From NCBI GenBank assembly GCA_001662655.1, contig KV460238.1: 64,000 nucleotides of DNA. One strand, written 5' to 3'. Positions 1-64,000 of the stretch are shown one piece after another. How positions within the stretch are numbered: position 1 is the stretch's first letter; each line of letters begins with the position of its first letter. The notes under the pieces are model-generated. The model did not search any database. It had not been told where the DNA came from and worked only from the letters and a program-made list of their open reading frames with translations. The position numbers and the translations under genes are program-made. This DNA is from Pseudogymnoascus verrucosus. Its lineage: Eukaryota.

Positions 1-3000
1 AGCCGGCGTTAACCACTTAAGAATTGACATTCTTAAGTCGTCTAGAAATCCCGTCGCAGCTGATGGTCCAGCGACCACGCGAGAAAGCTGTATTGGGGAG
101 GAAAGACTAGAACTCAAACTAACTGCGTACGCCGCGGTTCAGAGCTGGGATTTTTTTGGGTTTCGTTGACGTCTTGTGCGGTGTTTGGAATGGGGAGAAG
201 GGGGGGGGATATAGCTTGAGATGGAGGAGGGGGTGAGGGAGTAGTAAGGAGGGGTTGAAATGGGGCAGTGGATGGATTGGAAAGTTGATGCTGGGGAGGT
301 TGTAGAGTAATAGATGAGAGATGCTCGTGATTATAATCTGAGTGAGGCGCTGGGAGGGGTGAGAAGCAAATGGATGGTTGATAATGAAAGTGCGAAACTT
401 AGCTGTGATATACCATCCTTATGTGTGCGATGAGACGTGGCCGAGTCTGTAAAAACGTACAGCGAGATTCCCTCAAATCAATGCCGTATTCTCGCCGATT
501 TATGGTGCATGCGCACGCATCCTATATAACCGACCAAGAAGCCAACACCTGCTCTCGCTCACCAAATAAAAGCGATGGAGAGCAAATCTATTGTCGTTCG
601 TTATTTCCACCACTAGACCACTGCGCGTTAACAGCCGCCGTGACGTCCATGCCCAGCCTGCAATATCGAGCTCTGACAACCCCCCCCCCCAAGATGGCGG
701 GAAACCAAACCGACGACGTGAAGGAAGCGGTGACAAGAATGCCACAACGACAGCAGCACCATGAACCGACAACACCACCCTCCCCCCCTCCGGTCCCCAC
801 GGAAAGCAACACCAGGACACACTAGCGGGAGCGGGCCTGCATGTTCGTTGCTGCGAATTGGGAACTCCTTGGCGGAGGGAGACTGAAATATGACTTTTGA
901 GGAGGAAGAAGCGAGATGGTGGGGGGGTATATAATTAGGCGGGAGACGGTGGATGGATGGATGGATTGGGGGGGGGGATGCTAATGTTGATTGAATGAAT
1001 GGTTGATGATTGGATTGGGGATATATATTATTTCGTGTGGTGCATTATTAGTCGCTAAGTTATCTGGGTATATGGGAAAGAAAAGGGTGGTATGTATCCA
1101 GAGGCGTCTTTTTTCGTATACAGCTTCATCTGAAGGAAGTCCTCCCAGCTATCTTTAGAAGCGTGCGTCTATAGAGTGAGATGAAATCCTACAGCTATGG
1201 AGGAAATGGTAGGATGGTCTGGAGGCGGGATTTATTAGAGACAGCGAGCTGGGTTTCGATAGCATCAAGATACCGTCGAGTATTAGCGGGATCACACCGT
1301 ATCCAGCATCCCGAACCTGAATTATATACGTATACAATATAGCATCTCATCGCGAAATAAATTAGTAGAGTGACGTCATACCCCTTTCTCACCATGAACG
1401 AAACTGCGGCGAGAAGAAGGACCGGTCGGCGACAGCAGCTTCTCCGGTGACAACAACCTCCCCGGCGACAACAACCACCCCTTCCCACCGAACTAACCCA
1501 CGGTAACGAGAATCCCCCGGCAACAACATCCGCCTCCCCGACAGCAAAAGGCCGATAAACCGCCGTCCTTTGCACGATCAAGCTTCTGATACCGGTGTAC
1601 CCTCAGCCTCGATCCTCGGAGCGGAGCGTAGCCAGGAACAGGAACACACGCCGTTCGTCGGCTTGTGGCCGTGGCTCGTGGCGCGCGGCCCTCGGAGATG
1701 TTATATTTAGGTGGATCGATGGAGGGAATTTGGATGTCTTGGATTATGTAAGCTAGCTGGTTTCGCCACAGTTCGCCGTGGCCGGTGTTCAGCGTGGGAA
1801 GCGTGTGAAAGCGGCAGTGTTAGTAGTGTGTGGCTACTGTGTGCTGTGTGGTAGTGGTAAGTGGTAAGTGGTAGGTGGTAGGCGGCAGGTGGTAGGTGTG
1901 AGGTGTGAGGTTAGAAAGGTGAAGTCTCTGACAGCTGTCAAGGCCCGTGCCCCCGTCGTTTCCGTCGTATGGCGTATTTTATTGTTAGTAGTTAGTAGTA
2001 GTGAGTAGTAGTGAGTAGTAGTGGGTAGTAGTGGGTAGTGAGTGTGTCCACAGCAGCGTGGCTGTGGTGGGTGTGGTGGGTGTGGTTAGTAGGACTATCA
2101 CATGCTAAACATGTGCGTAACTGGGTGGATGGCGATTGATCTACCAGCCACAATTGATTTGAGAGAGATACAGGATTTTATTTTCCTCGTACTGCTCTGT
2201 AGCATTGTACTGTACTGGTCTGGTAGTAGTTACGGGTATGGATGGGTATGGGTATGACTTGGGTATTGGGTATTGGGTATGTCTACTACTACTACTGGGT
2301 ATTGGGTAGGGTGGCTGGTATGTCCGGGTATATCTATCTGCGGTAGGACTATTACGATCTCTTACTGTGGACTTCCCTAGACCCCCAACCCAGACTCCCG
2401 GGTGTCTAGACCTCCTTGGCTGTGATGGATTGTATGGATTGTATGGATTTGGTAGGGCGTTAGGGCGGCAGTATATGTAATGGCGTCTAAGGTGCAGCCA
2501 GTGGGAGTCGGTTGAGTGTGGTAGTGGGTTGGTGGTTGTAGTCGTATAGTCGCGGTAGCAGTAGTTGTTCTAGTAGAGCAGGTCGCACCTTCACATGCCA
2601 GCGATAAGATCTCTTCGTACTTCGTATGTCTGTATGTATGTATGTATGTAGTCGCACTATCTATTCCTGTCTCATCGATCGATCCTGTCTCATCCTGCCC
2701 TTCCCTGCCCAACTTGCCCTGTCTTGCCCGTACCGTTCGTCCCTGCTATCTTATCTATCTCCCACTCCTAGCAGCATCGCCGTTAAAAATCCCACCCCAC
2801 CGAACGCGTATGGGAGGAAGTACTAAACAGGGTAACAGGGTAACAGGGTAACAACCGCATGGCTTCGCCGCATCGAGAGGCTACTGCAGACTACATCTAG
2901 GGTACTATCGATGTCGTCTCCACTTAGCCACTGAGTATAGGGATATCTTTGGATATCTTTGCATCCAGCGTCCATCTAGCATCCATCCATCTAGCCAGGC

Positions 3001-4313
3001 CTCCAAACATGTGTATAGATATACATTACCGCTGGCTGGTGGGTGAGGACATCGATCGGGGGATGAGATCACCGTTTGAGCCACACACACCAACACCAAT
3101 ACCAGCATCAGGTATCCAGTACACCTGTAGTATCTATCTATCAATCCTACCCCCGTTACCGTCCCGTACATACACACATACGCACGCAATATAACGACAA
3201 CGACAACGATATCGGAAGGATCGGGATCGGGAGTCCATCACTTACCTCACTCACCCCCTCTACCCACCTTCGCGCACCTTGCCCGCTCTGCCCTACCTGC
3301 CGTCCCCCCGCCGTTCCTCCCTATCCTGCCTCCGTCCTTGCAGCCGTTTCACACCCTCACCACTCATACCCCCAATCCCAATCCCTAATCCCTAATCAGC
3401 CTCCTCTCCTCTCCTCCTAGACCACCCTCAGACACCCAGATACACTGCCGTTTCTATTCCCCCCTCTCCGATCTTACTATACCAACCCCTCCGATCTCAC
3501 TCCTCCCCCCCCTTCTCCGGTATGCTAGACACGACATCCCGTGTTCTACTATCGAACATCGATCTAGACACCCTATCAATCAATCGATCAATCCCTCCAT
3601 CCAGCCACCCTCCTCCACCCACTCCTCCACCCCTCCATCCCATCCCGTCTTCCCAATCCTACACACTGCAGCTATCCTCAAACGCCGTCCGCATCCCCCC
3701 CCCACCCTCTCCCCGTCTACAGTATCCCCATCCCATCCCGTCCCATCCACATCCAACACAATATATAACCCCCCTCCCTCCCCCTCCCCCCCACCCCCCA
3801 CCACCACCACGAACGACATCTACACATCCATCCATCCATCCACACTCCAGCCGCCACCATTGATCCATCAGAATCCACACCCACAGCCTGAATCCACCAT
3901 CCCTTCTCCAAAAAGAGAGAGGAAAGCTCGGACCCACATACATACCTGCCAAGGTACGTACCCATCCCACCTTGGAGTACACCACAGCTTGTCTGGCGCG
4001 CACACCCTTGTCTGCAGAAAGGAAGGCTTTCACATGCAAGCCACGACGGGCCTTATCACATTTCAACTTTTTTTATTCGCCTCCCTCTTATCTTGTTACG
4101 ATTTTCGTGGCAAAGAAGGGGAGAGTATATATATTCTTCTATCCCTCCAGTTGTGGTTCTGATTGTACTTTACTCACTCTTACTTTTGGTTTTATTAGAT
4201 CCAGCAGACAAGAAAGACAGTTGAAAGGATAGACGGATAGACAAGAAGCATATCTTATCATCACGAACACAAGCTAGCTATCAGAAGCTATCAGCAAACA
4301 ACCAAACACAATC

Positions 4314-4932
4314 ATGTCCACCAACGGCATCACCACGGACGAGAAGTCCAACGGCACCACCACCAACAACGAGAGTGTGGTTTCGAAATCCCAATTCCTC
4401 TCTGTACGTCTCCTTCCCCCCAATCCCCAAGACTCGACGACCACCCTGCTAACACCCCCCCCAGCACCTCCAAACCTACCCCCTCCTAACCTCCGCCTAC
4501 ACAACCCTCACCACCCACCCCTACGCCGCCACCCCCCTCTCTCTCACCCACCGCACAATCGACACACTCACCCCCTACGCCACCCCCTTCGTCACCCCCG
4601 TGGCGCCATACGTCACACCTTACCTGATCAAGCTCGATTCGCTCGCTGATTCCGGATTGAGTGCGTTTGATGCCAGGGTGCCTGCCGCCAAAAAGCCAAC
4701 TTCTGAGCTGTACGAACAAACCCGCGAGTTGGCTCTTACACCATACACATTGAGCAAGGAGGGGAGCGATTTCGTCTGGAAGACTTATGAGGGAGAAGTC
4801 AAGCGCGCGGATGCGAAGGGTGTTATTGGCTACAGCAGGGCAGTGGTCGGAACTGGATTCGTCGTCGGTGGAGAAGTCATTCACTGGGCGAGGGGGGAGG
4901 GGAAGAAGGTCGTTAATGGGGAGAAGGCTTAG
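4314..4932 (+). CDS. CAP20: Perilipin-like lipid-droplet protein (CAP20/MPL1 family); exons 4314-4403, 4465-4932; probable 5'-UTR intron ~3954-4198
   Basis: Removing the GTACGT..CTAAC..CAG intron (4404-4464) gives ...SQFLSHLQTYPLL...PYVTPYLIKLDSLADSGLSAFDARVPAAKKPTSELY, which matches the CAP20/perilipin pattern. Confidence 0.8.
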
Positions 4933-6945
4933 AGAGGGTATTTTTGGCCTGGGGATGGGAGAGAGGGATAATAGAATTGGAAGGGGAGCGCTTGATGCGC
5001 GGATTTGACAAGATCGGATTGGATGGGAGGATGTTTGATAAACCACAGACAGACGGGATTATTGTTTATTGTTAATAGGCGCGTGTTCATAGAATTCGGA
5101 AATCCAAAAAGCCTTTTCTTCACTCACCCTCAGTTCACCTCATCCCATCTTCCCATCTCACTTATTGCCGTGCCGTGCATCGTTGCGGGCGAAGGGGACA
5201 CAGTAGCGAGCGGGAGAACTCGGGCGCGGGACTCGGAGAGTTGTACCCGCCACGGATGCGTGGGACCCGGGGGAGTATGTAAACCCCCCGGCAGAGGGGA
5301 ACGGGACAGCACCACAGACGGCAGGAAAGAGATAATGCCGATCTCTTGATGTTGTGGGTGGGTGTTGGATTGGGGTAGGGGGTGGATTGTGGGTCTGGTG
5401 GAGAGGGGAGGGGGTGGTTGTTGTTGTTGTTGTTGGTGTGATGGTGTCACTATTGGGCGTTCTCACTATTACCTATTCCCACCGTCGAGACTTCTAACTA
5501 CCGGCCCACACACAAACACCTAGAACTGCATAACCCCCTCACCAACGTCTCGATCACCACCCCCAGCCCCTAGCCCCAGTCCCGGTCCCTCGTCCGCGAC
5601 CCCCGCCCCTGAAAGTCCAGAGGCGAATCCGGCACTCGTTTCTTTGGGCTGATGCCTCCCTCGGGAAGTGGAGGAGGGGGGTTATATATCATGGTATGGG
5701 ATGGGATGGGAAGCTGATGTGAGTCTGGCTTTGGTTTGCTCGAGGTTTTCTGAGTGCGAGTGAGTGTGTGGAGATGGTTGGCCGGGGGGGGGGGGATGAG
5801 GTGAGGGGTTTTCAATGGCCTGATATTGAGGGATGTGTGGGATGGGGGATAGAGGGGTGAGAGGTGAAGGGGAGATGGTGGGGGGGGGGATATAGTGATG
5901 GAGAGGAGTGATGAGGTGGGAATGTCATTATAATACGTAATCATGGAACCGTTCAATGCACACACACACGCGTTACATACCCTGGAAACCAGGACATCTC
6001 TCTCGTGCAGGTGCTTTAGTGGCTTTGGTTATGAATCTCGCCACTAAATAAATAATGGCTCAAGGAAGATGGTGAGAAGATGCGGATATGTTGGAAAATG
6101 CTGTTGCTTGCTGTTGTCGCTGCTGGCTTCTTGCTGTCGCTGGGCTTCTTGCTGTCGGCAAATCCCCGCCGCCGTTAGCAGCACTTCACCGAAATCGAAA
6201 CCACCTAGTTAGTCTTCTTTCTATCCATCGGAGTCCCACAGCCAACAATTCTTTCGTCGTAGGATGCCCTTTGACTCTTGTTCAAGGATAATCAGGTCTT
6301 CTGCAGTTGCGTTGGTGGTGAACGAACCAGTCGGAACATCTCGATCGAAAGCCTCTTTTAATGTTTTCATGTGCGTAAAAAGCTGTTCCTTTCCTTGTAT
6401 TTAAAATCCTCAATATCGTTTCCTTCGGTGTTGATCTTAGACTAGCACACGAACTTATTAAAATCCCCAATTCCCCAAATTCATAAACCCCACCAACCAA
6501 ACCCCCTCACCCCGCACGAACAACCCCACTACCAAGCACTACCAAACTGCGCCACAGCACCTATCACAGCAGTTCCACAGTTAATGAGCCACAGTGCTAT
6601 CGTGGCGTAACTCGATCACTGAACAATGGGATCGTAGCGTGTTGTGTGCGATATCGATCGATAACTCCGAGGCCCGACCGCGCACATCTCCGATATATAA
6701 TAATTTTCCCAAACCCAGGGACGACCTCAGCAACTACTTCCACCAACAAGACAACACACGACTCACGATCTAGACGAGCGCGAGGAGAGAGAAAGAAGCG
6801 CAGAGGATATATTAACGAACTCAGTGCGCACACAGTAGCTGCACACACGAACTCGCCGACTGGAGGTCGAGAAACTCGGATATACCACCATCGCGCCTGC
6901 AATCCCCCCCCCCAACTCGCGCGACACCCAGCCAGAGCCGCGACG

Positions 6946-7701
6946 ATGAAGCTCCCCCCACGCATCCTCTCCACGGCGCCACTGAGACGAATCGCGCGCC
7001 CAGCGGGACAACGTGTATTTGCCGCGCGCTCGCGATATGCTTCTTCTACATCACCACTATCCTCGCCATCTCCCACAACTGGACACACCGACGCGGCGGG
7101 GCAGTCGCATTCGCACACACACTCACAACAACCGGCGCAACAGCCAAAAACACACTACACCCTCTTCCCCCTCACCCTCCCATCCGGCCCTCCCCCAGCA
7201 GGGGAATTTGCGATAGACCTCCCCTCCCTGCGCAGGGAGTACCTCCGTCTCCAAGCCGCTGCGCATCCAGATGTGCACTCTGGTGCTTCAAAGGCGCGCG
7301 CTGAGGCTATGAGCGCGGTGATAAATGATGCGTATACGACGCTGAAGGATCCGTTGCGGAGGGCTGAATACATCCTCTCCCTCCACGGCATCGACACCAA
7401 GAAAGAAGGAGAAAAAATGGGCGGAGGTCTCGGCCTGGGAGTTGAAGGTGGGATAGGGGGAGGAGGAGGGATGGAGGATATGGAGTTCTTAGACGAAGTT
7501 ATGGAGGTCCGTGAAGCGGTTGAGGGGGCGGAGGAGGGGGAGTTGGGGGAGTTGGTTAGGGAGAATGGGGAGAGGGTTGCGAGGTGTGAGGAGAGGCTTG
7601 GGGAGATGTTGGGGAGGGGGGAGTGGGAGGGGGCGAGGGGGGAGGTGGTTAGGTTGAGGTATTGGAGGGGGGTGGGGGAGAGATTGGTTGAGAGGACGTA
7701 G
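6946..7701 (+). CDS. JAC1: Mitochondrial Fe-S cluster co-chaperone HscB/Jac1
   Basis: J-domain THYTLF...LRREYLRLQAAAHPD...INDAYTTLKDPLRRAEYIL and HscB C-terminus (FLDEVME...VRLRYW). Arg/Ser-rich presequence from the ATG at 6946; the upstream part of the ORF-track call is probably UTR. Confidence 0.92.
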   Translation: MKLPPRILSTAPLRRIARPAGQRVFAARSRYASSTSPLSSPSPTTGHTDAAGQSHSHTHSQQPAQQPKTHYTLFPLTLPSGPPPAGEFAIDLPSLRREYLRLQAAAHPDVHSGASKARAEAMSAVINDAYTTLKDPLRRAEYILSLHGIDTKKEGEKMGGGLGLGVEGGIGGGGGMEDMEFLDEVMEVREAVEGAEEGELGELVRENGERVARCEERLGEMLGRGEWEGARGEVVRLRYWRGVGERLVERT

Positions 7702-7777
7702 GGAGGAGGAAGGGGTGGGGTGTATAGTAAGTAGGCAGTTGTTTTGTGGGGTTTGGGGTGGGAAGTGTATATAGTTA

Positions 7778-7965
7778 GGAGATGAAGACGTGGGCTGTAT
7801 ATTTGTTATGGAGATGGGATGTGTAGGTGGTATAAGCTATATAGGCTGCATATTGATCACGAAGATGAATGTGTAGGTGTAGGCTGTATATTGGTCATGG
7901 AGATGAAGACGTGGGCTGTATAGACTGTATACTGGTCACGGAAATGTAGATGTGTAGGCTGTATA
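7778..7965. repeat. Degenerate short tandem repeats between the convergent 3' ends
   Basis: GGAGATGAAGACGTGGGCTGTATA occurs at ~7778 and ~7900, with related GATG..GTAGG..CTGTATA units between and after. Confidence 0.55.
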
Positions 7966-8099
7966 ATGATAAACGAACGACGAATCGTTCATAGATAAAT
8001 CGCGTACTGTATGAAAGGTATATATACAACAAAACATCCTGTCACTCCCATCTCTCACCTCCCTACTTCTCGTCTACTTGCGGACCAGCCGCCACCTCC

Positions 8100-8738
8100 C
8101 TACAACCCAAAAGCCGCCGTCGCCCTCTCCCAATACGCATCCCTCTCCGCCGACTCCGCAACACCCACACAGCCCAAATAACTCACCCACCCCGCCTTCC
8201 CCCCCGCCTTCACAGCAGCATGCACATCCGGTCCACACTCCGTATTATAGAACCACGCCACACTCCCCCACCCAAACTCATCCCCCTCCACCAGCGCCAG
8301 TATCTGATCTTTCTCCGCATCACTCAGCGCATCCGCCTGTCTCCCCGCCGCTATCGCCGCAGCAGCGTCTTTCGTCTTGTCGAGACTCAGCGCGTAAGCC
8401 AAGTTAAAGTTGGGCATCTGCATGTTCCGCGTCCCTTGACCGGGACGGCCGGGGAAGTGGTTATGGCTGAATTTGAATTCGCCGGATTCGAAGGCGATGA
8501 GAGCCAGGAGGGCGGCGAGCTCGGGGGGGGAGTAGACGGCGTTGGAGGCCATGGAGGAGATTAGGAAGGGGCCGGCTTGTTCGGCGGTGCGGCATTCATC
8601 TGGGAATGGGGCCGAGGCGCAGGTGGATGATGTTGGGGCGATGGAGAGGAGTTGCGCCAAGGCGGTGGGGAGGGGGGCGGCGAGGGTGGGGAGGGCGAGG
8701 AGGAGGGGGGTTAGGGTAAGGAGGGTGGTGAGTTGCAT
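8100..8738 (-). CDS. Small secreted protein, possible lysozyme-like fold
   Basis: Signal peptide MQLTTLLTLTPLLLALPTLA; four Cys; motif ALIAFESGEFKFSHNHFPGRPGQGTRNMQ and SVAWFY. Confidence 0.8.
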   Translation of the reverse strand: MQLTTLLTLTPLLLALPTLAAPLPTALAQLLSIAPTSSTCASAPFPDECRTAEQAGPFLISSMASNAVYSPPELAALLALIAFESGEFKFSHNHFPGRPGQGTRNMQMPNFNLAYALSLDKTKDAAAAIAAGRQADALSDAEKDQILALVEGDEFGWGSVAWFYNTECGPDVHAAVKAGGKAGWVSYLGCVGVAESAERDAYWERATAAFGL

Positions 8739-9668
8739 GGTGTTGGTTGGTGTTGGTGAGGTTTGTTTGTGTAACTGGAAGGTGTTGTTGGTTTGGATTT
8801 TGTTGTTCGAGTCTCGAGTAGTTATGTAAAGAGTGATTTGAGTGTCTTTGTTTTCCGAGTATGTTACTACGAAAGAACTGGTCTGGTTCGGACAAGGGAG
8901 TGAATAGCACAAGTGTATGAATGAATGAATGTAGATCGAGACCCCAGGGCTTCTTTCAAAGCTGCCGCTCGTCTATCGTGTTTTGGAGTAAAGGAGTGAG
9001 AAAAGTAACTTGTGCGAAAACTGTAATAGTCGTACAGAAGAAAGAGAAAGAGAGAGGACAAGAGGGAAACAACTCGAAATATACAAGCCTTCCAATAAGC
9101 CTTCCCTAGCCCGTCGCCCACCCGTCCCCCGCCCCTGACTTACCGTAAACGCGGATCCTGCGCCTCCTCGTCCGTTCCTACAGCGGTCTTCCCATCGGCG
9201 AAAGCGCGAATGAGGCAGTTAACACGCATAACAGGAAGGCTGGGTGTCCGCGCCGCCGTTTCAGCTTCAGCTCATGGTCGATCCGGCGCGTTCGTGTTCG
9301 GCGCGGAGAAATGATGTTACGGCCGCCTTGGCCAACCACGGCGGTGCAATGGGTGTTTCTTGAAACAATGTGAGAACTACTGCAGGGGAAGGGGAAAGCG
9401 CGCATAATGAAGTAAAGTTAGGTACATGGGATGGGATGGGAAAAAGGTACGGGAAGTCCGGTTGGGAGGGATTTTTCGATACTATTTCACTATTGGCACT
9501 TGAGGTGGATGAAGGCGCTTAGGTGGGATATATTTCGTTCTTCGCCATATGGGGAATAAATAATAGCGACGCTCACGAGTCGCTCAATAACTAACCAACG
9601 CCTGTAAACCGGGCACACCGCCATTTATGCGGCGCCTTTTTTTGGGGGACCACTGCGACCACTGCGCC

Positions 9669-11732
9669 TCAAAACACACTGCCACGCACGGATTTTTCCT
9701 CCCTGTCATTTTCCTCCTCGGAGGACTCGACGTCACGTTTACAGCGGCCGTCTTCGCATCCACCGACATCGCCGCCAGCTCCTTCGAGTGCATATTGAGG
9801 ACTAGCGTACTCGACTCGTAATGGCTGTTTACCTTCATCAAAACCCCTCATAGTCTCCAATGCGCTCTTGGCTTCTGCAATAGATGAGAATGTGATATAT
9901 CCATAACCCATGAGGTTGCCAGTGTCACTAGTTAAAGCGTCAGTAAGAATTACGTTGTACAGGCGGGACAACTCACGAATCAGTTGGGATTCTGACGCTC
10001 ACGATAGTACCGTGAGCACCAAAGGCCGCGCCTAGCGTCTCCTCAGTATGTCCAGTCTCGATGTTGCCGATGAAGAGCGTATCGGTCTCTGCGTCGCCAT
10101 CACTAGAAGCCTGAGCACGCGCGCTGGCGCGATCATTTCGCCGTTGCTGACTTCCATTCCCCTTCAGGCTCCCACAATTCGCGCATGCATCCAATTCTTC
10201 CTCACTCTGGTCCCCAAGGGTATTTGCCCTCGCCCCTCTCCCCATCCCACTATCTTTATAGCCCCTCTCCTTCTTCTCCCTCTTCGATTTCGTCCGCCGC
10301 CGGCCGCCGTCCCCTTCCCGCCCTAGACCCTCTGTATCGGCCTCTGCCTCGGCGTCGCTCGTTGCGCGGCTCGTACTGCCGCTCGCTGAGCCTCCGAAGT
10401 CACGACCTGCGTGCAGAACCGCGGCGACGGCTTTGTCTCTTGGTTTAGCGCGGTGGGCGGTCAGCTTGTCTGTAACAAACGCCTCAGTCGGTTCGGAGAG
10501 TAATATGCCGTCCAAGCTGCGCTGGATCCCCGCTACCTTGCCAGTCCCGTTTTCTTCGCCGCTGCTCTTGCTGTCGGACTTGGACGGATTGGATAATCTC
10601 CCACGTGGGTCATCCTCGTCTTCCTCGCTGCTGCTCTGGAAGCGCTTATGGAATGCGCGGCGCACCGGCGGCGCCTCCAGCAGATTGGTTGACGAATTGT
10701 GACTTGCCACGCCATTTTCCCTTCGGTAATAGTACCTCCCGTGATCGCATCCGTTCGGGCAGCCACCCCATTGTTTCCTCTTCGGCACACTTGGGGTGGG
10801 TGGCAGATCCCCTGGCTTCATTCCAGCAACCCCTCCGTTCGTCACGGACATCGGAGATGGGATGGCATCCATTGACACTTTATCCTCCGCGAGCTCCTTT
10901 TCAGACTTCTCTTTCAAGAGACGCTCACGAGCGAGCTCTGACCATGTCCGTAGTTTGTTTTCGAGGATGAACTTGCCGCTGTCCTCGTCCTTGCGCATGA
11001 TCAAGAACTCGCAGTGGTTGACGTTGCGTAGGTCCTCGAAGTACTCGACGGAGAAGTGGTACCACTTCATCAAGAAGACTCGGGACATGAGACCATGCGT
11101 GACTATCCCCGTGTCAGCCATCTCTACATGTAACAGGCTGGGACAAACTCACCCAAGACACAAACACTGGCAAAGTCATCCTCCCCAAACTGCCGCCACA
11201 GCGACTCGTTGAAGCCACTAACCCGATCGTATGCGTCCGCCGCACTCTCCCCATTCGGGATACGGTAGAAGAAATGCCCATAATCAGCACGCTCCTGCCA
11301 CATCCTCTCCATCTCAGCCGAGCAGGGCTGGAAGTTGCCAAAGTCCTGCTCGCGCAGTCGCGGCTCCTCGTACACCTTTATCTTGTCCCTCGGGAAAGAC
11401 GACGGCGACGGGTCGTCCGAGGTCAGCGTGCTGAGAATCCCCTCAGTTGTCTCCCGGGTGCGGCGGTAGGGGGAGGTGAAGAAGTGGAGGGTGTCGTCTG
11501 GTTTGAGGAGGGCGCGGAGCTGGCGCCCTGCTTCGTGGGCTTGGTCCCAGCCATCGTTGGTGAGCTTGACGCGGTGGTCGGGGATGTTTTGGTGGATATC
11601 ACGGTTTTCTATAGGAAGGAATTAGTATTATCCTAGTAAACGACATGGGAGGGCTGTTGAGGGCTAGATGTGCGTACTGTTTCCCTCTGACTGGGCATGT
11701 CTAATGAGGATGATCATGCGTGGCTTCCCCAT
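9669..11732 (-). CDS. Histidine phosphatase (phosphoglycerate mutase family, DET1-like) with an RRM in the C-terminal tail; exons 11732-11678, 11608-11153, 11102-9977, 9927-9669
   Basis: MGKPRMIILIRHAQSEGN, TSPYRRTRET, EPRLREQDFG, GESAADAYDR, VTHG. RRM RNP2 LFIGNI and RNP1 MGYGYITF are joined across a GTGAGT..CTGAC..TAG intron. Confidence 0.88.
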
Positions 11733-12160
11733 CTTTGCTATCCAATTTAATAACCTCGAAAACAAAATATAGAATCGGCAGACGGCAAAGCACAATTTAA
11801 AGAGTGGCTATAAGAGCTATTTGGTGATCGTCGTCGTTTGAGGTATTCCGAAAATAGGTTGTACAGTAAGTTTATATATAGAGGGGAACACCAATTGCAT
11901 TATCGGCGTTTCAAACTGTTATCGATAAGCCCTGTTTGCCAGCGGCGACACCCGCCAAACCTTAATCCTTACCTTGTGGAAACTCAGAATGACCAAAATA
12001 GTTGCCCATCTGCCATCCTCCACCAGAACCTGACACAACTTCTATTTCAGCATCACCCAACCCGCACAGCTGATCACGACACTAACCTCCCACCCCGCCC
12101 ACGCACATCCCCTCACCACGAATCTCCACCTTCCCAACACAAACCAAACATCCCCAAACA

Positions 12161-12748
12161 ATGTCCGAACGAATCCCCGAATCAGTCCCCACCTCCCAGC
12201 ACCCCTCGCACTCCACCTCGCGCCCCAAAAAACGCGCACTCTCCCCCTCCTCCGCCACCGCCGCCAACATCTCCCACCTCTTCGCCAAGCCCGACGCGGC
12301 CCTCGCGCTCGCCAACAGCGCCAGCAGCAGCAGCTCGTCCGCCTTCTCTGCCGCGCCCCCGGAAATCGTCGCGAATGTGCAGGGATCTAGCGCGGGCGCG
12401 GGAAGCGGGGAGTTCCATGTGTATAAGGCAAGTCGGAGGCGGGAGTTTGCGAGGCTGAAGGCGATGGATGAGGAGGTGTTGGGGGAGAAGATGGAGGAGG
12501 AGTATGAGAGGGAGAAGAGGGAAAGGGAGGAGAGGGATAGGGAGGCGACGGAGAGGAGGAGGAAGAAGAGGGAGGGGAGGAGGAAGAAGGGGAAGGGTGG
12601 GAAGGAGGTAGTGGCCAAAGAGGGGGCTAAGGTTGGGGGAATGAAGCCGAGGGCTGATGTGGTGATGGGGGATGCGGCGGGTGTGAGCGTTGCGCCGGCG
12701 TTGGAGGCGGCGCAGGAACAAGGGCTTATTATTCATGACGACGATTGA
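12161..12748 (+). CDS. PRKRIP1: PRKR-interacting protein 1 / DUF1168 homologue
   Basis: Signature PPEIVANVQGSSAGAGSGEFHVYKASRRRE followed by a charged coiled coil. Confidence 0.9.
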   Translation: MSERIPESVPTSQHPSHSTSRPKKRALSPSSATAANISHLFAKPDAALALANSASSSSSSAFSAAPPEIVANVQGSSAGAGSGEFHVYKASRRREFARLKAMDEEVLGEKMEEEYEREKREREERDREATERRRKKREGRRKKGKGGKEVVAKEGAKVGGMKPRADVVMGDAAGVSVAPALEAAQEQGLIIHDDD

Positions 12749-13175
12749 GCATGCCCACTTGAGGTTCCTTACCATGCAAATTTTCCGACGCACCTCCGAG
12801 GCCAGATATCCCGGTCTGTGGAGACTATAGAAGGCATATGGCCTTTGGAAAAGGTGCTGAGTGGATATAGGACATGACCGAAGCACAGCTACGATACTGG
12901 GGAAATGGACGTCACTCCCACCCAGTGTTGCTGAACATATGGAGGAGTGTGATCGACTTCAACCACCGAGAAGCGGGCATCCATACGACAGCCTAGAGCT
13001 TAAATGTATCAACAGACAGACATGTAGAATTAAGAGTATCACTTCATCACATTGCAATCCAGTCCATCCACTTCTTTGAGACCTTCCATTATGTTTACAT
13101 GGGCGCGCTCTATAAGATCATCGGCTTTTCGTACATAACCATTTTCTCTATTTCGCTTTCTCCCATTCCATTTAT

Positions 13176-15061
13176 TTACTCCTCTCCACCACCTCCTCCA
13201 CCAGGTCCACCCATCCTCGCTGCCTTGGCGCTGCAGATGTCGTCCACACGCAGTAACAGGCAAGCCGACTGTATTCACATTAGCTTCAACCCCCTCAACA
13301 GAAACGGACGAACAACATACCTCAATAGCCGTCTTAATACTCTGCAGCTTCACCGCCTCCGGCTCCCAAACACCATACTCCTTCATATCAACCAGCTTAC
13401 CCGTCTCACCATCAATACCCCAGCTGCTTCCACCCTCCGCCTGCTTCGCCCTCAACTCCGTCAGCACCCTCACGGGGCTCTGACCAGCGTTCTGCACGAG
13501 CGTGCGGGGGATAACCTCCATCGCATCCGCAACCGCGCGATACGGCCACTGCTGCACGCCCTCGACGCCCTTCGCCAGCTGGCTCAGACGGACACTAACC
13601 GCCATCTCAGTAGCGCCACCACCGGGCGCCAGGCGCGGGTGGAACATGACGTTACGCGCGACAGCCATGGCGTCCGCGAGGTTACGGTCGATCTCGTTGA
13701 GGATATCCTTCGAGGGTCCACGGAGGAGGATAGTGCAGGCCTTTGGCTCGCGGCACTTGGTGAGGAAGGTGAAGTACTCGTCGCCGATCTTCTCGATCTC
13801 GAAGAGGCCACACAGAAGACCAACGTCGTCCTCAGTCAGGTCGTCGACGCGGTTCACGATCGTGGCGCCGGTGGCGCGGGCGATACGGTTGTTGTCGCTC
13901 TTGCGCACGCGGCGGAGGGCGGTCACGTTGCCCTTGAGAAGGTAGTGCTGCGCGAGATCCGAGACTCCCTTCTCGGTGATGACGAGGTCGGGCTTGAGGG
14001 CCAGCACGGCATCGCACATGGCCTTGACCTGCTCCTCCTCGATCTGGAGGATGCGGTTCCAGTCCTCCTCCTTGCTGATCTCGATGTTGGTCTGCGACTC
14101 GCCCTTCTTGTACTCGAGCGAGCAGTCCAGCAGCACGATGCGCGGGTTCTCTATCCGGCGACGCATCTTGGGGTGTGTGATGTCCTTGTTCAGCATGACG
14201 CCGTCCAGCACCCGCGAGTCCTCGATCTCGCCGCCGGGAACCTTCTCAACGCGCGCGTAACGCTTGATGTCTACCTCCTTCTTGCCGTTGCCGATCTCGT
14301 GGGTGACGGTGCGCACGGCCTTGAGGGCGAGGTTGCACATGAGTTCGGACCAGCGCGAGACGAACTTGGTGCCGATGGAGGAGGATATTAACTTGTACAT
14401 GGCCTCGTCGTCATCGATGTCGACGGGGAGAGAGATCTCCTCGATGATCTGGATGGCGTCTGCGAGAGCACGCTTGAAGGCGGAGATGATGACGACGGGG
14501 TGGATGTTGCGTTCGAGCTGCGGGACAGCTTGTGCGAGGATCTCACCAGCTGTACAATATATTAGCCCACGTCCCCCATCCAAATAGCTCGTAAAGCTCA
14601 CCAAGAATAATAACTGTGGTCGTTCCATCTCCAACTTCCTCGTCCTGTGTTCTGCTGAGCTCAATCATGCTCTTCGCCGCCGGATGTGAAACCTCGATCT
14701 CTCTGAGAATGGCGTGGCCGTCGTTCGTCAACACGATTCCGCCCATGGGATCGAGCAACATCTTCAGCATAGCCTTGGGTCCGAGACATGATCTGATGAT
14801 ATCCGCAACTCTGTTCACACCGTCAGTCTTCCTGCATCTTCCACTATTCCTCCACACCTATCCCTGGTATGATATACGCACGTCTTCGCGGCTGTGATAT
14901 TCGAGAGCTGAGCTTTGCGACCGGTCTGCCTATCATTGTTCCCGCCAGTGTCTGGAAACGCACATTCGTTAGCATTGCATCTTGAAAGATAGCTTCCCAC
15001 TCCGTAGAGCTGTTCTTGAAGAGGGGTTCCACATACTCATAACCACCACTGGAGCCTGCAT
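13176..15061 (-). CDS. CCT3: T-complex protein 1 subunit gamma; exons 15061-15037, 14951-14882, 14810-14602, 14549-13321, 13268-13176
   Basis: MQAPVVVM..., CLGPKAMLKML, TNDGHAILREI, DEEVGDGTTTV, SACLLLRVDDI. Canonical introns keep the frame. Confidence 0.97.
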
Positions 15062-15777
15062 CTTGACGTTTTGCAAGGGTCTTCCTTACGGTTCGGATGT
15101 GGAGAGGCTGGGCTATGCGTTCTTCTCAGAAAACTGACGTCTCCTGGGGTTCGTATTTGGGGGTAGAAGGTGGTGGGAGCGGAAAGACGCGTGGGTTACT
15201 TTCTACTGCTGCTACCGCGCTCGAAATGGAAATTATTCTGAACGAGCTCTCGGTGATTTGTGGCCCTATATATGAGGCTGCTGTTACCAAATCCCACCAC
15301 AAAATCACTACAATTACAGAGATGCGGATTTAAGCTACCTGGACACCTTATTTGTATATTTCGACGGCTTTATGATGGTTAGATTTAGATATATTATGGA
15401 TTTGGCCTTCTCTTAAAGTCATGTTAGGAATTTCACGAGTTAGAGTCTGCACACGTGACCTCTTTGATAGGGGCGTGGATATCATTGCTCGCCGAAATCT
15501 CAACCTCAACGGAGAAAGCATGCATATGCTAAATATTCCATAATAATTCTAATCAGATGCTCAATGAACTAGATAAGCATGAATAGTCTCTAACATAACA
15601 AATGCCGCTTTACAAAGAAAGAAAGGCCAAATCCGTACATTCCGCACCCTCCATTGCTCTGCTCTAATATTGATATCTGAACCTGTCAAGGTCACCATTC
15701 TAACATAAAGCTCCCTCATTTCGACCTACCTCCCCTGATGTCGAGACTCCCACAATATAACTCGATACGTCAGTAAT

Positions 15778-17755
15778 TCAGCCAAAGCTAAATTCTGCGA
15801 CCCCAATAATATTAGCATAACCTCACAAATAGCCACCCATATTTCCAGGGGCTTCGGACAGAGAGAAACTCACCAGAATAAATCGGCGCCTTCCACGGCC
15901 TCGCCTTCGGCCTCCCCCCCTGCCCCCGTCCCATAGGCCCAGATCCACTACTCTTGCTCCCACTCTGACTCGCACTACCCGACCTACTCCCTCCCCTCCC
16001 CGTCAGCCAACTCTGGCCCCTCCCTCCACCAGGCGTATCACCCCCCACCCCCGGCACCCCTCTCGCAACCTCCACCAACCCATCCACCACCCTCCACATC
16101 CTCGCACTCCCACAATGCGTCCCCCCCACTCCCGCATTATTAGTCAGGATCTCATAAACCCTCTCCTCGCAAAACCTCGCACTCGGCCGATCCATCGGAT
16201 GCGGGCTAAGCATGCGTAGCGTCAGATTCAATAAGTGCGTTATGCCGCGAAAAAGACGGTCTTCCTTCTTTCTCGCGTCCTTGGCGAGGCTGGAGACCCA
16301 GGTCTCCACTTCCGCGGCGTTGTGGTGGAAGGAGCAGTCGGCGCGGGGGGCGGAGCGGGTGGGTGGTGTGGAGGGCTTGGAGGCGCGGTGGCGGGAGAAG
16401 GTGCGGGAGGAGCGTTTCATGAGGAGGGTGAGGAGCTCGAGGTAGATGCAGCCGAGGGAGTAGATGTCGCCTTTGATTGGGTCGCCTGCTGGGGAAGGGG
16501 GGGCGGTGGGAGTGGGGAGGTAGAGTGTTGTTGTGATTATGTTGGTGCGTGAGGGGGATGCTGGTGGTGAGGGTGGGAAGAGGCGTCTTGGAGATGGTTC
16601 GGGGGATGTGGCAGAGGACCTGCGTCGCATTCGGTTGATGAGGCGTTGGGGTTCGTCGGGTTCGGTGTGGATATGGGTTGAAAGCTCAGGAGCGCCGTAG
16701 TCGTAGTTCTCCTGGTCAAATTGGTTCACGGGGTCCAGTCCGAAAACATCGACATCGCCGAGAAAGATCTTGTTGTCCATGTCGAGGAAGATATTTGATG
16801 GTTTAATCTGGCCATGAGCTAAGCCTAGATTATGGAGAGACGCAACTGCATCCGCAAGGCAATGCATCCAGTCCAGCACAAGAACCCGTCGGTCCCTCTT
16901 GGCTAAAATCTTCATAGACGGCGGCAGAGTCGTTAGAACAGATGTGAGGGTCCATTCGTGTATTGGAGTTAGGAGAAGATACCCGGCCGACTGCTGTATG
17001 TAAGATGCCCACAAAGACACGACGTGCTGGTTACTCCGTGCCCTCATCCTCTCAATTCCAGACAAGAAGTCCGCTTCTGTGACTTGACCAGGACCGTCAC
17101 CAAGTGAAATCCGTCGCCGAATAAAAATATCATCAGGCCGTCCTGGGATGCACACTTTGTCCACATTAGAATGTATAGGGCTGGCTTGAGTCCCGACGTT
17201 GCGTCTATCCAATGGCTCTAGAGGAACAATCTCAACGTCTTCATAGACCAGATTCTCTTCCGGCTTTAGATGCCTCATCAAGTAAGTGAACTGTCGCTCG
17301 AAAAACTTCCTGTCCAGCCTCTCATCTTTCTTCCGCCTCAACTGTAGTCTCACCACTTGATCGAGCTGAAGTGGGAGATCATCATCATCCCACGAATCGT
17401 CGACGGCGCCAAAAATCTGATCTGGCACGCCGATATCAACAAGGATCAGAAAGATCCGTTTCGCCTTCGTTACTATCCACTCGAAATACGTGTCATCCGT
17501 CAGGCCATCCCCAAATCCGAGTTGTTGGTCCAACCTCAGAATCTCCTCTGGGCGCAAGTGGGATTCAACATATGCGCGGTCAACTGTTGTCTCAACACGC
17601 TCATCATCCCACCACATCATATCATTTGGAAATGCGACTGGCTTTGCATTTCGAACAGCACCATGGGCTGCATATATCTCAGATAAAGCTTTGGCTCCTC
17701 CGAGACGAAACGCCTCGAAGAGGATGCTTGTGCGCCGGGGGTTTCTGCTGGCCAT
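15778..17755 (-). CDS. Protein-kinase-fold protein, probable pseudokinase; intron 15873-15795
   Basis: HGQIKPSNI, YGAPE, GDIYSLGCIYLELL and DRPSA motifs. Spliced C-terminus ...WKAPIYSEFSFG*. Confidence 0.8.
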
Positions 17756-20700
17756 CTTCCAATATCACAGGGAAATGGAAGACGGAAGGTTGGAATTGCT
17801 GCTTCGGCTGCGAGTTAGACAGCCCTGATATAGGTACTATCAAGGGAACGTCGAACCAGAGATAATAATTATATGCAAGCAAGCATCGCTGAGCAATATT
17901 ATCATGCGAAAAAAATAGGCGCGGTGAGGTGGCTTGGGAAATATTGTGATTTCGTCAACTATGACCTATGAAAACGCGCTTCAAAGGGGTTCATATAGGG
18001 TCGTAAAATTAGCTAAATGAGGGATATTTGATTTGACCCGAATACGTTGGGGTATCAAAGATACGCATCCGAGTTGGAATGATGGACACCATGTCGGCTA
18101 ACTTAATGTTGGTGGCACAGTGTCACCCTTTTAAAATAGTGTCGGCTTTATTGCTCCTTTGAGATGTTGCTCATCGTGTTCGTCCAGATGTAGGATTATG
18201 GGGACACGCTGCGCCTTGGTATGTTCATACTGTGGTGTTGGGGTCTATATTTATATATCGCCGCTGTACTGGGAGAAACACTAGTTTCTCCCTGTAGAAC
18301 TTCCTGCTTTTGGCTCATTGCCGATTGCCTCATGGCACCTGTAGTCTCGGGCGTTGGCGCCATCTCAAAAACAAGTGGCTATAGCACACCCAACGACTGC
18401 GCTCGAGCCGGAAGCCATCCCTCTACCTGGATACCATTCCAGAAAGAAGGGTTTCCTGTGTTCCCCTTGACATTCCGCTGGCAGGGGTTAGTTGCCAACA
18501 TCATAAGCGCCGCGAAGAGATAACATGCATATCAGAAGACACATGGCTAGGGTCTCATCCCAACGTAATCCTGTCTTGTCTCGCACTTGCGTGGGCCCCA
18601 GGACAAAAAACGCCATGCACATGGCGTGTAGCTAGGGAACGATTGAACAGCATGTTCGGATATGGGATGGACCGAAATGAAGATGCCAACAGTGTGGGGT
18701 CCGTAAGGCTGAGGCTCCCAATTTCTGATCCTGGGGGAGGACAACGTGGAACCGCACATGCATGCGCCGCGAATCATCTTGATCTTCATGCCCGGGACAT
18801 CGCTTAGCGTCGTCGCACACATGCACTGCCAGGCCGTGGAAGCCGAAGCGGCAGTTCTCTCGGCGCGGGCGGACGGCATGGCTGGCGTGGCTGAGACTCG
18901 CACAGCGAGATGCAGGTGGCAGCTTCGGGGAGGAGATGTAAAATGCCGGATGCAGGCGGACAACAAGAGTATGTGAGATGATGAGGACAAGAAATGGCCG
19001 TACGGATGGGAGAACGATGACAGTTTTGAGAACCGATGCAGAAAAAGAAGTGTGAGGCAGACTCCATCGCTCACCTTGGTAGCTCACCTTTGGTCGCTCA
19101 CGGCGGTGGTCGCTCACCCTGGCCGCTTACCTTCGTCGTTCACGGTGGTCGTCCACATGTGGTGGATATGATCCAACTGAGATGTTGTGCACAGGACAGG
19201 GCTTCGGTGTCTTGGACAACACAGCCTTCCAAAATCCAATACTCGTGGGCGCCACAAACATTTGGATCGAGCCATGTGTAGTCAGCCATCCGGAAAGTCG
19301 GATAGCTGGATAACTAGACAACCGAGAGTTCTCACGAATATGACTTGACGCAAGGTCAACGGCAATCAGTGCCCACAGCAATTTGCCCTCAAGACATGTT
19401 GCCAAGGGGTTTTCTCCAGAGACTCGGTGATCTCATCGCGCAGCCCGGGCGTCAAAGTCTCAGATCACGTCGCTCCCCGGTCTCACCAGTCGACTAATGC
19501 GGGAGTACCTGGACGGTACGTCACACCTCGTGACGTGGATCTGTTTACACAGACAGCTCGGCGCGGTTACTCGACAAGGAGCTCGTCCAGGGATTGATCC
19601 TCTCGTAGCCAGAATGGAAGTTTTCTGGTGCACCTCTGTCGAGTACGAGTGCGTAGAGTACTGCTTTCTCGGTCGATGTGACGGTCAATGCGGCGGCTGA
19701 AGTGACGGTGATGGTGATGCTTTTGCTGACCGCGTCGACACGAGAGTTGGAAGGTGATGTGAGGAGAGAGGCAGAGAGAGATTGGATTGAGGCAACCCCT
19801 CCTTGGCTGCTTCGTATCGCAATCGTATCGCGACTTGTAGCACCGTAAAGTATGGCATTCGACGCTTCCGGTGTTCCTGGCTTCCTGGCAACGGGTAAAA
19901 TGGGTCTGTGGCTTCCCTGCTGTGGCTTGGTTGTGGGTTCTGTGGTTCCTTGTGGTTGAGGCATGGAAGATCACTGGGCGTCGGCTGGGATATTGTGGGC
20001 ACATTATGCCAACATTATCCCGGCCAGAGGATCTTCCATAGTAAAGTGGATAAATTGTCGCTCAATCACCGCCGAGTGCCTGCCAAGTTGGCTTTGACTG
20101 AAGTGACGGGAGTGAACTCCCTGTCAAACATTTGCTTAGTAGGGTCTTTTGGTGCTCCTTGGTGCTTTTCGTTGCTTGGCCATCGTATTATTCTAGCCAA
20201 CCACACCAATATTCGCCCTTACCCATCATCTCGATAATACGAAACGTACTACGACCATGCTACCGCTATACCCATCCACTCACTACTCTCCACTACAATT
20301 ACCACGGTACAATGCTGTACATAATATCCTATCGAGGGGCACAATGTTTCCCCAGATCATCCTCCTTGTTTTCTCTTAACTACGTAGTGCTCCGTTCGAC
20401 AGTTTCACTGGCCGTTCATTAATCGGACTTTGTCTTGGGAGTCGCCTTCTTTCTTCCTTCTGTCTCCTTGATTCTACATATCCTTCTCGGTCGTCACTCG
20501 CTCCGACCTCACTTCTCTTCCATCTGTCATCCTTCATAAGGAAGTCGTGATAGAGAAAGAAGCTCCTGCCCTTGTCAATCCACAATCGCTGTCCATCGTT
20601 CCTGCCAACTTTGATCGATCTGATCCACACGCCCCGCTCTCACCCGCGAACTTCCTTGGACCAGAGGGCCTTTTTTGCGACCTTCTTCCGCAGCGACTAT

Positions 20701-20793
20701 ATTTTTTAGAGCTACGATAATCCATCTGTTGTACAACACTCGTTTTTAGAGACACTCGTTTTTAGGACTCGCTCGTTGCGTTTGTGATTCAAT

Positions 20794-22230
20794 ATGATCT
20801 CCAGCACGCTCGTTAAGGCTGGCGTCGCTGCCATTGCCGCTGCTACAACGGCCGTGGCCGCCTCGCTCCCTGCGATTTCCGCGGTGGGAAACAAGTTCTT
20901 TGACCCTTCGGGGAAGCAGTTCTTCATTAAGGGTATGCGAAGCTCGGTCCTGGGTGTCCTGCGCCAGCTGCTAACTCACGTTTCCAGGCATTGCGTATCA
21001 ATTGATTCCCCATGACCCTCTCATGGACACCGAACAGTGCACGCTCGATGCGAAGGCGATGAAGACATTGGGTGCCAATACTATCCGTGTCTACCACGTC
21101 GACCCTACGGCCGACCACGATGGATGCATGGCCGCATTTGCCGATAACGGCATCTATATCCTGGTGGATCTCGACGACTTTGCAACTGATATCGACCCGG
21201 TATGTGGTTACTCTCTATACACGAGGAATTTATACATTGGGAATGTAAACTAATTGCGCTACAGTTGGCGCCAACTTGGAACGATTCCCAGTACAAGGCG
21301 TACTCTGCCATCTTCGACGTTTTCGCCAAATACACAAACACCCTCGGTGTCTTTATTGGAAACGAGGTCATTGCCCGCGCCAACCAGTCTGAGTCTGCGC
21401 CTTATATCAAGGCTGCCACCCGCGACATGAAGGCCTACCGTGACAAGAAGGGATTCCGCAATATTCCAGTTGGATACTCCGCAGCAGATATCGCAGAATT
21501 GCGCCCCATGCTCCAGGACTACCTTGTTTGCGGCGATACCGCAGACACGGCTGACTTTTTCGGCCTGAACGCCTACGAGTGGTGCGAGGCGGGCAACGAT
21601 TTCCAGACTTCTGGCTACAAGACCCTGGACGATATGGCGCAAGGATACCCAGTCCCCATCTTCTTCTCAGAGACTGGCTGCAACACCGCTCGCCCCCGAC
21701 TCTTCCTCGATCAGAATGCCATCCTTGGCCCAGATATGAACGACCTCTGGTCCGGCGCCATCGTCTACGAGTGGATCGAGGAGAAAAACAACTACGGACT
21801 GATCAGCTACGGGCCACCCCAGGGAGAGAAGACCGGCACGAACATCGAGGACGGCTTCCTCCGCAAGGGAACCCCCACGCCAGTCCAGCCAGATTTCTCC
21901 AACCTCCAGGCCGTCTGGAAGACCAACAACCCTACGGGAACCGCCAAGTCCGCGTACACGCCAAAGCTCACCGCCCCAGCCTGCCCGAAGTCGACCGCCG
22001 GCGGCTGGCTCTTGGACGGCGACGTCGCCCTCCCCACGCTCAACCAGATATTCACTGCATCCCCGACCAACAAGCCAACCGACGTCGGCAAGAACCAAAA
22101 CCCAACGGCCACCAGTACCGATTCATCGGCTCCAACCGGGACAAACGGTGCCGTGGCCGTCGGGCGTGAGCTTTCCGGCATGACTGGCGCGCTTGCCGCT
22201 GTTGTGGTTGGTTTCGCCGCCTTGCTGTAG
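20794..22230 (+). CDS. GH72 1,3-beta-glucanosyltransferase (Gas/Gel family, GPI-anchored, no X8 domain); exons 20794-20932, 20988-21199, 21265-22230
   Basis: Signal peptide; QFFIKGIAYQ, NTIRVYHVD, IGNEV, PVGYSAAD, FFSETGC, SGAIVYEW; hydrophobic C-terminal GPI signal. Confidence 0.95.
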
Positions 22231-23336
22231 ACTGCTGCATTTCCGATAGTATGGCGTTTTAGATAATTTGTACTTTTCCCACGAACCTTCTATGTAACTT
22301 TGTTTTTTGGAGCTTGTGAATAATTGGCTGCGTTTTTATTTTGGGGGGGTCGGAAGAGGGAAGGAGCGATGGGTGCATCTATGTGTACATTGTTGATGTT
22401 TTTAAGCACAGCATAGCGTTGCTCCGCGCTTTATGTTGGCATGTAGCATACGGATATGTATAGATGTGAGAGGAGAAGACGATATTTCGTGGCTTTTTGG
22501 TCATTATTGGAGGGGAGATGACTATAGGCTGAAAAACGGCTGAGGTCTTGAGTCAGATATTTTGCTTAGACATGCAATACAGATTGCTTGCCATGGTCAG
22601 AGAAACCAACCATATGATTCGCATGTCTTAAGAGCCTTTACCTGACCCTTCAGGAAACTATATAAAAAGGCATGTTGGTCCTTGATCGCAATTGCAAGCT
22701 TTTATAAATTAGCCATAGTCTATTTTAGGGGTTACCCTTCCCGCACCGCACCGCCAAGTGGGTGGGGTGTGCGACCCTAGAATAGCCACGGGCCGTTTCC
22801 TGTTCCTGTCCCTGACAGCTGACAACAATGGCAAATGAAAATGGGGATTTACCTTTTAGCTGTATCTATCAACGCCGTCATACAGTGCTATATCTCTACT
22901 CACACGTACAATACTTTATGCAAGACATAATTCCCGAAAAAAGCCCTATCTAAAGGATTTGCATGACGATTAAGCCTCGATTTGGAAGGAATCACCAACC
23001 CTGATCCGATGAAGCGAGATGAGAAGCTGAAGACCCCTGCGCGACATGACAGCCCTGTTAGTCGATATGCATGAAGCGCGAAGCTGAACAACTCCACAGC
23101 GAGCGGCCGGGGGAATATCTGCAGCTATAAGCGGTAATTATCCAACACGTGGGTGAGATCTACTCAGAATCCTTTGGCGGCTGAACCCCCCAAGCTCTCA
23201 CCACCATCCATCCATTTTGCCTCCTCGCCATACCTTCCTACCACAGTCCAACGGTATCATAACCAATCCACTCCTCCAAAGCCTCACCATCCATTCCTCC
23301 AAAGCCTCGCCCCGACGCGACGAGCCCTCCGCCACA

Positions 23337-24251
23337 ATGACGACCACCCCCAACAACCTCAGTTCCTTCTTCTTCGTCCCCGGCCTCCCAAAGCACCTAT
23401 GCCCCGGCATGCCCTGGGAATGCGTGCCCCCAGCAGCATGCGCCCGTGACCCCACGACCGGACGAGCATTCTGCTGCGACCCTAAAAGCGTGTGTTTTGC
23501 CGGCGTCGCGACGTGCGCCAGCGATGGCAGCACGTTTCAATGCGGCACAGGGACGAATACGTGGTGCTGTACTAGTGATACGTGTGTCTCCCCCTTCTTC
23601 GCCGTGATGTGGTTTGGTTTGCTAATGTAGGGGATTAGGGAGTCTTGTACGGGGTCGACTGGGCAGACTAATATCTGCTGGAGTAAATCATACGATGTGC
23701 TTATGGATATCGGGTCAATCCCTCTCAATGAAACTTATTCCTCCCTCAGCTCCGCAGACCCAGAGGCGACATCTTGGGCCTTTGATCCTAAGTCTTTGAT
23801 TGCTGCCACGCAGACAACCTCCCACACAACCTCCAGCACGCCTTCATCTACGCCCTCAACTACGCCCTCAACTACGCCTTCGTCCACCGACACGACCACC
23901 GCGCCAACCACCAGCGCCTCCGACGCCTCGAAGGCGGGCGCATCCAACACGCCCTCCCCCACACCATCCGACCTCTCCTCCACCTCATCATCTAAATCCC
24001 TCTCCGGCGGTGCCATCGGCGGCATCGTAGTCGGCGCCGTCGCCGCCGTAGTCCTCGTTGCTCTCGCGGTGTTCTTTCTCAGGAGGAGGCGGCAACGGGC
24101 GGAGAGCGAGAATAAAGAGGGGATTCCGTGGGCGGCGCTGCCGCCGCAGGGCCCGGCGCATGAGTTGCCGACGGGGAAGCAGGAGCCAGTGCATGAGTTG
24201 GCGGGGGCGAGGGCGGTGGTGGAGTTGCCGGGGAATGAGAGGTATCGCTAG
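23337..24251 (+). CDS. Single-pass membrane protein with Cys-rich ectodomain and Ser/Thr stalk (Mid2/SKG6-like topology); intron 23582-23638
   Basis: Cys-rich N-terminus, STPS repeats, TM LSGGAIGGIVVGAVAAVVLVALAVFFL followed by RRRR, tail with repeated HEL/ELP motifs. Confidence 0.75.
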
Positions 24252-25002
24252 GGGTAGATGGGAGGTCTGTTTATGGGACTACAAGGATAATGTTGAAGTA
24301 GGCGAGGAGGATGGGGATAGTGAGGCATGAGGATGTGAATGCGCGACCTGCACGACGATCTGTGTCGAGTGAAGGAAATGGCCATCGATTAGTTTTTGAG
24401 ATCATAGATGCCCTGAAGGTAGGTGGACCGACAAACATGCCCAGAGAGTTCAAGTACTGTGGCATTAACCACGCGCCGCGCACCCTCAGACACCAGGCAC
24501 TTCTCTTGGATCTCCAGGGATGAAAGGAAGTGTGCGGAATTGGATCTCCTGTGTGACTGCCGATTGTAATGTTGAACTGATTGAATATGGAGGGAGGGAG
24601 GAGGGTATGCGATATATAAATATCTAGATCTAGAGCAGACAAATTTATGTATGATAGCTAATTATTCCTACAGAGATTTGGGAATACGGTATTGGTTGCG
24701 ATACAACAAGCTATATAAATTATATCTATAGACCATCGGCCTACTTAAGTGGATAGCCTAGTAGTACAAACACGACGCTTTCACATCACCGTGACATGTC
24801 GATCTATTCATGATTTATAAGCGCGCTTACAACCTGCATATCAAAACCAGCCAACCCCTCCATAACCTCATTCAAGACTCATTACGTGCTATCAAGCCAT
24901 CTTGCGCCAAGGCCACCTATAAATACCAATATATCCTATCAAAGTTCCACACAAGGCTTATAAACTCAAAGCCCAAACCTCAAAACACACAACAACCCCA
25001 CA

Positions 25003-25956
25003 ATGTCCTCCTCAACCCCTCCCTCACCCCCCACCCTCGTCAACATCGGCACCCACTCCCTCGCCCTCTACACCCACGGCCCCTCCCCTGCCAGCCCCAG
25101 CGACCCCGTCCTCCTCTTCATCCCAGGCCTATCAAGCAGCCGCCTCGTCTGGGCCGCCGTCATCCGCCTCCTACCCTCCTCACTGCGCAGCTACACCTAC
25201 GACCGCTCCGGCTTCGGCAGCTCCGAGCTCTCACCACTCGCTCCCACAGCCGAGAATATCGCCCTGGAGCTCTCGTATTTTATTGAAAGGGCGCCTATTA
25301 CGAATCCACTTATTATTGTCGGGCATTCATGGGCTGGGGTGCTAATTCGTGAGTTCATCGCTCTTACGGGGAATGGACAGCATATCGCGGGTCTGGTGCT
25401 CGTAGATGCAAATCACGAGACTACACTGCCGCCGCTGAAGAAGTGGTTAGCAGCTCTCAAACCTCTAGGTGAAGGCCTGGAACCGTACGCCGCAAGGGGC
25501 ATAGAGGCAGAGAAGCAGTTGACGCAAGAAGAATGGGAAGCTTTCGTAGGCGACGAGAGGAGCGAGAAATTCCAGCTCCAAGCGGAAAAAGAGTTTGCGG
25601 CATACGAGCCCAGTTTCCCCACGCTGCAAAATAAGGAGCTGGAGAAGAAGCAGCCGCTGCTGGGGGGGAAACCGGTGTTTGTGATTGGGGGGAAGAGGAG
25701 CTGGGATGGAGTTAGGGTGTATGAGGCTGGGGTGGAGAGGGGGAATGGGACGGAGGAGGAGAGGAGGCATCTTAGGGAGATGATTGGGGTTGTGGATGAG
25801 GAGAATGATGGGTTGATTAGGGAGCATTTGAGGCTGAGTACGAGGGGGGAGATTGTTTTTGCGAGGGAGAGTGGCCATTTTGTGCAGGTTACTCAGCCGG
25901 ATGTTGTGGTTGGAGGGGTGAAGTGGGTGGTGGTTGAGGTGCAGGCTTCTTCTTAG
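25003..25956 (+). CDS. Alpha/beta hydrolase
   Basis: FIPGL, YDRSGFGSS, nucleophile elbow GHSWAG, LVLVDA, C-terminal SGHFVQ. Confidence 0.9.
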   Translation: MSSSTPPSPPTLVNIGTHSLALYTHGPSPASPSDPVLLFIPGLSSSRLVWAAVIRLLPSSLRSYTYDRSGFGSSELSPLAPTAENIALELSYFIERAPITNPLIIVGHSWAGVLIREFIALTGNGQHIAGLVLVDANHETTLPPLKKWLAALKPLGEGLEPYAARGIEAEKQLTQEEWEAFVGDERSEKFQLQAEKEFAAYEPSFPTLQNKELEKKQPLLGGKPVFVIGGKRSWDGVRVYEAGVERGNGTEEERRHLREMIGVVDEENDGLIREHLRLSTRGEIVFARESGHFVQVTQPDVVVGGVKWVVVEVQASS

Positions 25957-26281
25957 GTGTGAAAAATAAATAGCGAATGGATAATATTAATACATGTCCG
26001 AATGTTCTCTAATAATGTGAATTCTTTGGAATCGTAGTCGATTGTTGTAGTTGTAATTATTATCACTATATGGTGTTGTTTGTAAACGGCCGAGTCGTCT
26101 CTTGTGAGCTGAGAGCATGGAGCAGGCTTCAGGACCCGATAAGATAACGATTTTCACCACCGACAACAGCTCCAACCTCACGACCACCAAAACCTCCAAC
26201 CTCCCAATCCTCAACCCAAACACCACAACCCACAACCACACCACCTCTAACTCCCGGGCACATACACACAAACCGCCCAAC

Positions 26282-27715
26282 ATGTCCGTCCACGCCTCCC
26301 GCGCCGACCTAATCGACCTCGACTCCATCCCCACCACCCACGCCTCCACCCAAGCCACCGCCTTCCTCAGCCAACTCGACCGCAAAAAACGCGCCGCCGC
26401 CACCATCGTCCCCACCTCCGACACCGCCGTGCGCGCCGCCCTGCGCGCCATCTCCGAGCCCATAACACTCTATGGCGAAGGCCCCGGCGACCGCCGCGAT
26501 CGCCTGCGCGAACTCTTGGCTGAGCGCGAAGAGGTGGAGGCCGAGGATGAGGATACGGCTATGGGCGAGGCGGAGGCGGATGCGGATGTGGAGGAGGAGT
26601 TTTATACAGCTGGGAGTGATGGGTTGCTTGAGGCGAGGAGGGAGATAGCGAGGTTTAGTCTGCCGAGGGCGAAGGCGAGGGTGGATGCTCAGAAGTTGGA
26701 GGCGAAAATCCCACTACGCACACATGTTACGTTTCGCAAGGCTTTGCGCGCGAAGCTGGCGCCGTTTGAGTTGCAGGGGAGTCAGATTGCGGGGGAGCGA
26801 CCGGTAGGGATTGTGAGGTTTGCGCCGGATGGGGGGTCGGTCGCGGCGGGGGGGTGGGGTGGGAGTATTAAGGTCCTTGAGGTGCCGACGTTGGAGGCGA
26901 AGAGGACGTTGAGGGGACATACTGATCGGGTGGGGGGGATTGCGTGGGCGCCTCAGGGAGGGGAGGTGGAGTTGGCGTCGGGGGGTGGGGAGGGGAATGT
27001 GCATCTTTGGGGACGGGAGGGGGAGACTCCGTTGGCGACGTTGGGGGGGCATAATCAGCGCGTGTGTCGCGTGGAGTTCCACCCCTCGGGGAGATATCTG
27101 GCATCTGCGTCGGAGGATACGACGTGGCGCCTTTGGGATATTGAGACGAGGGATGAACTGCTGCTGCAGGAGGGACACTCGAGGGGTGTGTTTGCGGTGG
27201 CGTTTAATACGGATGGCTCGCTACTTGCTAGTGGGGGGACGGATAGTATGGGCCGCATTTGGGATTTGAGGACGGGGCGCACGGTGATGATTTTGGATGG
27301 ACATATTAAGCCTGTCTACGCGCTGGATTGGGGGGTGGATGGACATCGTGTGCTCAGTGGTTCGGGGGATGGATGGGTGAAGTGCTGGGATATTAGGAAG
27401 GTCGCCTGTGTTGGGGGTGTAGGCGCGCATAAATCTGTGGTATCCGATTTGAGGTGGTATAAGGGAGATGGAATGGCGAGGAGTGGGGAGTCAGGGGAGG
27501 AGCCGAAGAAGGGGGGGACCTTCTTTGCGAGCGCGGGGTTCGATAAGAGGATTAATGTGTTCTCGGCGGATGACTGGGGGATGGTGTGTAGTCTGAGCGG
27601 ACATACGGGGAATGTGCATAGTGTGGATGTTAGCAAGGATGCGAGGTGGATTGTTAGTGGAGGGTATGATCGGACGGTCAAGATCTGGGGGAGGAATGAT
27701 GGAGAGGGATTATAG
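26282..27715 (+). CDS. PRP4: U4/U6 snRNP WD40 protein Prp4
   Basis: SFM motif (VRAALRAISEPITLYGEGPGDRRDRLR), EEEFYT, seven WD repeats (LLQEGHSRGV, WDLRTGRTVMILDGH). Confidence 0.95.
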   Translation: MSVHASRADLIDLDSIPTTHASTQATAFLSQLDRKKRAAATIVPTSDTAVRAALRAISEPITLYGEGPGDRRDRLRELLAEREEVEAEDEDTAMGEAEADADVEEEFYTAGSDGLLEARREIARFSLPRAKARVDAQKLEAKIPLRTHVTFRKALRAKLAPFELQGSQIAGERPVGIVRFAPDGGSVAAGGWGGSIKVLEVPTLEAKRTLRGHTDRVGGIAWAPQGGEVELASGGGEGNVHLWGREGETPLATLGGHNQRVCRVEFHPSGRYLASASEDTTWRLWDIETRDELLLQEGHSRGVFAVAFNTDGSLLASGGTDSMGRIWDLRTGRTVMILDGHIKPVYALDWGVDGHRVLSGSGDGWVKCWDIRKVACVGGVGAHKSVVSDLRWYKGDGMARSGESGEEPKKGGTFFASAGFDKRINVFSADDWGMVCSLSGHTGNVHSVDVSKDARWIVSGGYDRTVKIWGRNDGEGL

Positions 27716-27984
27716 GGAGGACGAGATGCTGATGGCGTTTGGTACGGTGCTTTCTAGCGGTTTGCATGTTCGATGGGAGTGTAGGATAGTAGAACTCGGA
27801 AATGCTGAGATTAACAAGAATGTATTGAAAGGTCAAACTATATCAATTTATAGACACTCAGCTTGGTTCTGTCGATGATAAATACAGTCCAATATGGGCC
27901 AAAAATACAATCCCATCTCATAACCCTGCTTTTCGCCTTCGACTTTGACAATATTATAACTCGATTCCACCCCCCTAACAAAAT

Positions 27985-28808
27985 CTACGCCGCCTTCTCC
28001 CTCGCCTTAGCCGTCGCAACCAAATCTGGCATCGAATCCATCGTAAACGACAGCGGGAGTAACTATCACCGCATCAGCACTTCACTCTACTCAACATACT
28101 GCGCCAGTGGAATCAACTGCCCACAAGTCAGCACCACCGACCCTGCATCGGCGGGCAGGGTGCCCGTGTGGTAAGAGACTGCAACAGGGTTTTAATCGCC
28201 AGGAAAAGAAACGTAAACTCACCTGCTCCACAGTCAAGACATGGAAATTCCCCACCTTGTCAAACATATACACCGGCATCGATGCGTCGCAGAACTCCTT
28301 AATACTACCCCTCAGTCAGCACACCCCCCTCCTCTCCAACAAACAGAAAAACGAAAACTCACAACTGCCTACACATCCCACACGGACTAATCACCCCCAC
28401 TGCATCACTCGTAACCGCCAACGCCCTAAACGTCCCCTTCTTCCACCCCCCCTTAAACTCCGCCACCCCCGCCCTCTCCTCCCTCTCCACCTCCCCCACC
28501 TCCACCTTCGCCCTCTTATTTTGCCCATGATCCAACAAACTCATGATCGCAGACCCCAGCGCAACGCGCTCAGCGCAGGTCCCAACGGGGTACGACGCAT
28601 TCTCGATGTTCGCACCGGAGACCTCAGTGCCGTCTGAGAGCAGCACGGCGGCGCCGACGCGGAAGCGCGAGTAGGGCGCGTAGGCGGCGGAGCGAGCGGA
28701 GGAGGCGAGGAAGGAGAGGGAGGAGAGGGCGGAGGGGGCGAGCGAGTGGGCGGCGGCGGAGGCGGGGAGGGCGGTGGGTGGGTGGAGGGGGATAGCGGTT
28801 GTGGACAT
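27985..28808 (-). CDS. CDD1: Cytidine deaminase; exons 28808-28363, 28304-28223, 28062-27985
   Basis: AYAPYSRFRVGAA, GANIENASY, CAERVA, SPCGMCRQFIKEF, LLPLSF. Confidence 0.92.
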
Positions 28809-29569
28809 TGTGGTGGGTTTTGTGGTTGGGTTGTTTGGGGGAGTATGTTTTGGGAATAGTTGCTGGAGAAATTTACGTTGGAGGAGAAAGGAGGAGGAAG
28901 ATATAGGGTTCTTGTGCGGGGTTTATTGTTTGGAGAAGCTCTTGGTGGGGTGACGGCGGCCGATAAGGTGGGCTGATAAGGAAGGTGCTTGTGGAGTTTC
29001 TGCCGCCGATGGCATGTTGACTGGTGCGGGTTTAAACTCGATTCGGCAACGGCGAGAGAGAGTAGCGCCGCTAGGGCTTAAAAATCACTGTTTTCGATAA
29101 GTATGCCTACTATCAATAAGTGTGTACGTAGTCTTTTAAATGCTATTTTTAACGCTAAATATTCATGTTAGCGCTAGTGTAGCTACCCTAGGGGTTGGCC
29201 TATTTTTCGACATAATTAATGCCCGAGGTATTTCACTCAGCCACAATCGGAGCGCCTTAGGTGTAGCCGGGAACATCGTACTTCCAAGCTCCGCGACGAA
29301 AAGCCATTCTTGAATCTCGCATAGCGTCACTCGTCAGTCGTAAATATCATCAGTAAGGCAAATCGTGCGACTTCGTCTGCCTAAAATCATGGGCAGATGG
29401 AAGGTAGAAGTTGTTGCTTAATCGTGTAGCTGCAAGGCCGGGCCTTGGGATGCAGGTGAGCTCGCCTCGCACCTCGAGTTGGCTCTCTCGCCTTCTCACA
29501 GAAGGCATTAATTGGCATCTGTCTGCCTGCCACAGCTGAGGCAGACGTTTTGTAACCTATTCATTTCAA

Positions 29570-30820
29570 GTTAGTCACTCAAAGTACCACATGAGAATGA
29601 AAGGCCTAGACCAACTTTATCTTTATCCTTGTTGTCATAGCCTGATTGGTTGGTATGGGTGTGATGTGAGCAAGCGATTCTCTGCCTCAACCATGCCTAA
29701 CTGCTAGATTTTGAGAGGTAGGCTTAGTTTTGAGAATCTTGAGGCTTTTGTTAAGCCAGCCGCATTTCCTCTTCTGATATCATCTAAATGGCTTTGTCAG
29801 CTGACAATGTCTTAATATCCATTCCGTGCCAAATTTGAATAGTCGTTCCAAATTTATCACTAGGCAGGGTTTAGAGGAGATCTAGGATGAATTTGTTGTC
29901 CTCTGTCTCTTGAACATAAGTATTTTTGATAGCTATTTAGGCACGTTGCCACGCGGCTCTGTATTGGTGTGCCGCCCCTATTCCAGTGTCTGAATATTAC
30001 AGGGCTCTTTGCTCTCTTTACAGGTTGATGTATTGTCGTTTGCCCGTCGTTGTTAGGGCCTTTTTCAAATCCTGCTAGAGGCTTACCCTGTCCTTGAATT
30101 GGCCTAGAGCCAATAGCTCTTTAACCTCGGCTGAGAGTACAGGATATATCAAATCTCCTATATCTCTCTTTTGCCTTTTTGTGATTTGGTGTATTGTTTC
30201 AGTTTCGTCGTCGTCGTCTTCGTTGCCCAGGAACTGCCAAAGATTGCGTGCACGGAACAGAATACCCATACGAATACACCATTCGGCATAATTCTTTTTC
30301 GTGAGCTTTGGTACTGTATTTGGTGTATTCGCCATCAAAACTCCTTTCGTATCTGTCATATTAATGATGGCAATTGATATTTGAGCGGATGGTGCTCAAA
30401 TACTACTCAAATCTGGCCAGTGATGCGGCTAATATTCAAATGTGAGAACGGCTGTTGATTTAGCCAGTACTCTAAAATATGAGAGTAGGTCGATGATTTA
30501 GCCAATACTCCGATGGGAGCTGGTCGATGATTTGGCCAATACTCAATATGATTCAACAAATTTGTGGCAGATGTTAAAGCATCCGGCCTCATAACTGTAG
30601 AAATAGATATATAAGACTGTCGAATAGACAGAATGAACCAAACTAAACGAATGAATTAATTGAATATCTAGACTATAGAGCAGGTCCCTAATATATATGA
30701 GACCTGAAACGAGTGTAGTTTAGGATGTGTCTGTAACGAGTGATCAAACGAGTTAGACAGTGCTCAAACGAGTGTGTCGCAGAATAGCAACTCAACCCAA
30801 TATATCCAACTGTTCGTACA
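29570..30820 (-). mobile_element. Truncated Ty1/copia retrotransposon: 5' LTR ~30820-30596, PBS-like site, decayed gag
   Basis: Candidate LTR bounded TGTA...TACA and followed by GTTATGAGGCC (fungal copia PBS-like). The gag N-terminus VPKLTKKNYAEWCIRMGILFRARNLW continues past 30075 through several TAG/TAA stops. No pol seen. Confidence 0.7.
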
Positions 30821-31543
30821 TGTCTCTATCGTGTGTTTCTAGGTCACCTGACACACCCAGCCATCTTCCGAGAAGCTCTTCTCTTCCGTCCCTAAAGGCA
30901 GTGAGTGTCAATCGCAATAAATCCGTTCATTTTACGGAGTACGGAGTACTCGCTATTTCCTCTCTGGTATTTATCCAGAGTTACGGAGTACAGAGTACAG
31001 AGTACAGAATAGCCAGAATAGCGAATGTGCTCACCCTGCCCCCAAAAGCCTGCCTAAGCCACACCCAACCACCCCATTCACGCTGCTCCAGCCAGCCTCG
31101 CGCATTCCGCGTCAGCATGACAACAATGGAAGGAGATGGCGGGGGACATATATGGTAGGGCTGCAGGTTTAGGGTTAATTTAGAGGAGAGCATAACCTCC
31201 TAGCTGCATCACGAACCCTATGTGACATCCTGCGATCTCATATTTTCTAGGAGCCTGCCCTACCCTATCACATTTACTAACCCTGACACTTAGAGATGTA
31301 GAAAAAGCTGAGTGACCTTGAAGTATAGAAGATTTAAAGCTGCTTAGAGTCAAAGTGGTTGAATGAAGCTTTAAGAATCTTGTCTTGAGACGTCGGCTTA
31401 GCCCTGCACTGCCACCACATAGTTCTACAGTAACTAAAGATTAATGAAAGCCAGATCTAGAAACCTCGTAACACTTCTCGTTGAGCGCCGAGTGGCTAGA
31501 AGCTCTTCTTGCATATTCTAACTACAGTTCTACCATCCAGGCC

Positions 31544-33168
31544 TCACATTTTCAAACCCACACGCACCGACTTAATGCCATCGCGACGCCTCACAATAAC
31601 CTCAGGATCACGTCGCATCGCAGGGAGTCCCAACATAGTCTCCTTCCGCTTCGGCACAACCCCCTTTCCAAGCGCATCTCCATCCCCAGGCACCATCTCG
31701 AAACTCAGCAGAGCCTTTACCACCAGCGAAAGCGTGATGTTCAGACCGAGATACCGACCAGGACACTGGTGCATACCTGGAAAACCGAAAACATTAAGGT
31801 GCTTAACGAGATCTGCGTCAACGTCACCGTTGTCTTTCAGGAACCGGCTAGGACGGAATGCGTCGACGTCCGCACCCCATGTATCGAGGGCGAAGTTGTG
31901 CAGGTGGATGGGAGTCATGATGATGGATCCCTTCTTGATCTGGTATTTGGCCTCGAAGATGCTGTCTTCATACACGTATCGTGCCACTGGAGAATCTCCG
32001 TAGACGCGGAGAAGCTCGTACCAGGTTCCTAGGAGCAGTGGGCATGAGCTTCGGACTCTATCCATGTCGATGACAAGACTTTTCGTATCTTGGGTATGAT
32101 GGGGATGGTCGACCGCAGCGTTGAGTTCGGAAACAAGGCTCGCCATCAGCTCCGAATCAGCCACGATGTGGCAGATTGCCCAGGTGATGATGTTGATGAC
32201 GTTTGACATCAGTCCCACGATAGCCACGAGATGGCAATCAGTGAAGCCCTCTTGCGGGAGCTCGAGCGTCTCATAGAGAACAGAAAGTCGTTTGAAAAGG
32301 GTAGGCTCCTGAATCTCGTCACCGTAGGCCTCATCTTCCGCTGCCTTGTCGAGCTTCTTGCGCACATATTCCCGTGCTGAGAAGAGCTCCCTTGGAACGA
32401 GGAATGAAATGGGATTTCGCAAAGTCTCCAAGTTCTGAATGAAGACTCTCAGATGCTCCCGAAAAAGTGCATCTTCGAAAGGTCCTTCTTCGCCCCAGAA
32501 CACCGCGCCCATAGAGTACGAAAGCAGGTCAAAGAGCCAGCTTCCCAGTCCAACTCTGACCGGATCTCGGCCTTTGATAGTTTTATCCCAATGCCCCCCA
32601 GCTTTCAGCTCTAACTGCGCAGCATTTCTCCGAAGATTCTGCAGGCTCCTGAGCTCCTCGTTGAACAGCTTGGATAAAGCTCGCTTGAAAGCACCTGAAT
32701 CGGGATCCAAGAGGAACTGCTCGCTAGCAGGTACAAGACCCATGCATGGCCCAACAGCAACGCGAAATACGGTCATCAGGCTCAGGTGACGCATGCCTGT
32801 GAACTGCTTGATGCTTGGTGCATCAAGGGGGTGAATAAAATGCATGTCCTGTCCAGGAAGCTTAAGGGTTGATATTGGTGTGCGCTGAGCCGCACTAGGC
32901 AACGTTGCGTGTAAGTCATGTGCACGTTTACTGGAGAGACCAGTTAAGAGAGGGAGAATACACACCATAGTGAAGATATATACAAGCTAGAGCCCCTGGA
33001 TGCAATGCCTATAAGATGCCCGATAAAGGGGATGCGAGAACGGAAAACAGGCGGCTCGGAAATCTTATCACTTGCTGTTGACGTTGGCGAATGCCAGAAT
33101 ACAAATACCCTATAGAGAAACCATGTGACCAGCAAATAGCATGCAAGAGTGGGTATTTGAATCGCCAT
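31544..33168 (-). CDS. Cytochrome P450 (CYP7-like group); intron 32965-32895
   Basis: N-terminal TM anchor, IPFIGHLIG, ExxR (ELLR), FRPSRF, heme motif FGFPGMHQCPGR. Confidence 0.85.
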
Positions 33169-33859
33169 GAGCACGCAAGTGAAAGTAGTGTGATGATGAT
33201 TCTCCTGCACCTAGTAAATGTCCAAGACGGTCGCAGGTAGAGATGCTAAGGGGAGTTAGGCACAAAATGTAAACCGAAAACAAGGTGCGAGTGCGACCAG
33301 AGATTAATTTTTAGTATAACGATGAAGTCACAAATACTGTTAAATTTTCAGACCATAGATGCGGACTATAGAAGCTCGATAACGTCCGTGTGTTAATTGT
33401 TAAGCACCTCGTAGCGAGTATTATCCCCCGCTATATAACCAAAGAGAGAGAGGCCTAGGCTAGTGTTAATCTTGGCCAATGCAACAAAGTGTGCTAGGGA
33501 AACAAACGTGGACGATGAGCCGCCGCGAGTTGGAGTGGCGAAGAACATGGCTTCTGCTGCTTCCATGCCGTAATGGCTAGAATCTCGTCCCACAAGGGAA
33601 TAATAGGAACAACACTCGCTAGCAGGCTAAATCGCCCCGCATCGCCTCCCCTATGGCTGTGTCCACATGGAATACAGTATAGCGACAAAAGGATTTGTAC
33701 AGGTCTGTGCTTAACACACAAAAATGGCTACTACTTTATTAAACGCAAATACGTACATAATTGCAATTATGTATATAGGTATAATAGAATACTAGAATAG
33801 CTTTAATAATATTATATATTTATAATAGCTTAAGGCTCTTATTTAAGTATATAAGTATA

Positions 33860-35922
33860 TGTTCCGGCCCAACCACGAATAAGTGGTATTCGCGAATACG
33901 CTGGCCCATTCGCGAATGGGCCGGCCCAACCACGAATATGTTCCTTCGCGAATAGGCCAACTACAAATAGTAGAAGAGTATAGCAAATTGAATAAATTAA
34001 TAATCTAACCACTATTGCCAATAGTGTCTGCTCTTGCCCGCTTCCGCTTTGGCTTTTCTACTAAAGCTAATTCCGTACGAGTAGCTAGGCCTGATAAGTT
34101 GCCACAGTTATAATCATCATTATAACAGTGAACACTACACTACTTAACCTCCTTATAACAGCAGCACCTCTTTGTACTACACTGCCCTTTGCATTGACAT
34201 GATATTCCTACCCGTACACTTGTAGAAGCCTCTCTAGCTGCAAGCCCTAATCCTACCTGCTTTGTAGAATCAGGAATTTGAATATCAGACCATAGAGCCT
34301 GCTCTACAACACTAAGTGATTTTGTAGGTATAAGGCGTTGTATAATACCAGAGGCTGTTATAACCTGATACCAGTGTAGGTAAGGCTCTTTTAAAATGCG
34401 TGCAAAGAGCCTCTTATTATCAGTTAAGGTTCTATCCTCCCGTAGAACCTTTATAGAGACTATATCCCCTACTTTAAAGTGCTGTATGTCATGCTTCTTA
34501 GTGTACTTGCGTACCATAGAAACCCGTGCTCTTTGAGTAGCTGCTATAGCCTGCTCAATTATAGGGTCAGGTGTAGCTCGAAGCTCAGTCCTAGGCTGAG
34601 CTGGCACCCGAGCCCGGGTCCCACGACGGAGCTCAGAATGAAGCTGCTCTTGCGCTTGCTCAGAATTGAGCGAGGGCACCAGCTCAGAATTGATCGAGGG
34701 CGCTACCTCAGAATTGATCGAGGGTGCCAGCTCAGAATTGAGCGAGAGCAGTAGCTCAGAATTGATCGAGAGCAGTAGCTCAGAATTGATCGAGGGCGCC
34801 AGCTCAGAATTGATTGAGAGCTCTCGCTCTTGCTGAAGCTGTAGGTCAATTTGAGCTTCAGGCTCAAGCTGGCTCTCAAAAATTGGTCCCATATTAGGGT
34901 CCTCCTGCTCAACTCCAATTGAGAGATCCTTCCGGGCCTGGCTATTAAGCCAGTCAATATGAGAGTTCCTGTCTCGGAACAGTAGCTCGGCTGGTGCGCA
35001 CCCAATTGTAGAGTGGATTTGGGTGTTCATTGCAAGCGTGACCTCAAGTAGCCCATCATTCCACTCTGTAGACCCATGGTCCATTTTCTATGCTCGGAGC
35101 TTTGCTTCTACAATTCCATTTGCCTGCTTAACTAGGCCTTGCGTTTGAGGTGACCGTAGTGCTCCATTTACTACTTAAATTCCATACTTTCGTAGTAGGA
35201 TAAGTAGAGCCCCCTTAAATTCCTTCCCATTATCAGCTTACATAATCTTAGGAGGTAAGAAAGCTGCAATAAAGATAGCAAAGCAGTCTGCAATCAGCTT
35301 TGCATGCTTGCTCTTTAATGGATATAGCTGTATATATTTTGAGAAGTGATCCTTTATATGTAGAATCTACTTATATTGTCCTAACGGCTTATGGCGCATA
35401 TCAATTAAGTCAATTTGAACCCTTTCCTATGCTCGGCCTATAGTAATAGGAACTAGAGGAGCTTTTGTAGTAGTAGGTCGATTTAGTGTGCAATTTTTAC
35501 ATCGCTTTACTATAAACTCTGCTTCTTCTCGCTTTAGCCTATAGTATTTCTGTTGTAGAATAGTCTATGTTTTTGTCTAGCCTGTATGTAAGAGCTATAG
35601 ATGTTCATTAACAATAGTGTCAAATGCATCACTCTCTAGAACAACAGATTGTAGGCTCTGGAACTTAGAGTCAGGCTTCCGGTAGAGCTTATTATGTATA
35701 AGCATAAACTCTGTTTGAGCTCTATGCTTTAGTCGTGACTCTACTTGAGTTGTAGGCTTTAGTAGGATCCACTTTAATAGTTAAAGGTTAATGTTATGAT
35801 TCTATCTACAATATCCTATAATACTACCCCGCGTATTAGGCAGCTATTCGTGGTTGGGCCAGCCTATTCGCGAATGGGCCGGCCCATTCGCGAAGGAACA
35901 TATTCGTGGTTGGGCCGGAACA
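33860..35922 (-). mobile_element. Ginger2/TDD-type DNA transposon (integrase-like transposase), RIP-inactivated
   Basis: Imperfect ~78-bp TIRs (33860-33938, 35845-35922) with 22 perfect terminal bp TGTTCCGGCCCAACCACGAATA and TATA on both flanks. Minus-strand HHCC finger, VQIDLID, KDHFSKY, ADNGKEF, SPQTQGLV and a Cys-rich tail, broken by TAG stops. Confidence 0.82.
34657..34824. repeat. 24-bp coding minisatellite (~7 units, SINSELAP/SINSELLL) inside the transposase
   Basis: AGCTCAGAATTGATCGAGGGCGCC and variants in tandem. Confidence 0.9.
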
Positions 35923-37675
35923 TATATAAATCCTTTTGCTACTATACTATATCCCCTTAAGTGTAGTAGGTGTAGTATATAGTATATGTAGTATAGTATA
36001 TAGTATACGTAAATAGTACTCTAACATAGTATACTATACTACCTATACACTAGTATACTGCACTTACAAACATCACCTACTCTACATCTGCTAACCGGGA
36101 TAATTTGAGGGATAGGGGGCGGGCGGACGCAGTGTCTTTCCCTGCTCCGACCCTGCTCCGACACTAGACAAGACACTAGGCAAGCAGTGTTTTCCGTCAT
36201 GTCCGTCCACTTAGCAGGATCCTCATCCTCATCCTCATCCTCATCCGCATCCCCGGCCCGCCTCTCTCGGCCTAGTGGGCCGGCTCACAAACGAGATGTG
36301 CAGGGTCTAAGGATGTGATTGATCGATCAACTTGATGCATCCACTGCACGCGACAGAAGGTACCTCGATGAGGAATGGCGGCGTACTTTGGATGTTGAGG
36401 GCTGTTGGTGTAGTCCCCGCCCGGATGGTGTATGGCTACTGGCCACCATCTACCACTCTACTGAATCCCCTCCCGCTATCCCACATGTGGTAAGACCACG
36501 AGAATGAAACCGTCTGAGGACATGGACATGGCATCGACTGGCATGATGGAGATGGACATCCATCCTAAGTCCGGAATCACTGGATCCGCTGCCCGCCGGG
36601 CCGAACCGTTCTGCGCCAACTCTCTTCCGGGAAGGTCCACTCGCCAGCCTAATAGCTCGATGTTTATCCACTAATCGCTTGATTAACCAATTTATCAGAG
36701 ACCAATCACGCCCTGCCCCTATGCGGTGGATGCATTAGTATGTGTGTGTGCTGCAGTGTGTACTACAGTACGGCGCTAGAAGTATGCGTACAGGTCTGTA
36801 CTTAAATTGCAGTAAACGGGTGTCTTTTTGTATGGGAGAAGCACAGACCTGCACGCATACTTCTGGCGCCCTACTGTATGCAGTGGACTGTAGCCATCCA
36901 CTCACCGCCAAGATCCATCTCTAAGCTCACGGCCATCTCCGCCACGAAACAGACAATGTGGCGACCCTGACGCCGCCATCGACGTTCAGACGAAAGCAGC
37001 GCCGCCACATACACTAATCGCGTCGGGCGGCCCGATCCGACGGTGAAACCTGCGGTGCGGGGGAGGTGTAAAAATAGACATGGACAGGAACGAGATGATG
37101 TATGCGACTTACGTGATCGTTGCGGGGGACAGACCCTACTCCGTACGACTCAAACACACGCCACTCAACACCCGACCCATATAAGCATGACGGGCTCTAG
37201 CACCATGCAAGAAGCCTAACACTACGACCAGCCAGTCTTTTGAGTGCTTCTTCGGCGGCTGTAGCCCACAGCGGTGCCACGCCCCATTCGATTCCCGTCG
37301 GCGCTTTCTTGGCGGCGAGGTTTGCATACAATGGAGCTAGACGCTAAGACTTACGAGAGATCTTGGCTGCAGAGCATCCCAAAGGGATACGGTGACATTT
37401 TGGCTCTCCTCGATTAGTGCTTGGCGTGGGTCGGTTGCCTCACTCCAACGCACTGGTTTTTGGGCCTAAACCCTTCTGCTACTGAGGGTGTTTGCATGCC
37501 CCCTCCAAATAACCTAAATAATACATAGGCTCTGTAGGCATTAATTCAATTGGCCTATATATTCTATATACTGTAGTTACGGCGAGGCCTCCTGACTCCG
37601 TCTGCCGAATAGATACAAGATTCCTATCTCTGCCAGGCTTAAATCTCACGTCTAATCTGGTAACCGAGCGCTAAA

Positions 37676-38050
37676 GTGTCGCTGCTTTTCCCAGATTTCA
37701 GAAAGGAGAAATCGGGAAATTGTAATCTGGCATTAGGGGGCCCAAGTCGAGCGGCATCGATGGATTAATACCACTAAACCACTGATGCCGGATTTCTGTC
37801 AAGCACTTACAGTATTTCGTTTTATGTTAGCGGGCCCGGGCGCTTTAATCACCACATCTTTCGGTTTTCCCAACTTCGCAAAAACAGCCGCCCGTTTCTC
37901 GTTTCCTGGTTCCCTATTTCTGCACTATCCCACAGCATTCTGTTTCTGGTTTCTACATCCTGTACTGTGGGTTTCTGATCCTAGGATTCAGATTTCTATG
38001 CGCACAACACTGTAGACATCATGTTGGCGCATTGCCCCCCAGTTTGGTGT
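37676..38050 (+). repeat. Dispersed non-coding repeat, copy A (3' part)
   Basis: Shares GGCATCGATGGATTAATACCACTAAACCACTGATGCCGGATT and ATGTTAGCGGGCC...CAGCCGCCCGTTTCTCGTT with the other copies. Confidence 0.85.
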
Positions 38051-38247
38051 CCACACACACCTGCTCCTACTGTTCCCTCTTCACTTATCTTCCCTTTCGT
38101 CTTTCCTGTTAAGTTCCCTTGCATCTCACCTCTTAGCTTCCTTTATTTCTAAGAATTCCCTTGATTATTTTGCATTTTTTACACTTTGCTTCTTTACTTG
38201 TGTCTTATTCCCTTAATATCTGAAGTAGAACGCTAGACATAAAGTTC

Positions 38248-40830
38248 TCAAAAAGATGAACTACTAGCAGATGTTAAGCTAGGTGCCGGTATTTTCACCG
38301 AACTTCGCCAAATTACCGCGTAAGAATCAACCTTATAGTCTGGGTCGACGCCGTCTGTGGTGACTAACAGCTTAACCACCGCCCCATGCTTGTATGCTAC
38401 AGCCCACGACAGCGGCGTCATGCCGTCATTGTCCTTGGAGTTGAGATCAATGCCGTTCATTGCAACTAGCAGTTTGACCACCGCCTCGTGCCCCTTAGCT
38501 GCAGCCGCTAACAGAGGCGTCTCACCGTCGTCGTCCTTGGAGTTTGGGTTGACACCGCCTATCAGGAGCAGCAATTTGACCACTCTCTCGTGTCCGTTTG
38601 CTGCTGCCCGCAAAAGCGGCGTCTTACCCTCGTTATCCTTGGAGTTGAGATCAATGCCATCCATTGCAGCTAGCAGTTCGACCACCTCCCCGTGCCCGTT
38701 CGCTGCAGCCAGCAACAGTGGTGTCTGACCGTAGGTGTCTTTCAAATCTAGATGACATCCATTTCGCAGTAAGCCCATCATCGCTTCCCCTAGTCCGAAG
38801 TATGCCGCAACGTGAACCCCTGTGGAGTGCGCTGGCACTCCCTCTCTGTACCAGGAGTTACCTCTTAAAGCTGTCATCGCCTGACTAGAGGCAGCCACCC
38901 GGGTGTCACGCTTGAGAAGTTGAAGAACTAGATACTTCTTCGTTGAAGCTACCCGAGCGTGATGTCCCCAATTTTGCGCGGCATAGTCATAAAGGACATT
39001 CTTCTGTAGTCTTGCCTTAAACTGCTCATCTGTAGAGCAAGAACCAGTAGCGAAAACATCAAATGATAGGTAAGTAACACAGGCAACCATGATATCTGTC
39101 TGTGCATAAGGAAACCAAAAAATCTGGGTCCGTTCAAAATATTCCTGAGTTGTATAATGGACCAAACGGACAGTAGCACTTTCTTTGTCTACAGTGACTA
39201 AACCAGCACACACCGAAATCATATCTTCAATGTCTGGAAGATTTTCTTCATCAAGCTCTAGCTTGCCAATTTCCACAGCAAGAGCGTGCCGAAGCTCTAT
39301 TGTAGTGAGATTTCTCTTAGCGCAGGTGATCCATGACAGAACTTGTTTAGCAAGCTCTCGAGAGTCTGTAATTTGACCTTCGATTCTCTCCATAGCTTCT
39401 TTATACGCATGATCATATGCTTCAGATCCTGTTGAGAGCCTTTCCAACGCAGTTCTAATTGCCTTTGGTGATTTTTTTCCAATTAGTGAAGTCAAGTGCA
39501 GCTGTGCAAGAAGGAACCTAAATGAATATGAGTTAGTTGCTCTACTATAATAGCGTGAGAAGGCACGTACATCCCGTCAACAGCCTTTATAATTTTATTC
39601 TTAATTTCCTCTTGTAGATCAGGACGGCGCATAACAAATGATGGTAGGTATGGCATATGTCCGTCTAGATATCTCTGGACATCTTCATTACTAGCGCGGA
39701 TTTCTAATGATGCACTTCCATTAAACTCTTCAATGATACTAGGGATGAACCGTGAAGTAGCGAAGAGACTTAGTCCAGTATTAGCTTGAAGGTTAAATAT
39801 CTCTGAAATGAATTTCCGGCGACTGCCACTAGAAAGTTGGCACTCGTCTAGCCCGTCAATAATAATGAAGGTTGTAGAATAACTAGCAATAGTGGATTGC
39901 AATACTTTCAAGACTTCGTCAAATGATGGCCGAGTCCGCTTGTTCTTATGGAGCTCATAAAGACTCTTTAGACTGTCCGGCACTGAAGGTTGTTCCTGAA
40001 CTAACTGTTTCAGTAGACTCGCCACTAAGTCTTCGAGCCTTTGGTCTTGCTGCTGTCGGAAGTTGAAATATAGATATGCAATACCAATAGTAGCATCATT
40101 CTGAAACCTACTACTAAGGTGTTCAATAACAACGGATGAGATAATTGTCTTGCCTGCTCCTGGAATGCCTGGACAGAACAAAGTCTGCTCGCGTTTGTTA
40201 ACCCACACCTGGAATTCGTTCGAATTTAATAGCCATTGCCCAGATCCTTCCTGCCGCCGACTAATGAAGTCGCTTTGCTGAGTGGCATAATTGACAGATG
40301 AAAGCCAATCGATGATAACTCGACACTCTTGATCCTGTTGGTGCTGTAACAAGTTGACCAGATTGTCTCTCGTAAGTCGGCCGTTAAAGGCATTTAGTAA
40401 CGTAATGTTTGAGCTAATACGGCTTCGAAGTTCCTTTATGTCCTCTGGCTCCCAATTGAATCTTTTCCAAACTCTTTTCATCCTCTTACCAACCCTCGCA
40501 GGATCTGAATTTAGTTCACCATACTTGTCTAGCAACTTTTCCAGATCGCTAAGAACATTGCGGCTACCCTTAGCAATATTATGCAACTCTATCTTCTGTT
40601 GGCTGCTAAGCTTCTGTTCTGGTAGGACGACCTCCACATCTTGGAGAACAATCGACAAGCTTCTAACTCTATTAAACCAAAATATTAGCATCTGTTAATT
40701 TATCGTCCTGGACAACTCACTCATTAGAAATGCCCTTTAATTGGCTTGGAGCAGTAGCAAATTCCTTGCGAATTTTGTTGGCAAGCTCAATCGCCGTGAT
40801 AAAATCGCCTACACTGAAACCAAAGCTCAT
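38248..40830 (-). CDS. Fungal NLR: HeLo-like N-terminus + NACHT + winged helix + ankyrin repeats; exons 40830-40721, 40668-39571, 39517-38248
   Basis: [10 protein letters not shown] start, Walker A GIPGAGKT, Walker [20 protein letters not shown] across an intron, [12 protein letters not shown], about five ankyrin units (GxTPLLxAAxxGH). Confidence 0.9.
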
Positions 40831-41369
40831 TGTGACCTTAAAACCAGTGCCCTTACCATGGTGTAAAAAGGAAGGCTTGACAGCGAAGAGAAACCTGTCA
40901 ATATATTTGTCACTTAAAGCCTTAGTGGGGCAATTGTGGCGGCAGCTGACTATCGTGCATAAGTGCCTAACATGGGTATAGAAGACTTGCAAGGCTCTCA
41001 TGCCTCCAGTAGGGTAGATAGTAGAAAGCGGCTCAAAAAGAGTCTAACAGAGATCGTCACGGTTGCACACGTAAAAAGACCTGTTTGAGAACACTATTGT
41101 TTAGCTCACATAGATGGATCGGGCTATCGGTGAGGCAGATTCAGAGATTAGCAAACCATTTCCTGTTTTTAAACGCATACAAACAAGTTCCGATGTACAG
41201 AATATATATTTTCATGCAGGTTGCCAAGGCAGATTTCAGGAATCAGCCAACCATTTTGCGTTTGACGCGCTCACATACACTACACCCCCGTATGCTAAGC
41301 CGGAGTTGGCATTAGTCGTAAGCACAGACGACGAGGGATGATAAAAGCACTCGAGAAGTCAGAAAACAG

Positions 41370-42146
41370 TTAGGACACAGCAAGCCTTCATCAACTCGGA
41401 AACTCAGAAACTCAAAACTGTCAACACTGAAACCCAAAGCCTTGAAACTAGAACACTCAAAGCCTAAAGACTAAAAACCTAAATTGTTAAAAAAAAAATC
41501 TTGCTCTAATTTTGAGGTAGCGTGCTGATAAAGATATTACCATCACGAACCTAGGGTGATGGTTGCGAGTTGCTATTATGCTGCATCCATAATATACAAG
41601 GATAGATGCCTTTGGGCGGGTAGTAAAGCGCGGACATTGGCTATGCACCTGCAACTTATAGCAGGGGCCGGACGCTCCGAACCAATTATTTGGCTTGAAT
41701 CACGCATTCCCATGCCACATCCAACTCATTTCCAGGCAACCAAGTGCCAACATGTCGCTGCTTTTCCCAGGCTTCCGAAAGGAGAAATCAGGAAATGGTA
41801 AACCGGCATTAGGGGGCCCAAAGTCCAGCGGCATCGATGGATTAATACCACTAAACCACTGATGCCGGATTCCTGATAAAAAATTATCATATTCCGTTCC
41901 ATGTTAGCGGGCCCGGCTGCTTTTACCACTACCCTTTTCGGTTTTCGCGACTACGCAAAAGCAGCCGCCCGTTTCTCGTTTTCTCGTTCCCTATTTCTGC
42001 ACCATCTAACACAACATTCCGTTTCTGGTTTCTAGACCCTAGAATGTTGGGCGTCCCTAGTAGGTTTCCGATTCTAGGATTTAGCTTTCTGTGCGCACAA
42101 TACTATAGACATTATGTTAGCGCGTAGCCTACTCCCGATTTAGTGT
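41370..42146 (+). repeat. Dispersed non-coding repeat, copy B (longest)
   Basis: Aligns with copy C from ATCAACTCGGAAACT onward and with copy A through the 3' end. Confidence 0.85.
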
Positions 42147-42147
42147 C

Positions 42148-43254
42148 TAGTACCACCTTGCCAACTAGTATACTAAGTGTAACCTCCAAGCTGTCTAGTA
42201 CATTACAACCAGTGAAAATGGTTGGACTACTAATGTAGTAGGCCTAGATTGGATGAAGCACTTCAAATACCACATAGCGTCCTAGACAAAGGGCAAATAC
42301 TAGTTGTTGATCCTCGACGGCCACGAAAGCCACCACTCGACCGAATTCGAGCTCTAGTGCTAGCAGAACAACATCATCACGCTCTGCATGCCTCTGCATT
42401 CTTTGCACTACCTCCAGCCATTTGATGTCGGCTGCTTTAGGCCGCTAAAGCAGGCATACGGTCGCTAGATTAAGGACTTGATGCGCATGCATATCAACCA
42501 CGTGAGTAAGCTTGAGTTCCTTTGTGCCTTTCGTGAGGCCTTCTTCGCCTCTATAACGGAGAAAAACATACAGGGTAGCTTTGCAGGTGCTGGCCTTGTG
42601 CCGTACGATCCAGAGAGGGTGCTTTCTAAGCTAGATGTGAAGCTTCGTACGCTAACACCCCTAAACTCGTGGGCTGGCACTCCACAGCCCTAGGTCTTCC
42701 AGACACCACACAACCCCCGAGAAGCTAATTCGCAGTCAACGCTCATTAAGACTCGCATTGCCAATCATCAAAATAGCTCCCCAACTTCAATGTTAGCCGC
42801 TATAGACCAGCTTGCTAAGGGTACAACAGCTATGATGCACCAGGTGGCTCTCCTTCGTGCAGAGAACGCTTCACTCCGCAAGGCTAACGAGGCCCTAAGC
42901 AAGCGCCAGAGAGCCAAGAAAACACGTGTGCAGCTCGGAGGGTCACTTAGTGTACAAGATGCGCAAGATCTAGTAGACCAGAATGTAGTAGGTAGGGAGG
43001 GAGCGCAAGAAATGCAGCCGGATGGTAGTGGTGCAGGGGGGCTTCGTGCGAAGGTTCGGTGCTGTGGTGTGTGCGGCAAGCCTGGTCATAATGCACGTAC
43101 TTGTCAAAAGGCTATAGATTCATCTGATTTAGCTGTTTCTAATGTAATTATAGTTGGTTCCTAGTGTTGATGTATTGCAATTAAGGACAGCTTGTCATAG
43201 TGTGGTGGGAAGTGCGGCGCTCGCTGATATGCGGCGCTCGCTGATAAGATACGT
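42148..43254 (+). mobile_element. Fot1/pogo (Tc1-mariner) transposon, 3' fragment with right terminus, RIP-mutated
   Basis: DDE_1 motifs SENGWTTN, LILDGHESH, HYLQPFDVGCFRPLK; zinc knuckle CGVCGKPGHNARTC; in-frame TAG stops; end with TGCGGCGCTCGCTGATA x2 then ACGT|TA. Confidence 0.88.
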
Positions 43255-43602
43255 TATATTATTCTATTTACTGTATCCTACTGTTAAAGCTTCTGTTTCA
43301 CTGCCAAAGTCCTCCCACCAACACTAATATAGCAAATGTAAGATTTAAATTTCGACATTGAAAGAGTAGTTCGATTGTGAAGACGCATATATCTATCGAA
43401 ATAAGAGCCTCTCTTTGAAGTTATGTGTCACCATTGATGGCCGATTTGGCGACCTTGATCGACGCGTCCTGCGGCCCGTGCACCAAAACAACAGGCATCC
43501 GGGGGATTCTTCAGTTATCCTTCAGAAACCCCGACTTCTCCAACTCGAATATCTCTCCTCCCATCTCCATTAAATTCTGGAACCACTTGAAAATTCTTCA
43601 AA

Positions 43603-45462
43603 ATGCCGCCTAAAAGAAAAGCTCCCCTCGCAACAGCAGACGCCAACACGCTCGACACTCCAGCTCTAAAGAAAGCAACCAAAGGCAAAAGGACGACTAA
43701 TGGTGCCCCATCTGCACCGGCTGCCCAGAATAAATACAAATATTCGGGCCCTGGTAGTGTATATAAACCGTATTCCATCAAAGGATTCATACTGACGTTT
43801 CTCGTAGATGGTTAATCAAGGACCTGTCGATATTACGTTCGTCATGTGGCCAGGGATTAAAGGCACCGAGGAAGAAGAAGTCGAGGATGACAAGGATGAC
43901 GAGGAAGACGACAAACCCGAATCTGGATCTCTGCAGGAAACTCTAGATGGGATCGAGAACGAGAGGAGAAAGGCAGTCAATGAAGCCATCAATGCTCGAA
44001 TGAACAATAATACCGTGTCAAGCTCGGAGATACGCAACATACGAGACGAGAAGTCGAAACCCTTCGAAAAGAAGGCGGAGCAGGCTAGAAAGAAGTTTCT
44101 GAAGGCGAAAACCATGACAGCAGAGGAGGCAAGGGCAACAGTGGGGGTGGATGATGCAACCCGCAATGAGAAAACAAAGGCTAAGAAGAATTGTCAGGAG
44201 AGGCTGAATGAGATCTGCAGGGAGAGGAACATGGCCGTTCATAACGCTCTTAATTCCGATAAGAAGAGCTACATATCAGTTAGGGAGGGACAAGCCAGAA
44301 TTGCGAAGGCGGAGAAGCGATTTTTGAAGAAAATGGACGAATGCAGGGGTGCTGTTGCGAAGTATACCCCTTTGACAATGGAGGAGGCAAAGGAGATTGT
44401 GCCTAATGTCGAGGTGGATGATGAGGGTAACGAAATCACCAAGAAAAGTGCGGCACAGGCCAAAAAGGATGCCAGGACAAAGACCTTTGTACCTCCCAGA
44501 GTCGTCACTGATGAGGGCCTCCCAGTTAGCAGGGCTGGAATGGAGAAGTTCATTGAGATCAATCAGGAGATAGATAAGCGCAACCAGGATGTCCACGGCT
44601 TGTATATATACAATGATTTCTCTGGATACGGTGTTACGGAAGTGATGGAGAATTTGGTATGCCAAAGTGCCTTTATCTGGCTGATAATCTCCCGGGGCGC
44701 ACATTGTTGTAAGAAAGTTGACATTTTGCTAATATACATTAATAGCTGGCGGAGTTCAACAAGTCGATCTTCAAGAAAGACATTTCCCCACTTAAGAAAT
44801 GGGCAATTGTCGAGGGCCTCACCCTCTACCTTACAATGGGCGACCTCAGGGTATGGATGAGTACGTTTAGTACCCTTCTAACAATGTTCCCCTTCCCTAG
44901 CCCCATTACTCTTTCCCCAACCACCTAACACGCAGCTAGTGAACGATGATTCCGAAGGCATAGAGGAAGTTTTCAATATGATGGGCGTCATGTTTGTTAC
45001 AGCTCTAGAAATGCTTCACGAATCCGCACTCATCGGCCCCACATCACCGTTGCCAGACAACGTCGGCGTCCTGAGCTTATTATTTCTCAACTTCGTGATG
45101 ATTGGGTGCACTGATTATGATCTCGAGTGGGCGCATGAAGTTGTGAGAGCGGCTGATGAGTACGGTGTGGTTCTTACTCCGATGAAGCAGGTTGAGGATG
45201 TGACCCAGGATAGGCTGGACGAGTTGAGAGATATATGCGAGAAAACCAAGAAGGGGAAGGGGCTTTTTTGGAAGACTGAGGTAAGGTAAGATACCGCGTG
45301 AGAGAAATGTATGCTAATCTTATTGTGCGATAGTACCCTAAGTTTAAGAGGGATCATCCAGGTGGTCGTAAATATGATATTACCAAGATGTCCACGGCCC
45401 AGAAGGCTCAGTATGAGTTTGGCAACGTGAGTGAAGATTCGGAAGTCGAAGACTTGGACTAA
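43603..45462 (+). CDS. Hypothetical protein; exons 43603-43758, 43808-44656, 44746-44860, 44940-45280, 45334-45462
   Basis: Four canonical introns give one continuous frame. NLS-like MPPKRKA, charged helical middle, KRNQDVHGLYIYNDFSGYG and GGRKYDITKMS motifs. Confidence 0.75.
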
Positions 45463-45855
45463 TAAACGGGGGTTCCCACTCTTCCCGCCCTACAGGCGGT
45501 AATCGGCGAAAGCGGATTGTAGCGCGCAAGCGGTTCGTAGCTCTAGTAACATCAAAATACATATTTTAAAGAGAAGGATGTCATTAGGGAATGCTTTCTA
45601 AAGAGCGTTCCCTGCCCGTACTACTGCCATAAGTTAAGTTAAGTTCAGTTTATTTGTAAACTTCTCGCTATATGCTACAAGCTATCCTAATTGTTCAGAG
45701 TGTTGGCCGTAGATTCCGAGCTTAAAAACTCCTGAGTCGCAACTGATCGAGCCTGAGATTTCCAGCATTGCTGCCTTCTCCTCCGACGCCTTCTCGTCCA
45801 CCCCATCCCGAGCTGCCCCTCTATCTTCCTTCGCCTTCCATCCCTATTCTTTGCT

Positions 45856-46210
45856 GTGGTTGAGGTCGTCGCACAGCTCGGGTACGATGTTATCTTTATC
45901 GACCAGGAGCACTCGCCCATGGACATCGGCGAGATGACGCGCATGGCGCTTGATATCCAGTTGATCAGTGAGGGAAGGACTATTGCTAAGATGGCTAAGA
46001 ACATCCCCCCCCCTCCCAATTCCCTGCCCCACGGCGCGGTGCTAATGACGACAGAATTTGCGACCATGACCACGCCACTATCGGGTACGCCCTCGACACC
46101 GATGCTAGCATCATGGTTTCGCAGGTTGAGACAGCCGAGGATGCAAAGCACGTCGTTTCAGCCGCCAAATTCGGGATGAAGATCAAAGGCACCCGCTCCG
46201 CGCCGCCTGA
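45856..46210 (+). pseudogene. HpcH/HpaI aldolase family fragment
   Basis: AQLGYDVIFIDQEHSP, then in another frame IGYALD..SIMVSQVETAEDAKHVVSAAKFG...GTRSAPP; truncated at both ends. Confidence 0.7.
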
Positions 46211-47287
46211 CCAACCCTGGATGGTTCTATGTCTATTGGCCTCGTCATCCGTTACAGCTGCGATCCACGCCTTTTCTACGACAAGACGAGCTTCGTGTGG
46301 CTATGGCGATAGCCCCTTTCCGCCGCCTAGAACAGCAAGGGGACAAGTCGATGGTTGCCCCTTTTCTCTCCTTTTCTTTTCGGCCACCTGTCTTGCCACC
46401 GAAGCTCGACGCTTCTGCATGGAGTGCCGGAGCTAGGATTTTCCGTTCGAAGTTGGTGAAGAGGGCCAGAACTTTGTCGTAGTCGATGATGTTCGAGAAA
46501 CCTGCCCTTACGCCACGCGCATGACATTTCACGGTACACACGTGACAAGGCTTGAGAATAGTGGCTGAGTATTAGCAGGCACTAAATCCTGAAGCTAAAA
46601 CATGTGGCGTTTTGTGCCCCCCTCTCCTCCCATGGCGTAACTCCCCGACGGCTTTATTCTCCTCTCTGAGTGACTTCAAAACTTGGAGCCATATTATTTC
46701 TTCATGGAACCTTTCCCTACGTGCTCTGAAATTTAAAGAGACTGTAATTATCGCAATTGAGCAGGGGGAACAGCCGAAGCAGCAATCAGTGGCGTAATTG
46801 AAACAATCGACAGTATGATCAGCTACAGTCTATTTCTTGCTGCTAACTGGTCTCCTTATGGAGCAATGGTTAAGAATAATGATATATTAATAATAACTTC
46901 GTAGACATGCCAAGAATTTTTTCGAGACTCCTAAAGCATAGATTCGTCCCGTGACAGGGTGCGTCCCTGGACCAAGAGATAGACGTTACCTATCATTTTT
47001 TTCGGCACGGTGGTTTTTTCGTTACTTAGGGGCAGACGTTACAGATTTTGAGATGCTTGAAGTCAAAGTACCCATCGTTTTTCTCGGCACAGTTGGTTTC
47101 TCGCTACGTATGGACGGACGTTAACACATGATTGTAGCGGTATAATCAGGCCTTCCACCATTTCGAGCTACTCGCCTCAACAAAAATTGTATTCCATTAC
47201 TGGGATTTTTCGCTATGCAGGAAAAAGAAACTTACCGCCTAGATATACTACTATATATACGCTTGAAACGGCATCAACTATGAGGCT

Positions 47288-49418
47288 CTAATCGGGTCTA
47301 GAACCGGATTCCAATCTCGTATACGCATCCGTAAGCAACTCTAGCGACATAAGTCGATTAGGATCGCCTTCTCCAAATACGTTCTCCTCCACAGCCACTA
47401 CATGTTCAAGTAGCTGGATTGCTTCTTTCACAATTTCACCGTCTAGGTATGCGCTTGCGAGTTCGTGCTCTGACGCCAATCGAGAGTGGTCCTCGTCCGC
47501 TAGCGTCCTCTTTCGTACCGCCACGACGTGCTCGAAGATCTCAATCGCCTCCTTAATCCGTCTGTCATCTAGGTATGCCTTTGCAAGTTCGTGCTCTGAC
47601 GCTAATCGAGAGTGGTTATCTTCAGTAAAATGGTCCCTCCTCTAGTCTCTCGCTGCTTCGAAACATCTTATTGCTTCTTTAAATCGTCTATCCAGACCCA
47701 AGCACAACCCCACTGTCATAAACAGATCGTACCTCTCCGCTATTTGACACCAGCTACTTCTATTTAGTGCCTGGAGTCCGTGTGGTACGTACCCTCTCCA
47801 TTTTTCGTGCCTCGTCCGACCACTGGGGGGAAATGCATTCTCAATATGGCGTATCGCATCTATTGTCGTCTGTTCTATAAGGCCTTCGCTTTCCAGCCAT
47901 ACCCGCGTCGCCACATGCACGAGACTGTGCATATCAAACATCTCCTCATCTCCTCATCTCCTCGTTCCGACAGGAAAGCATATCCCCGGAGAGTCCCAAT
48001 CGCATACTCCATAACTTCCTCTGGCCCCACTTCCGGCAGAATCGACCGCGGGATCGCCTTCGGTTCGATACAGGACACAAGGCCTAATATGGACGCTGCA
48101 GCCTTGTCAGATCTTTGGATCTGAGCAAATGACACAAGCCATGTCGTCGCTACCGCGTTTTGGGAACCTTCGTACCGCGTCCTGTCGTGGAACTCTCGGC
48201 TCACCTTGCTCTGTTCCGTTCCCCGTAACAGTCCCAGGTATTTTCGAAGGGAGATTTGGTTCTGGTTAAGATATGCCACCGCCTGAGCAATAGCTAGTGG
48301 AAGATACGTAAGTTCCCGAAGGAGCTCTACAGTTGTTGCTTTATCCTGAAGCAGTTCCTTCCGAGCCAACGATATCTCCATGAAGACCGTTGCCTCTTCT
48401 TGGCTCATCTCTCGCAGATCAATAAGATGGCTCCCGGCCACTGCCACAGCCACTTCTCTCGATCGTGTCGTAAATACCACTCGGCCACTCTCGCTCTCGG
48501 GAAGATACCGATATATGCCGCGCTTCTCATTCGATCCCATCACCACCTCCATATCATCCGCGTTGTCTACGATGAGAAGCCACTTTCCAGCTTTCTCCGA
48601 ATGGAGGTGACGGCGAACCAGATCCTTGACGTCTTCGTCCTCTTTGCTTTTATTTACGCCAAGCTCCTGAGCCAATTCTGCGTACGCCTTCTCAAAACTC
48701 GCTTCACTAAGTGATGCTACCCAGAAGATCGAATATCCTTGTTTGTTCGCCTTAACCAAATACGCAAACTGCAATGCCACCTGAGTCTTTCCAATACTGC
48801 CCAGACCAACGAGTGCCACCGCTTCGCACTTTTGACTGAATAGCTTCTTCTCGAGTGTCTCGAGTATAGTGGCTCGTCCGACAAACCGCCTATTCTTTAC
48901 GAATGGCAAACAGTAACTTGGTTTGTAGATTGGATCTAACGTATTAGATAGTAAGAGTGGATAAGGAATCATATCCTAGTTGGACCCACTACTATCGGCT
49001 CCGTTTATTCCTACCGCGAGAGCTTCTCTGCTCGCTGGCATAACCCGACCTTCCCCACTCGTTAAATCTAGAGTGTACTCTGATCTCATCAGGTTCTACG
49101 CACCTGTCGTTGATCTGGTCTCGCCATCCCACCTCATCAGGTCTCCAACTAGCCGCTTAAAGCCATTGTCGTTCTCCGTCCTGAACTTAACCATATCGCT
49201 GTGGTTGGCGTGCACACTGACCGACGTGTAGCCTTCGAGTGTAGCCGACTCCTTGGAAACGATTTGCCCAACCACCGGTAATGGCAGCTCTTCGAAGAAA
49301 CATAGATCTCCAGCCGTCTGCCGCTCTCCCGTTGCCCTCTAACCATCGACCAGAATCTGACATTGATCGACTCAAGTAGCTGGTTGTTCGTCGACTTCAA
49401 GACTCCAAGTGACCTCAA
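47288..49418 (-). pseudogene. Decayed NLR: SesB-like alpha/beta-hydrolase remnant + NB-ARC + TPR
   Basis: FEELPLPVVGQIVSKESA...HANHSDMVKF hydrolase end; P-loop GLGSIGKT, WLLIVDNADD, FTTR, LPLAI; 8-bp duplication frameshift at ~47945; TAG at 47642; two 42-aa TPR units (HSRLASEHELA); 5' end missing. Confidence 0.82.
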
Positions 49419-50174
49419 AAATCATCAGAGCCGCTTCTGGGTGTTCTTTTACGTGTTTGATAATAGTGGCGATCGCATTAGCGTACGTATATTCTCCCCG
49501 TCTAACTTCCTCAGCGTAGGCAGAACGGAAAAATTCGCAACTTCCTATGTTGCGGACGCCTTGGAAAGCCTCCATTCGGCAAACAGTCAAAAGGGTTCTT
49601 CGGTCTGTAATTTTGGATATAACTCGGAAAAGTATTTCGGGAGGTGATTGGGGCAAATCAACAGCGCCACCAAGGTGTGAGGGAAGGCGTTGCTTCTTTC
49701 CCGGCAATTCGGTTGCCTCGTCATCCCCAATCTGTATAGGTTTCCTATGCACTCTTAGCACGGCTCAGTACGCAAATGTTGATATTCTTAACTCGAGACA
49801 AGGCCGATCGTCGCCTTCAGTATCTGATACCAGGATATATTGCATGTTGCTGTCACACTTAGTCCTTCCTTTAAGATAGTCCAACGGGTTTTGCCGGGAG
49901 TGTATAATCTCAGCTGCCTGTTCTGGAAGGGCAACGTAGATTGTTGTAGAATCGCGGTAAAAAATTGATGAAGTTGTTCAAAGAACTTGGGGTGAGACCA
50001 TGCTTAGTCGATGGATGGCACGACAGTATTCAGGGAACCAGTCAACCGTTTTCGCGCTTCTTAGGTTGCTGTTGGTTGCGAGGTTCCAGTGTCAGGCCAG
50101 GGGTTACGTGAGCTCTGGGCCTCGGGGCAGGTTTCCGAACGAGAAGAGGCAGTACAGGTAAAAGCACCGAAGCC

Positions 50175-50410
50175 ACCCAACCATCTCCCGTTTCCATGAA
50201 GCCGCCGCCGTGATCGAAGATACAGGATGCGGCCGTTCGAGAGGCCCGAGGCAGATATCACAATCGACCAACCATTCCCCGTTTTCATGAAGCCGCCGCC
50301 GTGATGCGGCCTTTGGAAAGGCCCGAGGCAGGTTGGGAAATCGACCAACCATTCCCCGTTTCCGCTGTCGTCATCGCAGACATTGGATGTGGCCTTTCGA
50401 GAGGTTACAG
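50175..50410. repeat. About 2.5-3 tandem units of ~80-90 bp with GGCC hairpins
   Basis: CCAACCATTCCCCGTTT and variants three times, CATGAAGCCGCCGCCGTGAT twice, GGCCTTTGGAAAGGCC inverted repeat and variants. Confidence 0.75.
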
Positions 50411-50474
50411 AATTGGCCAAGATCACGAGTTGCCATATTAATTCTAAGTGTCGGTCAAGCCAAGAATCCAAGCT

Positions 50475-51150
50475 TGGGACACGACAAGGGTCTATCAACT
50501 CGGAAACTAAAAACCGTTAACGCTGAAACCCAAAACCTTGAAATCAAAAAATAACTTGCTCCAATTTTGAGGTAGCGGGCTGACAGAGATGTTACCATCA
50601 CGAACCTGGGGGTGACAGTTGCGAGTTGCAATTATACTGCATCCACAATATACAAGGATGGATGCCTTTGGCCACAATATACGAGGATGGATGCCTTTGG
50701 GCGGGTAGTAAAGCGCGCACATTGGCTATGCACCTTCAAGCTGCGGTTACGGAGCTGAATGCTCTGAACCAGTTACTAGTCTTGAATCACGCGTACCCAT
50801 GTCGACTACAACTTTTTTCTAGGCAACCGAGCGTCAAAATGTCGCCGCTTTTCCCAGACTTCAGAGAGGAGAAATCAGGAAATGGTAAATCGGCATTAGG
50901 GGGCCCAAAGTCGAGCGGCATCGATGGATTTTACCACTAAACCACTGATGCTAGATTCCTGTTGACCAATTACTGTATTTCGTTCTATGTTAGCGGGCCC
51001 GGCTGCTTTTACCACCACAACATCTTTCAGTTCTCGCGACCACACAAAAGCAGCCGCCCGTTTCTCGTTTTCCCATTCCCTACTTCTGATCATCCAACAC
51101 AACATTCCGTTTCTAGCTTCTACATCCTGGACTGTTATGCGTCCCCAGTG
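50475..51150 (+). repeat. Dispersed non-coding repeat, copy C (internal 29-bp tandem duplication 50643-50700)
   Basis: Colinear with copy B; CCACAATATAC(A/G)AGGATGGATGCCTTTGG occurs twice. Confidence 0.85.
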
Positions 51151-51609
51151 TACTACGGCAGTGATTTTAAAGGGGCATCTGCGCTACGCACACACATGAA
51201 GAGAGTAAAGTATGCTCGAAGAAAGCTAAGCGTACACCACGAGACACAGGGAAAATACAGCTCTACTACTCCTGCCTGGACCTTTATCCCAATTCACGAT
51301 TGGTTTCTGAAATAATCCGCCTAGTAGCAAATTTGGTAGGACATCTGAATCTACGGATCAACGTCCAGAAGTCAAGGGACGTCGTCCTTGCTAGCCTAGG
51401 CCAGGAGTCTACATTCATAGATGTACGCTACATATCTGCACCAAATTGGATCCCGGATTGCATACCCCTAAGATGTCTGCTGCTTACCAGCTACTATAGC
51501 TATAAATAGCTGCACCCCCATACATAGATGCTTTGAATATTATCACGGTTGCATTCTCTGTTCAGAGCTTTAACTCACTGGGACAGCCTTTGAATGAATC
51601 TAGTCCAGT

Positions 51610-51986
51610 CCATATTCTGTTTCTTGTTTTTCAGCAGTACAATCGTACTGTCCAATCTTTAGTACAAATGACAAGAAACTGTAGACGGAAGCTGCAGCAG
51701 TAATAGTACAAATGACAAGAAACTATAGACGGAAGCTATAGCAGTAGTAGTACAAATGAACAAGAACCTGTGGACGGAAGCTACAGCAGTAAGTAGTAGT
51801 ACAAATGAACAAGAAACTGGAAATGGAGCCCGAGCTAGAAACGTACTACTACGAGCTGTGCTAGTACAAATGACAAGAAACTGAAAACCAAATGGTACGA
51901 TCTAGAAACGTACTACCCGCCTAAAGAGTGGAACTGCAATTGCACCACTGCGATTGCAGTGCCGGAAAACAAGAAACAGGATATGG
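51610..51986. mobile_element. MITE/foldback-like element with an internal direct-repeat array
   Basis: Imperfect inverted ends CCATATTCTGTTTCTTGTTTTTCAGCA / TGCCGGAAAACAAGAAACAGGATATGG enclose five AGTACAAATG(A)ACAAGAA repeats. No TSD seen. Confidence 0.55.
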
Positions 51987-52771
51987 CAGCACATCCGCCT
52001 AATCACAGTGAATAATTATAGACAATAGTAAATAGTGAACAGAACTAAACACACCGTTCGCCATCATAACTCCTAGCTGCGCTGCCCACCTGACATTGCT
52101 TGTTGCATTCTCCGTTGTAGAATCCAATTAACTCCGATACTACCTGTCCGAGTCTTCTGAATTCGCATGCCGTGTCCTGAATATTTTGATTTGTCCTGCC
52201 GTACTCATTCATATCATTATCGAGGCATTCACACGTGAACAGAGGGGTCTTTCAGCTGTTTTATAAAATACTAATGATCACAATCAAACAGTATAGTCCA
52301 CTACTCGATTCAACTAAGATAATCTACGCAGCCTTGTTCGATCAATTGACAGATCAGGCGTAGAAGAGCATGTTTGCTATCTCTCCTGATCCTCTGAAAT
52401 CATTTTCAAACTCCTTACCAACCTTGAGGACGGTCTCTAAATGAGAATAGCATAGATGTGTTCCATAGCTGCTTGCTATAGCATGTGCTGAACGCACTCC
52501 ATTCTTAATCTGTGCGGCAGTGTTAGCAAAAGAACTCTATCCGATGGTACCTAGGAACACTTGCCTGTCTACCGTTGAGGCTATGCTTGGCTAGGACGTT
52601 TAACTGCTTGTCGGCTTTCGGAGTAATTTCGACTTGATGTCAATATAGACCACTGGTATTTTGGTTTTCTTGACTGTATTCTTCCGTTAGCAGGTACTAT
52701 TTGTGCGGAGGAGATACTAACTAATACGCCTGCGCTCTATGAAAACGTAATGGAAAGCACTCTACATGAGC

Positions 52772-52960
52772 TGGCATCGATGGATTAATACCACTAAACC
52801 ACTGATGCCGGATTGCTGTAGCCCAATTTTTGTATTCCGTTCTATGTTAGCGGGCCTAGCTGCTTTTACTACTGCGTTTTCGATTTTCGCGACTTCGCAA
52901 AAGCAGCTGGCCGTTTCTCGTTCCCCCATTCCCAATTCCTGCAGCATTCCGCTTCTGGTT
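52772..52960 (+). repeat. Dispersed non-coding repeat, copy D (core only)
   Basis: GGCATCGATGGATTAATACCACTAAACCACTGATGCCGGATT through CATTCCGCTTCTGGTT. Confidence 0.85.
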
Positions 52961-53294
52961 CAGAATTACGTGCTAGTTTAAGCTAACATGGCCGGGATGC
53001 CCAAGTGTTGTCATATAAAAGCAGCATTGGCCCTTGAACCACTCGGGCGATTTAGAATTTGGATATCAAGTTTCCATCAATAAAAACCTCGAAGTCGTCT
53101 GATTCAGCGACCATCTCCGGAAGATATGCCCAATTCTCTCGGGTTTGTTTATATTCGTATGTAATAGGTAAATCTTGTATTATAGTATTACTGGTACTAG
53201 TACTACGCATAACAGTGATAAATAAAAAAGAATCCACAGCAGCAATATCACATAACCAAGCCACATGATGGTACCCTGACATATAGAGCCTACG

Positions 53295-55630
53295 CTATTC
53301 AGTACCGGGGACAAAACCTGCTGCTATGCAGAAAGAGGCAGAAGCTTTCACCTCATTCTTGTTAATGGGCGAGCGTGCCTCGAATCTCAGGGACCGTCCT
53401 TCGATTATAAGCCACAGGTCATACTGGACTTCGTAAAACGAATGCAATTTTCCTTCTGCATTTCGCACTGTGGTTGGCTTGATTCGACCTGTTGTCTTAA
53501 GGAAAGTAAGATTGACGAGAATTCTGCCGGCCTCTTCGGCACCTTGTGGCAGGATCGGGTTAGTGTTTGTCCATTAATGGGAGTTTCACCAAAATGCTAC
53601 TTACCTTTGTTCTCTTTATGACCGTACTTATATCCGGACTTATGGGCTCCTGAAGAAACATAAAGAATTTCTTCACATAAGAAATCCTCGTGCATTTGAA
53701 ATATGTGCCTAGATTTAAATGATTTTTCATATTTGGTTCCCACAGGAGTGTCCTGATCACTGGATGTTAGACCAAGAGAAACACTTCCCACCATTAGAAT
53801 ATGGCTACTTACCTTACTGAGAACCCACTGAATGGTGTTCATGATGTATAATTCCCCGTCAGCCCGATCGCGAGAAACCCAGAGTTTCCTATGCTGCGGG
53901 TTATTTTCATCGTATAGTAACGTCCGGAGGACTCCGTAGCTCGATCTAGTAATCCTAGCAGGTCCGAATTCCTTCCTCAACGCGCGTAGAACGGCTCCGC
54001 GGGCGACGGCTGACTGGACGTAGCGCGATGGCTCGAAATCAATCTCCTGATTCAGTAGGTTTCGCTGTTTTCTCAAGATTTTCTTGAGATGATTCCTCAG
54101 CGATGGCGATTCCCCGAAGCCCCCGGTTAAGATGACCGTTTGGACGTTGACTCCGTTCGTTTTAGCTTGGTTAAGTTGTTCTAGCATCAAATCTTTTGTG
54201 CCATCGAGGCAGTCTTTGAAGACCTTATACATCTCCTTCCAGCTGAGATCTAGTTTATTCCTCCTAATCCTGAGTTCCCTATCTTGTTCTGCTTGAAGGC
54301 CCGGAATATGGATAGCGTCAATATGGGCTTTCTTGTCTAGTATATTAATGCTTCTCTTCTCATTTTCGAACCTCTGGACCTCGGCGGCGATAATTCTCTC
54401 TAGAGACATGTCATTTCCAATGATATTAGCATGTTCAAGCCGTTCCTCTAATAGCTTCTTGTAGTTTTTATTCAGAAAGCTTGATCCACATGAGACCCCC
54501 TTTGGGTTAACTACTTCTTGCATCCGGGTTGGAGTCGAGCGAATTAGTGTGTAGGTGATTGCATCAACTGTGCCGCCCCCACAGTCCAAGAGCAAGAATG
54601 ACTCGTTGGTTATTATATTGGATAGGGACTCGCAATCTTCCAGAGCAAATGTTGCCGCGGCCTCTGATTCGGCAACGATGAATAAGTCCCTTATCATACC
54701 CTGCTCGAGTTTTGCAAGCTGGGATGTCTTGATGGCTGTAGTCAAAGCACTTTGCATAATACGGCAAGCCTTGTCCGTCCAGGAGGTTGGCACGCATAAG
54801 ACGAATTCCACCTGGCTATCCTGTTGAAGGCCATGAAATGTGCCTAGTCTTTTTTTGGTATGTTTGAACAGCTGTCCAAGATATTCAGCAATGATGTCTT
54901 CTGCCTTCGCGTTCTTCAATCTTCTTAGTTCCTGGGCGCTTTTCTTGCGGAGGTCTTTTGTACTTGTCGCATCGTCTAATTGCAGCTTGAAGTTTGTCAA
55001 GTGTCTTAGCTCCAGGGGTATGTTTTCAGGTTTGACTAGTCGAGAATGAACACCCCATCCCCAGATCGAGTTTTTGGCTTCGTATTTAGCGGCTCTAGCA
55101 GATACCACGTCTCTTTCACCATCCTGATTAGAATCTCCATCTACTGAAGACGCCCAGTCATCATCATAAGAGCATTGCGATTCGTTATCCGATGAGTCTA
55201 AATTGGATGGGTCTTCAGGCCAGACTTGGTCTTTCTGTGCATAGCACATAAGCTCCGTGGGAACAGACTGATGGCTTGTAAGAACATCCGCAGATATACC
55301 CGATGGCATGTCGGGAAAGTTATCGATACACCGAACAGATTCGGCTTCAATCGTCTTAATGTCCCTGTGAAGATCTAGGCGTACAAACGCCACGGACGAG
55401 AATGTAGTCCCAAAATCGACAGCGATAATAAATTTTGAAGGCCACGTCTCTTTGAAACCCTTCTCGATGCTTTGATGGGGTTCAAGTTGGCAGCCCTGGG
55501 CCATCACATCATCCCCGTAAGGCCGGTCTACCCCGACGAGGGGTGGTGCGATATCAGGCATTTCAACGTCCTCAGATTGTTCTTCTGAAGGCACCCTCTC
55601 GAATTCAGCTTCAGCGTACTCGTCGGCCAT
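53295..55630 (-). CDS. Atypical Hsp70 (HSPA12-like actin-fold ATPase); exons 55630-53813, 53752-53605, 53542-53295
   Basis: IAVDFGTTFS, AESEAAA, LLDCGGGTVD, ILTGGFGESP, SAVARGAV. Divergent C-terminus ending IAAGFVPGTE, with no EEVD. Confidence 0.88.
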
Positions 55631-56201
55631 GATAAAGATTCTACACCTTAGAGTGCCTGATTTACAGAGAGGAGATTTTACGCAAACGGCGTATACTACT
55701 CGGATGCTTCGTCTACATAGTGCTGCCTGATCGACGCCTTGCTCCGCTCGCTGTTATTCTGTGACTATCTGCGTCAAGGCTGAGTGCATGCTTTTAAGCA
55801 GGCTGAGACAAATCCGGGAACTGAGCCGGACTTCCGCAACGGCTGCCTACAGTTCAAGCCAATCAAATTATGAGATCGACAAGGGGTCTACAACATAAGG
55901 CACTGATTGATTTCAAATAGACCCATGTCAACTTTGATATGGCTGTGGTTTACTGTTTTGTGTAGCAGGGGTGGTTTGGGGGCTGTTGGTTCAGGGTAGC
56001 TGGCTCGTGCCTTACAAAGCTGCGCCACACCATTTCTCGCAGCTGGCATGTCCGTCCAACACCACAGTCAATTCAGGCTACTCCTGGGACAGCTCGCTGC
56101 TCCGCCAGTCTGAGTAAAGGAGATTGCGACAAGAGGTTGGTGGTGTCGCCATATCATTGAGTAAATTGCTAAATCTTGTCAGTTGACATGACACTATCTT
56201 T

Positions 56202-58311
56202 ATGGCATTCAAAGCAATGAACCAACAACGAAGCCGCAAGCAACGAGTAGACCTTCAGGGGCCTCGAGTTGATAGCTTTCTCTATGATGAATCCGGTTTC
56301 CAGATTCTAGCCTACTTAGAGCGCTCTATCATGTACAGCATGCCGCTGGCATTTTTTGCACCAGACGTTATTTTCTACTACAGCGAGCATCTTCAACGAG
56401 CTATTTCCGTGGCTGAGATCGACAGCAAGCTACATCTTTTCTGGTCCCATTGGCACTCCGTGGATGACACGCCGTCGGAATGGAGAAAAATCTACCAATT
56501 AGGACTTAAAGGCCTGCCAAAACTCGACGAAGAATGGAAGGAATGGGTAAGGGCAAGAGCAATTGTGTTAAAAGATGCTGCTGAAGGGGCTCCACGGCGG
56601 TTGAGAAGTGCCTCAGCGCTTCCGCGGAGCCTCCTTAATCAAGGCAAACACCCATCAAAGAGCCCGGCCGGGGATCGTAGTGACAGTCCAGTCCAAAATA
56701 CTGGGAATTATATTGGATCTCCAACACAACGAAAAAGAATGAGGATTTATACTACATCGGTGAGTCACGGAATATATTTTTGATGACCGACTTCCTGACA
56801 CGTCAACTTCATACAGAATTCTCGAAAAACCCCGAATTCTCCGACCTCTGAACGATCATTGTCAAAACGAAAGCTCCAAGCGTACGCCCAGCAGCATAAC
56901 GATGATGTCACCGAGATAAAAAGCGAACTGGTATCAAGTAACCGCTCGTCCCCATCAGTACAACTCCGCAGCAACATTAAACAGAGCCGCCTCTCTCAGA
57001 TGATGTCAGAACTAGACGACTTGAGAGACGAAAGAGCTCGAGCTGTGTTGATATTAGATACGACGAGGGACGAGAACGCCCAGTTGATGGTAGAGCTAAA
57101 CAACTTGAGAGACCAAACAGCCCAGTTGAAGAAAGAGTTGGATGACTTGAAAGATGAAAAAGCAGAGGATACTCGATATTGGGAAAGGAAGTATCAGAAG
57201 ACCAAACAGCGACGAAATACTCTCAAACGGCGAAATAAGAACATGCAAGCAGAACATAGCATAGGTCAGAACGAGGCAAGCGAGACGAACTTAAAGCTTC
57301 GCGCCGAGAACGACAGCCTCCAGGAATCGCTAGACAGCTACAAGGCCACATCCCGGTTTGCTGGGGAGGGATTTGTCCACGATTTTCGGGAAAAGAATTT
57401 GCGAAAAGTTATTGAGCATATAGATTTGCTCTTACTGAAGCTCAATAAAGTCTTACAAGGACAAGACGGTTTATTTTTTGCTGAGAAACTGTCCGACGTT
57501 AACGGTATTGACATTATAGCACTGTTCAAAAGGGGGTTTGGCTTAGACCTTAGTGCCAACAACTCTAGCGGAGGCACTATTACTCTTATTGAGATTTGCG
57601 CGACTAAGTTACGGTCAGTTGTTCTATGCTTAGTTTCCGCAGCGCTCTGTACTTGGGTGTTTGAGGCTGAAGTTGGAGCACTTTTCCAAGAGAGTGGCCT
57701 TGTTTACTCAAAACTCAAAAGTCTTCTTGCTGCACAAGGTTAGTTAACACTGCTGCACGTTTAAGAAACCTAGCTAACGTAGTAATCCTGTAGACAGGAA
57801 ACTCACAAACTGCTTTGAATTTGCTGCTCATGAAAGGTGCATTAGCGACCCATATTTTCACGACATAATAATCCCGAGAAGAGCGAGGCAGCTTGCTCGG
57901 AGGATTATAGGGTGCGCAATGCCTCTGATAGAATTGCATAGAGACCTAAACGAAGACTGTGCAGCCATTGCAGATGAATGGATTGAAGCCGACCAGCAGC
58001 TAACTGAAATATTTAAACAGGCACTGTACGCAAAAGTTAGGCTCTTACTAAGCACTGATATATATGAGTGTGCCCTTCATGTGCCTGGGACACCCTTTGA
58101 TAGGAACCGTATGATGAGCAAAATTGAGGGGGCTGTTCGTGACACCAAAATCGAGAAGGACAGAGTGGTGGATATCACGATATTTCCGGGCCTTATCCGG
58201 TATACTTCTAAAGACGAAGGATTCAATTATAACCGTTTTCTGGTTAACAAGTCAGCTCCTGAAGGAGCTAGAGCTAAGGTTCTGATAAGGGCGGAAGTTT
58301 TGACAAAATAG
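56202..58311 (+). CDS. Hypothetical coiled-coil protein, divergent from the Hsp70-like gene; exons 56202-56759, 56817-57738, 57794-58311
   Basis: Two canonical introns join three ORFs in frame. Long heptad-rich segment (LDDLRDERAR...LQESLDSY); C-terminal ITIFPGLIRY...AEVL. Confidence 0.78.
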
Positions 58312-58640
58312 AATGAATTTTGAAGAAAGACGCAGAAACTTAATTACACTTGTAAATCATAACAGCCTTGTAGCCTTGTCTCATGCACCAACTAGGTTTA
58401 CCGGACCGAATAGGCTAAACAACGGGTTAAACAGGAGGCTATGCGAGAGGCTAGGGAAATAGCTGCGGTGTACTTTGAGAAAGAACCTTTAGTCATGGTG
58501 GCTATGCTCTCGCATGCGCATCCATGGTTTGCGAGGGCCTTATAAACCCCAGAGAATTTCACACGTCTATTCTAATAATTTGTTCAACATCCTCTGAGCC
58601 GTGCTATCGCCCGCTGTTTTTAGCATCCCAGTCAGCCATC

Positions 58641-61120
58641 ATGAATCCACCTGAGGATAGTTCCAAGGTAACAACGGAGGATTACATAGGTTTCATGAAA
58701 GAATATGGCATCGAGTTTGAGGGACGAATCCTTCCAGAAAAATGGGGAGAGTATACTGCAATGTTTGAGGATATACGTCGCATCGGCGAGCTTGGGCCGA
58801 AGGAGTTCATTGAAATGTTCCACCCGGACGATAAATACCTAGATGAAAAAAGGATAAAGGCTTCTGAGCTGGTGAATGAGGCATGGAATTGCCTTAAAAA
58901 TATGGACAGCGAGTATGGGTGGAGGAAAGAAGTCGAATTCACGGCCTTTGAACGTTTTGACTCTGAAGTCGTTTGGTAAGAGTTAGATTTGGCAGTATGA
59001 ATACCCATGGCTAATTCCAATAGTCATGTCTGTTTATACCGCCGTTGGAAGCCAAAGTTTGAGGCGAAGCCGATTGACAGAGTTGAAGCTGAGCGGCTTC
59101 AGAAAAGGCGTGGAAGAAGACATCTGTGTACTTGCACCCTGCTTCAGCGAGCGGGACCTAATGTGTAAGTTTCAAGAATGATCTGGAAGTGGGAAAATTG
59201 TAGCTGCTAATATTTAGATTCTAGGGATAGCCAATACTCTCGAATGTTTGCCAGAGAGATAGATAAACATATGGATCATGAGGATTTACCAGAACACTTG
59301 AAGAAACGGCTAAGACGCCGACCAGATAGGGTAATTGGCCTCGGAGCAACTCACACCCTACGTCACTACCTCCCAAATTTACGAACTAAGTATTGCCCAT
59401 TCAGAAGTGCTAATGTTATCTATCCATTTATCGTGATCGAGGCGAAGACGGCGGAGAGCAAGGACGCAAGTTTTGGAAGCATTTTACGCCAGACAGCTTT
59501 CGTCACTCGCACATGTCTACGATTGCAGCAAAACCTTCAAGAAGATACCGGTATCCCACATCAGTGCATAGTCTGGTCGTTTGCTATCATAGGAGAAGAG
59601 TGGCGTTTATATGCTGCTGTGCCTGATGGATCAAAAGTAGTCAGTTTATGAAAGACTTGCCTCTGTTCATCTACTTAATACTTACTGTGGAGTAGCAAAT
59701 ATTTGATATTTGGCATGGATCAGTCTTGTTTCCGGAGGGGTCTCTTCAACTACTGCTAATTATCGACTACCTCTGTGACTGGGCAAGCGACATATATCGC
59801 ATGAGCATTATTAAATGTATAACTGGCGGTGGACCAAACACTCTCAATTCTAGACTGAGTCCAAGTGGTACCGACATATCCTCGCTAGCTGGAGACTCAG
59901 AACTTATAGCACTTCGAGCAATGTCGCTTCCTTCGAGATCATCCTTGGCGCCAGAGCTCTCAAATGGCGACATGGATGGGTTGGCTAGTAGTAGCTCTTC
60001 CGAGTTTCCAGAAGTCGAGCTTCTAGTTCAAGTTAACTCTTCAGCGTTGCTAAATAGACCGGATACCTATTCATGGCAGCGCTGGGCTACTGCCGAACAA
60101 AATCAATGGCCCTGGGTTCAAAAAGCAACTATTAGGCATTCAAGTCGAGTGGAGCTTCGGTCCTTACAAGTAACAATGCCAGAAGAGATCCATCTGCTTC
60201 GTGCTTGCTTAGAATCGTGGTTTCCTGGACTTTCAGTGAAGGATGCGGCGAAAAAGGTTCTGATTTCCTTACAGGATGATAACTTAGCGGTTACGACATC
60301 AGTAAACGCTACTTACTGGCAAAACGATCAATCAAAAGAGTCAATTCTAGAAGTCCGCGCTTTGGTGTACTTCAGGTCGAGGCTAAGCTCTGAAGAGTGG
60401 CACATTAAACGGCAGGTACTATCTATACTGTGCAGCGAGAAAGCAATAGAGGCCATAAGTCATATTGCGAACCTAAGTTTCTCTATTCGCAGGAGCTTCA
60501 ACGGCAGAGATAGGTCCCAGTGCGAGCAATTTCTTCGGGCAATCAATTCTTTGAATCTCGTCGGTGGAACCCGGTCCGCAAGTCTAGCTCTAGGGAAGAG
60601 TCAATTATCCCTACAGGTTGTTACCGACAGTGCTGGATCTCCCATTTTTGAATGGAGTAAATTCACTCCCCAGAGGGACGATGGAGTCACAGGAGACGAA
60701 TTCTGTGGAATACTGTCGCGTACTCTGAACGAGCCACAAAAATATGTACCGGACCTGTTAACACCATACGTCAAAAACAAATCGTTCATGTATACTATTC
60801 CAATAGACAGTGATTGCCGAGGATCACCTGTCACAGCTTTCGAACTACTACCCTTTCGAACCAAAGGGATCTTAGTCAAGAACTCGAAAACTACTTCTGT
60901 TAAAAGTATTCGGAATTTTTGCTTCTTAATTACTGACGAGAACGTCCAGTTTGACGATGAGGCTAGGCTTGGACAGCTACTAGAAGAAACTTACAAAGCG
61001 GGAGAACTGTTTGCGATGGTTAAAGCAAATGAAACATATGACCAGGCTGACCGTACGTTTATCCGGAAGTGGATTCGGATTTTAAAGGGCCAGTTGCCAC
61101 AAGATACACTCGTGGAGTAA
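58641..61120 (+). CDS. PD-(D/E)XK nuclease-like protein; exons 58641-58975, 59024-59164, 59225-59639, 59696-61120
   Basis: Introns give one continuous frame. CHVC...CTC cluster, RRPDRVIGL...YPFIVIEAKT...LRQTA, GEEWRLY, DIWHGS...LQLLLIIDYLCDWA. Confidence 0.72.
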
Positions 61121-62705
61121 GTTGACTGTCTGTAAAGATTTGCTGTACTAGATTAGCTAGGGAAGAATAATTCAGCAGCTTAGATGCCTTATTGTTTACC
61201 TTTTGTTATTGAATTAGTGGCACGATGCTACCACCTTTTTACGACTCCTTCTTAGTGGCTCTTCCGCAAATAACAATTTTCTTTTGAGGAGAGATTGCCT
61301 AGAAAGGAAAGGCTTCTATTATCTAGAGCATTATAATTAAGCGTGCTTGCATGCTCGTTCGCCCACCCGCCGGCACCCACGAAGTAGTATATAACCTATC
61401 GTTGAATGTTTTGTGCCGCCACCTCTTTCAATAGATTCTTGCGCCCACAGTGCTTATTATACCCTAGCACATCAGAGACAGTCACATATCACTATAGACT
61501 CAAGATAATGGGCATTCTATCCGCTCTGGCCATCTTTCCCGGAGGCCGAAGCTGAAGAGTTAAAGGTGGAAGTGATGGAAAGGGTGCCCGGCACGGGGCA
61601 CCCAGACAGAGGCACCCAGACAGGCTGAGTAGTAATGCAGATCTGGTGCCGCTGCTCGGGAAATACTGCCGGTGGAAGAGACCGAAGAGTACTCTATTCG
61701 TAATACCGTAGGTCTACGTATATTTAGCGACTATTGACTAGAGCTCTAATTGTCGGGGGGGGTGTTCAGTCCCCTTTATCCAGGGCCAAGAGTGCCCGCC
61801 ATTTGGTGAGCCCTACTCCGGTGGTCCCTCAGTGTGGGTGGTTCATGTGCCTGCACGTAAAGACCTTCCTTGTAAGCTACTGTTGGAGATTTGCACGTAT
61901 CGTACAGTAGACTACGCCAATCTGTATGGTGTAGTACAGTACCCGAAATGATAATCCCCAAGTAACGCGGAAGCTGGGCACAGTACAGCACAGTATACAG
62001 TAATACAGTAATACAGTAAACGATTCAATTGCTTTTCCTATTTTAATGATTCTATGCAGTATTTATAGGCCTGTAAGAGCCTGCCGTACGCCCTAGAACT
62101 CCTAGGTAATCCACTGTTTCCAGTGCAGAGTTTACACCTGCCCCGGTAACGACCATAGGAGAGATGCTTCCTACGGTGAGTACCATGGGAACACCGAAAC
62201 CACAGCGGGGATAACCAGGCTTTCAGGGCCAAAAACTCGGAGTTTCCCGATCTCCGACCGGTTTTCCCAACAGATACTGCTGGGGGATACAGCGGTTAAG
62301 TAGAAGGAGGTACTTAGCTACTCGTACTTTTGCAAATTTACTTGTTGATGGACAAGAAGCAATCCGCCGCTCTCCTGCTTCTAAGTGAATAGAATTAACA
62401 GTCGGACACTCACCTGCGATAATGAGGGGTGGGGGAGGGGGCCAGAAGCAATGGAATCCTAGGCGAAAGGGGACTTCTTGCTCCACGATAGACCCTTATC
62501 AACGAGCACACAGCCTCGGTGTGAGCCATTGCAGATATCCGTAATCCGTAATCCAGAATGTCAGCTTCAGCCCTAGTACTTTATAGGTGCCCTCGTCCCA
62601 TCCATTACTATCGACCAACAGCCGCTTTATATTTCCGGAACTTTGTCTGACACGAACTTGTCTTGTCCGGTCCTCCCGCTCTTTGCAAGATCAGCCTCTT
62701 TCATC

Positions 62706-64000
62706 ATGATAAGACTCTGGCTATGGGTCTTCGTACCCGTGCTCCTGGCCGTATGCCATGTGCTATACAATCTTCTCCTCCATCCGTTGCGGAAGTTCCC
62801 AGGGCCCGTGTTGGCTGGTGCAACTTCATATTGGAAAGCATGGAAGGAGGTAGTGTTGCAACAAACCATGGCGCAGGAGCTCTTCAAGCTTCACGACAAA
62901 TATGGTAAGATGTCTTGTCCAGCGAGGTATATGGTTGATCAATCTTTATCTGACACGTCACGCAGGTGAAATCGTCCGCATAGGCCCTAACGAGGTAAGT
63001 TTTTCTCTGGCAGCCAGCCACCATTCTGAACCTCCCGAGTTCGGTTGCTAATAACACATATAGCTCCATTTTGGAAAGCCATCGGCATTCCACGACATTT
63101 ACCATGGGAACAAGAGATGGGACAAGGACCCCGGCCTCTACAGCACACCTGGTTTCAAGTCGGGATCGTTCGTCTTCTTGAAGTATGCCCAGGCAAAGGA
63201 ACGAAGAGACGTGCTCATGCCCATGTTTTCCAAGAAGGCCATGCTGAACATCGAGACTCTCGTCTGGCGAAATGTCAGTTGTCAACTCTAACTTGCAGGT
63301 ATCGTACTCATGGAATCGAAACAGGCAACTCACCTCGCATCTTCCATCGCCAAGATGGATGCAGCAAAAAGCTCTATTGACTTGCTTTACGCATTCCGCT
63401 CCTTCACCCTCGACACCATCATGTGCTTCACCTTTGGCAATTGTATCGACGCTCTCGACGCACCAGCATTTGCGGATCCTCTGATTCTCGCCATGGACGC
63501 CAGTCTACGCACCCTCCCTATTCTGAACAACTTCCCCTGGGTCCGGAACATGATCTACGCCATCCCTCCCTGGCTGGTGATGAAGATTATACCCAACTCT
63601 GCCAAGCTAGCCCCACGGCTCTACCAGGTCCGCGACATCATCCAAAAGCAACTTCACACCGTCCTCCAAAGCCTCGAGAAGCTGGACGAAGCCCCTCACC
63701 AGACCATCTTCCACCGCATGCTGGACGCCCAAGCCCACAAGAGCAAAAGCGTCCCCAACCTCACCGAGCTCCACGACGAAGGCTTCACTTTGATTTTTGC
63801 CGGCGCAAACACAGTCGCCGATACCATGGTCATGGGCCACTACCATCTGCTGCAGAATGCTCAGCTCCTCGTGCAGCTGAGACTCGAATTACTCACCGTC
63901 TGGCCAAACCTGCACAACCCGCCTACCCTGAGAGACCTCGAGGCTCTGCCACTCCTCACTGCGACAATCAAAGAGTCCCTCCGCTTCATCCCATCCGGCG
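62706..64000 (+). CDS. Cytochrome P450 (trichodiene-oxygenase-like group), runs off the window; exons 62706-62904, 62966-62994, 63064-63273, 63325-end
   Basis: TM anchor + LHPLRKFPGP, LHDKYGEIVRIGPNELHF, I-helix IFAGANTVA, LTATIKESLR. Confidence 0.9.

Follow-up and report, generated by a model that had tools for sequence, protein, structure and literature searches.

The window, i.e., the whole stretch of 64,000 nucleotides of Pseudogymnoascus verrucosus contig KV460238.1 that was analysed, carries two NLR genes, other genes and gene fragments, two mobile-element pieces and four copies of a repeat, here called A to D:

37659 to 38062, plus strand: copy A, with 70 bp of left arm, a tRNA-Gly remnant and a right arm
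38248 to 40830, minus strand: NACHT-ankyrin NLR gene (Pfam) between A and B, frames open, introns predicted
41370 to 42158, plus strand: copy B, the most complete copy
42151 to 43254, plus strand: 3' fragment of a DNA transposon, no Pfam match, repeated in all four sequencing runs compared
43604 to 45464 (approximate limits), plus strand: hypothetical gene, without significant family in Pfam or NCBIfam and without usable Atlas match
45750 to 46433, plus strand: HpaI-type aldolase fragment, frameshifted
47288 to 49421, minus strand: NB-ARC-TPR gene (Pfam) between B and C, broken by a frameshift and a stop
50144 to 50404, plus strand: outer left-arm module of C, dispersed and internally duplicated, with a weak counterpart left of B
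50474 to 51149, plus strand: copy C
51610 to 51986, no strand assigned: MITE-like element between C and D; its inverted ends are 41 nt long and its internal repeats 44 nt
52768 to 52961, plus strand: copy D, consisting of a tRNA 5' half and the right arm, without left arm
53295 to 55630, minus strand: Hsp70-like gene, best match 96% identical and labelled Pseudogymnoascus sp.

Homologues of the NACHT-ankyrin gene show weak N-terminal matches to SesA and PigL_N. Pfam agrees with the initial annotation in placing this gene between A and B and the decayed NB-ARC-TPR gene between B and C. The aldolase fragment that it also placed between B and C is present, but the match is weak (TIGR02311, E 5e-4). 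Copy D, annotated as lying about 330 bp from the 3' end of the Hsp70-like gene, ends 334 bp from its stop. We take the transposon fragment to be of the pogo/Fot1 type because of a CCHC motif at its C-terminus and the end ACGT-TA. It had been described as truncated right at the 3' end of B; at this junction, 42151-42158, both partners are cut, as the arm goes on in A and another pogo copy continues left of 42151. The junction therefore resembles a deletion joint rather than a clean element end. The window ORFs scanned gave no Pfam match to a recombinase, DUF3435 or Rep/helicase, and no match to PLP, FRE or DUF3723; the proposed check for a linked Rep/helicase or tyrosine recombinase thus drew no match among them.

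Self-BLAST, sensitive BLAST and nhmmer all recover exactly four copies of the repeat in the window, all on the plus strand, as initially annotated; the next-best nhmmer match has E=0.21, and the core 19-mer occurs 4 times against 0.02 expected. Taken alone, the same orientation in all four copies has a chance of 1 in 8. Pairwise identity is 78-84%, and the divergence does include indels and transversions besides transitions, with transition/transversion/gap counts of 46/24/4 (A-B), 33/17/4 (A-C), 71/29/8 (B-C) and 15/12/1 (B-D). The annotated start of B (41370) holds, but A starts at 37659 rather than 37676. Judged by other genomic copies, the right arm of A reaches about 38133, and weak similarity between the left flanks of B and C extends out to about 41060 and 50150, respectively. 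The copy ends are ragged and have no end motif in common, and at the four window copies no common tail or target duplication was seen. Left and right arms are equally diverged (84% and 83% for B-C, 81% and 80% for A-B), a pattern that simple duplication of a single unit would give; a tree of five arm sequences did not resolve the branching. By dinucleotide indices, none of the four copies bears a RIP signature. A direct repeat close to the core on either side (10/12) was at chance expectation and was dropped. The repeat-specific pattern has 0 matches in metagenome contigs, 0 in viral contigs and none in plasmids, and the 19-mer occurs at 4 loci in prokaryote genomes, 2 of them at tRNA-Gly(CCC), with the arms at none.

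That the repeat is non-coding stands; a coding origin was rejected, as the six-frame translations of all copies hold stops and frame breaks and have no significant Pfam match. It is not featureless, however, since the minus strand of every copy carries a broken tRNA-Gly(GCC) gene without T arm or B box, overlapped by a dyad:

37729 to 37788, minus strand: remnant of A, without T arm, its nt 1 being 37788
37752 to 37790: dyad of A, 13/16 pairs, 7-nt centre
41805 to 41865, minus strand: remnant of B
41829 to 41867: dyad of B, 13/16 pairs
50892 to 50951, minus strand: remnant of C, identical to the intact gene at 34 of its first 35 nt
52772 to 52808, minus strand: remnant of D, tRNA 5' half only

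Nucleotides 1-20 of the tRNA, A box included, are identical to the fungal tRNA-Gly gene in 4/4 copies. Family-specific changes begin at nt 21 or later, and C is host-like up to nt 30. A non-host base at nt 31, within a 14-nt invariant run, is retained in all four. The tRNA 5' half is conserved in excess of its surroundings, with 34/36 invariant columns compared with 93/163 in the arm (Fisher p=6e-6) and with 28/36 in the most conserved arm window of equal size. The 3' part of the remnant is likewise conserved (23/25 versus 183/255, p=0.03).

The remnants are not functional tRNA genes, and none folds into a cloverleaf with a T arm. ARAGORN finds 0 tRNA genes in the window, and the Rfam tRNA score of the remnant is 12.7 bits against a cut-off of 29. 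A second tRNA-like piece, at 53037-53046, has no Rfam tRNA match and was discarded, as was a primer-binding-site reading of the remnant, whose similarity to the tRNA goes on into the 3' half. The anticodon stem is broken, retaining 2-3 of 6 pairs compared with 6/6 in the intact gene; the acceptor-like pairing is still 6/7.

The D loop is the midpoint of an imperfect dyad formed by the conserved block; the dyad has a centre of 6-7 nt. In addition to A and B, D has 12/16 pairs and C, the weakest, 10/16. With 14-nt arms the four copies have 11, 11, 11 and 10 pairs compared with 9 in 5/5 arm-less intact genes, in a post hoc test in which the host tRNA-Gly gene by itself already reaches 9/14. Positions with at least 11/14 pairs number 29 of 63,950 in the window, and six of these are the repeat copies. 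The length of the dyad centre in A, B and D differs from that of the host gene, and the family changes common to these three copies increase the symmetry. Increased symmetry together with a broken anticodon stem points to a DNA site rather than to a tRNA mimic.

The right arm was also sought at 44 tRNA-Gly loci, and it is present at a single one, L041, where it scores 200 compared with 33 or less elsewhere. There the arm, 77-84% identical to the four window copies, runs directly into an intact tRNA-Gly gene; this junction is represented by one metagenome contig of 1.6 kb, which has adapter ends and carries the tRNA a second time in inverted orientation. The downstream flank of L041 matches the arm-less locus L046 (79, compared with at most 38 in 41 others), and the upstream flanks of the two loci do not match (18). 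The two loci may thus be read as a filled and an empty site. Further kinship of L041 with the left arm of C, suggested by three 10-mers common to that arm and the part of L041 beyond the right arm, was rejected, the alignment being no better than shuffles (p 0.16-0.3). At another locus, L012, ankyrin repeats lie upstream of an intact tRNA-Gly gene, but the arm is absent and the case is within background (p=0.07).

Four of 20 listed sequencing runs were compared with the window, and the findings below are among the matches listed. Run X4, from another organism, shares a block, 43210-46568, at about 99%, one end of which lies at the pogo end and the other near 46.6 kb. Neither end is at a repeat copy, which does not bear out the annotated shuffling at the repeats. 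Depth is zero at 47288-49279 and 53264-55900 in X4 and at 43304-45295 in X5, but no contig spans these gaps, so they are not evidence. X5 contains the NLR gene with the left arm of B up to 41856 (about 98%) and the Hsp70-like gene (99.6%). In X1, a piece corresponding to 41717-41865 ends exactly at tRNA nt 1 and is accompanied by a second same-strand copy, the joint rows of equal depth (212.9) being interpreted as one contig. Other small dispersed modules of the same 20 kb are joined in different orders elsewhere in X1. The proposed building and shuffling of an immune-gene array by the repeat is not shown by these data: there are only two NLR genes, one of them broken, and none of the contigs bridges the site of a missing cassette.

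The remnant with its excess conservation, the dyad and the intact-gene junction at L041 are plain observations. The reading of them that we tentatively prefer, and that we judge to have a little less than an even chance, is that the repeats are decayed attachment sites of an element that recombined into the 5' part of tRNA-Gly genes, restored the gene and stacked in tandem. The repeat would be akin to an attP site, representing the joined ends of a family of integrative elements in fungi that targets tRNA-Gly(GCC) genes, and would be laid out as left arm, tRNA-derived core and right arm. Such an element would bring an exact copy of tRNA nt 1-20, including the A box, and cross over with the host gene probably in or near the D loop. 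On one side this would yield right arm, intact tRNA and host downstream DNA, so that the gene survives; on the other, host upstream DNA, remnant and left arm. The X1 piece that stops at nt 1 may hint at the latter junction. A eukaryotic tRNA gene has its Pol III promoter inside and so tolerates a foreign upstream flank. With the intact gene rebuilt, a further element could insert at the same place, and successive insertions would leave co-oriented arm-core-arm junctions between cargo blocks, here the NACHT-ankyrin gene, the hypothetical gene with the aldolase piece and NB-ARC-TPR gene, and the MITE. The present array would be old and eroded. The trans-acting enzyme would be a tyrosine recombinase, with a Starship captain as the most plausible candidate. 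Tandem accretion and mobility of the cargo blocks are likewise presumed. In this respect the annotated suggestion of recombination sites gains support from the tRNA-derived dyad and the arm/intact-tRNA junction, and the initial interpretation as a whole is partly upheld.

Several features count against the attachment-site reading. A clean tandem array should have an intact tRNA at its left end and a remnant without arm at its right end, and neither terminal junction lies in the window; A carries both arms, and D is without the left arm. The model does not need the conserved 3' part of the remnant. The scanned ORFs hold no recombinase, and the X4 block ends away from the repeats. The dyad centre differs in length from the host gene, the dyad is weakest in C, and the arms are equally diverged.

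The last of these would follow if the repeat were passive: a tRNA-Gly locus with its flanks, captured in accessory (e.g., Starship) DNA, would have lost its T arm and spread with neighbouring non-coding modules by duplication and ectopic recombination, its 5' half held exact by gene conversion from host tRNA genes and L041 either preserving the original state or resulting from an ectopic crossover. Ragged ends, the reordered modules in X1, the host-like sequence of C to nt 30 and the lack of an enzyme nearby are all consistent with this explanation, the main rival, which we consider possible but somewhat unlikely. Host conversion would erase the non-host nt 31, yet 4/4 copies retain it, and an ancestral L041 should have the left arm downstream, where the ordinary locus L046 matches instead. 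Quite unlikely, in our view, is a combination of two elements, i.e., a SINE-like tRNA-Gly head with the left arm as its body, and a separate right arm inserting exactly at the 5' ends of real or pseudo tRNA-Gly genes. The intact A box fits such a head, and the reading also accommodates L041, which has the arm but no body, and the X1 piece that stops at nt 1, which has the body but no arm; but no copy has a B box in the remnant or in the 300-360 nt downstream, the B/C similarity continues beyond the first T run, no common tail or target duplication was seen, and a second insertion is required in 4/4 window copies. tRNA-derived SINEs are dispersed repeats holding a tRNA-derived segment with an A box. 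The repeat resembles them in this, and differs in that its tRNA part is internal, 270-350 bp of common sequence lies upstream, the B box is lost and the tail is absent.

Conservation of the entire 60-nt remnant in A, B and C (57/61 columns, p=2e-4) and the retained acceptor-like pairing would suit a cis element or small RNA (an A-box/TFIIIC site or a hairpin RNA) acting on chromatin or expression with no role in recombination. With the anticodon stem broken, the B box lost, the folding z-scores of the core differing between copies (C near zero) and L041 left unexplained, this is very unlikely. Helitron-type termini, as annotated, are highly improbable: the core does form a short hairpin and captured gene fragments lie nearby, but the hairpin is internal and tRNA-derived, the copies have no sharp end or motif in common, and there is no Rep/helicase match in the scanned ORFs.

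Close parallels to the preferred attachment-site reading exist in prokaryotes. The pTN3-like integrases of archaea act on the 5' half of a tRNA gene and leave the gene restored (PMC8371274), and these and other prokaryotic tRNA-targeting integrative elements are like the repeat in target, in the intact gene at one junction, perhaps in a dyad with a 6-7-nt centre, and in known tandem integration at one locus (PMC8371274). The repeat differs in its eukaryotic host, in the position of the dyad around the D loop and in the lack of an integrase gene among the scanned ORFs. Starships move via a circle and a tyrosine recombinase (10.64898/2026.09.21.753150), and NLRs are described as frequent cargo (PMC9156397). 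The Starships Voyager, Enterprise, Arwing and Osiris are also from Pezizomycotina and target a multicopy Pol III gene, the 5S rDNA, which they split, leaving 6-16-bp direct repeats (PMC11162782, PMC9156397, 10.1101/2024.06.28.601215); they share with our locus the accessory region and NACHT-ankyrin NLR cargo. By contrast, the repeat involves a tRNA gene, 20-36 nt of tRNA travel with it, the blocks are 2-9 kb, and the scanned ORFs match none of the DUF3435 captain, DUF3723, FRE or PLP. Dada DNA transposons have a sequence-specific link to tRNA genes and known tandem copies, with one family in Perkinsus linked to tRNA-Gly (PMC3706591). They are DDE transposons that split the gene with a 6-7-bp duplication, the 5' half retaining host upstream DNA (PMC3706591); by contrast, 4/4 of our 5' halves have the same upstream arm, and no transposase match is tied to the repeat.

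Bacterial integron cassette arrays have co-oriented imperfect inverted repeats between gene blocks, and the repeat array is like them in this arrangement. The window differs from integrons in having no integrase match in the scanned ORFs, multi-gene blocks with introns and mixed orientation, and sites within long common arms. A eukaryotic integron-like system, in which a trans-acting tyrosine recombinase would act at tRNA-Gly-derived dyads, restore the tRNA gene at each insertion, and stack, excise and exchange small recombinase-free cassettes including NLR genes between Pseudogymnoascus lineages, is a further reading, which we regard as unlikely.

Reported Starship targets are 5S rDNA and AT-rich DNA, and the 5S gene is broken on insertion. 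In a search of the main texts of openly accessible articles, no fungal element came up that is described as targeting a tRNA gene and restoring it. If the attachment-site reading were true, the 39-bp candidate site and known target would make the recombinase searchable by linkage and testable with a synthetic circle. It could also explain how cargo turns over and NLRs become stacked in accessory regions, and how small fragments come to be common to otherwise distant Pseudogymnoascus lineages. Exchange of small fragments between distant lineages of this genus has been reported, not tied to the repeat (PMC4438637).

Repeat searches placed four copies of the non-coding repeat in the window, all in the same orientation:

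37659-38062, plus strand, copy A
41370-42158, plus strand, copy B, the sole copy near full length
50474-51149, plus strand, copy C
52768-52961, plus strand, copy D

No fifth copy was found in the window. As the initial annotation described, the copies are diverged (78-84% identity) by indels, transitions and transversions, and the genes that it listed beside them were verified as present. Their outer ends differ from copy to copy, and at the joint between copy B and the pogo fragment both partners are truncated. The left 28 kb of the window is filled with ordinary housekeeping genes; copies A-D sit in a block of lower GC and accessory appearance that spans ~29 kb to 61.5 kb. The best match of the Hsp70-like protein, 96% identical, is labelled Pseudogymnoascus, which makes this genus the probable host.

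The core of the repeat, read on the minus strand, is the remnant of a tRNA-Gly(GCC) gene. The reference set came from a pattern scan of metagenome contigs, which yielded 44 loci; in all 44, ARAGORN predicts a tRNA where the pattern matches (43 Gly calls, and one intron-bearing gene miscalled Thr). Nucleotides 1-20 of the remnant are identical to the reference in all four copies, copy C agrees at 34 of the first 35, and the likeness extends to ~nt 48. The T arm, including the B box, is missing; an altered 3' acceptor strand comes next in A, B and C, and copy D ends just past the anticodon. The anticodon stem retains 2-3 of 6 pairs, the copy C remnant scores 12.7 bits in Rfam (cut-off 29), and ARAGORN finds no tRNA gene in the window. 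One contig each in sequencing runs X2, X4 and X5 has, as a loose end before 50917, the 3' part of the same tRNA. The unit is ordered left arm, remnant, right arm; the left arm measures up to ~750 bp in B and C, and the right arm reaches ~38133 at copy A. Run X1, from which the window may derive, holds extra copies, in that several contigs with differing letters align on the repeat, and its depth there is no measure of copy number.

Across all four copies, the tRNA 5' half keeps 34 of 36 alignment columns invariant and the right arm 93 of 163 (p=6e-6); the best window of the right arm reaches 28 of 36. With A, B and C aligned, invariance extends to 57 of 61 columns over the whole remnant, as against 183 of 255 for the arms (p=2e-4); taken by itself, the 3' part of the remnant has 23 of 25 (p=0.03). 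By a post hoc test, devised once the sequence had been seen, the 5' block forms an imperfect inverted repeat with the D loop at its centre (6-7 nt), pairing at 13/16 positions in A and B, 12/16 in D and 10/16 in C; intact tRNA-Gly genes pair at 9/14, and 29 of 63,950 window positions reach 11/14. The symmetry is raised by changes common to A, B and D, in contrast to the broken anticodon stem.

At one of the 44 loci, L041, the right arm (77-84% identical to A-D) immediately precedes a complete tRNA-Gly gene, a junction that rests on one short contig with adapter ends. The L041 downstream flank differs from the left arm and matches that of another locus, L046 (score 79; next best 38, with 42 loci compared). 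Because these downstream flanks are alike and the upstream flanks unrelated (score 18), L041 and L046 resemble, in their sequences, the filled and the empty state of a single type of locus; the exchange point appears to lie at or inside the tRNA 5' end. In run X1, a left-arm piece stops precisely at nt 1 of the tRNA, and another copy is present on the same strand; their joint rows, of equal depth (212.9), are read as one contig and at most hint at the opposite junction and a second co-oriented cluster.

We tentatively prefer to regard the copies as attachment sites, now decayed, of an element whose recombination target is the 5' part of tRNA-Gly genes. The element, through an enzyme that we infer, would supply nt 1-20, and the tRNA gene would therefore be rebuilt; with repeated insertion at the rebuilt gene, cargo blocks would come to be separated by arm-core-arm junctions of one orientation. 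A gene transcribed by Pol III tolerates foreign DNA in its upstream flank. Several observations count against attachment sites: the two arms are equally diverged, neither terminal junction of a tandem array is present in the window, and the block shared with run X4 (43210-46568) ends away from the copies. So does the lack of a Pfam match to a recombinase or helicase among the window ORFs scanned, namely 22 ORFs, 129 of the 194 of at least 62 aa right of 28.5 kb (the rest overlap identified genes or belong to the 22), and 107 of the 108 of at least 95 aa left of 28.5 kb (the remaining one is covered by the 129).

The main rival, a captured tRNA pseudogene locus passively copied and partly homogenised by conversion, accounts for the ragged ends but leaves unexplained the invariant non-host base and the ordinary downstream flank of L041; we consider it doubtful. 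The boldest reading of the sites, in which those derived from tRNA-Gly serve a eukaryotic cassette system resembling an integron, is unlikely. A SINE with a second insertion fits less well and is quite improbable, and on the features tested here the repeat does not class as a SINE; a cis element or small RNA also fits less well and is more improbable still. The Helitron-like origin first proposed found no support, either from a helicase match in the scanned ORFs or from the Helitron features tested, and has very little likelihood. The accompanying proposal of recombination sites is supported in part, while active shuffling of an immune-gene array is unproven.

By analogy, attachment sites of this kind would work most like pTN3-type archaeal integration, which, in the accessible text, targets the 5' half of a tRNA gene (PMC8371274). 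The likeliest fungal relatives would be Starships; on the features tested here, the repeat does not class as a Starship. As the available parts of the sources describe, Starships circularise and then integrate via a tyrosine recombinase (10.64898/2026.09.21.753150), carry NACHT-ankyrin NLRs (PMC9156397) and target 5S rDNA, which insertion breaks (PMC11162782, 10.1101/2024.06.28.601215); insertion sites were screened with tRNAscan in PMC11162782, whose accessible text reports 5S and AT-rich sites only. Dada transposons are described as splitting tRNA genes and leaving short duplications (PMC3706591), and on the features tested the repeat does not class as a Dada element either. No tRNA-targeting element appears in the accessible portions of 10.1101/2025.11.25.690456, PMC13004909 and PMC4438637, or, by term count, in 10.64898/2026.01.28.702382; supplementary tables of Starship targets could hold a tRNA case.

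The accessory block holds further elements. A Copia-type gag start (DUF4219, E 1e-4) lies near its left edge at 30075-30395. A 2.07-kb element with long inverted ends (33856-35926), tentatively labelled Ginger-like, contains a decayed integrase-like ORF (34140-35087, minus strand; no Pfam match) with a cysteine-rich motif at its end and a 24-nt tandem repeat. A hairpin with 40-nt arms (36764-36878) is repeated in all four runs and has a related half copy at 33653-33724. Small dispersed non-coding modules lie at 37448-37617, 46944-47123, 49439-49794 and 53005-53139; in run contigs some are joined in other orders to the repeat or to a module at 50144-50404. A gene at 58479-61120 has PD-(D/E)XK nuclease-like features (Atlas 0.97), with PF20516 in 11% of the members of the first Atlas cluster and 82% of those of the third. 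Blocks 38594-41856 (X5), 43210-46568 (X4) and 53818-55899 (X5) recur at 98-99.6% identity in runs whose labels name different organisms, as either close kinship or a recent exchange would allow.

Among the metagenome loci, L041 also has, embedded in the arm, a second and inverted tRNA-Gly (684-774), a duplicate of the intact one that takes in 15 nt of the arm and 5 nt of the downstream flank; it repeats the same junction with one base difference and could reflect template switching or an artefact. In L046, a decayed tRNA-Gly 5' half (601-648) precedes the intact gene by 126 bp; it is free of the repeat family's changes and is probably a local tandem duplicate. In L012, the end of an ankyrin-repeat gene (34-484) lies ~370 bp ahead of an intact tRNA-Gly (908-978) in the same direction, the order of the NLR and copy A, but without the arm. 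On a giant-virus bin contig (L005, 401-563), a tRNA-Gly sharing nt 1-24 with the fungal gene adjoins an intron-bearing tRNA-Glu.
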